From assembly GCA_964016885.1 (NCBI GenBank), contig OZ024743.1, forward strand, positions 255,440,001-255,504,000: a DNA stretch of 64,000 nucleotides, written 5' to 3'. Both the position numbers and the translations under genes were made by a program. Positions 1-64,000 of this stretch are shown here, piece after piece. Source of the stretch: Eledone cirrhosa. Taxonomy: Eukaryota. The notes under the pieces are model-generated. The model worked only from the letters and a program-made list of their open reading frames with translations, had not been told where the DNA came from and did no database searches. Numbering within the stretch: position 1 is the first letter of the stretch; every line of letters starts with the position of its first letter.

Positions 1-174
1 AAGTACTTCTGTAAAAAAAGCCATGTATATATACATATATAACTTTATAAGTATATGTATCTATCTCTATCTATCTATATATGTAAATATGCATGTATGA
101 TATATACATATATATATATATGTATCTCACTCTTTCTCTCTATATATATACACACACAGACACACACATATATA

Positions 175-385
175 TATATTCATTTATTATAGCTAAGCAG
201 TGAGAAGTTTTTCTCAGGAGTTTCACTTGTGCACTCACAGGATCATCAGACACGATGTCTAATGATCCTGCATGTGTGCAAGTTAAACTCCAGAGTAACA
301 AATCTCACTGCTTTGCCATTATAAATGAATATTTAAACTCTACTTTGATATTGAGTACATTTGCTCACATCTGTCAATAAGATAC
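175..385. mobile_element. Short non-coding fold-back element containing a degenerate type I hammerhead (Penelope-type tail)
   Basis: Inverted arms ~175-252 / 256-332 with apex CGA at 253-255. The minus arm reads CTGATGA-TCCTGTGAGTGCACAAGT-GAAAC-TCCTGAG. The plus arm reads TGT-CTAATGA...TAAAC-TCCAGA-GTA-ACA (stem I TGT/ACA). The tail matches 54840-54900. Confidence 0.65.
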
Positions 386-389
386 AATA

Positions 390-570
390 ACTGTTTCTGC
401 TTTAGGCACAAGGCCAGCAATTACCCAGTGCATTACTGGTACTTTATTTTATCGACCCCGTAAAGATGAAAGGCAAAGTCAACCTCGGCGGGATTTGAAC
501 TCAGATCGTAAAGGGACGTAACTATGCTGGAGAGCATGGCGTCCGACCCTCTACCGATACTGCCAATCCA
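390..570 (-). mobile_element. tRNA-derived SINE (Meta-domain-like family)
   Basis: Reverse complement has a Pol III A-box-like TGGCAGTATCGG, B-box GAGTTCAAATCCC and a TTTGCCTTTCATC..GGGGTCGATAAAATAAAGTACCAG body. More than 10 copies occur in the window. Confidence 0.8.
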
Positions 571-574
571 TAAG

Positions 575-1240
575 ACACAATAACAAGAACTAAGAAGACT
601 TGGGATGAGTGATAAAAGCTGAACTTGCACAATTGCACCTCTGGAAAGCAATGATACAGGATCAAGATCTCTGGCATTATGCAGTAATACAGAATACCTG
701 CCTTCCCATGTGCATGGATTGAAGCATACACCTTGTATGCACCACTTTCCACTCCCCCTTCCATACACCTCCACATCCTAACACTCTTCCCTTCCTCCAT
801 GTCCCTCCCCCTCTTGCACATCCCATGTCCTAACACTCCACCCATGCCCAAACACTCAGCTTCTCACACACATTCCTAGATCTACCTCCCAAATTCTCCC
901 ACACCTCCCTGTACACAAGTACCCTGGCCACACTGTAAAGTAGTCATGATGACAAAACGACAAAAAGTGCCCAGTAAAGTGGTTGTGTAGGTGAGACAGC
1001 AAAAAGCACCCAATCCACACTGCTGTAAAGTTATTGTGTAGGTGTCACAACAAAAGGCACCTAGCACACAATGTAAATATGGTTGGTGTTAGGAAGGGCA
1101 TCCAGCCATAGAAACCAAGCCAAATCCAGTTCTGTATGAGCAAGACACACTCATTTGATCTGGCTTGTCTCACAATGGAGCAACTCATCTAACCTATGCT
1201 AGCGTAGAAAAATGGATGTTAAACGGTAGTGAGGATGATA
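575..1240 (+). mobile_element. RTE LINE 3' fragment
   Basis: Degenerate RPRKTWDE-like end of ORF, GTTAGGAAGGGCATCCAGC motif and CATGCTAGC..AAAATGGATGTTAAAC tail shared with the RTE at 55283-58170. Confidence 0.7.
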
Positions 1241-1244
1241 ATAA

Positions 1245-1432
1245 TTGTTTCTACTTTTGGCACAAGGCCAGCAATTATCTAGTGTATTACTGGTACTTTA
1301 TTTTATCGACCCTGTAAGGACGAAAGGCAAAGTTAACCTCGGCGGGATTTGAACTCAGACCATAAAGGTCTGTAACTCTTTACTGCAAAGCATGGTGTCC
1401 GACTCCCTACCGATACTGGCCAATCCACCGCC
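1245..1432 (-). mobile_element. tRNA-derived SINE (Meta-like family)
   Basis: Near-full-length copy of the 390-570 family. Confidence 0.8.
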
Positions 1433-1529
1433 CTGAGGATGATAACAATATATGTATGTTTGTCTGTCTGTCTCCATATATGTATATCTGTATATTTATC
1501 TGTAGAATGGAGAATGATAGAGAATGACC

Positions 1530-1900
1530 TGATGAAACTCTCCTTTTCACACAAAGAATCTTAGAAATTTTTGGCTTGAAAAGATCTCCAATAAGAAATT
1601 TGCTACATAAATGCCAACATGAGAATATGTCAGCAATCCTTTTCAGAAGAAGATGGAAGTGGATAGGGCATGTTCTCAGAAGAGAGCAAGACAGCATCCC
1701 AAGAACAGCTCTTCACTGAACACCAGAAAGCAAGCAAAAATGAGGAAGGCCAAAAACCACCTGGCACAAAACAGTTGAGGGAGAGATGAAAACCTGGCAA
1801 CACATATGAAGCTCTATCAAGAACCTAGGCATAATGGGCATAATGAGCAGTAGATAAAATATGAGAATTGCCTGTTTTCTGTCTGTGGAGTTCAACAATA
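1530..1900 (+). mobile_element. Degenerate RTE/RTEX-type LINE 3' RT fragment
   Basis: Translates to RRRWKWIGHVLR..EQDSIPRTAL...GRPKTTW, a typical RTE C-terminus, with stops and frameshifts. Confidence 0.65.
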
Positions 1901-2169
1901 GGTAAATTTGCACCAACAGAACCTGGACAAGCAGATAAAATAGACAATAAATGATGATGATAATGATGTTGTTGATTTGGTTATGTATTCTTTATAATGG
2001 CGAACTGGTGTTTTGTTACACTAGACTTTCACCTGTGTACTCATTCTCACAGCAATTAACAGTACACAGATAAATATATGTGTATGCATATATGTATGTG
2101 TGTGTATATATGTGTGAGTGTATGTATATGTATATATGAGTATATGTACATACGTACACACACACACAC

Positions 2170-2211
<42 letters not shown>

Positions 2212-2213
<2 letters not shown>

Positions 2214-2480
2214 AGGCATGTGGCCTAGTGGTAAGGGTGTTGGACTTACAATCATAATGTTGTGGGTTCAATTCCTAGGTTACGTGTTGTGTTCTTGAGC
2301 AAAACACTTCATTTCACGTTACTCCAGTATACTCAGCTGAAAATGAGTACGAGCAATAGCTGGAGGTTTAACCCTGCAATGGACTGGTGTCCTGTCCAGG
2401 GAGGAGACTACTACTCTCAGTCACTTCATCCATGAAACCGGAATAAGCACCAGCCAAATGGGCCTTCTGGCTTAAGACGG
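2212..2480 (+). mobile_element. tRNA-derived CORE-like SINE
   Basis: A-box TGGCCTAGTGG, B-box GGGTTCAATTCC, central TGTGTTCTTGAGCAAAACACTT..CTCAGCTGAAAATGAG. Confidence 0.75.
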
Positions 2481-2635
2481 ACTTTATATATATATATATG
2501 TGTGTGTGTGTGTATGTGTGTGTATGTGTGTGTGTGTGTAAAAGGTATACAGAAATAACAAAATTAATGAAACAAATGGGACAGTACATGGATAGAATAT
2601 ATTAGTTTAACTCTTGAAATAGCAGGAAGAAAGAC

Positions 2636-2668
2636 TTAACATTTCAGACGCTAGTCCTTCATCAGAAG
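2636..2668 (-). ncRNA. Minimal type I hammerhead ribozyme motif (slightly decayed)
   Basis: Minus strand CTT-CTGATGA-A-GGAC-TAGC-GTCT-GAAAT-GTT-AAG: core, 4-bp stem II, stem I CTT/AAG. GAAAC is changed to GAAAT. Confidence 0.5.
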
Positions 2669-3002
2669 AAAGAATGAGAGATTAAAGAAGAAATAGAAAG
2701 ATTGAGGAGACTGGCAGGGTGGAAATGGAAAAACATTTTTTAGAGAAAAATAACAGGTCCATCTATGTTGTCATCTATGGAAAACTGTTGATGTTCGTGT
2801 TTGATGCATAATATACTTTTGTTGAACAGTTGATGATGGAGCTCATCTATCTGAAAAATGAAAAAAATGTTTTTCATATAGAGCTGTGCGTGTGTGCTTG
2901 TAAGTACGAAGCTGTGAACAAAAGTTTGTGTATTTAAGGGAGTGTGAGTGTGTGTGTGTGTGTACAGATCCACAGGAACTTAAGATATATATATATATAT
3001 AT

Positions 3003-3667
3003 ATCATCATCATCATCATCATCATCATCGTTTAACGTCCATCTTCTACGCTTGCATGGGTTTGGACGGGAGTTTACTCACTTGAGGCAAGATTGGTTGT
3101 CTTGCTCATATAGGACTGTCTGGCGGGTTTTCTACGGCTGTATGCCCTTCCTAACACCAACCACGTTTACAGTGTGGACTGGGAGGTTTTTACCGTGTTA
3201 CCTACATGGCCACATTACAGCGTGGACTGTGTGTTCTTTTGTCGTGACACCTACACAACCTCATTTATTTCAGACTGGATGTTGTGGTACCAACATAACT
3301 TTACATCGAAAGGGGTGGTGCGGATGGGGTGGGTGTAGTGGGACGGGGTGTGTTTTTGTTAAGAGGTGCCTACTGACTGTAGGTTTCGCTTTGTACTTAG
3401 GCAAGGCGGGTCTTCTGTATTACTGTGTAGCGCCAAAGATCTTGGTCCAGTGACATTGTCTTGGAGAGGTGTAAGTGTGTGGGGTTGGAATTTATCAAGT
3501 CGTCCCAGGTTTTTCTGGGTCTGCCTACTCCATGGCTACTGTCTATTTTTATCGCCCTGCACTTTTTATACAGCTGTCGTCTTTCATGCACATCACGTGA
3601 CCATACCAACGTAGTCTTCACTTGAATAAACAACATCTGATACCTCTTATTCCTAATTTCTCCCTTA
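3003..3667 (-). mobile_element. RTE LINE 3' fragment
   Basis: Highly similar to 55283-55935. Encodes [22 protein letters not shown] and has a (CAT)n tail on the plus strand. Confidence 0.85.
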
Positions 3668-3668
3668 G

Positions 3669-3775
<107 letters not shown>

Positions 3776-6189
3776 TGCACAAGTGCACACCTGTAGACAT
3801 GTGTTTGTATGTACAGAGATTATGAGAGAGTGAGAGGAAATACTTCATGGAGAAAGAAGAAAATAAATATAACAATTATTAATTATTTAAATTGATATTG
3901 TTTTAAAATAATTTATATGTATTCAAGAGTCATTTAATATTAATAACCCTGTATTTAGCTTTCTGACTTTAATGAAAATCAAGTAACCCTGTTGAATACG
4001 AATAAGAGGAGCTAAAAGTACATTGTCAGTAAGTATGAATGGAGAACTCTTATACTGCCTTTTATATTTTATTCATCAGTAAAGAGATGAATTGACAAAT
4101 TCTTGTGAGTGTCAGCTAGAGTCATCTTCAACACCACTTTTACGTCAATCTTTCCATGATTGAATGGGTTAAGTGAGTCCTTCCCAGTACAACAACTCAC
4201 TCTCTCTCTCTCCCTCTCTCTCTCTCCCGCTCTCTTTCTCTCTCTCTCCATTTGTCCTTTCCTTTCCTTTGTTATCCCCTTTATGTTATGAAACTCAGCA
4301 TCTTCAGATCAACTTTCGTCACCTCTGCCCATGTCTCCCTTTGGTTATCCTCTTCCATGATTTCTTTGAATCGTCATCATTATCATCTTTACATCCATTT
4401 TACCATGCTTGCATTGCTTACACTAGCCCTCTCCAGTACAATATATCTCCACTTGTTTCTCTCTTTTGACATCAACTTTCAACACATCTATCCATGTCTT
4501 TCTTGGTCTCCCTCTTCCACAGCAGCCTTCAAACTGTTGGCATTTTAACCCCAGTAATTATCATCCATATATATTACATGTCTGTACAAGAGTAACCTTT
4601 TCACTAGCTGACTATATGTAATTATTTTTATACACAATATTTCTTTCACCTCGTTTGTGCTTTGTCACCACTTCTGCTAACATATTCCTTGGTCTTCCTT
4701 TTCCATGGCATTCTTCAACATCGTTTTTATAGCCATCTTTTCACGACTGCATGGGTTAGATAAGTCCTTTCCAGTACAACTTCTGGTACTTATATATATT
4801 ATAAGTGGCTGAGTATTCCACAGAAAGGTATAGTTTTAATGTATTTCTCAGGCAGAACCAGCATTACACTATATATGACAATGTCGGCCTTTTAAATTGA
4901 AGCTACATTCCATCTTGTATTATTGTGCAAGTGGTTGAGTATTCCATAGATATGTGTACTCTTAATGTAATTCTTCAGTAGAATTATTGTGATACAATAT
5001 GCAACAATCCTGGAACTTTGATTTACAGATACAATCCATCCAATGGACCTCCACATAGTTTTCTACCAATACAATTTCCCTTCAATATGTTGGGTTGGAT
5101 TGGTGTGATGTTAATCACATGACACCTCTCACTTCAACCAGTCTCAAAACTCTTACTGCAGTTAACTCTCAATTTTATTCTTTCATTCCTTTACTTTTAT
5201 TTTTTTACTGTCACTCAATCTATTTATCTATTTATCTATATATCTATTTCTGTTGTTTGAGAGCCATCTACTTCTATAGTATCACATTTGTGTGACAACA
5301 AATAAAAACACATTGCAAATTATTATATGTGGATGACATTTATGAAGTGTAAGTGTTTCTATAAGTTATTTTGCGGATCATCAGATATATTAAAGTATCC
5401 AGTACTCAGATGTATAAGTGATTTGCTAGATAAAAATAAACTGAGATTAGTGTGTCAAAGTTTGAAGGAGAGGTGGATAAGGATAAGACGCCAAGAAAAT
5501 AATGATATTAAGAAAAGTTGGTGTAATCTCTTGACTATATTAGAGATAGAGAAAAAGAATTATTTCCTTGAAATATAAAGCTGTTGATAGAAGCTGTTAT
5601 ATTAAGGAACAGTAATAAGTCACAGAATGTCATGATAAATCTTTGGATTGCATTAAGAATAATGCTTGTGATACCTATAGATGTGACTACAGCAGAGAGG
5701 GAGAAGCTTTAGTAAACTAAAGCGTCTGATGATATATTTATAGTTTTCTACAATGCAAAGCAGATTAAAATCTTTGAAAATTTTGTTAATGGAAAACGAT
5801 ATTGTAAAAAGGTTAGGTTATTGTATCGTGTTTATTATCAAAGTAGTGTCACATGATGTAACCTTCTGCATTTACCAATCGTGACTATGATCAAGTTCTT
5901 TCATCAAATAATTTACTATCAAAAGTAAGGTACTCCTCCTTACTTGTCTTTCACTGGTAGAATTTATATTGATAAGGAAATCAATTGATGACACTCTTCA
6001 TTGCTATTCAGTTTCTACATGTATGTAGTACTACTATGATTTTTTTTTTTAACTATCATCATGATCCACAAGATTCATGGCCATAATTAAGGATTAGCAC
6101 AAATACCGAATTGAAGATAATGAGTTTAGTTTTTACACCTACCTCTCTTTTTCTGATTACTGAATGCAGTAATCAGAGGACAGGAGTTA

Positions 6190-6665
6190 GGTATAAAAGC
6201 AAAACTGGCTATCTTCAATTTGGTATTCATGCCAACCATTACCTATGGCCATGCATCTTGTGTAATGACTGAAAGAATATGATTGCAAATGCAAGCAGAT
6301 GAAATCAGGTTCCTCCAAAAGGTCTTTAGAGAAACGTTACTCAAAAGAATGTGTAGCTCAAGAGATCAGAGAGTCACTCCATGTTGTGCAGCTACTTTTC
6401 CGAATTAAAGAGATCACAGCTCTAATACCATAGGCATGTGGTTAGAATGTCTCAGGAAAGAATTGCTGGACAGATTTTACAGGCAAAACAAGCCAGTAGG
6501 AGATCCAGGGGTAGACCCTGAGCAAGATGGCTGGATAACATCCATGAGCTTGGCTGGTCATGCTTGGGGATCCAGCTGGATTAGTTGGAGATGGTTGCTT
6601 CTGACAGGACCCACTGGAAGGAGTGTTTGAGGACTCTGCACCCACAACCTTCTCAGGAATAAGTG
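6190..6665 (+). mobile_element. Old RTE-like LINE 3' fragment (family also at 42220-42445 minus and 62460-62720 plus)
   Basis: Degenerate TYGHASCVMTERI*LQMQADEIRFL...GHVVRM...GRP. The nucleotide sequence resembles the two other copies. Confidence 0.6.
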
Positions 6666-6789
6666 GGCAAAGAAGAAGGAGGTGGGGAAGATGGAGGAGG
6701 AGAAGGAGGAGGAGGAGGTGGAAAAAAAGAAGATCCCAGACCTTATTTGCTTACTGCTTGGAGAGGAACTCATCAAATCAGACCAAAGT

Positions 6790-6972
6790 AACAATGTTTC
6801 CATTGGTCTTGCTATAGGTGATACTATCTATTGGTTGCAACTCTTAGCAGAAAGAGCAATGTGAAATAAAGTGTCTTGCTCAAAGTCATACTACATCGCC
6901 CAGTTTGAGAATCGAACATGTAACCTCACAATTGTGAATCCAATTCTCTAACTACTAAGTCATGCGCCTTCA
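6790..6972 (-). mobile_element. CORE-like SINE, degenerate
   Basis: GTGAAATAAAGTGTCTTGCTCAA...GAATCGAAC...CTAACTACTAAGTCATGCGCC is the reverse complement of the 15102 SINE head. Confidence 0.6.
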
Positions 6973-7429
6973 CTATGATAGTTTGAGAAATATTGTTAAA
7001 TGGTTACAACAATATTCCTACAGTTCACATTCTTGATACAATTACCCTCAAAATTATTAGTGCTATCAGCCTAGAAAAATTCAAATGTTATGTCTGTTTC
7101 ATCACTAATCATGGGTTGCATCCTTGATGTAGGATTTTGTTTAGCAGTGTTTTTTCTTAATAGTTATCATTAAGGAGCAATGCCATCTGAGATTGAAAAG
7201 AACAAGCTGGGAATGGTAGTCTCTATTGCAGACGTCAGATTTATATATATTTATTGGTCCATTGATACTGCTGACTTCATAATCAAATATTCTCCAAATA
7301 TTGAGAACAAAACATCCCACAGATTACCAAATACAATAGAGGGAAAATTTATCCATCTATCTTTAAATACCCTCTCCTGAAGGTCTTCGACTTCAGAAAA
7401 TAATTTACCACAGTTCACCAGGATACTAA

Positions 7430-7590
7430 TTGTTTCTACTTTAGGCACAAGGCCAGCAATTTTTGGAGAAGGGAAAATCGATTAAATCAACCCTGGTGCT
7501 TTATTTGTCCCATAAGATTTGAACTCAGAACGTAAACTTATGTAACAAAGCATGGTGTCAGATACTTTATTGATACTGCCAATCCACCAT
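7430..7590 (-). mobile_element. Meta-like SINE, degenerate
   Basis: TTGTTTCTACTTTAGGCACAAGGCCAGCAA...ATTTGAACTCAGAAC...CTGCCAATCCACC. Confidence 0.65.
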
Positions 7591-8797
7591 GTTAAGAAGT
7601 AAATGTTAGACCCCAAAGATTTATACAAAATGCCTCCATCCATGTTCAACATCTGCATAGAAAATTATGATCGAACTTATTTAATTGACAACATAGTATT
7701 GTTCCTTCTTGACACTCTTAGAAAGCTTATAGAACTCAGTCACTGAAATTCGCCATTGTTTTTCAATTTTTGGTTAATTCTGATGCTCTGACATTTCTAC
7801 CATTTTACCATCCTAGATTTGTACTTTATTTTATTTTAATCACACCCCGAAGGAGGAAAGATGAGGTTGGGATGTGAACTCAGTGTGCTGAGAGCTGGAA
7901 CAAATGCAGCAAGACCATTTTGTTCTATACTCTAACATTTCTAAAAATTCAATGCCTATTAATCCTCTTCCTAAACATTTCCTTGAAAAACATCCCATAT
8001 TTCAAAATTGTCACATTGCTATAATTTTACCTAACTATATGCTAACAATGAGAACAATGATTACATTAGTGGTTAGGACACAAAAACCTATTTCTTAATT
8101 AAAGCTGTTTATTCAAGGAAGGAATGTCAGTGTTCATAACCCTCTTCAAGGTTTCCAAGAGTTATGGGAAAGCAGGAGGAAGATATCCTTAAGCTAGAGG
8201 CCTGATCCATATGCTGGTGACAATTGATGATTCTATTAACAGCCCTCTGGGGTTAGGTAGTGGATTTAAACAATTTAATGTATTAAATATACCACACAAG
8301 TGAATTTGAACTCAGAACACAATGAACTGGAACAAATACCACAAAATATTTTGTCCACTACTCTAACATTTCTGCTAATTTACAATCTTTGTCTGCTACT
8401 TTATTTTATTAAGCCAGAAAGTATAGAAGTCTAAATTGACCTTAGTGGAATTTGAACTCTGAGTGTTGAAAGATAGTACAAATACCATAAGGCATTTTAT
8501 ATTTCTGCCAATTAACTGACATTTTTCCTCTTTCTCTTCCTTGAAAAAATTTCATAATATTTCAAAACTGTCACACCTCAGTATCTTTATATACCTACAT
8601 ACCACCATTGACAATGATGATTATATTAGTGGTTGTAATACAGAAAATTAGGGGAATTCTTTACAAAATACACAATTATTTTATCAATGTTTTCAGAATA
8701 TCATATATATTTTTAATAATTTATTTTGTTTCGTTATGCATTTTTACCCTGATTTCTATCTCAACTGAAAATGTTTTTTTTTATCTATCTGTTGCAG

Positions 8798-9018
8798 GAA
8801 TCTCTTTGCCAAATTTGACTCTCTGACAAATCAATAGTCAGGAATTATTCAAAGACAAACATGGTACAGCAGAAAAAAATATTGTTGTTGTTGTGTTACG
8901 TGTACAGAAAAAAACCCCACCCCAAAAAACCCACCAAGTCAAGAGTTATTTTTATTGAAGAAAAAGAATACATTGTTGATTGAAGCTGCCTTTTAGTGAG
9001 TGTAATTCCTTGTCACAG
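8798..9018 (+). other. Candidate non-coding (UTR-type) exon of a host gene
   Basis: Pyrimidine tract TTTTTTTTTATCTATCTGTTGCAG|G at 8797/8798 and donor CAG|GTAATG at 9018/9019, in non-repetitive sequence. No long ORF. Confidence 0.35.
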
Positions 9019-11185
9019 GTAATGGAAGTTTTTTCTTATTTTTTGTTATTGTTTTTATTCTTCAATATCCTAGTACATCTGTTATATGTGCTTTTTTTTT
9101 CCTTTTTCTTTTATATATTTTTTACTTTAATTTGATATTTCCTTGAAGAAACTCTAGAACAAATAAGTTTATCTTATTGATAAAGTTTGTCATTATTGAT
9201 TTTGTTTTTGGTATTTTTTTCTGGTAAATAGGTATATGTCACCACATCTGGTATATTTTCCCCCTTTTTTAACTTCTAAGTATGTTTGAGTGATTATTTT
9301 TTCGTGTCTGTATGTGTATATATATTGTATATGTGTATGTATGTGTATATGAATGTATCTTTGTATATGTATTACTATATAGATGTGCTTGTATGTGTGG
9401 AGGCATATATCTGTATATGAATGAATGTTTTTAAATGTATTGTATATGTATAAGTATTTATATGCATATATATGTGTTTGTGTGTGTGTGAATGTATGAA
9501 TATGTGCATATATATATGTATATGCATATTGGTATGTATGTGTATATGTATACTTTTTGTATATGTGTGATACAAATATGTGCACATATATATTTATATA
9601 TATGTGTGTGTGTGTTTATGTGTATATATTTTTAAATATATATACATGTGTGTCAAATGCAGTGAATTGGCAGAGTGGTAAGAGCATCAGATATAATGCT
9701 TTGTGCTACTAATTCAAGATATCTGTGCTATGATTTCAAATCCTGCATTCTTTTCGAGTTAATAAATACAATGCCAGTTCAGTACTTCTATTCTCTCTCT
9801 GTCTCTCTGTCTCTCTCTCTCTCTCTGCAATCAAACCTTCCATCTCTTTTGTCTAAAGTTGTAGTGTGGAGGGATAGAAAGGGCAAGAAACATAAATATG
9901 GTGCCTGGATATGATGAAAGGTTTTTAGATAAATATAAATACTATAAAATATACAGCTTTGAATTGTAAAACTAGCAGTAGGTTCACATGTTTTACAGTA
10001 TATCGAAAGGGTTATGCCAATGAATTATAATTTGAAATAAATATTTGGTTGTTATTTTTAGCAGGAAAAGTAAACCATATAGATCCACTTTCAGATTTTA
10101 AAACTATATTAAAGTTAGAAAGATTTACAGCTCCCAATTATGTAGGTTTAGCTTGCCTCCTATATACTTGCATCACATAGGAGGGTATTCAGGTGTTTTA
10201 ATGATAGGGACCATAGTCTGATTGTTTTGTTACAACTCACATCTAGTTAGCTTTAGCTGATTCATATCAGGTTACATCATATAGGAGAATTCTCAGGTGT
10301 TTTAATGATAGGGGCCCTGGTCCTGTTGCATTGTTTAGCTCTATTCTATGTAGCTTACGCTGGCCTCCCATGAGGTTACTTCACATAGGAAGTTTCTTGG
10401 GTATCAATGAAAAGCAATGTGAAAGGAAGAATACAATGCACCTTCCAGTCCAGGAATTGAAGCCACAACCTAATAATCATGTGTCAAACATACTAACCAC
10501 CTGTCAACAGAACTTCACTATAAAGGTTTATAGGTATATTGATTCAACTAATACACAAGGTGAAGTCCTATAAAGTGTTAAGTATTTGTATAGAGGAATA
10601 AATGAAATAATTATCTTGTTCTTATGTAAGATTAGCTTCCATAATCTAGGTATTCTAAACCAAGATTGAATCAAGTGTTAATAGTGAGGGATAATTAATC
10701 ATGAGGTTACATCATGCCTGGGGAATGCTCACATTCATGATGACTATCCTACCACAAGGAATTCATGTCTATCCTATAGGGTCAGAGCTCTGTGAATGGA
10801 AGGGCATTTATCATTGTAGCTTTCGGCTTTTGATATAGGTATATGCCTAGAGAAACTATATGCCATTAGTGAGTTATGTGGTCAGGGATACTTGACTATG
10901 TGGTCACATCTGGATTGTCAGATATAAGTGATCATGTCAGTAGCCCTGGATTATCAGGGACAATTGGGTACGGAGACAGAAATTCAGTGTTACACTGTTG
11001 ATTCATATTAAATATTTTCTCGCGCGTGTGTGTGAGTATGTGTATGTGTGTGCATGCGTGCACATGCTTTTTGTTGGAGTTTTGCTGTTTTTAATATTGA
11101 AAGGTTTGAAATATCCAGTCGCACTTAATTTTCATTTCAACAGCTTTCATTTTACTTCCTCTGATTCATTGTGGATACATATATA

Positions 11186-11644
11186 TGAGAGGTCTTTAAA
11201 AAGTTTGTGGTAAAAGTATATATAGCTAAACATCATATGCAGGGATTTTGATCTCAATGGACCAGCACCTGCTCGAGCAACATGGCCTCCATCAAAACAT
11301 CAAATTCATGGTGAAGCTAGTGTGGAAGAGCAGCCAAATCATTGATGCTCTGGAGTAGATTTATGAGGACAATGCCCCTAAAAGTCAACAAACTAGAAAT
11401 GGATAAGTACTTTTAAAAGTGGAAGAGATGAGGTTGAAGATAATCTCCAGTTGAAGATGTAAAAAAAGCTGCTTTGATATGGTTTAAATCACAAGGTCCT
11501 CAGTTTTACACAGATGGACTTAAAGGCTGATATCAATGCTTGCAGAAGTGTTTTGACCTAGAGGAAGCATATAATGAAAAAGATACATTATAAGTTAAAC
11601 CATTTTTTCCAACTGTCCTATTACTATGGACTTTTTGAAGCCCC

Positions 11645-11648
<4 letters not shown>
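11186..11648 (+). mobile_element. Internally deleted mariner (irritans/Hsmar2-like) with both TIRs
   Basis: TIRs TGAGAGGTCTTTAAAAAGTTTGTGGTAA and (rc) TGAGGGGGCTTCAAAAAGTCCATAGTAA, with TA flanks. Peptide remnants NIKFMVKLVWKSSQIIDALE*IYEDNAPK..KWISTFKSGRDEVED and WFKSQGPQFYTDGLKG*YQCLQKCFDLEEAYNEK. Confidence 0.8.
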
Positions 11649-11685
<37 letters not shown>

Positions 11686-12256
11686 CGGCGATGAATTAGT
11701 TTTGCGAGGTTTTTTATATGAAATCGTGTGTCGAAACAGATATTGTTATATTTGGGGAGGGTCATATTTGCGTAATATTGCCAGAATTAATAACAGAACA
11801 CACTCACTGTTTGGTTGGTTTTCGCTTCTCGCTGTCTTTTATATATATATATCTGCGATCTAACTTACTCGGTCCTCAATGTTGCCATTGACTGACCGGC
11901 GGTCAAAAATAATACAGATACAATATAGACAAACACATATATATATAGTTTACATAAATCTTTCGTTGCACATCTGCAACATCGTCAGTGGTGTTATATT
12001 CATTGTTCCTCCTGTTGTGTTGTATGTCTACGCCATTTTTTTTTGTTCAGTCTGTCTATATATTTATTTATTTATTTGCTTGTTTGTTTATCTTATTTTA
12101 TTTTGTCTTCTTTGCGCATGCGTTTGCGTGTGTGTATAGTGTGTGATGTGTGACTAGTGTGTATAGTGTTGTGTCTGCTGGGTGACTAGTGTGTGTTTAT
12201 GTGCTTGTGTATGTATTTATTTATCTTATTTTATTTAATTTAATTTACTTATTTAT

Positions 12257-13411
12257 TTATACTTCTCTTAGGTCAGTGTTGTTTGTTTGGGTGTTGTTGT
12301 TGTTCCACTCATTCTTTCTGTTTAGCTTTGGTCTTCTAATTTCTATTTCACTGGCCTCTCTGATTTGCCTATCTGCTGGGTCATTCCTATGTTTAGATAT
12401 TATTCTAATTTCTATGTTGTCTATGTTACCGTCATGATGTTGTCTAGCATGTTCGTATAGTACTGACCCGTTTTTTCGTCCTTTTAGTTCCCCCCAGTGT
12501 TGGTCTATCCTTTCACCTATGCTACGAGCTGTCTCACCTACGTATGTTGTTGTCGTGTTTCTGCAAGTACCCTCTGTACATCTTATGCTATAGACTACGT
12601 TTCTAGTTTTACAGTTTATCCGGGGGTTCACCTTACATATGATACATTTCCTATTGGTACAGTGGGTTTTCTTAAAAGGGTAGGTTTTGCTGATCAGGGA
12701 TTTTATGGTGGTTCCTGGCTTTTCTACCACCTTTATTTTTAAGTGGGTCTTTCTCAGGGCCTTTCTACACTGGTTAGCTAATTTCCCTCCAGGGGTGGCG
12801 TCCACAAACATGACACTCTGATATCTCTGGTTGTCGTACCATGATGTGGCCTTCCCTATCTTATGTCTAGCCCTATCTAAGCTATTCCATGATTTGCTCC
12901 TGTATAGTGGGCAAATTCCTTTCATGTCCAGTTCTATGAGGGTCTTATACTTTTCCATGGCTCCTTCGTATACTCTGACTCTGTCTCTTTGGTTGTAGCC
13001 AGAGAACTGCATGCGGTTGATGAAGTGTTGGATGTGTCCTTCCATTTCTGTTGGGTCGCACATGCTGGACACATTCTTCATCACTCGTACCAAATCTGCG
13101 ATCAGAATATTAAACTTAGCACTACTGGACATTGCTGAGTTTTTGAGTATCAGGTATTTGGAGGCCATGGGTTTAGCATAGTGTGAGTGGAGAATTTGGG
13201 CTCTCTCGTCTATAGTGTTAATCCAGAGTTCTGTGTCTAATACAGGTAGTCTATTGTTAGGGTGTTTGGAAGGGAAGTCTATAGTTACAGTTATACTCTG
13301 GTGTATGGAATTAGCTATCTGTTGGATGCTTTCCATCGTGCTACGTTCTAAATCAAACTTGTTAGTGCTCTCTAGTGGGGGTGTTCTTATAACTATATTG
13401 ATATCATCAAC
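12257..13411 (-). pseudogene. Penelope-like RT C-terminal part (from the xVDD motif, thumb) + linker + GIY-YIG endonuclease, 5'-truncated
   Basis: VDDINIV...LPVLDTELW...HYAKPMAS...SAMS; CxxxxCxxC linker; VVYSIRC..C..YVGETARSIGERIDQH...EHARQHH...RQIREA...PKLNRKNE. The ORF-track start at 13438 lies inside the inverted arm and is an artefact. Confidence 0.9.
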
Positions 13412-13414
13412 CGC

Positions 13415-14170
13415 ATGCAGTTCTCTGGCTACAACCAAAGAGACAGAGTCAGAGTATACGAAGGAGCCATGGAAAAGTATAAGACCCTCATAGAACTGGA
13501 CATGAAAGGAATTTGCCCACTATACAGGAGCAAATCATGGAATAGCTTAGATAGGGCTAGACATAAGATAGGGAAGGCCACATCATGGTACGACAACCAG
13601 AGATATCAGAGTGTCATGTTTGTGGACGCCACCCCTGGAGGGAAATTAGCTAACCAGTGTAGAAAGGCCCTGAGAAAGACCCACTTAAAAATAAAGGTGG
13701 TAGAAAAGCCAGGAACCACCATAAAATCCCTGATCAGCAAAACCTACCCTTTTAAGAAAACCCACTGTACCAATAGGAAATGTATCATATGTAAGGTGAA
13801 CCCCCGGATAAACTGTAAAACTAGAAACGTAGTCTATAGCATAAGATGTACAGAGGGTACTTGCAGAAACACGACAACAACATACGTAGGTGAGACAGCT
13901 CGTAGCATAGGTGAAAGGATAGACCAACACTGGGGGGAACTAAAAGGACGAAAAAACGGGTCAGTACTATACGAACATGCTAGACAACATCATGACGGTA
14001 ACATAGACAACATAGAAATTAGAATAATATCTAAACATAGGAATGACCCAGCAGATAGGCAAATCAGAGAGGCCAGTGAAATAGAAATTAGAAGACCAAA
14101 GCTAAACAGAAAGAATGAGTGGAACAACAACAACACCCAAACAAACAACACTGACCTAAGAGAAGTATAA
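13415..14170 (+). CDS. Inverted copy of the Penelope thumb end + GIY-YIG endonuclease (251 aa, open, ATG-initiated)
   Basis: Identical to the last 251 aa of the minus-strand ORF. Expression is unknown. Confidence 0.6.
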   Translation: MQFSGYNQRDRVRVYEGAMEKYKTLIELDMKGICPLYRSKSWNSLDRARHKIGKATSWYDNQRYQSVMFVDATPGGKLANQCRKALRKTHLKIKVVEKPGTTIKSLISKTYPFKKTHCTNRKCIICKVNPRINCKTRNVVYSIRCTEGTCRNTTTTYVGETARSIGERIDQHWGELKGRKNGSVLYEHARQHHDGNIDNIEIRIISKHRNDPADRQIREASEIEIRRPKLNRKNEWNNNNTQTNNTDLREV

Positions 14171-14439
14171 ATAAATAAGTAAATTAAATTAAATAAAATA
14201 AGATAAATAAATACATACACAAGCACATAAACACACACTAGTCACCCAGCAGACACAACACTATACACACTAGTCACACATCACACACTATACACACACG
14301 CAAACGCATGCGCAAAGAAGACAAAATAAAATAAGATAAACAAACAAGCAAATAAATAAATAAATATATAGACAGACTGAACAAAAAAAAAATGGCGTAG
14401 ACATACAACACAACAGGAGGAACAATGAATATAACACCA

Positions 14440-14467
14440 CTGACGATGTTGCAGATGTGCAACGAAA
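14440..14467 (+). ncRNA. Hammerhead-like core in the Penelope 3' UTR (mirror copy at 11961-11988, minus)
   Basis: CTGACGA-T-GTTGCA-GATG-TGCAAC-GAAA with a perfect 6-bp stem II. Stems I and III could not be resolved by eye. Confidence 0.5.
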
Positions 14468-14709
14468 GATTTATGTAAACTATATATATATGTGTTTGTC
14501 TATATTGTATCTGTATTATTTTTGACCGCCGGTCAGTCAATGGCAACATTGAGGACCGAGTAAGTTAGATCGCAGATATATATATATAAAAGACAGCGAG
14601 AAGCGAAAACCAACCAAACAGTGAGTGTGTTCTGTTATTAATTCTGGCAATATTACGCAAATATGACCCTCCCCAAATATAACAATATATATATATATAT
14701 ATATATTAT

Positions 14710-15070
14710 CATCTTGCAGATCTCTCGTCATCTTTCAGTGATGTTTCTTCCAAATTTGAAGCACCTATGCCACTTGAAACATTGCATAAGTCCCATTGCC
14801 TCTTCACCCTAAGCTTGCTGAAGCATGCACAATGTTTCTATAGCAGACTTCCCAAATTGAACGCAAAATTTCACGTTGGCTATTTTTTCTAACTTCATAT
14901 TCATGGCAGAATCACAGGCTACAGCATACATGTGATCACAGAAATACATATTTCACAACTTGCAAAGTGAACACAGTGATGCCAAGTGGCACACTTCGCA
15001 TAAAGATCGCTATTAGGTTTCACTATGCTCATTTGTTGGTGCGCTACAGAACTAATGCAGAAACTTTCCT
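14710..15070 (-). mobile_element. Mariner transposase N-terminal (HTH) remnant with 5' UTR
   Basis: Minus strand translates MKLEKIANVKFCVQFGKSAIETLCMLQQA*GEEAMGLMQCFKWHRCFKFGR/TSLKDDERS. Confidence 0.75.
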
Positions 15071-15101
15071 TTTGAGAGAATTACCTTTTGTATATATATA
15101 T

Positions 15102-15450
15102 GGAGGCACATGGCTTAGTGGTTAGAGCATTGGCCTTGCAATCGAAAGGTTGTGAGTTCAATTCTCAGCAGACCGGGTGATGTGTTGTTTCCTTGAGCAA
15201 GACACTTTATTTCACATAGCTCCAGTTTACTCAGCTGTAGAAATGAGATGATAAGGACTGGAGTCGCTATCATTCCACTGTAGAGTGGTCGTGGAGGTGC
15301 CATGGGAAAAAAAGCACCCAGCACTCACTGTAAATGAGATTGGTGTTAGGAAGGGCATCCAGCTGTAGAAATCAAGCCAGAATCAGTTCCCGTCCCAACC
15401 TTGCAAACAGGGAAAAGCGGACGTAAAATGAAATGATGATGATGATGAAA
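15102..15450 (+). mobile_element. Full-length CORE-like tRNA SINE with RTE-derived 3' part
   Basis: A-box TGGCTTAGTGG and B-box GAGTTCAATTC, CORE-like body, GTTAGGAAGGGCATCCAGC segment, and tail CCTTGCAA..GGGAAAAGCGGACGTAAAATG(ATG)n. Confidence 0.85.
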
Positions 15451-15452
15451 TG

Positions 15453-15488
<36 letters not shown>

Positions 15489-16431
15489 AAAATTAAGTTA
15501 AATTAAGGGAGTCATGTCAGATAGACATGCGCCATATCACCCGTAAAATATGTTCCAAGATTCCAATGAATAGATCCAAGCATTTTATATCAACTAGAAA
15601 TTGATTGACATATAAATATATCTAAAATGAACATATGAAACAATCACAGGGGATAATTTGTAAAAGTGTGTAAGCACAGATAGCTATGTAGGTAACTAAA
15701 TAAAGTTTAACTAGAACTTCAAAATTAGATACCTTATAAATTGATTAATCTTCCATGTATATATTCCATTAAAGAAATATATTTCACCAATTAATCGATT
15801 GGTAAACAACAGTAGCCAGATCCTGGATCTTCAACAAGGAAGAGGACTAACCATCTGTGTTTACGCATCAAATTCAAATCAGCGACTGGCCAGTAACACG
15901 TGCTGTATTTATTAAAAATACACACATCGTACCAGCTTCGTCCCAGTAGCGTGAATAGGGTTATCGACAACTAGAAATAGCAGTCAAGTCCTGTCAACTG
16001 AGTTAGCACTACAATTAAGGGGCCGTATTTATATATATCCAAAATGAAGTTAAATTAAGGGTGTCATGTCAGATAGACATGCGCTATATCACCCCTAAAT
16101 ATGCTTCAAGATTCCAATGAATAGATCTGAGCATTTTATATCAACTAGAAATTGATTGACATATAAATATATCTAAAATGAACATATGAAACAATCACAG
16201 GGGATAATTTGTAAAAGTGTGTAAGCACACATAGCTATGTAGGTAACTAAATAAAGTTTAACTAGAACTTCAAAATTAGATACCTTATAAATTGATTAAT
16301 CTTCCTTGTATATATTCCATTAAAGAAATATATTTCACCAATTAATCGATTGGTAAACGGCAGTAGCCAGATCCTGGATCTTCAACAAGGAAGAGGACTA
16401 ACCATCTGTGTTTACGCATCAAATTCAAATC
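15489..16431. repeat. Partial direct tandem duplication (period ~552 bp)
   Basis: 15489-15880 is nearly identical to 16041-16431. Confidence 0.85.
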
Positions 16432-16479
16432 ATATATATATATACACACAAAAGGTTTTTCTCTGAAAAGGAAAAGCAG

Positions 16480-17410
16480 ACTATATGATGCATGTATACA
16501 AACAACAATTTTTCACGGCAGCAAGACCTGGGTACTGTGTGCAGAGGACCTGTGAAGATTGGAAAGAAATGAAGCCTCTGGATGAGCATAGCAATATATG
16601 TGAATGGCAACGTATAAATATACTGCGTGAGGAATTAGGCTTAAGGGGGATCACTTGTTGCATGCAGGAGAGGAGATTGTGTTGATATGGACATGTGATA
16701 TGTCTGAAGGATGAAGCTGTATAATAAGTTGCAGAGTGTTCAAAGTCAATGGAAACCGTGGTGTGGGCAGGCCTAGGAAGACTTTGGATGAGGTAATAAA
16801 AGCTGACCTTGCACAATTACACCTCTCAAAGGCAATGACTCAGGGCTGTGATCTCTGGCGCTATGCCGTTTTATGAAAGACCTGCCCTCTATTCTTCTCA
16901 GATGAGGCTTATACCTAGTAGGCAACACCTTCCTCAACCTGCTATCCCCTCTGATCCACCTCCCTTAGTGGTAACCATACCTCCTCTACTATCCTGTCCA
17001 CATCTTTTTCCCCAAGCCCCTCGACCATCCCTAATCCCCACTGTGTTGTATCAGTGACACAACAAAGGTGTGTAAAGAACATCCAGCCCACACTGTAAAG
17101 TGCTCATGTAGGTGTCATTACAAAAAGTACCCAGCACACACTGTAAATGTGTTTGGCTTTAGTAAGGGCATCTAGCTGAAGAAAACCAGCTCAAAATGTA
17201 AAGTGGACATGTAAGAGACATGGCAAAAAGCACCCAGCACACACTGTCAATGTGGTTGGCATTAGAAAGGGCATCCAGCCATAGAAAGCCAGCCATAAAC
17301 TCTCCTATATGAATGAGACATGTTCACCCGACCCGACTTGCCTCTAATTGGGACAAACCCATTTAACACATGCTAGCATGGAAGATAGACATTAATTGAC
17401 AATGATGATG
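16480..17410 (+). mobile_element. RTE LINE 3' fragment
   Basis: CVQRTCEDWKEMK...LREELGLRGITCCMQERRLC*YGHV, followed by an RTE 3' UTR and an (ATG)n tail. Confidence 0.75.
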
Positions 17411-17418
17411 ATATATAT

Positions 17419-17450
<32 letters not shown>

Positions 17451-17799
17451 TTTTTTTTTTTTTGCATAATGCTGCTTCTTTTTCTCATTGTCAAATTCTG
17501 TGATTTATATTAACATATTTCAATATTCTGATTAATTATGCAGAAATGTTTTCAGGTTTCTATTCATGCAAAAATATTTTTATTTAAGGAAAGATTTAAG
17601 CTATATAAATATTTATATATATATAACAAATATTTTCTGACATTCATATAATGGGTGATAATGAGATTTTAATTTAAGAAATTTGTCTTTTTTTTGTATA
17701 AAAAAAATATATATATAATGAAAATAGTGTATACAGTTCTCAGATGTACTACAAATGATCAAAGCTGCATGTATAGTACATAGAATAATGTGCAAATGT

Positions 17800-18540
17800 C
17801 AGGAAAGTGAATAGTGTATGAGTCAGGATATATATGTGTGCCTGTGTATGGAAGGGGAATATCAGGTGCAGCGTTGGCGAATTTCAGGAAGCCTGGATGT
17901 TTTAAAGGATACAGTGTCCCAACAGCTAACAACTGATGCAGGTAGTTTGTTTCATGCTTCAGCAACTCTAACTGTGAAAAAATGTTTCTGAAATTCATGG
18001 GAGCTGTGCTGTTTTCTGACTTTGTAGGCATGCCCACGTGTGTTAGACACATGGAATTCAAATAGGGGCTCAGGTTTGTTGTTGGCAAGATGGTTAATAA
18101 TTTTGTGGGTGTTTACTAAGTCAATTGCCAGACCTCCGAGCTTCAATGTATCCATGCCCAGAGAAGTAAGGTGTTCAGAGTATGGTAGATGCATGATGGA
18201 GGGTATTCGCTTGGTTGCACGTCTCTGAACAGTTTCCAGGAGGTTAATCTTCTGAGCAAGATAGGGGCTCCAGACTGGTGATGCAAATTCTAAGTGTTGA
18301 CACACCATAGCTATATACAGCTCTAAATAGATATCTGGAGAGCGGCTGACAAAGGTCTTGCTGAGTGATGCCAAGACACCCTCGGCCTTCTTGACAATTT
18401 TAGAGATGTGTTTTGTCCAACGCAAATCACTGCTGACCGTAATGCCCAGGTCACATTCACAAGAAGACTTCTTGATATTAATGTTGTGGAGGGAGTATGT
18501 GGACGCTGGTGGGAGTATGGTGGTACACTTGTCCATGTTT
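17800..18540 (-). mobile_element. CR1-group LINE ORF2 C-terminal fragment
   Basis: ORF 17952-18536: ECDLGITVSSDLRWTKHI...LEFASPVWSPYL...LETVQRRATKRIP...TRGHAYKV...FFTVRV. Confidence 0.85.
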
Positions 18541-18644
18541 GTGTGATTATATAAATACTATGATATAAAGATAATCTAAATGTGTTTTTATTCTATTGCA
18601 TTTTCTTTTTTCTTTATTCTTTTCTTTCCTCCTCACTCCGTTGT

Positions 18645-18668
18645 TTGATGAAGGCTGTAGCCTGAAAC
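18645..18668 (+). ncRNA. Degenerate minimal hammerhead motif
   Basis: TTGATGA-AGGCT-GT-AGCCT-GAAAC (core C3 changed to T, palindromic stem II). Stems I and III are not intact. Confidence 0.35.
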
Positions 18669-18839
18669 CTTTTCTACTATTTTACACTCACATCACCTGA
18701 ACGTTAAACTACGATTCTCAATTTTGTTCTTATTCCATATTGTTTGTGCAATCTTTTATTTCATTCAATATATATATATGTGTGTGTGTGTGTTTAAATT
18801 TATAGACACATTTTCGCAGTGTCGGTTTCTTCAGTACTG

Positions 18840-18878
<39 letters not shown>

Positions 18879-19543
18879 GAATATATCTTTGTTATGTACC
18901 CTGGTTGCTTAGCCCACAACTTAATATGTATTGCAATTAACGGCCAGCTTAGTTGCTAATTGTATGCAATTAGTAGAATCATTTCATGATACAACTATAA
19001 GGGATAGGGCATATAAGTCCGTTGATTATATATTTCCATGTGGTTGTTTAGATGATATACCATCTGATAAAAGCCCAGTTAGGCATGGAAAGCGGTTAAA
19101 GCTATTTATCATTTTTTCAGTTTATAGGGAAATATCTATTTGCTATGTATTCATATCTATCTTCTAAAAATTTGTAAATATATATACACATTTACACAAT
19201 TTACACAGCCTCAGTTACTTCTATTCTGCATATATACAAATATAAATTTGGCATATACTTTGGCTGCTTGCACACAAAGTAATATATATATATGTATACA
19301 TATTATAGATAAATGATATGAATATCTCTCTATATATATACATATAAAAAAGATATATATATATATATATATAAATATATATATGCACATATATAAAACT
19401 ATATATGCACACAAGAACATACTTGTATATATATATTTACATGTATATATGTATGTATATATGTGTGTGATTGTGTGTGTATTTAAATATCATCATCATC
19501 ATCTTCGTTTAACGTCCATTTTCCGTGCTAGCATGGGTTAGAC

Positions 19544-19581
<38 letters not shown>

Positions 19582-20379
19582 AGCTGAGTTTACAAAAATT
19601 GATAAAACAGAAAAAATTGTTTATTTCTCTATTGATTTATTTTTTAAAACGTTTATCTCTCATATTTTCACATTTTTCCAATAATTTTCATACCAATTGC
19701 CCAGATTCTAGATATATAACTTCTTTAGATATTTCCATTTCTTTCTTCTACTTCTTCTTCTCTTTCTCCTTCTCCTCCCCCTCCTCCTCCTCCAATTCCT
19801 TCTATCCTTTCAATCACCCATTTTATGTTTCTGCTCCTGTTTCTCCACCCACCACCATCCACCCACCACCAATTCTTCAACAAAAATATGTTACTGAACC
19901 AAATATCTTCTGTTCATAAAACTACAGTCATCAGTTTTTTCTCATAGTTGCCTCATTTTAATTTAATTTTTTTTGTAAATTTCGTTTTGGTGTGGTTGTT
20001 GGAGGTGGTGGTGCTGTTGTACATGGTGGTTATGGTGATTGTGATGTTGTTGTGGGTTTTGTTGGCGGAGTTATGATTGTTGGTGTTTTTATGACTGATA
20101 TTGATGGTAGTGTTGTTGTTGCTAGTAGTGGTGTTGCAGATGTTGGTGGTAGTATTGTGGTTGTTGTTGATGATGATGTTTCTGTTGGTAGTGGTTGTGT
20201 TGTTGATGGTGACAGTCTTGTTAGTGGTGGAGATGTGTTGTTGCTGGTGGTATTAATACTTGCTCCAATATTAAGTTGTTGGTTCCATTGAAAAAAATAT
20301 TTCAAAATAAAGAAAAAGAAAAAATCTCATTTTCCAATTATAAGTTAAATATCATTAATTTGTTGTCAATTAGAGCATT

Positions 20380-21131
<752 letters not shown>

Positions 21132-22099
21132 GTGTGCGTGTTATTTGCTAAAGAATTCAAACATTTTTCAGGATTCTTTGATTCTTTGATCTCCAATATT
21201 TGTTCCTAATAAAACTTTATTAGCCAATGATTGACACAATTTCACTACAAGTAAACTATATGATGCTACTCATTATCATTTTCACATCTGTTCCTCCCTG
21301 CAGACTCCCCTAGGTGGGGTTTTACAGCCAGATCGTCATTTTGTTGCCTTTCATGATATATGGGTATGGTGCAACTATTCTAAACATCAGATGCACACTG
21401 TAATAATTTCTTAACCTTTTCATTACCTTCTTTCTAATAAGTCATATTGAATGAATTTTTAATTATTCTGAAAATTATCAAGAATTTGCAGGTGTTTAGA
21501 AATATAGCTAATTTTTATACCTGGTATTTGGAAGATTGCATAGAAGCATACTTAATAAAATTATGAAGGATTGGTTTTAGATGAATATTCTTTGCTCTGC
21601 ATATCTGATTTAGAATAGGCATGATGTATTCCTTCCTGTTATAAGAAGTGACTAAGTGGGTTGGTGTCCTGAAGGGCATCCGACTATGAATCATTGCCTG
21701 AAAGATCTTTTCCAACCGATGCCAGGAAGGAAAAGTTGTTGTAAAAATGATGATGATGATAAACACTTTGAAATAAACAGATTTGTATCGTAGAAGCAGG
21801 GGCAGTTAGTATCAAAAGGAATAATAGAAACGCAACATCCAATATTTTCTGTAATAGAGATATTTTAAATTGATGTGAATTCACAGTGATATCCAATGTA
21901 AATGTACTTGGTGGTGGAATTTGATGAAAATGCAATTGTTATATTCATCCCAATAGAGCACAAATATTTTGGGTTGCATTGGTCCAATAGTTTGGGTGAT
22001 ATTTCACAGAAAGGAAATAAGGATTTAATGAAGATGAATCCGTAAGGAATGCAGGTTCCGCTTGAAGAACCCCTGTCCATAATTGGCATTTATTTAAAA

Positions 22100-22174
<75 letters not shown>

Positions 22175-23329
22175 CATACACACACACTCACATGCACACA
22201 AACACACATACACAAAAACACACAGCATTTATTATATAATTATTTCCTAACCACAGCATCCATTGAAATGTCATAGATCTCTTCTCTAACTAAACTATAG
22301 GCCAATATATATCTCAGAGGAACTGAAGGAAAAGTTGAAGGTAACTGAACAATGACCTTGAATGTCAGGTCATCTTGTCAAAGATCAGTGTTTTATTTTG
22401 GTGCCTAATTATGATATATATAATTAGGTGCATAAATCCATATATATATATGTATATCATCATCATCTTCATCATTGATTAACATCTATCTTCCATGCTA
22501 GCATGGGTTGTTAATGCATTCACACGCACACATATATATATGCGTGTGTCTCATATGCACTAGACATTCGATGCTACAAGTCAACTAATCATATCACAAT
22601 GTATTTCAATTTCTACTCCAAAATAGCAATTCCTGAAATAGACTCTGGAATATATATTAATATATATAGAAAGAGAGACAGAGAGAAACATCATATCTGG
22701 TGGCTGTATCGCTATCTGAAACCTACGACCCATTCTCTAGGAAGCCTGTGCAGTGCATTCTACATGTGAATGGAGTTCCACTGAAGTAGGTGGAGAAGTT
22801 CAAGTAGATCAAGTCATACCATGAGTTAAGCTTATTCAATTAACTAACTAGTGACATGCAAGATAGAGAAAAGAGACAGAAATAAATAAAAATACCCAAA
22901 TGCCCAGTACAACCCAGTTGCACAGTTCACATTACAAAGATATTATAGTGTAAAACAACAAAGATGAGGCACAAAGTAACAAAAGTAGTCACAAAAGATG
23001 CCACATAATGTGTGATGAAAGAGCTTTGACCATTGACAAGTAGGCAACCATCCAGTTATTAATTTGAACCGATGGAAAATTATGATAATAAATTCAAGTA
23101 AAACTCAATTGGTGGATGTGTTTTAATTGGCAGCATGACTTTCCCAAAGGATAGCAATATCTGTTTCAACACATTTTCACATAAAATGTCTTACAAAGCA
23201 AATACAAAAATGAAGTGTATATATATATATATACTTCATTTTTGTATTTGTATATATATGTATATATATATATCACATAAAACACGGAGAATCATATGTA
23301 TGTATGTATGCATATATGTATAGATATAT

Positions 23330-23735
23330 ATATGGGATAACAAATTATCGTTATAGGTAATCCAGTTAGAGGTTGTGAGTACTCCGTATTGTGGATAGTT
23401 TTAATGTACAGCGTTGTTTGACTCAACAAGAGTTTTCCTTAGTTAGGTGGCGAGTTCCCGGGAATCCCTATGCAGGTTAATCTTGGAGTAATAATAGTGA
23501 AAGAGTGAAGAATAACATAGTCAACAGTACAAAAAGAGTTTTATTTACAGTATTAACAATTGTTTCATTGATTAGGATGTCTAAAGATTGCTAACCCAAA
23601 GTTGTGTCACTCAACCTTAAATACAGTGGAATCAAATCATTGGAATAACAGTTATTCTGATGATTTGATTAGCCATACATTGTATTTAAGGTTGAGTGAC
23701 ATTAATTTTTTTATGTGCATAATCAATGAAACAAC
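23330..23735 (-). mobile_element. Non-coding hammerhead-containing element with fold-back arm (same family as 30508-30985)
   Basis: 23330-23650 is the reverse complement of 30655-30985 (diverged). Hairpin apex ~23650, with GTTATT-CTGATGA...TCAAT-GAAACAA on the plus arm. Confidence 0.75.
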
Positions 23736-23819
23736 ACATCACCCGGTCTGAGAATTGAACTAACAACCTTTCGATTGCAAGGCCAATGCTCTAACAACTA
23801 AGCCATGTGCCTCCATATG

Positions 23820-24675
<856 letters not shown>

Positions 24676-24813
24676 TATATATACATATATATATACAAAG
24701 ATTTACATATACATATCTTTCTATCTTGACCACTGCCACGTCACGATTCTTAGCCATTTTTTTAATCTATTTCTGGCGCGATCGCTTTGGAAAATTAACT
24801 GTCCTATTGAGTT

Positions 24814-24895
24814 TGTCTCCTGATGAGTTCGATAATCGAGATTCATCCTAAATAATAGGATATCTCAAAATATGAACGAAACCATGGTAGAGATG
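24814..24895 (+). ncRNA. Type I hammerhead ribozyme, intact core, extended stem II
   Basis: TGTCTC-CTGATGA-GTTC-[43 nt with an internal hairpin]-GAAC-GAAAC-CATG-GTA-GAGATG. Palindromic stem III ACCATGGT, GUA cleavage triplet, 6-bp stem I. Confidence 0.85.
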
Positions 24896-25177
24896 TAATT
24901 ACGGTATGTACACGTTTCTTCTAACTTTAAATGTATACCTAATTGTGTATGGTTGACAGTATATTTAGTCAGTTTCTACATGCTGTTGAAATGTTGGGTA
25001 AATACTCTATTGTGGTCACCCGCGAAGAGACCGCTTTCGGTCATTTATCAAATATTTCTTCAGAGGAGCCTTTATTCTTATAGCCTGGTCTAATTGATTT
25101 TTATATGGTTAATTATGCTATTTGGTTGAGGAAATAATATATATGTTATCTAATAATTATAAGGACATGATTTATGT

Positions 25178-25209
<32 letters not shown>

Positions 25210-25250
25210 CATATATATACATATATATATATATACATATATATATATAC

Positions 25251-25283
<33 letters not shown>

Positions 25284-25284
25284 C

Positions 25285-25381
<97 letters not shown>

Positions 25382-25480
25382 CGTGTGTATAATCGTAGCT
25401 ATCGTGCTTCCATGGGCGGTATGACAAAATTGGCATTCAATATTCATACAGAACAGAGTGTGAATAGTATGAAAAAGTGA

Positions 25481-26969
25481 AAAATCAGTGATGCATCTGG
25501 ACTCAGTTTATTGCGTGTTACAATTGTTTCGCCGGCAGGTAGCTCGAGACATCATCACAGTATGGATCTGGCTGATTCTACGGCTGAAGATTCCTTCGGA
25601 CACAGGAAATTCGTTTGGAGCAAAGTTTCTCACTAGGGTGTTACCGTAAAAAAAACACCTTCAAAAAACATCTTCCACACTTGTCATGCCATTGGCTGTT
25701 GTTTTTCTACGTCATCATAAGTTCTGGTCACTATTACTTCTACACGGGTCATCAGCCATTTCTCCTCCGACCCACTTCAATGGAGCCATGCTGCGTTTGG
25801 TATCGCACACGTCTGTTCACACTCCCGAGTATGTACCCACATATACACACACACACATACATACACACGCGCAGGCACACACACACATGCATGCATACAC
25901 ATATGTACGCATACATGTGTAGACACACATACCCCCATGCTAATATACACACACACACTCTCCCTCTCTTACACATACCCAGTCACACCCACATCCACAT
26001 ACCGACCGCCACATGCCTATTGGTGCCTGCCTAAACAGCCCCATTCATTCGGTCTCAGACGCACACGTACGCGCACACGCGCGCAGACACACACGTACAC
26101 GCATACAAAGACACATATCGGCGTTCAGGCACATCTGCACATATATACACAAACACTGTCAGACACATACATAGATACACACGCACATACACGCATATCC
26201 TTATGGATAGGCATCAAGGACAGATACACTTCCAAATACATAAGCACACATACACACACCTGTACATATATCTACACACAAGTACATGTACCCGCATATA
26301 AACACATAGACAAACCCTGTCTTATGTGGGTGTACGTACGCACCCACACATACACGCACCCACTGACAGATACACACATCATATATATATATGTGTGTGT
26401 ACATAGACACACATACATATACACACGCATGCAGACACACACACGTATACACATATACATATATGTATACGCACACATATATACACACACATACACATAC
26501 ATACTTATACACACATATGTCTATATGAGTACACACAAACATACACATTTTACACACACATACGCACAAGCATATACCACCTACGCATAACCTTATATAC
26601 ATATATATATTATACATACACATACATACAAAATACACATACGTACACATAAATACATACACACATATATATAAAACTCTACATGCATACACACATCCAC
26701 ATATATACATACATATATACATGCATATATACATACACACATATATACATGTACATATATATATACATACGCACACGGACAGCCACATGCACATATGGAT
26801 ATTTGCTTACACACACATGCTTCCACATATACATATATAAACGAAACCGTAAAATACATATACAATATACAATAAAAATACAATATACAATAAAATAACA
26901 ATATAGTATACAATATAATATATATATATACATATATACATATATGCACACATATTTATACCCCCCCCC

Positions 26970-27005
<36 letters not shown>

Positions 27006-29080
27006 GGATATATGATAAAATAATACATAATAAAATGAATATATAAGCCATCCGAACACATTCCTGTGAGATGTACGCATATATATATATACACATATAA
27101 ATACACATACATATAGAGACCCATATATAGATACATACACACACATACATACGCACCCACATACACACACATACTTATACACAGCTATATATATACCCAC
27201 ATATGTACATACATGCACATGCATGCACACACACACGTATAAACCCACTCATATACGTACACATGCACACATACCCCCCCCTCCCCAAACACACACACAC
27301 ACGTATATATATATCTCTACATACATACACACATACATATACATACGCACAGGTCTATACATAAACGCACATATAAACACAATAAGATAATAAAATTAAA
27401 ATAAATAAATTTACAATATGTTAAAATACATTAAAATCTGTATATAACTTCACAAAGAGATAAATAAAAAAAGGGAGGAGGTAAAGGAGAAGGTAAGTGT
27501 ATTCATGTGATATACTACACACAGGTAGTATGAGGTGGAAACTTAGGCCCATTTATGGAACAAGTAACAATAACAAAACAATAATAACTGTAATAATAAT
27601 TGTTCCAAAGTGGAACATGTGGAGAGTATATATTAACGATTGACGGGGTTCACATTCAAGGGGACGCTTGGCCCGGTCACTTTGGGGTATACCACTGTGG
27701 TTGGGGTGTGCTGCTCTATATGTTTGGGGTATTTGACTGGACGACCCTGTACTCCGTGTTAGTCGGTCCCGGCATAGGCGATGTACCTGACCAATGTTGC
27801 GTGCTCGGTCCGATGTGCACCCTGATTTATTTATGTTTGCAAGCGGGTCGCACAATGTCATCAGGGAATGGTGTCAGATCCCTTAATCCCGTTGGGCCGC
27901 TCGGGTCTGTGCGTACTCTAACCCATGCTCTTGGGCTGTGCTACCCGGAGGATTCCATGCTGCAAATGTACATCTTCTCTGGTGTCTGCAGGTCCTGATA
28001 ATTTCAGACTTCATGTTGACTGCGTCATCTTTCAGTCTGACTATCTCCATGGCCTCGTGTAGGCATAATCGGCACTTCCTACTTCCAGTCGAGTATGCCC
28101 TCGCCTGCCGAACGATACTCCATTCCGTACGGAGTGCCTTGGTCTTTCAGGTCCAACACCAGGTCCCCTAACCTAGTGGAGTGCCTTTTGCTACGGTCCC
28201 TGAAGGAATTCGTGTGATTATACATCCGCGATTTAAAGGCCGTGGATGTTGTGCCGATGTAGGTGCGATGCGCATTTTGGATTGTAACCACACACTTGTA
28301 TATCAGTTCCTTCGTCAGGCATTTTCCCTGAGGGGACACTGGGTGTCCGCTCTGCAGTTACAAGTTCTGATGTCTGAGCCACGATCTGTTATGGCTCTCT
28401 CAGGATTCACAGGGTGTTGTTCCGCCGACACGGTGGTCTCCCCTATGCCACTCGATCCCTCATGACGTTGGATCATATCAGCTTCTGCGGGCGTTCCGGC
28501 CGCCTGTCATTTGAGGGCCGGTCCCCGGGTGGTTTGCACCTCATACTACCTGTGTGTAGTATATCACATGAATACACTTACCTTCTCCTTTACCCCCACC
28601 CACCCCATTTTTGTTTATCTCTTTGTGAAGGTATATACAGATTTTAATGTATTTTAACATATTGTAAATTTATTTATTTTATTTTGTTATCTTATTGTGT
28701 TTATGTGTAGACCTGTATGTATGTATATGTATGTGTGTATGTATGTAGATATATATATATACGTGTGTTGGGGGTGGGGTGTATGTGTGCATGTGTACGT
28801 ATAAGCATGAGTTTATACGTGTGTGTGTGAATGCATGTATATGTATGTACATATGTAAGTGTGTGTATATATATATAGCTGTGTATGAGTATGTGTGTGT
28901 ATGTGGATGCGTATGTATGTATGTGCGTGTGTGTATGCATGTATATATGGGTCTCTATATGTATGTGTTTTATATGTATATATATATATATGTTTTCATC
29001 TCACAGGAATCATATTCATTTTATTATCTATTATTTTATCATATATCGATTATATATATATATGTATAAATATGTGTGCA

Positions 29081-29144
<64 letters not shown>

Positions 29145-30475
29145 TGTATACTATATTGTTATTTTATTGTATATTGTATTTTTATTGTATATTGTATATG
29201 TATTTTACGGTTTCGTTTATATATGTATATGTGGAAGCATGTGTGTTTAAGCAAATATCCATATGTGCATGTGGCTGTCCGTGTACGTATGTATATATAT
29301 ATATGTACATGTATATATGTGTGTATGTATATATGTATATATATATGTGGGGGTGTGTATGTATGTAGAGTTTTATATATATGTGTGTGTATGTATGTGT
29401 GTGTATTTATATGTACGTATGTGTATTTTGTATGTATATGTATGTATATATATATATATATGTATATAAGGTTATGCGTAGGTATATGCGTGTGCGTATG
29501 TATATGTGTATGTTTGGGTGTGTGTGTGTACTCATATAGACATGTGTGTATAAGTATGTATGTGTGATTATACATGTGTGTGTGTATATATGTGTGCGTA
29601 TATATATATGTATATGTGTATACGTGTGTCTCTGCATGCGTGTGTATATGTGTATACGTGTGTGTCTGTATGCGTGTGTATATGTGTGTGTGTATGTGTG
29701 CTAATGTCTTTGGAGTGTGTCTGTCCTTGATGCCTATCCATAAGGATATGCGTGTATGTGCGTGTGTATCTATGTATGTGTCTGACAGTGTTTGTGTATA
29801 TATGTGCAGATGTGCCCGAACGCCGATATGTGTCTTTGTATGCGTGTACGTATGTGTCTGCGCGTGTGTGCGCGTATGCGTGCGTCTGAGACCTGATGTA
29901 TCGGGCTGTTTAGGCAGGCGCCAATAGGCATGTGGCGGTCGGTATGTGGGTGTGTGTTTGCCTGTGTATGTGTAAGAGAGGGAGAGTGTGTGCGTGTATA
30001 TATGCGCATGGGGTATGTGTGTCTACATATGTATGCGTACATATGTGTATGCATGCATGTGTGTGTGTGCCTGCGCGTGTGTATGTATGTGTGTGTGTAT
30101 ATATGTGGGTACATACTCGGGAGTGTGAGCAGACGTGTGCGATACCAAACGCAGCATCGCTGCATTGACGTGTGTCGGAGGGAGCTGGCTGATGACCCGT
30201 GTAGTGGTAATAGTGACTAGAACTTATGATGACGTAGAAAAACAACAGCCAATGGCATGACAAGAATGGATGATGTTTTTTGAAGGTGTTTTTTTTACGA
30301 TAACACCCCAGTGAGAAAATTTGCACCGAAGTGAATTGCCTGTGTCCGAAGAAACCTGCAGCCGTAGAATCAGCCAGATCCATACAATGATCATGTCTCG
30401 AGCTACCTGCCAGCGAAACAATTGTAACACGCAATAAACTGAGTCCAGATACATCACTGATTTTTCGTTTTTTTA
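25481..30475 (-). mobile_element. 5'-truncated Penelope-like element with ~2-kb inverted, microsatellite-rich arms (25481-27541 / 28532-30475)
   Basis: Unique anchors (e.g. CATCTGGACTCAGTTTATTGCGTGTTACAATTGTTTCG and AAGGTAAGTGTATTCATGTGATATACTAC) recur in reverse complement. The spacer carries a GIY-YIG remnant. Confidence 0.85.
27941..28372 (-). pseudogene. Penelope GIY-YIG endonuclease remnant (frameshifted)
   Basis: RTCNCRADTQCPL/GKCLTKELIYKC...TYIGTTSTAFKSRMYNHTNSF...STRL.../RKCRLCLHEA...NMKSEIIRTCRH. Confidence 0.85.
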
Positions 30476-30507
30476 TACTATATATATATATATATATATA
30501 GTGAAAA

Positions 30508-30985
30508 ATTGAAGAGTAACATGGGTGGCTGTACAACAAGGGGCTTTATTTCAGGTATTAACAATTGTTTCATTAATCAGGTGAGCCTTGAAACCGCTAA
30601 TCACTCGATGTTGCGTCACTCGATCTCCATTACATTATTTACCAAATCCTCAGGTATTCTGAGGATTTGGTCAGAGGTAAATAATGTAATGGAGATCGAG
30701 TGACGCAACTTCGAGTGATTAGCTACTTCTAGACTCACCTGATCAATGAAACAATTGTTAATACCTGAAATAAAGCCCCTTGTTGTACAGCCAACCATGT
30801 TACTCTTCATTCTTTCACTATTATTACTCCAAGTATAACCTACATAGGAATTCCCGCGAACTTGCTGCCTAACTATGGAAACATATTGTTGAGTCAAACA
30901 ATGCCGTACGTTAAAACTATCAACGAGGCAGAGTACTCACAACCTCTAACTGGATTACCTATAACGATAACTTGTTATCCCATAT
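30508..30985 (+). mobile_element. Non-coding ~330-bp hammerhead element with ~145-bp fold-back arm
   Basis: Hairpin 30511-30808 with apex GTATT at 30654-30658. The unique tail to 30985 ends in (TA)n. A second family member lies at 23330-23735. Confidence 0.8.
30650..30768 (+). ncRNA. Type I hammerhead ribozyme with 64-nt loop II insertion
   Basis: TCAGGTATT-CTGAGGA-T-TTGGTCAG-[64 nt]-CTGATCAA-T-GAAAC-AATT-GTT-AATACCTGA. Stem I is 9 bp, stem II is 8 bp, stem III is palindromic, and the triplet is GUU. Confidence 0.85.
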
Positions 30986-31153
30986 ATATATATATATATC
31001 ACGATAAATTAACGGAGTCATAGACTCTCGTTATTTCCTGTAAATAATGTGCTCAAAGGAAAAGGAATCCTGAGCTATTTAAAATACAATATGTTGAAAG
31101 GGTAACACACTAGAGAGAGAGAGAGATCGTGTGCCATCAATAAAACAGGGAAC

Positions 31154-31192
31154 ACATACATACATACATACATACATACATACATACATACA

Positions 31193-31221
<29 letters not shown>
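31154..31221. repeat. (TACA)n microsatellite
   Basis: Directly visible. Confidence 0.95.
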
Positions 31222-31224
<3 letters not shown>

Positions 31225-31577
31225 CTATCTGACGTACCTAGCTTCGCCCGGGTAAACAGATGATAAGAGAAGACAGGTAAAAGAGAAAATGACTGTATTG
31301 GGTGTTTGTCTGGTTACAGTATGAGGCGAGTACGTGGTGTCTGTGTGATACAAAAAACAGTAAAAACACATCTTCCAGATATACCAGATTCTTCGTTGTA
31401 CCTTTGTGCATAGTATATGAACAATTCTAGGTGCTCTCACGTAGAATAGTGACCTCTAGGAGATGGTTCCCCTTCTGCCTGACTGTAAAACGTGTATCAT
31501 TGCATAGACATGGTTGTTCCACGTTTCTCAAAAGGATGATAGAAGTTCCAATCTTTTATATTATATGTAGATAGAGA
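31225..31577 (-). mobile_element. Non-autonomous Helitron copy 1
   Basis: Minus strand starts TCTCTATCTACATATA and ends with the subterminal hairpin ACCCGGGCGAAGCTAGGT + ATAG (mutated CTAG). Duplicate of 32078-32437. Confidence 0.7.
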
Positions 31578-31593
31578 TAATTAATATAAAAGA

Positions 31594-31790
31594 TGATGCT
31601 CAGCCAGTTCGTCTTCAACCATCGCAGCGCGCTGTCGCTGCTTGGCTCCAGTGTTTCGTTGGCGTTGTTCAGACAGCTCCTCTTCATTCATGGCGGCACG
31701 TCTTCGCCTCTGAATTTCGGCGTTCCTATAGCGCTGTTCGGCCCGTTTTTCTTCATTCCTGGCTGCACCCGTCGCCGCTGTAGTTCACTG
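31594..31790 (-). pseudogene. Fragment encoding ~23-aa Arg/Glu/Gln repeats (STPR-like, as found N-terminal in Helitron RepHel proteins)
   Basis: Minus frame RNEEKRAEQRYRNAEIQRRRRAA-MNEEELSEQRQRNTGAKQRQRAA-MVEDELAEHH. It is a GC-rich island between Helitron copies. Confidence 0.5.
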
Positions 31791-32077
31791 TTTAATAAAG
31801 TCGAATTGCTTCTTTTACTTTATGTGGAACGCTGCACGCACGCACACACACACATAAACATACGCGCACCTACATACACACGCACACATAGTAATAGTTA
31901 CAGCGTTCACTTTGCCTCTCTGTTTCTTACTCTCCCCTCTCACTCCCTCATTGGCATTATGAATATTAATTTAAGTTTGGCGACGTTGCGGTGGGTGGAG
32001 TCGTTTGAAACCTATGAACCAATGATAATTGAGAATTATGACACACGGAATAATGACGTTGTTGAAATTAATATAAA

Positions 32078-32437
32078 CTAGCTGACGTACCCAGCTTCGC
32101 CCGAGTAAACAGATGATAAAAGAAGACAGGTAAAAGAGAAAATGACTGTATTGGGTGTTTGTCTGGTTACAGTATGAGGCAAGTCCGTTGTGTCTGTATG
32201 ATACCAAAAACAGTAAAAAAAAATCTTCCAGATATACCAGATTTTTCGTTTTTACGTTTGTGCATAGTATATGAACAATTCTAGGTGCTCCCCCCTAGAA
32301 TAGTGACCTCTAAGAGATGGTTTATCTTCTGCCTGACTGTAAAACGTGTATCATTGCATAGACGTGGTTGTTCCACGTTTCTCAAAAGGATGATGGAAGT
32401 TCCAATCTTTTATATTATATGTAGATATAGATATAGA
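32078..32437 (-). mobile_element. Non-autonomous Helitron copy 2
   Basis: Minus strand 5' TCTATATCTATATCTAC... and 3' ACTCGGGCGAAGCTGGGTACGTCAG-CTAG followed by T. Confidence 0.75.
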
Positions 32438-33206
32438 CAATTAATATAAAAGATGTCCGTCAATGTAGAAAAGGTCCCAATTTACTTGAAATGGTTTATA
32501 CAAATGCCAAATTAATATGGATATGGATAACATGCTTATCTATAAGTGGTCAGCTATAATAATAAAACAACAAATTATATGACACAAAAATTTATTCAGT
32601 AATTTCCAGGCCACTGAGTAATAGACAGTCAATATTGCCCAGTGTTCAACTCGGGGTGGTGGCCTGGTTTGAACTCCAAATGGCGGATCCTTCTACTTCG
32701 AAAATAGAATCGTTTTTCAATATTACTCTAACCCTGGCCGGCCATAGGAAACCAAACTTTTTGCCAGACTCAGCATAAGATGAGGTTTTATTACCACCGT
32801 TATCAGAAGCGATAAATTTGAAGGCAATTTCTACCAATACTTGTTGGTATTTATTGCTCATTATCGACAATAAATGACATTGAACAGAAATGATAACTCT
32901 GTCAAAGGTCACATTACTGATCAAAGGACACCAATGTCTGAATCATTTACGTCGAATATTCATAGCAGTGAAGGCAATTTCTACCAATACTTGTTGGTAT
33001 TTATTGTGCAACATAGCAGTGAAAGCAATTTTGTACCAATACTTGTTTCAGTTTGGCGGCGTTGAGGTGGGTGGAGTCGTTTGAAATCTATGAACCAATG
33101 ATATTCGAGAATTATGACACACGGAATACTGACGTATGAGTGTATGTGTGTGCATATATATATATATATATATATACATACATACACACACACACAGACA
33201 CACACC

Positions 33207-33249
<43 letters not shown>

Positions 33250-33429
33250 ATGTATGTATATATTTATATATATATATGCACACACATACACTCATATATA
33301 CATTATGTTTATGTACCATAGACATACATAAGTCTTGCTATGGATATCTGAAGCTGTGATCATATCCCAGCTACCTCAATAGCAATGTGAGAATGGGACA
33401 CATTTAGTTTTTTATGATTTTAATCAAAT

Positions 33430-34140
33430 CAGCATTCATATATATATATTAATACACACACACATACACACATATACATATATATATATATACACATACA
33501 TATACACGTACACATACACACACACATACACATATCCATACATACACACACACACACAAACACACACACATGTATATATAAATATATATATATATACACA
33601 CACACACAATCATACACATACACAGACGCGCGCACACACACACACATATACATACACACACATATATGTGTGCGTGTATGTATATGCGTGTGTGTGTATG
33701 TGTATCATTGTGTGTGTATATATATATATATGTATATTTATATATACATGTGTGTGTGTGTATGTATGGATATGGGTATGTGTGTATGTATGTATATGTA
33801 TATGTACATATATGTGTACGTGTATATGTATGTGTATGTATAAATATATATGTATGTGTATGTATGTATATATATGTGTGTATGTATATGTGTACGTGCG
33901 CGCGCGTTTGTGTGTGTCAGCATGTGTGTTTATCTACTTTTATACTTATTCTTTTTCCTTTCCTTCTTCATTTTCCAGCCTCACATTCATATAGATTATA
34001 TTTTTGTTTTTAAAATCCACTGTCAATATATACACCAGGATTTTTTCATTCTGATGACTGAGAACAAATTTTGTTTGCTTTCAAGAAACCACTGGTAAAT
34101 GAACTAATTATCTTATGTTGTTTATTACATAACTATATAT
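33430..34140 (+). mobile_element. Penelope 3' tail (family of 34610-39568) with fold-back of its microsatellite region
   Basis: 33900-34140 resembles 39350-39568. The AC-rich stretch 33430-33660 mirrors the GT-rich stretch 33665-33890 around CATATATG. Confidence 0.7.
34045..34103 (+). ncRNA. Type I hammerhead ribozyme
   Basis: TTCATT-CTGATGA-CTGAGAACAAA..TTTGCTTTCAA-GAAAC-CACTG-GTA-AATGAA. Perfect 6-bp stem I, stem III ACC/GGT, GUA triplet. Confidence 0.8.
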
Positions 34141-34155
34141 ATATCTATATATATA

Positions 34156-34493
34156 TCATCATCATCATCATCATTTTACGTCCGCTTTTCCCTGCTTGCA
34201 AGGGTGGGAGGGAAACTGATTCTGTCTTGATTTCTACAGCTGGATGCCCTTCCGAACACCAACGTCATTTACAGTGAGTGCTGGGTTTTTTTGACGTGGC
34301 ACCTCCACGACCACTTTGCAGTGGAATGATAGGGACCCCAGTCCTATAATCTCATGTATACAGCTGAGTAAACTGGAGCAATGTGTAATAAAGTGTCTTG
34401 CTCAAGGAAACAACACATCACCCGGTCTGAGAATTGAATTCACAACCTTTCGATTGCAAGCCCAATGCTCTAACCACTAAGCCATGTGCCTCC
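34156..34493 (-). mobile_element. Full-length CORE-like SINE with RTE tail
   Basis: Reverse-complement copy of 15102-15450. Confidence 0.85.
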
Positions 34494-34614
<121 letters not shown>

Positions 34615-34842
34615 TGTAATAAACAACATAAGGCAATTATTCCATTTACCAGTGGTTTCTTAAAAGCAAAAAATGTTGCTTTCAATCATGAGTATGAAAA
34701 AAATTCTGGTCTATTTATTGAATTGGATTTTAAAAAACAAAAATGCAATCTATATGAAAGTGAGGCTGGAGAAGGAAGAAGGGAAGGAAAAATAAAATAA
34801 AAACACACGTGCAAACGCACACACACACACACGATTATATAC

Positions 34843-34889
<47 letters not shown>

Positions 34890-35506
34890 CACACATACAT
34901 ACACACACACATATACACATATATATGTGTATATATATACATACACATACATATACACATACATACATACACACATAAATATCAACATATCCATACATAC
35001 ACATACATATATACAACCACACACATATATATACACATATATATATAGAAATATAAATATATATATATATATGCATACACATTCACATACATAGCCATAC
35101 ACACATACATATACATACATACATACACACAATCATACGTATATACACACGTAGATACAAACACATACATACACACATATATACATGCATACATATGCAT
35201 GCACAATATTAGAACAAATTTACACACCTCTACATATTCACACACGCAAATAAATATAAGAAAAAAATATATATAAAACATAATAAAGACAAAATTTGAC
35301 AGCTATAAAGGCAACAAATAAATGAAAAAACACACGTGGTAAGCAATACACACAAATGCAAGTACACATACATACGTAAAAAATAAATACATACACTCAC
35401 TCTCACACATAAATATACATATACAAATACATAAAGACATACATACGCATACACAAATACATACACACACACACATATACAAATATACACACTCATATAC
35501 ATACAC

Positions 35507-35589
<83 letters not shown>

Positions 35590-35739
35590 CATACATAGCC
35601 ATACAATTATACACATACAAATACGTTCATATCACAAACACCCACATCCAAATACAAACACACATATATATATATATATATGTGTGTGTAAAACTCATTC
35701 TTAGATAATTCATATGAACCTTATTTAACTCTAAAATAT

Positions 35740-35792
<53 letters not shown>

Positions 35793-35905
35793 CACATACA
35801 TACACATACATACTTACTAACATACACATATATACCTACACACACATATATACATACACATACGTATGCATACGTACACACACACACGTACATATACATA
35901 TATAA

Positions 35906-35998
<93 letters not shown>

Positions 35999-36292
35999 AA
36001 GAACAAAAATAATATAAAATAAATATTTTATATATAAAAATTTGACAAGTAATAAATAAAAATATATATATATATATTTAGAAAAGGGTATAAATACCCA
36101 TAGCAGACCTAGAGCACTCAACAAATTCATGGAGCAAAAGATCAATGAAAATATTCATCAAATCACTATATATACACCCTAATACAATTATACATATACA
36201 CACACACACATAAAATGATATACATACACACACACACACAAAAAACCCAACCACAGAAATACAAACACAAATACGAAAACGTATATATACAT

Positions 36293-36327
<35 letters not shown>

Positions 36328-36394
36328 CGTTATTCCGGGTTGAATCGGAGATGAATGAAACAGTTCTAGTCCTGTAGAATCTCTTCTATATTAA

Positions 36395-36469
<75 letters not shown>

Positions 36470-36747
36470 TAGGAAGAAGCCTGACCCTACGGCAGAGCTC
36501 ATGCCTTTTCTCAGGCTATTATTTAAAAACACACAAAACCATTATATAAAAAATTTATATCTAAAAATAAAAAAATGTTTGGTATGTGAAGGGTAAGGCA
36601 AAAAAATAGGGGGGAAAGGAGGGGGGAAATGACACAGGAAAATGTTTAAATATAAGGGGAGATAAGGGAGAAAGAGAATACAAGAGTACAGAACGTGGAT
36701 TCAGCAGGTAAAAAAACCGTAGTAGAAGTAAAGAGCAGGAAAGGAGT

Positions 36748-38100
36748 TCAAGGCGGTTGAGTTATCATAGTAATGTCAATCCAGTTACAGATCAGATGTG
36801 ATTTCAGATGAGGACAACATCTGAAGATCTCGGTCTTTGAGTTCAGGCAAGCAGAAGTGGCTTTCATGTTTAGCAAAATTCTATATTTTTCTGTGGTACA
36901 CAAAGATCAATTATTTGTGCCCCTTTGGTACTCCCTCGAATGGTCTAAAATAGACCAATCGATAGAGTACGGGATGTTTTTATCCTTGAATTCCCACACC
37001 TCACTTGCGAGGGCCGTTGTTCTTCGTTTATCGGAGTGCTTAAAAGAAGCGACATGTGAGTAAAACCTGGTTTTAAACCTGTCCTGGGTCATGCCGACAT
37101 ATCGCTCACTCCTGGCTGGCTGGTTGTTGATTAAAGGTGTTATTTTAGACTCATAAACAACAGATTTTATGTTACATTTGCCCTCCAATGGGCATTCATC
37201 CGGCTTCCTGCAACTGCATCCTGGATTTGTTCTCGTATGATTTGAATTAGTGATCTTGGACTTCATAGATGGGCAACAAGAGTAACTGATCTTAACTGCA
37301 TTCCTATTAAATATCTTATAATATCTATGATTAGGAGGAAAATGTTTATCTAAGAGTTCAAGGAATTTCCTTCCTACATTAGTTTTGACAGTTAGAGAGA
37401 AGGGGGGTGTAAACGAAATAATTTTCCTTTTCCTGTTATTGTGGTTAGTTTTAGGGGGGGGGGGGGGGTAAATAATAAATTTGTTCAGTAAAACCGCTGT
37501 TCATAAGGGCTTTATTATAATAAGGGGCGGCTTTATTAAAAATGTCTATAGACGAAGATAAGGTAGAAATCCTACGGCTAATGTTGGGAATAAGATTATT
37601 AAAAACTATAGGGGTGTGGCAAGACTCTTTGTGTATATACCTAAGATTTTCATTCGGTTTATGATAAGGTTTAAAATAGGCGGTAAGTAGATCAAGATTA
37701 ATATCAAGAAAGTTAGCACTGGTAAGGTTCGTATCTATAGTGATTTTAAGGTTAAGATTAGCAAAGGTATTGATTAAGTCTTTACGGAATTTATCAAGGC
37801 TATGGCCGTTGGTGGTATGAGAAACTGCCAATCCGTCATCACGGTATAAACCGATATTATGGGAAGGAAATTTCTCTTTGAGGGTGTGGAGAAGGAATAA
37901 TCCTACTAAATCACACACATCCGCACTGTCATATGAACCCATTGCAACATCAAAAGAGTTTTCAGGGTTTGACTTTTTAACCCCAACATTTTCATTAGTA
38001 AAGAGTAAAGTTTTTCTACCATAAAAGATAATGTCTTCTTCTAATTTAGAAATATTAATGAAGGGTCTTGCAAACTCTAAGGCATTAGTTAATAAGGAAA
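36748..38100 (-). pseudogene. Penelope-like RT + GIY-YIG endonuclease (frameshifted; Nematis-like motifs)
   Basis: FDVAMGSYDSADVCDLVGLFLL, GLYRDDGLA, NFLDINLDL, PYHKPN, YIHKESCH; then CSCRKPDECPLEGKC, VVYES..YVGMT..FKTRFYSH, /DLCTTEK..LNSKTE..CPH. Confidence 0.9.
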
Positions 38101-38318
38101 CAGCTGTATAATTGTATTAGGGTGTATGTATATGCATCATTATATATAGTGATTTGATGAATATTTTCATTGTTCTTTTGCTCCATGAACTTGTTGAGTG
38201 CTCTAGGTCTGCTATGGGTATTTATACCCTTTTCTAAATATATATATATATATATTTTTATTTATTACTTGTCAAATTTTCATATATAAAATATTTATTT
38301 TATATTATTTTTGTTCTT

Positions 38319-38423
<105 letters not shown>

Positions 38424-38667
38424 TTATATATGTATATGTACGTGTGTGTGTGTGTGTGTGTACGTATGCATACGTATGTGTATGTATATATGTGTGTGTA
38501 GGTATATATGTGTATGTTAGTAAGTATGTATGTGTATGTATGTGTGTATATATATATATATATGTGTGTGTGTTTGTATTTGGTTGTGCGTGTTTGTGAT
38601 ATGTACGTATTTGTATGTGTATAATTGTATGGCTATGTATGTAAGTGTGTGTATATATATATATATA

Positions 38668-38760
<93 letters not shown>

Positions 38761-39480
38761 ATGTATATGTGTGTGTATATGTGTATATATGTGCGTGTGT
38801 GTGTATGTATTTGTGTATGCGTATGTATGTGTTTATGTATTTGTATATGTATATTTATGTGTGAGAGTGAGTGTATGTATTTATTTTTTACGTATGTATG
38901 TGTAGGCGCATTTGTGTGTATTGCTTACCACGTGTGTTTTTTCATTTATTTGTTGCCTTTATAGCTGTCAACTTTTGTCTTTATTATTTTTTATATATAT
39001 TTTTTCTTATATTTATTTCCGTGTGTAGAGGTGTGTGTAAATTTGTTCTAATATTGTGCATGCATATGTATGCATGCATATATGTGTGTATGTATGTGTT
39101 TGTATGTACGTGTGTATATACGTATGATTGTGTATATGTATGTATGTATGTATGTATGTATCTATGTATGTATGTATGTATGTATGTATGTATGTATGTA
39201 TGTATGTATGTATGTATGTATGTATGTGTGTATGGCTATGTATGTGAATGTGTATGCATATATATATATATATATTTCTATTTCTATATATATGTGTATA
39301 TATATATGTGTGTGGTTGTATATATGTGTGTATGTATATAATCGTGTGTGTGTGTGTGTGTGTTTGCATGTGTGTTTTTATTTTATTTTTCCTTTCCTTC
39401 TTCTTTCTCCAGCCTCACTTTTATATAGATTGCATTTTTGTTTTTTAAAATCCAATTCAATAAATAGACCAGGAATTTTT

Positions 39481-39535
39481 CTTTCTGATGATTGAAAGCA
39501 ACATTTTTTGCTTTTAAGAAACCACTGGTAAATGG
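39481..39535 (+). ncRNA. Type I hammerhead ribozyme at the outer end of the Penelope inverted arm
   Basis: CTGATGA-TTGAAAGCAA-CATTTT-TTGCTTTTAA-GAAAC-CACTG-GTA-AATGG. Stem II is 10 bp, stem I is partly decayed. The mirror copy at ~34640-34690 has a mutated core. Confidence 0.75.
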
Positions 39536-39632
39536 AATAATTGCCTTATGTTGTTTATTACATAACTATTAAGCTCTGTTACCTACATAGAGCACTCTTT
39601 TTCCTGGACTTTTCCGACGGAATTACTTCATT

Positions 39633-39687
<55 letters not shown>

Positions 39688-39689
39688 GA

Positions 39690-39789
39690 GTGTGGTAAGA
39701 TACCAAGTGGACCATAACACACTAGCGTAATCAATACTAGCTGTCGAAACAGTCGGAGCTTAGCCGTCGGGGTCCTGACTATTTTCCTT

Positions 39790-39790
<1 letters not shown>
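39690..39790. mobile_element. Inverted/rearranged fragment of the 24305-24495 family
   Basis: 39690-39748 is the reverse complement of ~24437-24485. 39748-39790 is a forward match to ~24365-24415. Confidence 0.6.
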
Positions 39791-39823
<33 letters not shown>

Positions 39824-40334
39824 CACACACACACCGATCTTCATTGTCTTAATCACTGTTTTTACATCCACTTTTTTGTACTAGCAAGGCTTGAATGTAA
39901 AATTTGGGGGCAGAAACCTCTAGCTGGGGCACTTCCACTGACACTAAATGTTACAAAGCCAAGAGGGAAGTCGTCAGAAGGAAAAATGTCCATGTCATTT
40001 CGAAATGCATCATTCTCAATCTACTCTGTTCAAGATGTTTCTAGGGGCTAGGCATGGATATGAAAGCTTATTCTTGATTCCAGTCGAAATAGGGTAATGA
40101 AAGGAATAATGTACCATCAATTTCAGCATTAGTGTAAGGTATGCAAATAAGTTGTGACGAGGTATGATTCATGAGAAAATATATTTGCAAATAATTAAAA
40201 GTCTAAACAGATTCTATTCAAATTAATGATGGAATATGTTATCAGTCCAATCGATCTTTGTAATATACACATTATGGTCAAATGATTAATTATTTCATAA
40301 TCTGATCATGTCAGCAGAAGACAATGTTGGTGAG

Positions 40335-41510
40335 ACTGGTTGGCTGGTTTGTTGGTTGGTTGGTTTATTGGTTGGCATGATTTGTTGGTAGGTTTGTTGG
40401 TTGGCATGATTGGTTGGTAGTTTGTTGGTTGGTTGATTGGTTGGTTGGTGTGATTGGTTGGTTGGTTTGTTGGTTGGCATGATTGGTTGGTAGTTTGTTG
40501 GTTGGCATGATTTGTTGGTAGGTTTGTTGGTTGGCATGATTGGTTGGCTGGTTTGTTGGTTGGTTGATTGGTTGGTTGGTGTGATTGGTTGGTTGGTTTG
40601 TTGGTTGGCATGATTGGTTGGTAGTTTGTTGGTTGGCATGATTGGTTGGCTGGTTTGTTGGTTGAATGGTTGCTTGGTGTGATTGGTTGGTTGGTTTGTT
40701 GGTTGGTTTGTGTGATTGATTGGTTGGTGTGATTGATTGGTTGGTGTGATTGATTGGTTGGTGTGATTGGTTGGTTGGTTGGTTTGTTGGTTGGTTTGTT
40801 GGTTGGTTGGTTGGTGAGATTGGTTGGTTGGTTGGTGAGATTGGTTGGTTGGTGTGATTGGTTGGCTGGTTTGTTGGCTGGTTGATGTGTATTGTTAGCT
40901 GGTTTGCTGGTTGGTTGGTGTGATTGTTTGGTTGGCTGCTTTGCTGGCTGGTTGGTTTGTTGATTGGTTGGTTGGTTGGTTGGTATGATTGGTTGGTTGG
41001 TTGGCTGGTTTGCTGTTTGGTTGGTTTGTTGGTTGGTTGATGTGATTGACTGCTTGGTTTATTGGTTGGTTGGTTTGTTGGTTGGTTTGCTGGTTGATTG
41101 GTTTGTTAGTTGGTTGGTTTGTGTGATTGTTTGGTTGTTTCGCATGTTGGCTCGCTTATTAGTGCGGTTTGTTGATGTGATTGGCTGGTTGGCTGGTTAC
41201 CTGGCTTTTTGGTTGGTTTGTTGGTTGGCTTGTTGGTTGATTGCTCGGTGTGGTTTGTTGGTTGGTGTAGTTGGCTGGCTGGCTGGCATGGCTGGTGGGC
41301 TGATTGGTTGGTTGATTGATGTGGTTGGTAAGTTGATTGGCTGGTTGGCTGTCTGGTGTGGATAGTTGGTGTGTTGGCTAGCTTGCTGGTTGGTTGACCG
41401 TTTAGTTGATTGGTTGATATGGTGGGGTGGGGTGTTGGTGTGCTTGATGTGTTGGGTGGTGTGGTGTAGTTGACGTGGTGGGTGGTGTGGTGACAGTTGA
41501 TTGGTTTTGG
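40335..41510. repeat. Degenerate (GGTT)n satellite with GGCATGATT/GGTGTGATT subunits
   Basis: Extreme G/T strand skew. The left part has a higher-order repeat and the array decays to the right. Confidence 0.9.
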
Positions 41511-42499
41511 TACCATTAGTATGGTTAGTTTTTTTTTTTTTTCTTTATGTTATTGTATATTTTTATTTGCTTGTTTTTTTAATTAATGGGTAATGAATAT
41601 GTAAATTTGTTAGAAAAGATTTAATTTGAAATTATAATTATGTGCAGTGGTGCAACATAAGAACATGATGATGACTAACGGGTGGTGGTGGGTGCTGTGG
41701 GGTGGATTGGTGGAGATGGTGGTTGTGGTAGTGGAGGCAACGGTGGCAGAGGCTGTTGTGGAGGTTGGAGTGGTGGAGATGGTGATAGTGGGAAGGCTGG
41801 GGAAGGGATGATGGTGGGGTTTAGTTGGATTGGTGGGGTGGCAGTGTGATGGTGATGGTGTTAATTCAATGGTTCCACCTTGTCCCATATTTTAGTTATG
41901 TTGATTTAACAAGTTGATTTTGTTTATAGTAAACACATCTGTGGAATATTCAGCCACTTCTTGAATATTTTTTAATAAATCGATAATTCAATTAATTAAA
42001 CAACTGAATACATCATTGAAATTAAGTAATGATCAATTTCCCTTACATGAGATATTACTGGTATGTGGTTAACCGTTTTAACCCCAACCCATCAAAGGCA
42101 GCCTCAAGTTTTATTATATAAATGTTCACATCTGAATTCAAACTTCCCATCATAGTTTTATCTCAGAATATTTTGTGTTATATTCCAAACACTAGCTTTA
42201 GTTCCAAACACTACCAAATTTAGTTCTTCTTCAGCTCCCTGAGAATATCATGGGTGCAGAGTCCTCACACAGGCCTTCGAAATCCCTCAGAAGCAATGAT
42301 CTCCAAATAATCTGGCTGGATTCCCAAGCAAAACCATCTGAGCTTATGAATGTTATCAAACCATTTTTGCATATAACATCTATCTTGCAATTGTTTCCTT
42401 AGACATTCTAACCAAATGTCTGTAGTGCCAGAGCTCTGATCACTTGACTAACCAAATTTAGTTATTTTTCGAAATACCTCCATTATTACTTTCAAACAC

Positions 42500-42820
42500 A
42501 GTGGATTGGCAGAATTGGTAGAGGGTCGGACATGCTTTCCAGCATAGTTATGTCCCTTTACAATCTGAGTTCAAATCCCGCCGAGATTAACTTTGCCTTT
42601 CATCCTTACGAGGTCGATAAAATAAAGTACCAGTAATGTACTGGGTATTTGCTGGCCTTGTGCAAAAGTAGAAACAATTATTATTTTCAAACACAATTGA
42701 AAAATATAGACAGTATATCATAATTGTTTCTACTTTATGCACAAGGCCAGCAAATATCCAGTCCATTACTGGTACTTTATTTTATCGACCCCGTAAGGAT
42801 GAAAGGCAAAGTCAACCTCT
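42500..42820. mobile_element. Two Meta-like SINEs tail-to-tail (42500-42680 plus; 42722-42820 minus, truncated)
   Basis: A-box TGGCAGAATTGG and B-box GAGTTCAAATCCC, followed by a reverse-complement partial copy. Confidence 0.8.
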
Positions 42821-42825
42821 ATAAG

Positions 42826-43997
42826 ATAGATATTACTGTTGTGTGGTTTAACATCACAATACAATATAGATATTACTGTTGTGTGGTTTAACATCGCAAT
42901 AGAATATAGATATTACTGTTGTGTGGTTTAACATCACAATAGAATGTAGATATTACTGTTGTGTGGTTTAACATCACAATACAATATAGATATTACTGTT
43001 GTGTGGTTTAACATCACAATACAATATAGATATTACTGTTGTGTGGTTTAACATCACAATACAATATAGATTTACTGTTGTGTGGTTTAACATCACAATA
43101 GAATATAGATATTACTGTTGTGTGGTTTAACATCACAATAGAATATAGATATTAGTGTTGTGTGGTTTAACATCACAATACAATATAGATTTACTGTTGT
43201 GTGGTTTAACATCACAATACAATATAGATATTACTGTTGTGTGATTTAGCATCACAATAGAATATAGATATTAGTGTTCTGTGGTTTAACATCACAATAC
43301 AACATAGATATTACTGTTGTGTGGTTTAACATCACAATACAATATAGATATTACTATTGTGTGGTTTAACAACACAATAGAATATAGATTTACTGTTGTG
43401 TGGTTTAACATCACAATACAATATAGATATTACTGTTGTGTGGTTTAACATCACAATACAATATAGATATTACTGTTGTGTGGTTTAACATCACAATAGA
43501 ATATAGATTTACTGTTGTGTGGTTTAACATCACAATAGAATATAGATATTACTGTTATGTGGTTTAACATCACGATAGAATATAGATATTAGTGTTGTGT
43601 GGTTTAACATCACAATACAATATAGATATTACTGTTGTGTGGTTTAACATCACAATACAATATAGATATTACTGTTGTGTGGTTTAACATCACAATAGAA
43701 TATAGATTTACTGTTGTGTGGTTTAACATCACAATAGAATATAGATATTACTGTTATGTGGTTTAACATCACAATAGAATATAGATATTAGTGTTGTGTG
43801 GTTTAACATCACAATACAATATAGATATTACTGTTGTGTGATTTAACATCACAATAGAATATAGATATTAGTGTTCTGTGGTTTAACATCACAATAGAAT
43901 ATAGATATTACTGTTATGTGGTTTAACATCACAATAGAATATAGATATTACTGTTGTGTGGTTTAACATCACAATACTATATAGATATTACTGTTGT
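42826..43997. repeat. 40-bp minisatellite, ~29 copies
   Basis: Unit ATAGATATTACTGTTGTGTGGTTTAACATCACAATA(C/G)AAT, head-to-tail with no spacers. Confidence 0.95.
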
Positions 43998-44280
43998 CAT
44001 CATCATCATCATCGTTTAACGTCCATATTCCATGCTTGCATGGGTTTGGACGGAAGTTTTCCCAATTGAGGCAAGAGGGGTTGTCTTGCTTGCATAGGAC
44101 TGTCTGGCGGGTTTTCTACGGCTGGATGCCCTTCCTAACACCAACCACATTTACAGTGTGGAACTAGGAGGTTTTTACCGTGTTACCTACATGGCCACAT
44201 TACAGCTTGGACTGTGTTTTTTTGTCGTGACACCTACACGACCTCATTTGTTTCGGGCTGGATGTTGTGACACCAACATA
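43998..44280 (-). mobile_element. RTE 3' UTR fragment
   Basis: (CAT)n-CGTTTAACGTCC... matches 55283-55570. Confidence 0.85.
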
Positions 44281-44701
44281 GAACATAATAGAACATGGAT
44301 ATTAGTGTTGAATAGTTTAACATCACAATATATGAGAGTTATTAAGTATTGTGTGGTTTAAAATTACAACACAGGTGACGTTAATGTTGTGCTGCTTAAC
44401 TCTTACCATCCTGTAATTATTTAGCACAAAATATCTGAAACTATGTTTGGTAATTCAAACGTATATAATATGTTTTTAGTGTTGCGAAAGTTTGCAATAT
44501 TAATATAAAGACTTTAATTTTAGTTTGATGTCATCACATTAAAGTCTTCATGGGCCATTTCTTTACTTTTAAAAATATCTTGCTAAGGTGGTTCCAAATG
44601 GTACAGGCGTTAAGAGTTAATATCTGAATACAATAGAAATATTAGTTCCACTGTAAGGAAACCGTGTAATATGTGACACAAATACCAGTAAATTCTTGCC
44701 T

Positions 44702-45085
44702 TCATCATCATCATCATCATCATCATCATCGTTTAACGTCCATGTTCCATGCTTGCATGGGTTTGGACGGGAGTTTTCCCACTTGAGGCAAGAGTGGTTG
44801 TCTTGCTCGCATAGGACTGTCTGGCGGGTTTTCTACAGTTGGATGCCCTTCGTAACACCAACCACATTTACAGTGTGGGGCTGGGAGGTTTTTACCGTGT
44901 TGCCTACACGGCCACATTACAGCGTGGACTGTCTGGCGGGTTTTCTACAGCTGGATGCCCTTCCTAACACCAACCACATTTACAGTGTGGTGCTGGGAGG
45001 TTTTTACCGTGTTGCCTACACGGCCACATTTACAGCGTGGACTGTGTGTTTTTTTGTCGTGACACCTACACGATCTCATTTGCTT
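44702..45085 (-). mobile_element. RTE 3' UTR fragment with internal ~110-bp duplication
   Basis: Same family. GGACTGTCTGGCGGGTTTT...TACAGCGT occurs twice. Confidence 0.85.
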
Positions 45086-46775
45086 GAAAAGCACAATGTA
45101 TTATGAGATATAACCTCAGTTAAGAATTTTATTCTGGTTTGAAATGTTCTTCAACTTTCAGATTTAAGATCTTCCGTGTAAAGACTATGTGTCCAGAAGA
45201 GAGACAGACAGGAAGATTTAGAAAAGATGAGAGTGGTGCCAGAGAAGCTGGGAGATAAAAGTAGAGAAAGAAAGAAAGATAAAATGATAGATTGAGAGAG
45301 AGAGAGTGAGAGAGAGAGAGAGACTATAGTTTTGTTTTATCAATCAGATGGTTGACTTCAGTTTTATAATGTTAGAATACTAGAAAAAGAGTGCAGTTGT
45401 CAAGGCCTAGCAACTTTGATAATGGTTCTTTGTCACCAAACGAACTGCCATGAATTTAATGGCTATTCTCAGATCATGACCAAGCAGCATGGAATAGCAG
45501 CAGGTATTACCTCCTCCACCCTGCACACACACACATTCCCATTCACTGCTGCAAACCTTCACATCAAACATACACTATCAGAGAAAGAATTAACAAGTCT
45601 GATAACAATGATAATGAATAAATTAACTGGAACACATTTATAACGGTTTTATGGGCCTTTGATGTGAGTTTGATTTCATTTGGAGAAAAGCTGCGTGGAA
45701 GAAAGTGTATCAATATTTACGACAATTACAAGATAATGTTCCATCTTAGGAGCTAAATAGATCCTAACATACACTCTGTGAGAAACCAACTAGATTATAA
45801 TATCATAATATACAATTATCTAGCTATAATAATCTATAATAGTTTTTGGAGAGCAAGCAGATTAGAGTAGACTGAAGTGTAAGTAGAACTTAGAATGCCA
45901 CATAGTTTTAGATATGGTTATAAAGTATATAGAGTACTATAGGAAATATGTAATATGAAAATGATATCCATATCACCCACCTTACCAGTAATTGAAGCAG
46001 GTTGGTTGTTGTTTTAACAAGATGGCTGGGGTGTAATTTTGAAAGACATGTTTGAATTTAATTTATGTCTTGTGTGGTATGATTTTATGGGTAGAGACAA
46101 TTTTATGATTATGATTTGTATTTACATGAATTTGTGGATGGCATGAGTTTGGTTTAGATTTGTTTATATTTTAGTTAAGTCATATACGATCATAGTTATA
46201 TGTCTGTTTTACCCATTGTGATTGAGGCTATGCTGGGATACTGTTTTTATTACATATAACTAGAGTATAAATCTTATATCATCATATATCTATTTTCCCT
46301 TGCTGGATTGAACAGGTTGCCCCATTCTGCAAATATAACATGTTGACCATATATTCTACATTTTCTATAGTTTCTACTGCTGGGTGGCCATCCCAATACC
46401 AACTACTGTATAAAATGTATGGGGTGCATTTTATTGTGACACCAGCACTAAAACTACGGAAAGTGTAATGAGTGTATGTGTATGTGTGTGTGTGTGAGTG
46501 GCATGTGTGTGTTTGTATGCATGAGTGTTGGTGTGTGAGTGGCATGTGTGTTTGTATGCATGAGTGTTGGTGTGTGAGTGAGTGTGTGTGCTGTCAGTGT
46601 CAATAAGTGGTGTTTTTTTTATTTTTTATTACGACCATGCTGTAAAATGAAGGGGTAGAGAGGGCCCATGAGTCCAGTAAGACATCCTCTCTAGTGCTGG
46701 TGGCACAAATAAAAGCACCCAGTCCATGCTGTAAAGTAGCACTGGTGTTAGGAAGGGCATCCAACCAGTGTATCA

Positions 46776-49700
46776 ATGCAACAAGTATATAGAAACAACA
46801 AAAATATGAAGACGTCGCATCTCAGAGTTGCAACACTTAATGTTGGCACTCTCTCAGGTAGATCTGCTGAAATAGCAGAGATGTTGGAGAGAAGGCATGT
46901 GGATGTGTGCTGCATGCAAGAGGTGAGATGGAGAGGTGCCTCTGCGAGACTAATCACAGTCAAACATCTTAGCTATAAGCTTTTCTGGGTAGGTAAGGAT
47001 GATGGGTTAGGGGGAGTAGGCATTTTCCTGGCTGAGAGATGGATCAATAAGACAATAGAGGTAGTTCAAGTTAGTAATCAAATAATTAATCTTAGATTAG
47101 TTTTAGGCAGGAGACTACTGACAATCGTCTCTGTCTATGCTCCCCAAGCAGGACTAGGCAAAGAAGAGAAAGACTGCTTTTACGAGCAACTTTTACAAAC
47201 AACCACAATGACAGAGGACGGAGACATCGTTATGCTAGCAGGTGACTTCAATGGTCATGTTGGACAGCTCCAGGATGGTTACACTGGGGAACATGGTGCG
47301 CACGGTTACGGCTCAAGAAATGAAGATGGAGTGAGACTTCTTGAATTTTGTGATGCAAGTACACTGACTATTTGCAACACTAACTTCCAGAAACCTGCCA
47401 ACCACCTAATAAAACCTACAAATCAGGCGAGCACATAATCCAGATTGACTTCTTACTAGTTAGGCAGCAGGACAGGCCGATGGTGTCAAATACCAAGGCA
47501 TACCCTGGGGAAGAATGTACCCCACAGCATAGGTTAGTCGTTAGTGATATCTCAATAAGCCAATAAGCAAGAGATGGAATCAGACATACAGGAAGGAGTG
47601 GAGAAGAAAGGTCTGGAAACTAAAAGACCTTTCACTAAAATACAAATTTAGGAAAGCCCTTCAAGATGTGTATGATGAAAAAGAAGATGATTTAGAGACG
47701 TATGACATAGATAATAACTGGAATTTCTTACGCGACAACTTACTGAAGGCTACTGATGAAACTTATGGCTGGAGCATAACTCCAACCAGACAGAGAGTGA
47801 CCTGGTGGTGGAACATCACAGTAGATAAATCCATTAGAGACAAAAGACTAGCATGGAAGGCTTGGAAAAAGGGTGGGAGTAGAGAAGGATATACAGCCGC
47901 TAAGAGAGAAGCTAGACGTCAGGTGTACTTAGCACGTAGGGAGGCTGAGAGTAGGAGGTTTGCCAATGTTCTGCGATGGGAAGATCAGAGGCGTGCGGTG
48001 TTCCACATTGCAAGGCAGTGTGTCAAAGCAAATCAGGATGTTGTTGGAGATAAATGTGTCCGGAATGATGCCGGTGTACTTAGTGTCATGAATGATCAGA
48101 AAAAGGAGGCCTGGAAATGTCATTATGAGAGACTGATGAATGTGGAGAACGAATGGGAGAGAGAGAAATTACCCTCAGTAGATCTGACAGAGGGACCAGC
48201 TATTGAGATTGAGGAATATAGGGTCCAAGAGGCGATTAAGGAAATGAAAAATGGTAAGGCTGCTGGACTATCGAGAATAGTTGCTGAGATGCTGAAGGCA
48301 TCAGGGGACGTAGGCACTAAACTGGATGCACGCATCATCAATCAGGCTATATATGGTGGTGTCATACCCAAAGACTGGTGCAGCAGTATTCTCATAAATT
48401 GCTACAAAGGTAAAGGGGATGTTATGGAGAGGAGCAATTATAGGGGCATAAAACTGATGGATCAGGTTATGAAAGTGGCAGAAAGGATATTAGCACAACT
48501 AATTCCGTCAAACCCATGCTAGCGTAGAAAATGGACGTTAAACGTTGATGATGATGATGATGATGAATTAGAGAAAGGGTCAAACTAGATGAGATGCAGT
48601 TTGGTTTTGTGCCTGAGAAAAGTACAACAAATCCCCTCTTCTTGGTGAGACAATTACAAGAGAGGTTCTTAGAGAAGAATAAGCCACTATAAATAGCCTT
48701 TGCTGACCTAGAGAAGGCCTTTGATAGGGTACCCTGATCTGTCATCTGGTGGTCCCTAAGGAGACTAGGTGTTGAGGAATGGCTTGTGAGGACAGTGCAA
48801 ACTTTGTACAGAGGTGCTGTCAGTAAAGTCAGAGTAGGAATGGAGTTTAGTGAGGAATTCCAGATACAAGTGGGAGTACATCAAGGTTCGGTTCTCAGCC
48901 CGTTCTTGTTCATTATAGTCCTCCAAGCCATAATAGAGGAGTTTAAGACTGGCTTTCCATTGGAAATTCTCTATGCCGACGATCTGGTTCTTATAGCAGA
49001 ATCAGTAGAGGAGCTAGAGAATAAATTCTGGCTATGGAAACAGCAGTTGGAAGCAAGAGGACTGAGAGTGAACATAGCTAAGACAAAAGTGTTGATGAGT
49101 AGAAAAGAGGACAAAACTCTGATTCCATCAGGGAAATGGCCATGTTCTATATGCAGAAAAGGAACTGGCATAAATTCTATAAAATGCACACAATGCAGAT
49201 CCTGGGTACACAAGAGATGTAGCGGGATACCAGGCAAACTAACAGGTAGGGAGAAATACGCATGCAGTAGATGTACAGGGAAATTAAACAGTGGAAGTCG
49301 CATTGATAGACACATTTTTCAAATGCAGGCAGGTGCTATAGAAGTGGTGGATAGCTTCCGATACCTAGGAGATCAGATTAGCATGGGAGGAGGGTGTTCC
49401 AAGGCCATAGTATCTAGAATAAGGACGGGTCAGAAGAAGTTTAGGGAGCTGCTGCCTCTGCTGATGAAGAAGGGTTTCTCCCTGCGTACGAAAAGCTGGT
49501 TATATGATGCCAGTGTGAGGAGCCCGATGCTGCATGGTAGTGAGAAATGGGCAGCAACTGCAGAGGATATGCGACGGCTGGAGAGAAATGAGGCAAGCAT
49601 GCTCCGTTGGATGTGCAATGTCAATGTGTGTGAACGACCCAGCATGAATGTGTTGAGAGAGAAACTGTGTCTAAGAGGGATAGAATGTAGTGTGCGGGAG

Positions 49701-49880
49701 AGGAGACTGAGGTGGTATGGACATGTGATGCGCATGGAGGATGACCGATGGGTGAAGAAGTGCCAGGAAATGCCAGTTGAATGAAGACATGGTAGAGGTA
49801 GACCCCGAAAAACATGGGCGGAGGTGGTGAGAGCAGACCTCATATCGCTGAAACTCACGGAGGAGATCACGAAGGATCAT
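46776..49880 (+). pseudogene. RTE ORF: AP endonuclease - reverse transcriptase (frameshifts, stops, nested insertion)
   Basis: LRVATLNVGTL, CMQEVRW, SVYAPQ, AGDFNGHVG; [38 protein letters not shown]. Confidence 0.92.
48505..48565 (+). mobile_element. 61-bp RTE 3'-tail insertion nested in the RTE ORF, AATT target-site duplication
   Basis: AATT|CCGTCAAACCCATGCTAGCG...GACGTTAAACG(TTG)(ATG)n|AATT. Removing it restores QLIRERV. Confidence 0.85.
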
Positions 49881-49983
49881 GACAAGTAGAGAGATGCTGT
49901 GCTGAATAGGACCCGTCCCACCCTTGCAAGCAGTGAAAAGCGGACGTAAAATGATGATGATGATGATGATGATGATGATTATG

Positions 49984-50063
<80 letters not shown>

Positions 50064-50109
50064 AATTCCCAATTTATGTTGGGGGTAACCACAGTTAAAA
50101 AAGGTACTA

Positions 50110-50260
50110 AATATATCGTTAGAGTATAGGCATCTTTATCATATATAGAAATGTCTTCTCCATGACCAAAACTGTTTCATTCATATGAAATCTTTAGGAT
50201 GATTTCATATGAATGAAACTGTTCTAGTCCTGTAGAAGATATTTCTATATATAATAAAGA
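50110..50260. mobile_element. Short fold-back element with truncated hammerhead (family fragment also at ~36345-36395)
   Basis: Inverted arms around loop 50193-50200. The plus arm reads GATGA-TTTCATATGAAT-GAAAC-TGTTCTA-GTC-CTGTAG. Confidence 0.6.
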
Positions 50261-50361
50261 TATATATATGTTGGTATATATATATATATATATATAAACA
50301 AACATACATATTTATATATATAATATATAAGATCAAAAGATGGTTAAAGGATTTCCATGTA

Positions 50362-50428
50362 TTTTATTATGCACATTTCAAAAACAAACATCATCATGCA
50401 ATAATATTTGTGTTTTCATCAGATAAAA
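50362..50428 (-). ncRNA. Type I hammerhead ribozyme (inverted-arm copy)
   Basis: Reverse complement of 52446-52512 with stem III ATGTGCAT. Confidence 0.75.
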
Positions 50429-50992
50429 CAGGAGAACATGATATGAAGGCTAAAAAACACTTGTGGATAGTGCAGTTTTAAATCAACATCTGAAAAGTAG
50501 TTTTAGATTGATGTGTGATATTGGGAAAAATATTTTATTTAGAGGGGGGGGGTGGAAAGGATGAAAAAAGGGGAGGAGATGAGAGTGAAGGTGGAGAGGG
50601 AGAGATGGGTGATAGAGAGAAAGAGATAGTTTTTATAACTGAGAGAAGATATATTGTTTTACATAGAGAGGTTGAAAACCGTTGGAAGATAATGTATAAA
50701 TTAAAAGAATTTGAAAATTAACGAAGGGAAAAATATGTACGAGGAAAGAGAGGGAGTTGATATGTATTGAGATTAAAAATTGAGATTAAAAAGTTTGAAG
50801 ATAGAGAGAAAAAATAATAATTGCGGATGAATATTCTAACGTCAAAAAGGTGTATGTTTATAAGTATTATGGCAATTTCAAAATTAATGAAGAGAAAAAA
50901 TTATTAAGGTTTGCGTGTTGCAGGATTTGAGAAAAATAATGTGAAGTTAAAGTTTGTATATTGAAGGAATTGATAATATGTGCGAAGAAAGA

Positions 50993-51252
50993 AACTTAAA
51001 AGAACCAACACGGCTCTCTCAGAACTCATATGGTCCTTGAAACACAAAAACATTAAATATACCATCTTTTGGAAGAAGGTTTCTTCTGCGTCCTCATACT
51101 TGAACAGCTCTCTATCTAAAATCTGTAATCTCTGCCTAAATGAAAAATTTACCATTATCTTTAATCTAGATTATATAATAAATAGACGTACTGATTTGTT
51201 TTCTATCTGCCTGCATAAATTCCATAGGACTTTTCACAAAGTATACAGCTAA
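50993..51252 (+). pseudogene. Penelope GIY-YIG endonuclease C-terminal remnant
   Basis: TALSELIWSLK...IFWKKV..ASSY...CNLCLNEKFTII...INRRTDLFSICLH. Confidence 0.8.
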
Positions 51253-52445
51253 TATTCAATTCTTTATCAATTTATAATCTTTTCTCAAAGGCACATATAC
51301 ACACACCTCTTTAAATTATACCCATCTTCCTACCTTACTTCAAAGGGCATTATACACTCTATAATACTTGTTTACTCATTACCCTCATTCTATCTTCACC
51401 TTGTAAAATCCTTCATAACATATACATTTGTTTTTTTGACGTTAGAATATTCATCCGCAATTATTATTTTTTTCTCTCCATCATCAAACTTTTTAATCTC
51501 TCCTTCTTTTGACGCTAGAATATTCATTCTTAATACATATTAACTCTTTCTTCGCACATATTATCAATTCCTTCAATATACAAACCTTAACTTCACATTA
51601 TTTTTCTCAAATCATCTAATACACAAACCTTAATATTTTTTTTAATACATATTAACTCTTTCTTCGCACATATTATCAATTCCTTCAATATACAAACTTT
51701 AACTTCACATTATTATTCTCAAATCCTTCAACACGCAAACCTTAGTAATTTTTTCTCTTCATTAATTTTGAAATTGCCATAATACTTATGAACATACACC
51801 TTTTTGACGTTAGAATACTCATCCGCAATTATTATTTTTTCTCTCTATCTTCAAACTTTTTAATCTCAATTTTTAATCTCAATACATATCAACTCCCTTT
51901 CTTTCCTCGTACATTTTTTTCCCTTCGTTAATTTTCAAATTCTTTTAATTTATACATTATCTTCCAACGGTTCTCAACCTCTCTATGTAAAACAATATAT
52001 CTTTTCTCAGTTATAAAAATTATCTCTTTCTCTCTATCACCCATCTCTCCCTCTCCACCTTCACTCTCATCTCCTCCCCTTTTTTCATCCTTTCCACCCC
52101 CCCCCTCTCTAAATAAAATTTTTTTTTTCCTCGTACATATTTTTCCCTTCGTTAATTTTCAAATTCTTTTAATTTATACATTATCTTCCAACGGTTTTCA
52201 ACCTCTCTATGTAAAACAATATATCTTCTCTCAGTTATAAAAACTATCTCTTTCTCTCTATCACCCATCTCTCCCTCTCCACCTTCACTCTCATCTCCTC
52301 CCCTTTTTTCATCCTTTCCACCCCCCCCCCTCTAAATAAAATATTTTTCCCAATATCACACATCAATCTAAAACTACTTTTCATATGTTGATTTAAAACT
52401 GCACTATCCACAAGTGTTTTTTAGCCTTCATATCATGTTCTCCTG

Positions 52446-52512
52446 TTTTATCTGATGAAAACACAAATATTATTGCATGATGATGTTTGTTTTTGAAATG
52501 CGCATAATAAAA
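52446..52512 (+). ncRNA. Type I hammerhead ribozyme, intact
   Basis: TTTTAT-CTGATGA-AAAC-ACAAATATTAT..ATGATGTTTGT-TTTT-GAAA-TGCGCA-TA-ATAAAA. Stem I is 6 bp, stem II is at least 11 bp, stem III ATGCGCAT is palindromic, and the triplet is AUA. Confidence 0.85.
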
Positions 52513-52640
52513 TACATGGAACTCCTTTAACCATCTTTTGATCTTATATATTATGTATACTCCAGTCCTACAAACTGTAGAGTGCTTCTTATCCGATATC
52601 TGCATTGCTTTATTGTACTACAATAAAACTCACCTCCTGC

Positions 52641-52671
<31 letters not shown>

Positions 52672-53225
52672 TTTATATTTGCATATAAATATGTGTATAT
52701 ATATATATGCCTTCATGAGTTTTATATCAAATAGTGATAATATTATCAATATTTGATCCAATTCGAAGCAAACAGCTTCATAATGTGTGTTTTAGACGAC
52801 TATCGTCATCCTTTCGTTCTAGCGTTAGCATAGAGAAACAATCGACAATCGTTTCAGGGTTATTGTCACTTGTCAAAGTTATGTATCTCTCCCTTTCCTT
52901 TTCTGCTACTCACCAGAACTCTTGAGAATATATAGTATTCTTTAAAGTATACATCGGCTGATTAGCCTAATTTGCATATTACTAGAAACCAAACCAGAAA
53001 CAATTCTGTATGAGTTAGTCATGGTCACCTGACCCAATGAGATGGATCTAGGATATCAAAACTAGAAATAGGTAGTAACATAACCACTTCATATAAGTCA
53101 ATATATCAATTTTCCATGATCAATCAACTCTCTGAATTGATCATAAAACAATAAGCTAATTGAGAACCTATCTGCAGCATTTGTTTTATTTTCATTGTTC
53201 ATTACAAACACACACATGTATATAT

Positions 53226-53294
<69 letters not shown>

Positions 53295-53335
53295 TAGGAA
53301 TAACCAAAGAGTACTTAGAAATACATTGTTTTATT

Positions 53336-53382
53336 AGCTAACAGTGTTTCATCCATACACCATGGCAAGAATCATCTGAGCC
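53336..53382 (-). ncRNA. Degenerate hammerhead motif
   Basis: Minus strand GGCT-CAGATGA-...-GAAAC-ACT-GTT-AGCT (core U4 changed to A; stem I GGCT/AGCT). Confidence 0.4.
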
Positions 53383-54167
53383 TATAAACAATAATATATC
53401 AGTAGTTGCATGGTCCATCGAGCTGTGTCACCAGAACAAGGTTAAAGGACCAGCAGGTGTGGGGGGGGGGGGGGTCCCGAGGCCACCGCTATATGGAAAA
53501 AGACAGAATACATGATGCACATAATGTCATCAAATGTCTTAAAAATTTAAAAATTACACCAAAAATGTATCACTTAAATGGTGCAACAGATGATAAAGAG
53601 GTTGGGAGAGGGTAGCAAGGGATGAGTGAGGGTATTACTCAGCATGATCAGAAACAATAAGAAAATAATAAAAATATATAATAAAAAAAGTACAAAAATA
53701 CAGGGATAAGAAAAGAGATAAATATAAAAATACAAAATAATAAAGGAACAAAATGCCCAGAAACCCCCCCCCCCAAAAAAAAAAAATATAAGACAAACCA
53801 AAGCATAGATACATCAAAGCAGAAGCAGTGCAAAAAGAGGGTGCACAGGCAGATCAAGAGAGTTTGCAAGCATGAGTCTGTGAAAAGAATAGTTGGTTAG
53901 CAGTGGTGCAACCTTACATTTATGATAGTCCATATGAGGGCTGGTGTACTCCAATTATATCACCTTGTAACAGGTCGATTCTCCTTATCATATCTGCACC
54001 CTACGAACCACATCGATATGTTCCAGTTCTGAACGTTAAGTGAGATAACAGTTATACCTATAACGGCTCTGTAGTATACTAGTTATCCTACATTGAGCTA
54101 AAACCACACTGTCATACCAAGGGCAATATATCTGCATGTCTGGGCATATTGATATATTTGTCAAGGA

Positions 54168-54215
<48 letters not shown>

Positions 54216-54404
54216 TATTCTGTAACTTGATTATGATATTTGATGGTAGCTTATGCGATGAGAGCCAACTACAAAATCAATAGCTCTCTCACCATGATGT
54301 CGTCGAAATCATCTCTTCAAGACTGTTTTGAGTTCGAACAACGTTAGTAGTCCCAACATAAACAGGTGGTTGCTACTACACATATATTCATATATATCTC
54401 TATG

Positions 54405-54731
54405 ACTTAGTGGTTAGAGCATTGGGCTTGCAATCGAAAAGTTGTGAGCTCAATACTCAGACCGGGTGATGTGTTGTTTCCTTGAGCAAGACACTTTATT
54501 TCACATTGCTCCAGTTTACTCAGCTGTAGAAATGAGATGATAGGGAATGGGGTCCCTATCATTCCACTACAAAGTGGTCGTGGAGCTGCCACGGCAAAAA
54601 AGCACCCTGCACTCACTGTAAATGAGGTTGGTGTTAGGAAGGGCATCCAGCTGTAGAAATCAAGCCAAAATCAATTCCCATCCCACCCTTGAAAGCAGGG
54701 AAAAGCGCACGTAAAATTATGATGATGATGA
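54405..54731 (+). mobile_element. CORE-like SINE with RTE tail
   Basis: Copy of 15102-15450. Confidence 0.85.
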
Positions 54732-54802
54732 TATGCACAAACACTCTCTCTCACATACATACACACACACACACTAACACACACACATATATATATATAT
54801 CT

Positions 54803-54920
54803 ATATTCATATTATTAAGGCTAAATATCAAGTCTTGTTACAGGATTCACTATTTAGCCTTAATAAAATGAATATTAAACTGTACTTTATTATTGAGTAC
54901 TCTTTTCTCTCAGCCACCAA
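54803..54920. mobile_element. Fold-back fragment of the 175-385 family starting at the predicted ribozyme cleavage site
   Basis: ATATTCATATTATTAAGGCTAAATA...TCTTGT-T-ACAGGA...TATTTAGCCTTAATAAAATGAATAT. The tail aligns with 298-360. Confidence 0.6.
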
Positions 54921-55282
54921 CCACATATGGATCATCATCATCATTTTACGTCCGCTTTTCCTTGCTTGCAAGGGTTGGACAGGTCCTATTCAGCACAGCA
55001 TCTCTCCACAGATGTTAAACAACGATGATGATGATGATGATATATATACATATATATATATGTGTATATAAATGCTTACATACATACATATATATGTGTG
55101 TATGTGTGTAGAATGTAGATGAGAATCAGCACCAAAGTTGAATAAAATTATACGACCATAATATAGCGAGACATATATTTTATTGTGAGACATATCTTTT
55201 ATTGTTTTCCAACTTAATAGGATTGAATATAAAATTGATAATTATTATCATATAGATTTTATTACAAACTTTCCAACATATA

Positions 55283-58170
55283 TCATCATCATCATCATCA
55301 TCATCGTTTAACGTCCATGTTCCACGCTTGAATGGGTTTGGACGGGAGTTTTCCCACTTGAGGCAAGAGTGGTTGTCTTGCTCGCATAGGACTGTCTGGC
55401 GGGTTTTCTACAGCTGGATGCCCTTCCTAACACCAACCACATTTACAGTGTGGGACTGGGAGGTTTTTACCGTGTTGCCTACACGGCCACATTACAGCGT
55501 GGACTGTGTGTTTCTTGTCGTGACACCTACACGATCTCATTTGTTTCGGCCTGGATGTTGTGGCACCAACATAAATTTACATTGAAAGGGGCGGTGTGGA
55601 TGGGGTGGGGGTGGTGGGACGGGGGTGTATTTTGTTAGAGATGCCTACTGACTGTAGTAGGTTTTACTTTGTATTTAGGTAAGGCGGGTCTTCTCTGTTA
55701 CTGAGTACCGCCAAAGATCTCGGTCCAGTGACATTGTCTTGGAGAGGTGTAAGTGTGTGAATTTATCAGCTCGTCCCAGGTTTTTCTGGGTCTGCCTACT
55801 CCGTGGCTACCATCTATCTTTATTGCCCTGCACTTTGTTATACAGCTGTCGTCTTTCATGCGCATCACGTGACCATACCAACGTAGCCTTCTCTCGAGTA
55901 AACAACATCTGATCCCTCTTATTTCTAATTTTTTCCTTAGTTCGTTTATGCTTTGCCGTTCACGTATATTACTATTATACATCCAGCGGAGCATGCAAGC
56001 TTCGTTCCTCTCTAGTCTGCGTATATCCTCTGCACACAATGCCCAGGTCTCACTGCCATGCAACATTGCTGTTCGTATGCCGGCATCATACAAACCTGCC
56101 TTTCATTTTTAGGGAGAACCCTTTAGCAGCTAATAGTGGTATAAACTCTCTGAACTTTTTCCATCCAGTTCTGACTCTAGCTACTGTACTTTCAGAGCAT
56201 CCTCCGCCACTGCTGATTTTGTCACCCAGGTAACGGAAGCTATCCACTATTTCTATAGAACCCTCTGCGCAATTGAAAGATATAGTATTGTGTGGGCACT
56301 TGCTGCTACTTATTGCACCAGAGCACCGGCCACATGTAAAATCTGTGTTCTTAGTTAGCTTACCTGTGATCCCACTACATCTTTTATGCACCCATACTTT
56401 GCATTTGGGACATAAAATGGAGTTTCTATCTACGCCTTTCCTACACACTGAGCATGGCCATTTCCCGGAAGGGACCGGCGCCTTATTGTCTTTCCTACAA
56501 ACTAGAACTTTAGTCTTGGCCAGGTTAATTTTAAGGCCTTTTCATTCTAGGCCGTGCTTCCATGTTTGGAATTTCTTCTCTAGCTCGGCCATTGATTCAG
56601 CTATGAACGTTAGATCATCTGCGTATAGGAGTTCCCATGGGCAGCCGGTCTTGAACTCCTCTGTTATAGCCTGAAGGGCAATAATAAATAGTAGGGGGCT
56701 AAGAACAGAGCCCTGATGGACACCAACTTTTACGCTAAACTCTTCACTATATTCGTTGTTAATTCTAACCTCGCTGACTGTTTCTTTATACATGGCTTGT
56801 ATAGCTCTCACAAGCCATTCGTCAACACCTAGTTTTCTAAGAGCCCACCAGATAATGGAACGGGGGAATCTGTCGAAGGCTTTCTCCAAGTCGACAAAAG
56901 CTAAGTATAGGGGTCTACTTTTAGCTAGGTACTTCTCCTGTAGTTGTCGTTCAATGAAAAGAGCGTCTGTGGTACTTTTGCCTGACACAAACCCGAACTG
57001 CATTTCATCTAGATCAATTCTCTCTCTGATTAGTTGCCCTATTACTTTTTCCGTGACCTTCATGACCTGGTCGATTAATTTAATGCCTCTATACTTACTC
57101 CTATCTAGGGCGTCTCCTTTACCCTTGTAACAGTTAACGATGATGCTGCTACGCCAGTCCTTCGGAACAACCCCATTCTGTATGACTTGGTTTACTATCC
57201 GGGTGACCATGGTGTGTCCCACCGTACCAGAGGCTTTCAGCATCTCAGCAACTATTTCGGAAGGCCCAGCCGCCTTACCCGTCTTCATATCTTTGATTGC
57301 CTTACTTATTATACTACCTTCGACTAACACTGCTGGTCCCTCTATTGGGTCGATGTGGGGGAGACTGTCTTTCTCCCATTTATTTTCCTCATTTAGTAGC
57401 CTTTCGTAGTGACACTTCCAAGCTACCTTCTTATCAGCGTCAGTGATGGCAAGTACGCCATCATCGTTAAGTACACACTTCTCCCCGACAATATCACGGT
57501 TTTCCTTGACACATTGCCTAGCAATCCTGAACACCTCACGTTTTGGTACTCGCGTTGTAGAACATGCTTGAACTTTCTTTCCTCTGCTTCCCTTCTTGCG
57601 AAGTACACTTGTCTCCTAGCTTCCCTCCTGGCCACTTGATAGTCTTCTCTACTTCCCCCATCCCGCCATGCTTTCCAAGCCTGCTTCTTGGCCTTGATTG
57701 ACCCCTCCATCTTACTGTTCCACCACCATGTTACTCTCCTCCTCCCTACAGGCCTGCTCCAGCCACAGACTTCGTCTGCCGCCATCAGCAGGTTTGCTTT
57801 CAGGAATTCCCACTGTTCCTCTACCTTGTACGACTCTAATTGCTCTTACTTACTGTCGAAAGCATCAAGTAATATGCTTTGAAATTTATTTCTGGCTGTG
57901 GGATCCTTTAGCTTCCATATTTTTCTCCTGAGGATAGTCCTCTTCTGCTGTCTAGTACGTCTCGTCCTGACTATGAGGTCGCTAATTATCAGTCTATGTT
58001 GGGAGGTGCATTCTTCATGGGGGAGGGATTTAGTGTTTACAACAGACACTCTGTAACGTCTTCTGGTAAGGATATAATCTAACTGGCTGGTATGTTCTCC
58101 TGATCTGTAGGTGATCAAGTGATTGTCTAGTTTTTTGAAGTTAGTGTTACAGATAGTTAGGTTGTTTGCA
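55283..58170 (-). mobile_element. 5'-truncated RTE LINE (APE C-terminus + RT), frameshifted
   Basis: SQLDYIL..SQHRLII; [58 protein letters not shown]; (CAT)n tail on the plus strand. Confidence 0.92.
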
Positions 58171-58884
58171 TATATATATAATCTCAGACATTCACTTCTA
58201 AATATACACTTGTATGTATGTATGGAAAATGGACGTTAAACGATGATGATGATGATGTATTTAGATATGTGTGTGTATATATACACACACACATGGATGT
58301 ATATCTTCTCATACACACACATACATATATATATATATGTGTGTGTGTGCATATATTAACTCAAACTCACATATATATATACATTCAGGCACACACATGA
58401 TGGAACAGAAAATAATCACACAGAAACACACATATATATGCACATGGGAGAGAGAGAGGGCGGTGCAGGAGAAATATAAGAATTTGTTTTCTTGTGGATA
58501 AACTTGCCTATTACAGTCTGTTTGCTGTGTTCCATAAGTCTGTAAGCCTTTTCATAATAGTTAAAGTTAAAAATGCTGCTTTACTGATGGGACAGTATAT
58601 GCTTCCATATTTCCGTAGTGATATCTAAGATCAGATGTAGTTATAGTGTGACATCTACATATATTGATACTACCATCTAGTGTATATTTACATGGTAGTG
58701 ATAGTGTGTGCGTGTGTGTGTGTGTGTTTATGTGTGTGAGAATGAGAAAGATAATGATAATAAAGTAGGAAGATTGGAAAAGAATTATAAAGATAAATAT
58801 GTTTTTTGTGATGATTATATTGATAATTGTATTTTTCATGATGACAATGATGATAGCTATGATGAAGTTGATGACTATGATAAT

Positions 58885-59065
58885 AATTGTTTCTACTTTT
58901 TGGCACAAGGCCAGCAATTACCCAGTGCTTTACTGGTACTTTATTTTATCGATCCTGTAAGAATGAAAGGCAAAGTAAACATCGGCGGGATTTGAACTCA
59001 GAATGTCAAGGGTCATAACTCTATGCGTCGAAGCATGGCGTCCGACCCTCTACCGATACTGCCAA
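58885..59065 (-). mobile_element. Meta-like SINE
   Basis: Copy of the 390-570 family. Confidence 0.8.
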
Positions 59066-59122
59066 TGACAATAATGGTAATGACGATGATTTCAATAAGA
59101 TTGATGATGATGATGATGATGA

Positions 59123-59772
59123 TCATCATCATCATCACCGTTTTACGTCCGTTCTTCCATGCTAGCATGGGTTAGACGGGTTGTCCTGTTGTGGGCAGTG
59201 TCTGGTCGGCTGACCATGCCTTGCTCATACAGGAACTGATTTTGGCTTGATTTCTACAGCTGGATGCTCTTCCTAACACCAACCTCATTTACAGTGAGTG
59301 CTGGTTGCTTTTTCCGTGGCGCCTACACGTCCACTTTAGAGTGTGGGCTGGGTGCTTTTTTGCCGTGGCACCTCCACGACCACCTTGCAGTGGGAGGGTG
59401 TGGAGGCATATTGTTATATGCTTCAGCTTGTAGCCATGGGAGGTCGGGTACTCTGTTTTACTGCGTGACGCCAGAGGTCACGGTCGTGTGTCATCGCCTT
59501 TGACAGGTGTAATTGGGTAAGGTCGGCTTTTATCACCTCATCCCAGGTCTTCTTGGGTCTCCCCACTCCGCGGTTTCCATTGACTTCTAGTGCTCTGCAC
59601 CTTTTTATGCAGCTGTCATCCTTCATACGCATCACATGTCCATACCAATGCAACCGCCTCTCCTGCACACAGCATTTGATTCCTCTTATGCTCAGTCTCT
59701 CTCTCAATTCTTTTATGCTTTGTTGTTCACGTATATTACTATTACACATCCATCGGAGCATGCAGGCTTCGT
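59123..59772 (-). mobile_element. RTE LINE 3' fragment
   Basis: EACMLRWMC...ERRLHWYGHVMRM...GRPKKTWDEV, plus 3' UTR and (CAT)n. It is abutted by a SINE at ~59778-59990. Confidence 0.85.
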
Positions 59773-59777
59773 ATAAT

Positions 59778-59990
59778 AATAGTTTCTTATTTAGGCACAA
59801 GGCTAGCAGTTTTTGGGGAGGGGCAATGTCAATTGAATTGACACCAGTGCATGACTGGTACTTTACATTATCGACCCTCATAAATATGAACGGCAAAGCT
59901 AACCTCTATGGGATTTGAACTCAAAATGTAGAGAACCGTAACTCTATGCCACAAAGCTGGGTGTCTGACACTCTACCAATACTGCCAAAG
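59778..59990 (-). mobile_element. Meta-like SINE, degenerate
   Basis: TTTAGGCACAAGGCTAGCAG...CTGGTACTTT..ATCGACCC...GGATTTGAACTC...CTGCCAA. Confidence 0.7.
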
Positions 59991-60269
59991 TATAATAATG
60001 ATGATGATGCTAATATATGAGAAGAGATAATTAAAGAGATGATGTTGATGTCAATCTTTCAAAGAGAGACAGATAAACATAAAGAAGGACTCACAAAAAT
60101 CATTGTCTCCTCTTTATGGAAATCAGCATGAGTACAACAGAATATATGCTTCTCCAACTTAGTTTCCATAACTCCTTTTGATGAAGTCATTATATTCCAA
60201 AATATCAAGGACAAATTAAACACCTCCAAAGTAACATTCCATCAACTTTGCTATCATTATTTTAATGTT

Positions 60270-60390
60270 TACGGCCCTTTATGGTCTGAGTTCAAATCCC
60301 GCCGAGGTTAACTTTGCCTTTCACCATAACCGGGTCGATAAAATAAAGTACCAGTAATTCCTGGCCTTGTACCAAAAGTAGAAACAATTA
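60270..60390 (+). mobile_element. Meta-like SINE, 5'-truncated
   Basis: CTGAGTTCAAATCCCGCCGAGGTTAACTTTGCCTTTCA...GTAGAAACAATT. Confidence 0.75.
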
Positions 60391-63212
60391 TTTTAACATT
60401 TAATGTCATGCAGGCTTCAAAAATATGGTCAAACCATCTGAATCCTGGAATCTCAATGCCACTTGTTCAAGGAAAACTGATGGTTCCTATACCCAACTGT
60501 TCAACATTTCATGGCAAAAGCACACTACCACCAACGTTCTTTATGGTGATCTGCCATAAGATTCATTGAATGTTCGATCTCATTGCTTGGCTCCTGTTGG
60601 TTATGTTTCCCTCCATGATAAACATGTAAGGAAACTGCTTCTCTGGTCACCAGACGCAAAGTGCCAAGTAGGATATCCAAACTTAACAATCAAGACTCTG
60701 TTGATGGCAGACACTGACCTCATTTGACTGAATTCTCTTGCTGTGATGGGAGATTATGAAGTCCGGAACAAGATCTTTGTGCATGTTTCACCTTTGATGA
60801 TAAGATGACTCAAGAAGAGAGAGAAGAGAAAAACACTATTGTCTACTTGAAAGAAATGTTTTTATAAATTTATAACTCACACTTATTTAGTTTTATCTGA
60901 CCTCTAACATGGTTATATCTCGTAATAGGGTCCGTGGGGGTTTTAATGATAGAGGCTCATATTTTGTCTTGAAATGCAATATTAAATGTTGCATCCCTAA
61001 CCGCACACTTGGCTAAGGATTCACTGAAATTATTGATTCTTGTTCATAAAGATACAACCAAGGGCTTACAAAAGTAATACACCCTCTTACTGTAGCCAAA
61101 ATTACAGTGTGTCACAACATTCATTAACTCCATATTATAGTTGCCATACTATTGTGTTGTCAAAGTCATAAACTCATCTTTATAGAATTACAACTAATGA
61201 TGAGTTGCTAAAATCATTTATGGAAGTATAACTAATAATGGATTGCTAAAATCATTGACTCGTGTTAAAGGAAATACAAACAAGGACTAGGCCCATTGCT
61301 TCTCAATTGTGCCTCAACATATTAAGAAATGTTTATGGTGATATGCTTATTTCAAATCTCCATCTTAGGATGACTATGAATTAGAGTCTGTATTCAGAAT
61401 GTTCTGAAGTTGCCTCAAGCCCGATGGTAGGCCTGCTAAGTAATCACCACAACAAATTGACTCCTATTTAAGAAACTAAAATTAAGGTGATGTCATCATT
61501 ATGCTTATGAAGCTAAAATTAAAACAGTCACCAATCAAATTAATTCCTGTTCATGAAGCTAAAACCAAGAAGTCACTAAAATAATTGATTTGTTTCTATC
61601 AAGCTAAAACTAGAGAATAATCACCAATGTTATTGATACCAGTTTATCTGACTAAATCCCTGCAAATTCTTCAAAACGATTTGAAAATTATAAACGGTGT
61701 CTTTCATTAGAACTATGGTAATGAGAGGGTTAACAAACTTTAATGCTGGTTTGTTAAGACAGTCAGTTCTCTCAAACATATCCATATTTAATTAAATATA
61801 TTTGGTTCTATGTTTGCCTGGTGTGCTGTACATAGTTATTTATTCATGGTTAGCTGTGTGAAATACTGGAGTGTGTCGTAGCAAGTAGTATGGTATTGAT
61901 TTCACTGATTGACTTATTGTGATTGAATTGATGAAATATTATTAACAGCAGGAGATGGTGGTGGTGGTCGTGGTGGTGGTGCCGGTGGTGATTGAGGTAG
62001 TATTTCTGGTGGTAGTGAAGGTGTTGATGAGGGTTGTGGTGTTGGTGATAGTGATGGTGGTGATGCAATTGGTGATAGGGGTATTAGTGATGGTAGTTAC
62101 GGTGTTTTTAGTGTTGGTGTTGCTGCGTTGATGTTGATTATTATTTTGATTGTGGTGGGGGTGATTGTGGTCGTGGTATTCATACTACTAGTAGTAGTAG
62201 TAATAATGCCCATAGTGGTGGTGAAGGTATGTGTACGTCTGTATGTTTTCACTGATGTAGAATAAACAAGGTAGCTATTTGGATATGGTGTGGTGGACTT
62301 TAGGTTTTCTGCTCAAATTCACTTAAAGAAATATTTTGTGGCTATTGGTGTTGTCTATTTGAGGCGGTACAGTTGATTCAACATGTTTCAGAGGTGAGAC
62401 AATACCAACCAGCTCTGTGAAGATTAGGCAACTGCTACAATTGTATATAAAAGATAAATCTTTACCAACATATATGTAAAATGCACCAAGTACACTCTGT
62501 AAAGTAGTAGTACCAGTGCCAGAAAAGAATCACTGAACAGATTTTATGGGCAAAAGCAGCTGGCAGGAGATCCAGGAGTAGACCCCGAGCAAATGGCTGG
62601 ATTAAATCCATGAGCACAGTTGGTCTCGCTTGGTGATCCAACCACATCAATTGAAGATGGTTGCTTCTAACTGGACCTTCTGGGAGGCATACTTGAGGGT
62701 GCTCTCAGGAATAAGTGCGCGAAGAAGAAAAAGAGAAGATATATACAAATCCTCTCTGAGACTGACATACATAGACATATGCATGTGTTTTTGTATGAAT
62801 ATATATATATTTATATGAGCACATGTGTTCACACATAGAGAATGCATTTGTTTGAGCTGTGCTATTTAATCCACATTAATGTTTCTGATATTAGCATTAC
62901 CACATTATATTTTGTTAGAGAGAGCACAGAGGACTGCATTGGCATTTCTAGAAGATAGCATATCTATATCTCACTCTCTCTATATATATATATTTATATA
63001 AACATAATTTGCTTCCACTCTTAATATGGGCTATACCTTTATGTATTCATGAGTGAATAATAATAATGTGATGAGAATACTCAATCTTCATCAGGAACCA
63101 AAACAATTATGAATTATTTTTTTCTCAGCTACCGCTGGAACAAAAGAATTACGTTAGTCATCTAGCACATGGTGTTTATGGGGCTTTTTGCTTGCAAACA
63201 AAGTGAATATTA

Positions 63213-63630
63213 ATAATTGTTTCTACTTTTGGCACAAGGCCAGCAATTATTGCAGTGTATTACTGGTACTTTATTTTATCGACCCCGTAAGGATGAAAGG
63301 CAAAGTTAACCTTGGCAAGATTTGAACTCAGATCATAAAGGGCCATAACTCTATGCTACAAAGCATGGCATCCGACCCTCTACCGATACTGCCAATCCAC
63401 CACTCTTAGCAAATATCAATAATATGAGATTATTAGAAGGGGGGTGAATTGGTAGTATTGGTAGAGGGTCTGACACCATGCTTTGCAGCATAGAGTTATG
63501 TCAATTTATGGTCTGAGTTCAAATCCCGCTAAGGTTAACTTTGCTTTTCATCCTTATGGCGTCGATAAAATGAAGCACCAGTAATGTACTGGAGTAATTG
63601 CCTGGCCGTGTGCCAAAATTAGAAACAATT
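63213..63630. mobile_element. Head-to-head pair of Meta-like SINEs (63213-63400 minus; 63440-63630 plus)
   Basis: Two near-full-length copies in inverted orientation ~40 bp apart. Confidence 0.85.
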
Positions 63631-64000
63631 TTTCTAATATTATAATTATTCACTCACAAATACATTTAGATATCCACTATGTTAAGAGCATGAACAAATT
63701 ATGTATTTCAATTTTCGGCAACTGTACATTCGCTCAGTATGCAAATGAGGCTAATCAGCCAACTATACATTTGAGAATGCTATGTATTCTCAGCAGTTCC
63801 AGCGGGTAGCTGTGATGATAATACACATTCTTGATAAGGAACAAACACTCCAGAAAAATTGTTCATTGTTTTCTCTCAGTTACTGCTGGAACAAAGGGAT
63901 GATGTTAGTCATCTAACATGTGGTCTTTATGCTTGCAAAGAAACTGAATATTAATGATATTATATTATTATAGTATTGTCATTATTATTCACTCACGAAT

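Follow-up and report, generated by a model that had tools for sequence, protein, structure and literature searches.

A short head-to-head insertion of probable Penelope-like origin, centred on a predicted hammerhead cleavage site

In the EN+ Penelope-like elements (PLEs), the described insertion layout is an inverted 5'-truncated copy beside a direct copy, with an optional tail of 30–40 bp and a bias towards microsatellites (PMC8557442), and the inverted junctions carry palindromes (PMC3846280). Dual minimal hammerhead ribozymes (HHRs) on opposite strands are also described in PLEs (PMC4209133), and their role in EN+ PLEs is called unclear in the available text of PMC8557442. No work mapping the inverted junctions of PLEs against the hammerhead was found by title, abstract start or text passage, in a search that left most of the subscription literature outside. 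A genuine pile-up of junctions at the ribozyme cut site would give the evidence for in vivo cleavage that is now missing.

The fold-back studied here, J, lies in the window, which is the whole stretch of DNA analysed (64,000 nt). It consists of two 36-nt arms placed head-to-head around a single spacer nucleotide, T54839, with 73 bases in total and 30 of 36 arm positions complementary (83%). When 54795–54930 was folded as DNA, z was −6.0 and none of 200 shuffles was equally stable, which together with the arm complementarity bears out the fold-back that the preliminary description had placed at 54803–54920. About 36 nt of the repeat are left in each arm, the ribozyme core is absent and J has no ORF; no ORF tied to the family of J and its two relatives in the window, copies A and M, was found in the window. 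Target-site duplications are optional in PLEs, and the only candidate here is a 7-nt low-complexity word, read against a microsatellite flank and an uncertain tail end. Two other identities for J were discarded: a chance AT-rich palindrome, as three block shuffles gave one match of score 30 versus 42 for J, and a MITE with terminal inverted repeats, as the repeat is internal and the tail is on one side only. The features of the family are listed in the table.

Features of fold-back J and of its relatives, copies A and M (positions in the window)
Feature	Position	Strand	Evidence or remark
Copy A left arm, inverted, with decayed hammerhead	173..252	-	CUGANGA and GAAAC boxes intact; cut triplet mutated (U16.1 changed)
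Copy A right arm and tail, with decayed hammerhead	256..372	+	C3 at 259; G5 and G12 mutated; triplet 295–297 intact
Copy M, third and more diverged family copy, running through the cut site	1981..2062	-	blastn E 0.002–0.004; nhmmer E 6e-5
(CA)n/(TA)n microsatellite, inferred insertion target, at the tail-less end of J	54761..54802	.	sequence; copy A has a similar flank at 140–172
J left arm, inverted 5'-truncated copy of the element 3' end, without tail	54803..54838	-	nhmmer E 1.5e-6 (this arm is part of the model)
J spacer, T on the + strand, fold-back centre; placed on hammerhead position 17 (A297 of copy A) by alignment	54839..54839	.	
J right arm, direct 5'-truncated copy, starting with the 3' strand of predicted helix I	54840..54875	+	
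J tail, on one arm only	54876..54915	+	clear homology to 334–358 for 25 nt, weaker beyond; right end uncertain (54900–54927)

The arms of J are homologous to 298–358 of copy A. Within the window, blastn aligned 305–358 with 54847–54900 (82% over 55 nt, E about 2e-8), and the local alignment score of 66 was reached by none of 5000 dinucleotide shuffles (mean 22.6, maximum 43). That the two copies belong to one family, as had been proposed, is supported by this formal alignment. The interval 284–360, which had been taken as a plain reference copy, turned out to be part of the right arm of another fold-back. Copy A has 80-nt arms at 173–252 and 256–335, which are 80% complementary and separated by 3 nt, and its centre at 254 lies 43 nt upstream of the cut and 5 nt before C3, beyond the entire hammerhead. 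Each arm of copy A holds an entire decayed hammerhead, and no position of the hammerhead core is lost from both arms at once. The core of copy M is also decayed. Among the left and right arms of A, copy M and J, an intact catalytic core was found in none, so the cut site of the J family is a prediction from decayed copies. Hammerhead numbering and consensus follow PMC4209133 and general usage.

Copies A and J have the same layout, with a microsatellite, an inverted arm, the centre, a direct arm and a tail on the direct arm only. Their left arms end at the same family position, which gives a shared outer boundary, and at least 25 nt of tail are common to both right arms and missing from both left arms, with weak similarity extending to about 40–50 nt. 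The two arms of J are 83% alike, versus 65–70% for J arms against copy A arms. Because of this greater likeness within J, A and J are regarded as separate insertions and J as no recent derivative of A.

Rfam at gathering thresholds gave no match in the entire window, and when relaxed to E ≤10 for the region 150–400 it gave seven weak matches with no ribozyme among them. The sole match of a structured hammerhead scan of the window was at 34051. RNA folding of six hammerhead regions, a test against shuffles that is uninformative for minimal HHRs, singled out only the fold-back D at 24305–24490 (z −4.2, where D is a DNA palindrome), and the others had z from −1.4 to +1.3. No match to the tail motif was found in bacterial and archaeal genomes.

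In all optimal alignments printed, three per penalty with five gap penalties, ACA at 54840–54842 falls on ACA at 298–300 and T54839 falls on A297, the final base of the predicted GUA triplet, 5' of the predicted scissile bond. The arm starts had earlier been set on the predicted cut site by eye, and the alignments agree with that register. The further statement that J starts exactly at the cut is less firm than it appears. At the J centre the bottom strand still shows the uncut triplet and the next bases, 3–4 nt upstream of the bond, and 54839–54850 can be aligned about equally well with the antisense of the GAAA–helix III segment (score 13 with two 2-nt gaps, versus 10 for the sense post-cut alignment; a score of 13 was reached by chance in 4–50% of simulations). 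The position of the junction is blurred by 3–4 nt through the micro-palindrome and by up to about 12 nt through the alternative antisense alignment. As read from these alignments, the J junction could be asymmetric and read through the cut site.

A census of fold-backs in the window was made blind to ribozyme motifs, by blastn self-comparison (11 self-palindromes) and an ungapped scan (10 rows). Six near-symmetric fold-backs could be placed in hammerhead-bearing families, with centres at 254 (A), 23650 (C), 24360.5 (D), 30656 (F), 50196.5 (I) and 54839 (J). Their offsets to position 17 are −43, −95, −35.5, −103, −32.5 and 0 nt in the same order. One centre is thus at the cut site (J), one in helix II (D) and four at the 5' edge of the hammerhead, and all six fall between 7 nt upstream of the core (C3−7) and the cut site. 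The census left out an ORF-like fragment with no hammerhead seen (6164), two copies of a dispersed SINE-like repeat (42701 and 63423), four microsatellite-centred rows (23224, 33215, 24675 and 35570), one weak row at 32430 and two rows that fall in the array of 40-bp tandem repeats around 43350. The ORF-like fold-back spans 6067–6262 and the SINE-like ones 42583–42819 and 63206–63641. Since fold-backs also occur in these repeats, where no hammerhead was seen, ribozyme-bearing elements are not alone in undergoing inverted duplication here.

Under uniform truncation, with centres drawn from a stretch that starts 10, 50 or 150 nt upstream of C3 and stops 20 nt short of the arm end, the probability that at least one of six centres lies within 1 nt of the cut is 0.20, 0.13 or 0.07. 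For a single junction of the J family the prior is 0.015–0.047, but J was chosen for the coincidence. The five other fold-backs, A included, kept the cut site and upstream sequence, so their templates were uncut. Among 14 hammerhead-bearing insertions listed by eye (A, C, D, E, F, G, the 34051 copy, H, I, J, K, L, M and N), a list biased towards read-through as most were recognised by their core, only J starts at the cut. Ten post-cut queries, which have low power where short, found no further copy starting at the cut site in the window. The pile-up of junctions at the cut site that an in vivo cleavage signal would produce is absent from the window, where one of six symmetric fold-backs, a small sample, is centred there. 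These results indicate that the coincidence of the J centre with the cut is real but single, and statistically unremarkable in the window. The suggestion that this fold-back is genomic evidence of in vivo cleavage is not supported, with one in six fold-backs at the cut and a chance of 0.07–0.20, and J by itself is no demonstration of ribozyme cleavage in cells.

The geometry, the homology, the one-sided tail and the flank of J are observed directly. J is likely the stub of a Penelope-like retroelement insertion, and we infer the PLE origin of its family, the state of its template and the route of joining as follows. It is probably an ordinary 5'-truncated inverted PLE insertion copied from uncleaved RNA, and its centre would have come to lie on the cut site by way of a tiny native palindrome. 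The GIY-YIG endonuclease of the PLE would nick an AT-rich microsatellite, and the reverse transcriptase (RT) would start at either of two internal sites, so that the tail is included or left out. The cDNA would stop before completion, which in these short copies means within the structured hammerhead or at its border, and its end would snap back, or pair with a second cDNA, through a few complementary bases before repair fixes the inverted arm. For J, the cDNA would run 1–4 nt beyond the scissile bond into the GT-A-AC micro-palindrome and leave a 1-nt spacer. Two cDNA ends lying 3 nt beyond the cut would anneal with a central T–T mismatch and yield a T or A spacer, as in J.

The cut site is itself a native mini-palindrome, with 2 bp around position 17 in copy A and 3 bp in copy M. 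Among mini-palindromes whose spacer is no longer than 1 nt, it is one of nine centres in A and one of six in M (58 and 67 nt scanned), and in M it is the longest. In some other families, for example I/K and D, the cut site is not self-complementary. Other junctions also sit on complementarity. D is centred at the expected place of the helix II loop, 13.5 nt ahead of G12, and the junction at 39738 has a short word that recurs in both segments it joins, when these are read in the related copy D. Complementarity of helix I can by itself produce asymmetric junctions with the entire ribozyme in one arm and a helix I start in the other. The arms at junction B apparently share 8 nt, if the left arm began at what we take to be the RT catalytic codons. 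Because the cut is a mini-palindrome and other junctions show such complementarity, landing on the cut site without cleavage is plausible. Against an uncut template, the micro-palindrome has just 2–3 bp. DNA folds of four candidate cDNA ends predicted no snap-back hairpin (0 kcal/mol), and since none of these ends folds, the energetics of snap-back give no basis for choosing between the models. In four of five informative junctions read by eye (B, E, F and I; G is opposite), the tailed arm extends further 5', and the spacer T of J fits an uncut template only if the cDNA of the tail-less arm ran furthest. An earlier steric argument for an uncut template, that a 1-nt loop is impossible, was dropped, as other junctions here also have spacers of 1–2 nt.

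A cleaved template is a possible but rather unlikely source of J. The RT would then have run off the 5'-OH end of the 3' product of the hammerhead and reversed direction after adding a single untemplated base, or a pair of run-off cDNAs would have been joined. Both arms of J start in register at the first post-cut base, as expected for such an end, and for a single junction of this family the chance of that is low, at the prior given above. If the tailed arm was made first, as the four of five junctions suggest, the spacer is A, which is not templated by uncut RNA. Reverse transcriptases add a base at a run-off end, and a spacer A would fit such tailing, but with 17% divergence between the arms a single spacer base has little weight. 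The hammerhead of PAc, the Poseidon element of Anolis carolinensis, cleaves with the element protein present (PMC11167929), but in the same paper the main substrate was unprocessed RNA and no reads ended at the cut; minimal metazoan HHRs are also poor cleavers in vitro (PMC4209133). The case moreover has n = 1 and was picked after the fact, five of six symmetric fold-backs and 13 of the 14 insertions on the biased list read through the cut, and the post-cut queries, weak where short, added no second example.

A later deletion would explain J as a longer, A-like hairpin that lost its central ~84 bp, including both cores, by microhomology at a shared AC. Copy A shows the longer form and has the same outer boundary as J, microhomology-mediated deletions of Penelope copies have been reported (PMC3846280), and a junction that is possibly asymmetric by up to 12 nt would suit such an event. 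This route is nevertheless improbable, as a 2-nt homology is so common that the site is not singled out, a symmetric outcome is more simply made at insertion, and the greater likeness of the J arms to each other than to those of A argues that J is no recent derivative of A. An antisense template, whose self-primed 3' end would form the centre without relation to the sense-strand ribozyme as proposed for the head-to-head repeats of PLEs, accounts for symmetric centres in general (PMC3846280) but is very improbable here, as it fails to predict that all six centres lie between C3−7 and the cut site and in the PAc work synthesis on sense RNA was primed from nicked DNA (PMC11167929).

The preferred reading, insertion from uncleaved RNA, leaves the positions of the other centres to be considered. 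The centres at 254, 23650, 30656 and 50196 (A, C, F and I, from three families) lie at C3−7, C3−5, C3−3 and C3+0.5, which is the 5' edge of the hammerhead. The probability that four of six centres fall in any 9-nt window is 0.003–0.036 on the C3 anchor and 0.005–0.067 on either anchor, and it is 0.04–0.23 for three of five once the related C and F are merged; the cluster was noticed after the fact and the C3 of D was assumed. It is only a lead, suggestive of a shared template boundary and more testable than the coincidence at the cut site. By analogy, a boundary of the template at helix I is a possible cause: in Drosophila virilis Penelope the 5' end of helix I is where the intron terminates (PMC4209133), and the majority of transcripts are spliced (PMC2377424). 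As alternatives, the centre may be inherited from the source copy, or the enzyme may stall on the folded ribozyme. A more speculative and doubtful extension is that fold-back centres form a fossil map of the stops of PLE RT on the hammerhead, in which a minority peak at the scissile bond would make 54839 the first genomic record of insertion from a self-cleaved PLE RNA, and the larger peak, at the 5' border of helix I, would mark a hard template boundary, for instance a splice junction or an RNA start. If this map were true, the question of in vivo cutting by the hammerheads of metazoan PLEs would be answerable from a genome assembly alone. With six measurable centres in 64 kb (about one per 10 kb), a genome-wide count would have high power.

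The window is rich in insertions of this type, among them three long head-to-head ones (about 11690–14688, 25400–30481 and 34608–39630), with inverted arms, a one-sided tail and remnants like RT and/or GIY-YIG. The assignment of these PLE-like remnants was based on tblastn, on look-alikes in the Atlas (GIY-YIG on 13–18% of cluster members, RVT_1 on 11%) and on motifs recognised by eye, and Pfam found no domain on them. The best named protein match of one remnant, with 57% identity, was from Octopus bimaculoides; this agrees with a cephalopod source without proving it. The insertion at 11690–14688 is very young, with arms 99.9% identical over 1285 bp; it has an open frame for the RT C-terminal and GIY-YIG-like parts, a partial hammerhead-like core at 14440 and 11988, and, near 13404, an asymmetric junction at which 8 nt of microhomology are apparent. 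At 25400–30481, a GIY-YIG-like remnant lies at 28088–28330 (minus strand; tblastn E 2e-11), and a hammerhead-like motif is found near each outer end, there too with a mini-palindrome at the cut triplet. The insertion at 34608–39630 contains an RT remnant (37451–38116, minus), a GIY-YIG-like remnant (36907–37500, minus), a tail on the right and hammerheads at 39485 (+) and about 34690 (−), and a further copy of its family with an intact hammerhead core is located at 34051.

Among the smaller repeats, 24305–24490 (D) is a young fold-back with 98% identical arms and a large palindromic helix III, whose tail has a 10-nt word in common with the tail of the J family. At 39690–39790 and 36330–36400, flanked by (TA)n runs, an inverted distal tail piece is joined to the 3' half of a hammerhead in direct orientation; the arrangement resembles twin priming from the two RT start sites, clearly for 39690 and tentatively for 36330. 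The hammerhead at 24820–24890, the only copy of its kind in the window, has a core that looks intact, a helix II that is long and branched, and a palindromic helix III. LINE-type remnants with RT and PHD domains by Pfam were found at 46752–49784 (+) and 55698–58235 (−), the first with an endonuclease domain. Near-identical inverted and tandem segments (97–99%) at 50315–52559, with a weak GIY-YIG-like match at 50998–51072 (E 7e-4), are possibly another young PLE-related rearrangement. The 40-bp tandem array extends over 42826–43997 with 29 copies, 94% matches and a higher-order period of 199 bp.

Of the described systems, the EN+ PLEs (Penelope/Poseidon, Neptune, Nematis) share with J the inverted and direct copies, the palindrome at the junction, the tail on one arm and the AT-rich microsatellite target, and they share the hammerhead in the terminal repeat with copy A but not with J (PMC8557442, PMC3846280). 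The microsatellite target is a weak criterion here, as the window has 151 tandem-repeat rows. J differs in keeping only about 36 nt of the repeat per arm without ORF or ribozyme core. With the minimal type I hammerheads of metazoan PLEs, copy A shares the CUGANGA and GAAAC boxes, the GUA triplet, a short helix I (3 bp seen), an extra base after position 9, a near-palindromic helix III and the occurrence in opposite-strand pairs (PMC4209133). It differs from them in that no single arm has an intact core, the G10.1–C11.1 pair is not evident, Rfam gives no hammerhead match and the RNA folds no better than shuffles.

In the in vitro work on PAc, two internal RT start sites bound a tail, which fits arms with and without the tail, and both DNA strands are nicked and extended at AT-rich sites (PMC11167929). 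PAc differs in that cleavage is dispensable, no reads end at the cut, and inverted junctions are not described in the available text; Fig. S2 of the same paper shows genomic copy ends and may bear on the claim of a cleaved template (PMC11167929). Non-LTR retrozymes also have a type I HHR in a non-coding repeat that is related to the ends of PLEs (PMC7229834; bioRxiv 10.64898/2026.07.22.740005), but they form head-to-tail tandem arrays of ~300-bp units, whereas J is a dispersed head-to-head pair. Among 150 of the 151 tandem-repeat rows, no tandem array was found at the A or J locus. The R2 retrotransposon, whose 5' end is set by an HDV-like ribozyme, is a precedent for a 5' junction defined by a ribozyme, and the twin-priming inversions of L1 are a precedent for inversions joined by microhomology. 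Both differ from J in the ribozyme and RT class, and L1 inversions come without duplication of the 3' end. J thus adds one more short inverted PLE-type insertion to an already known kind.
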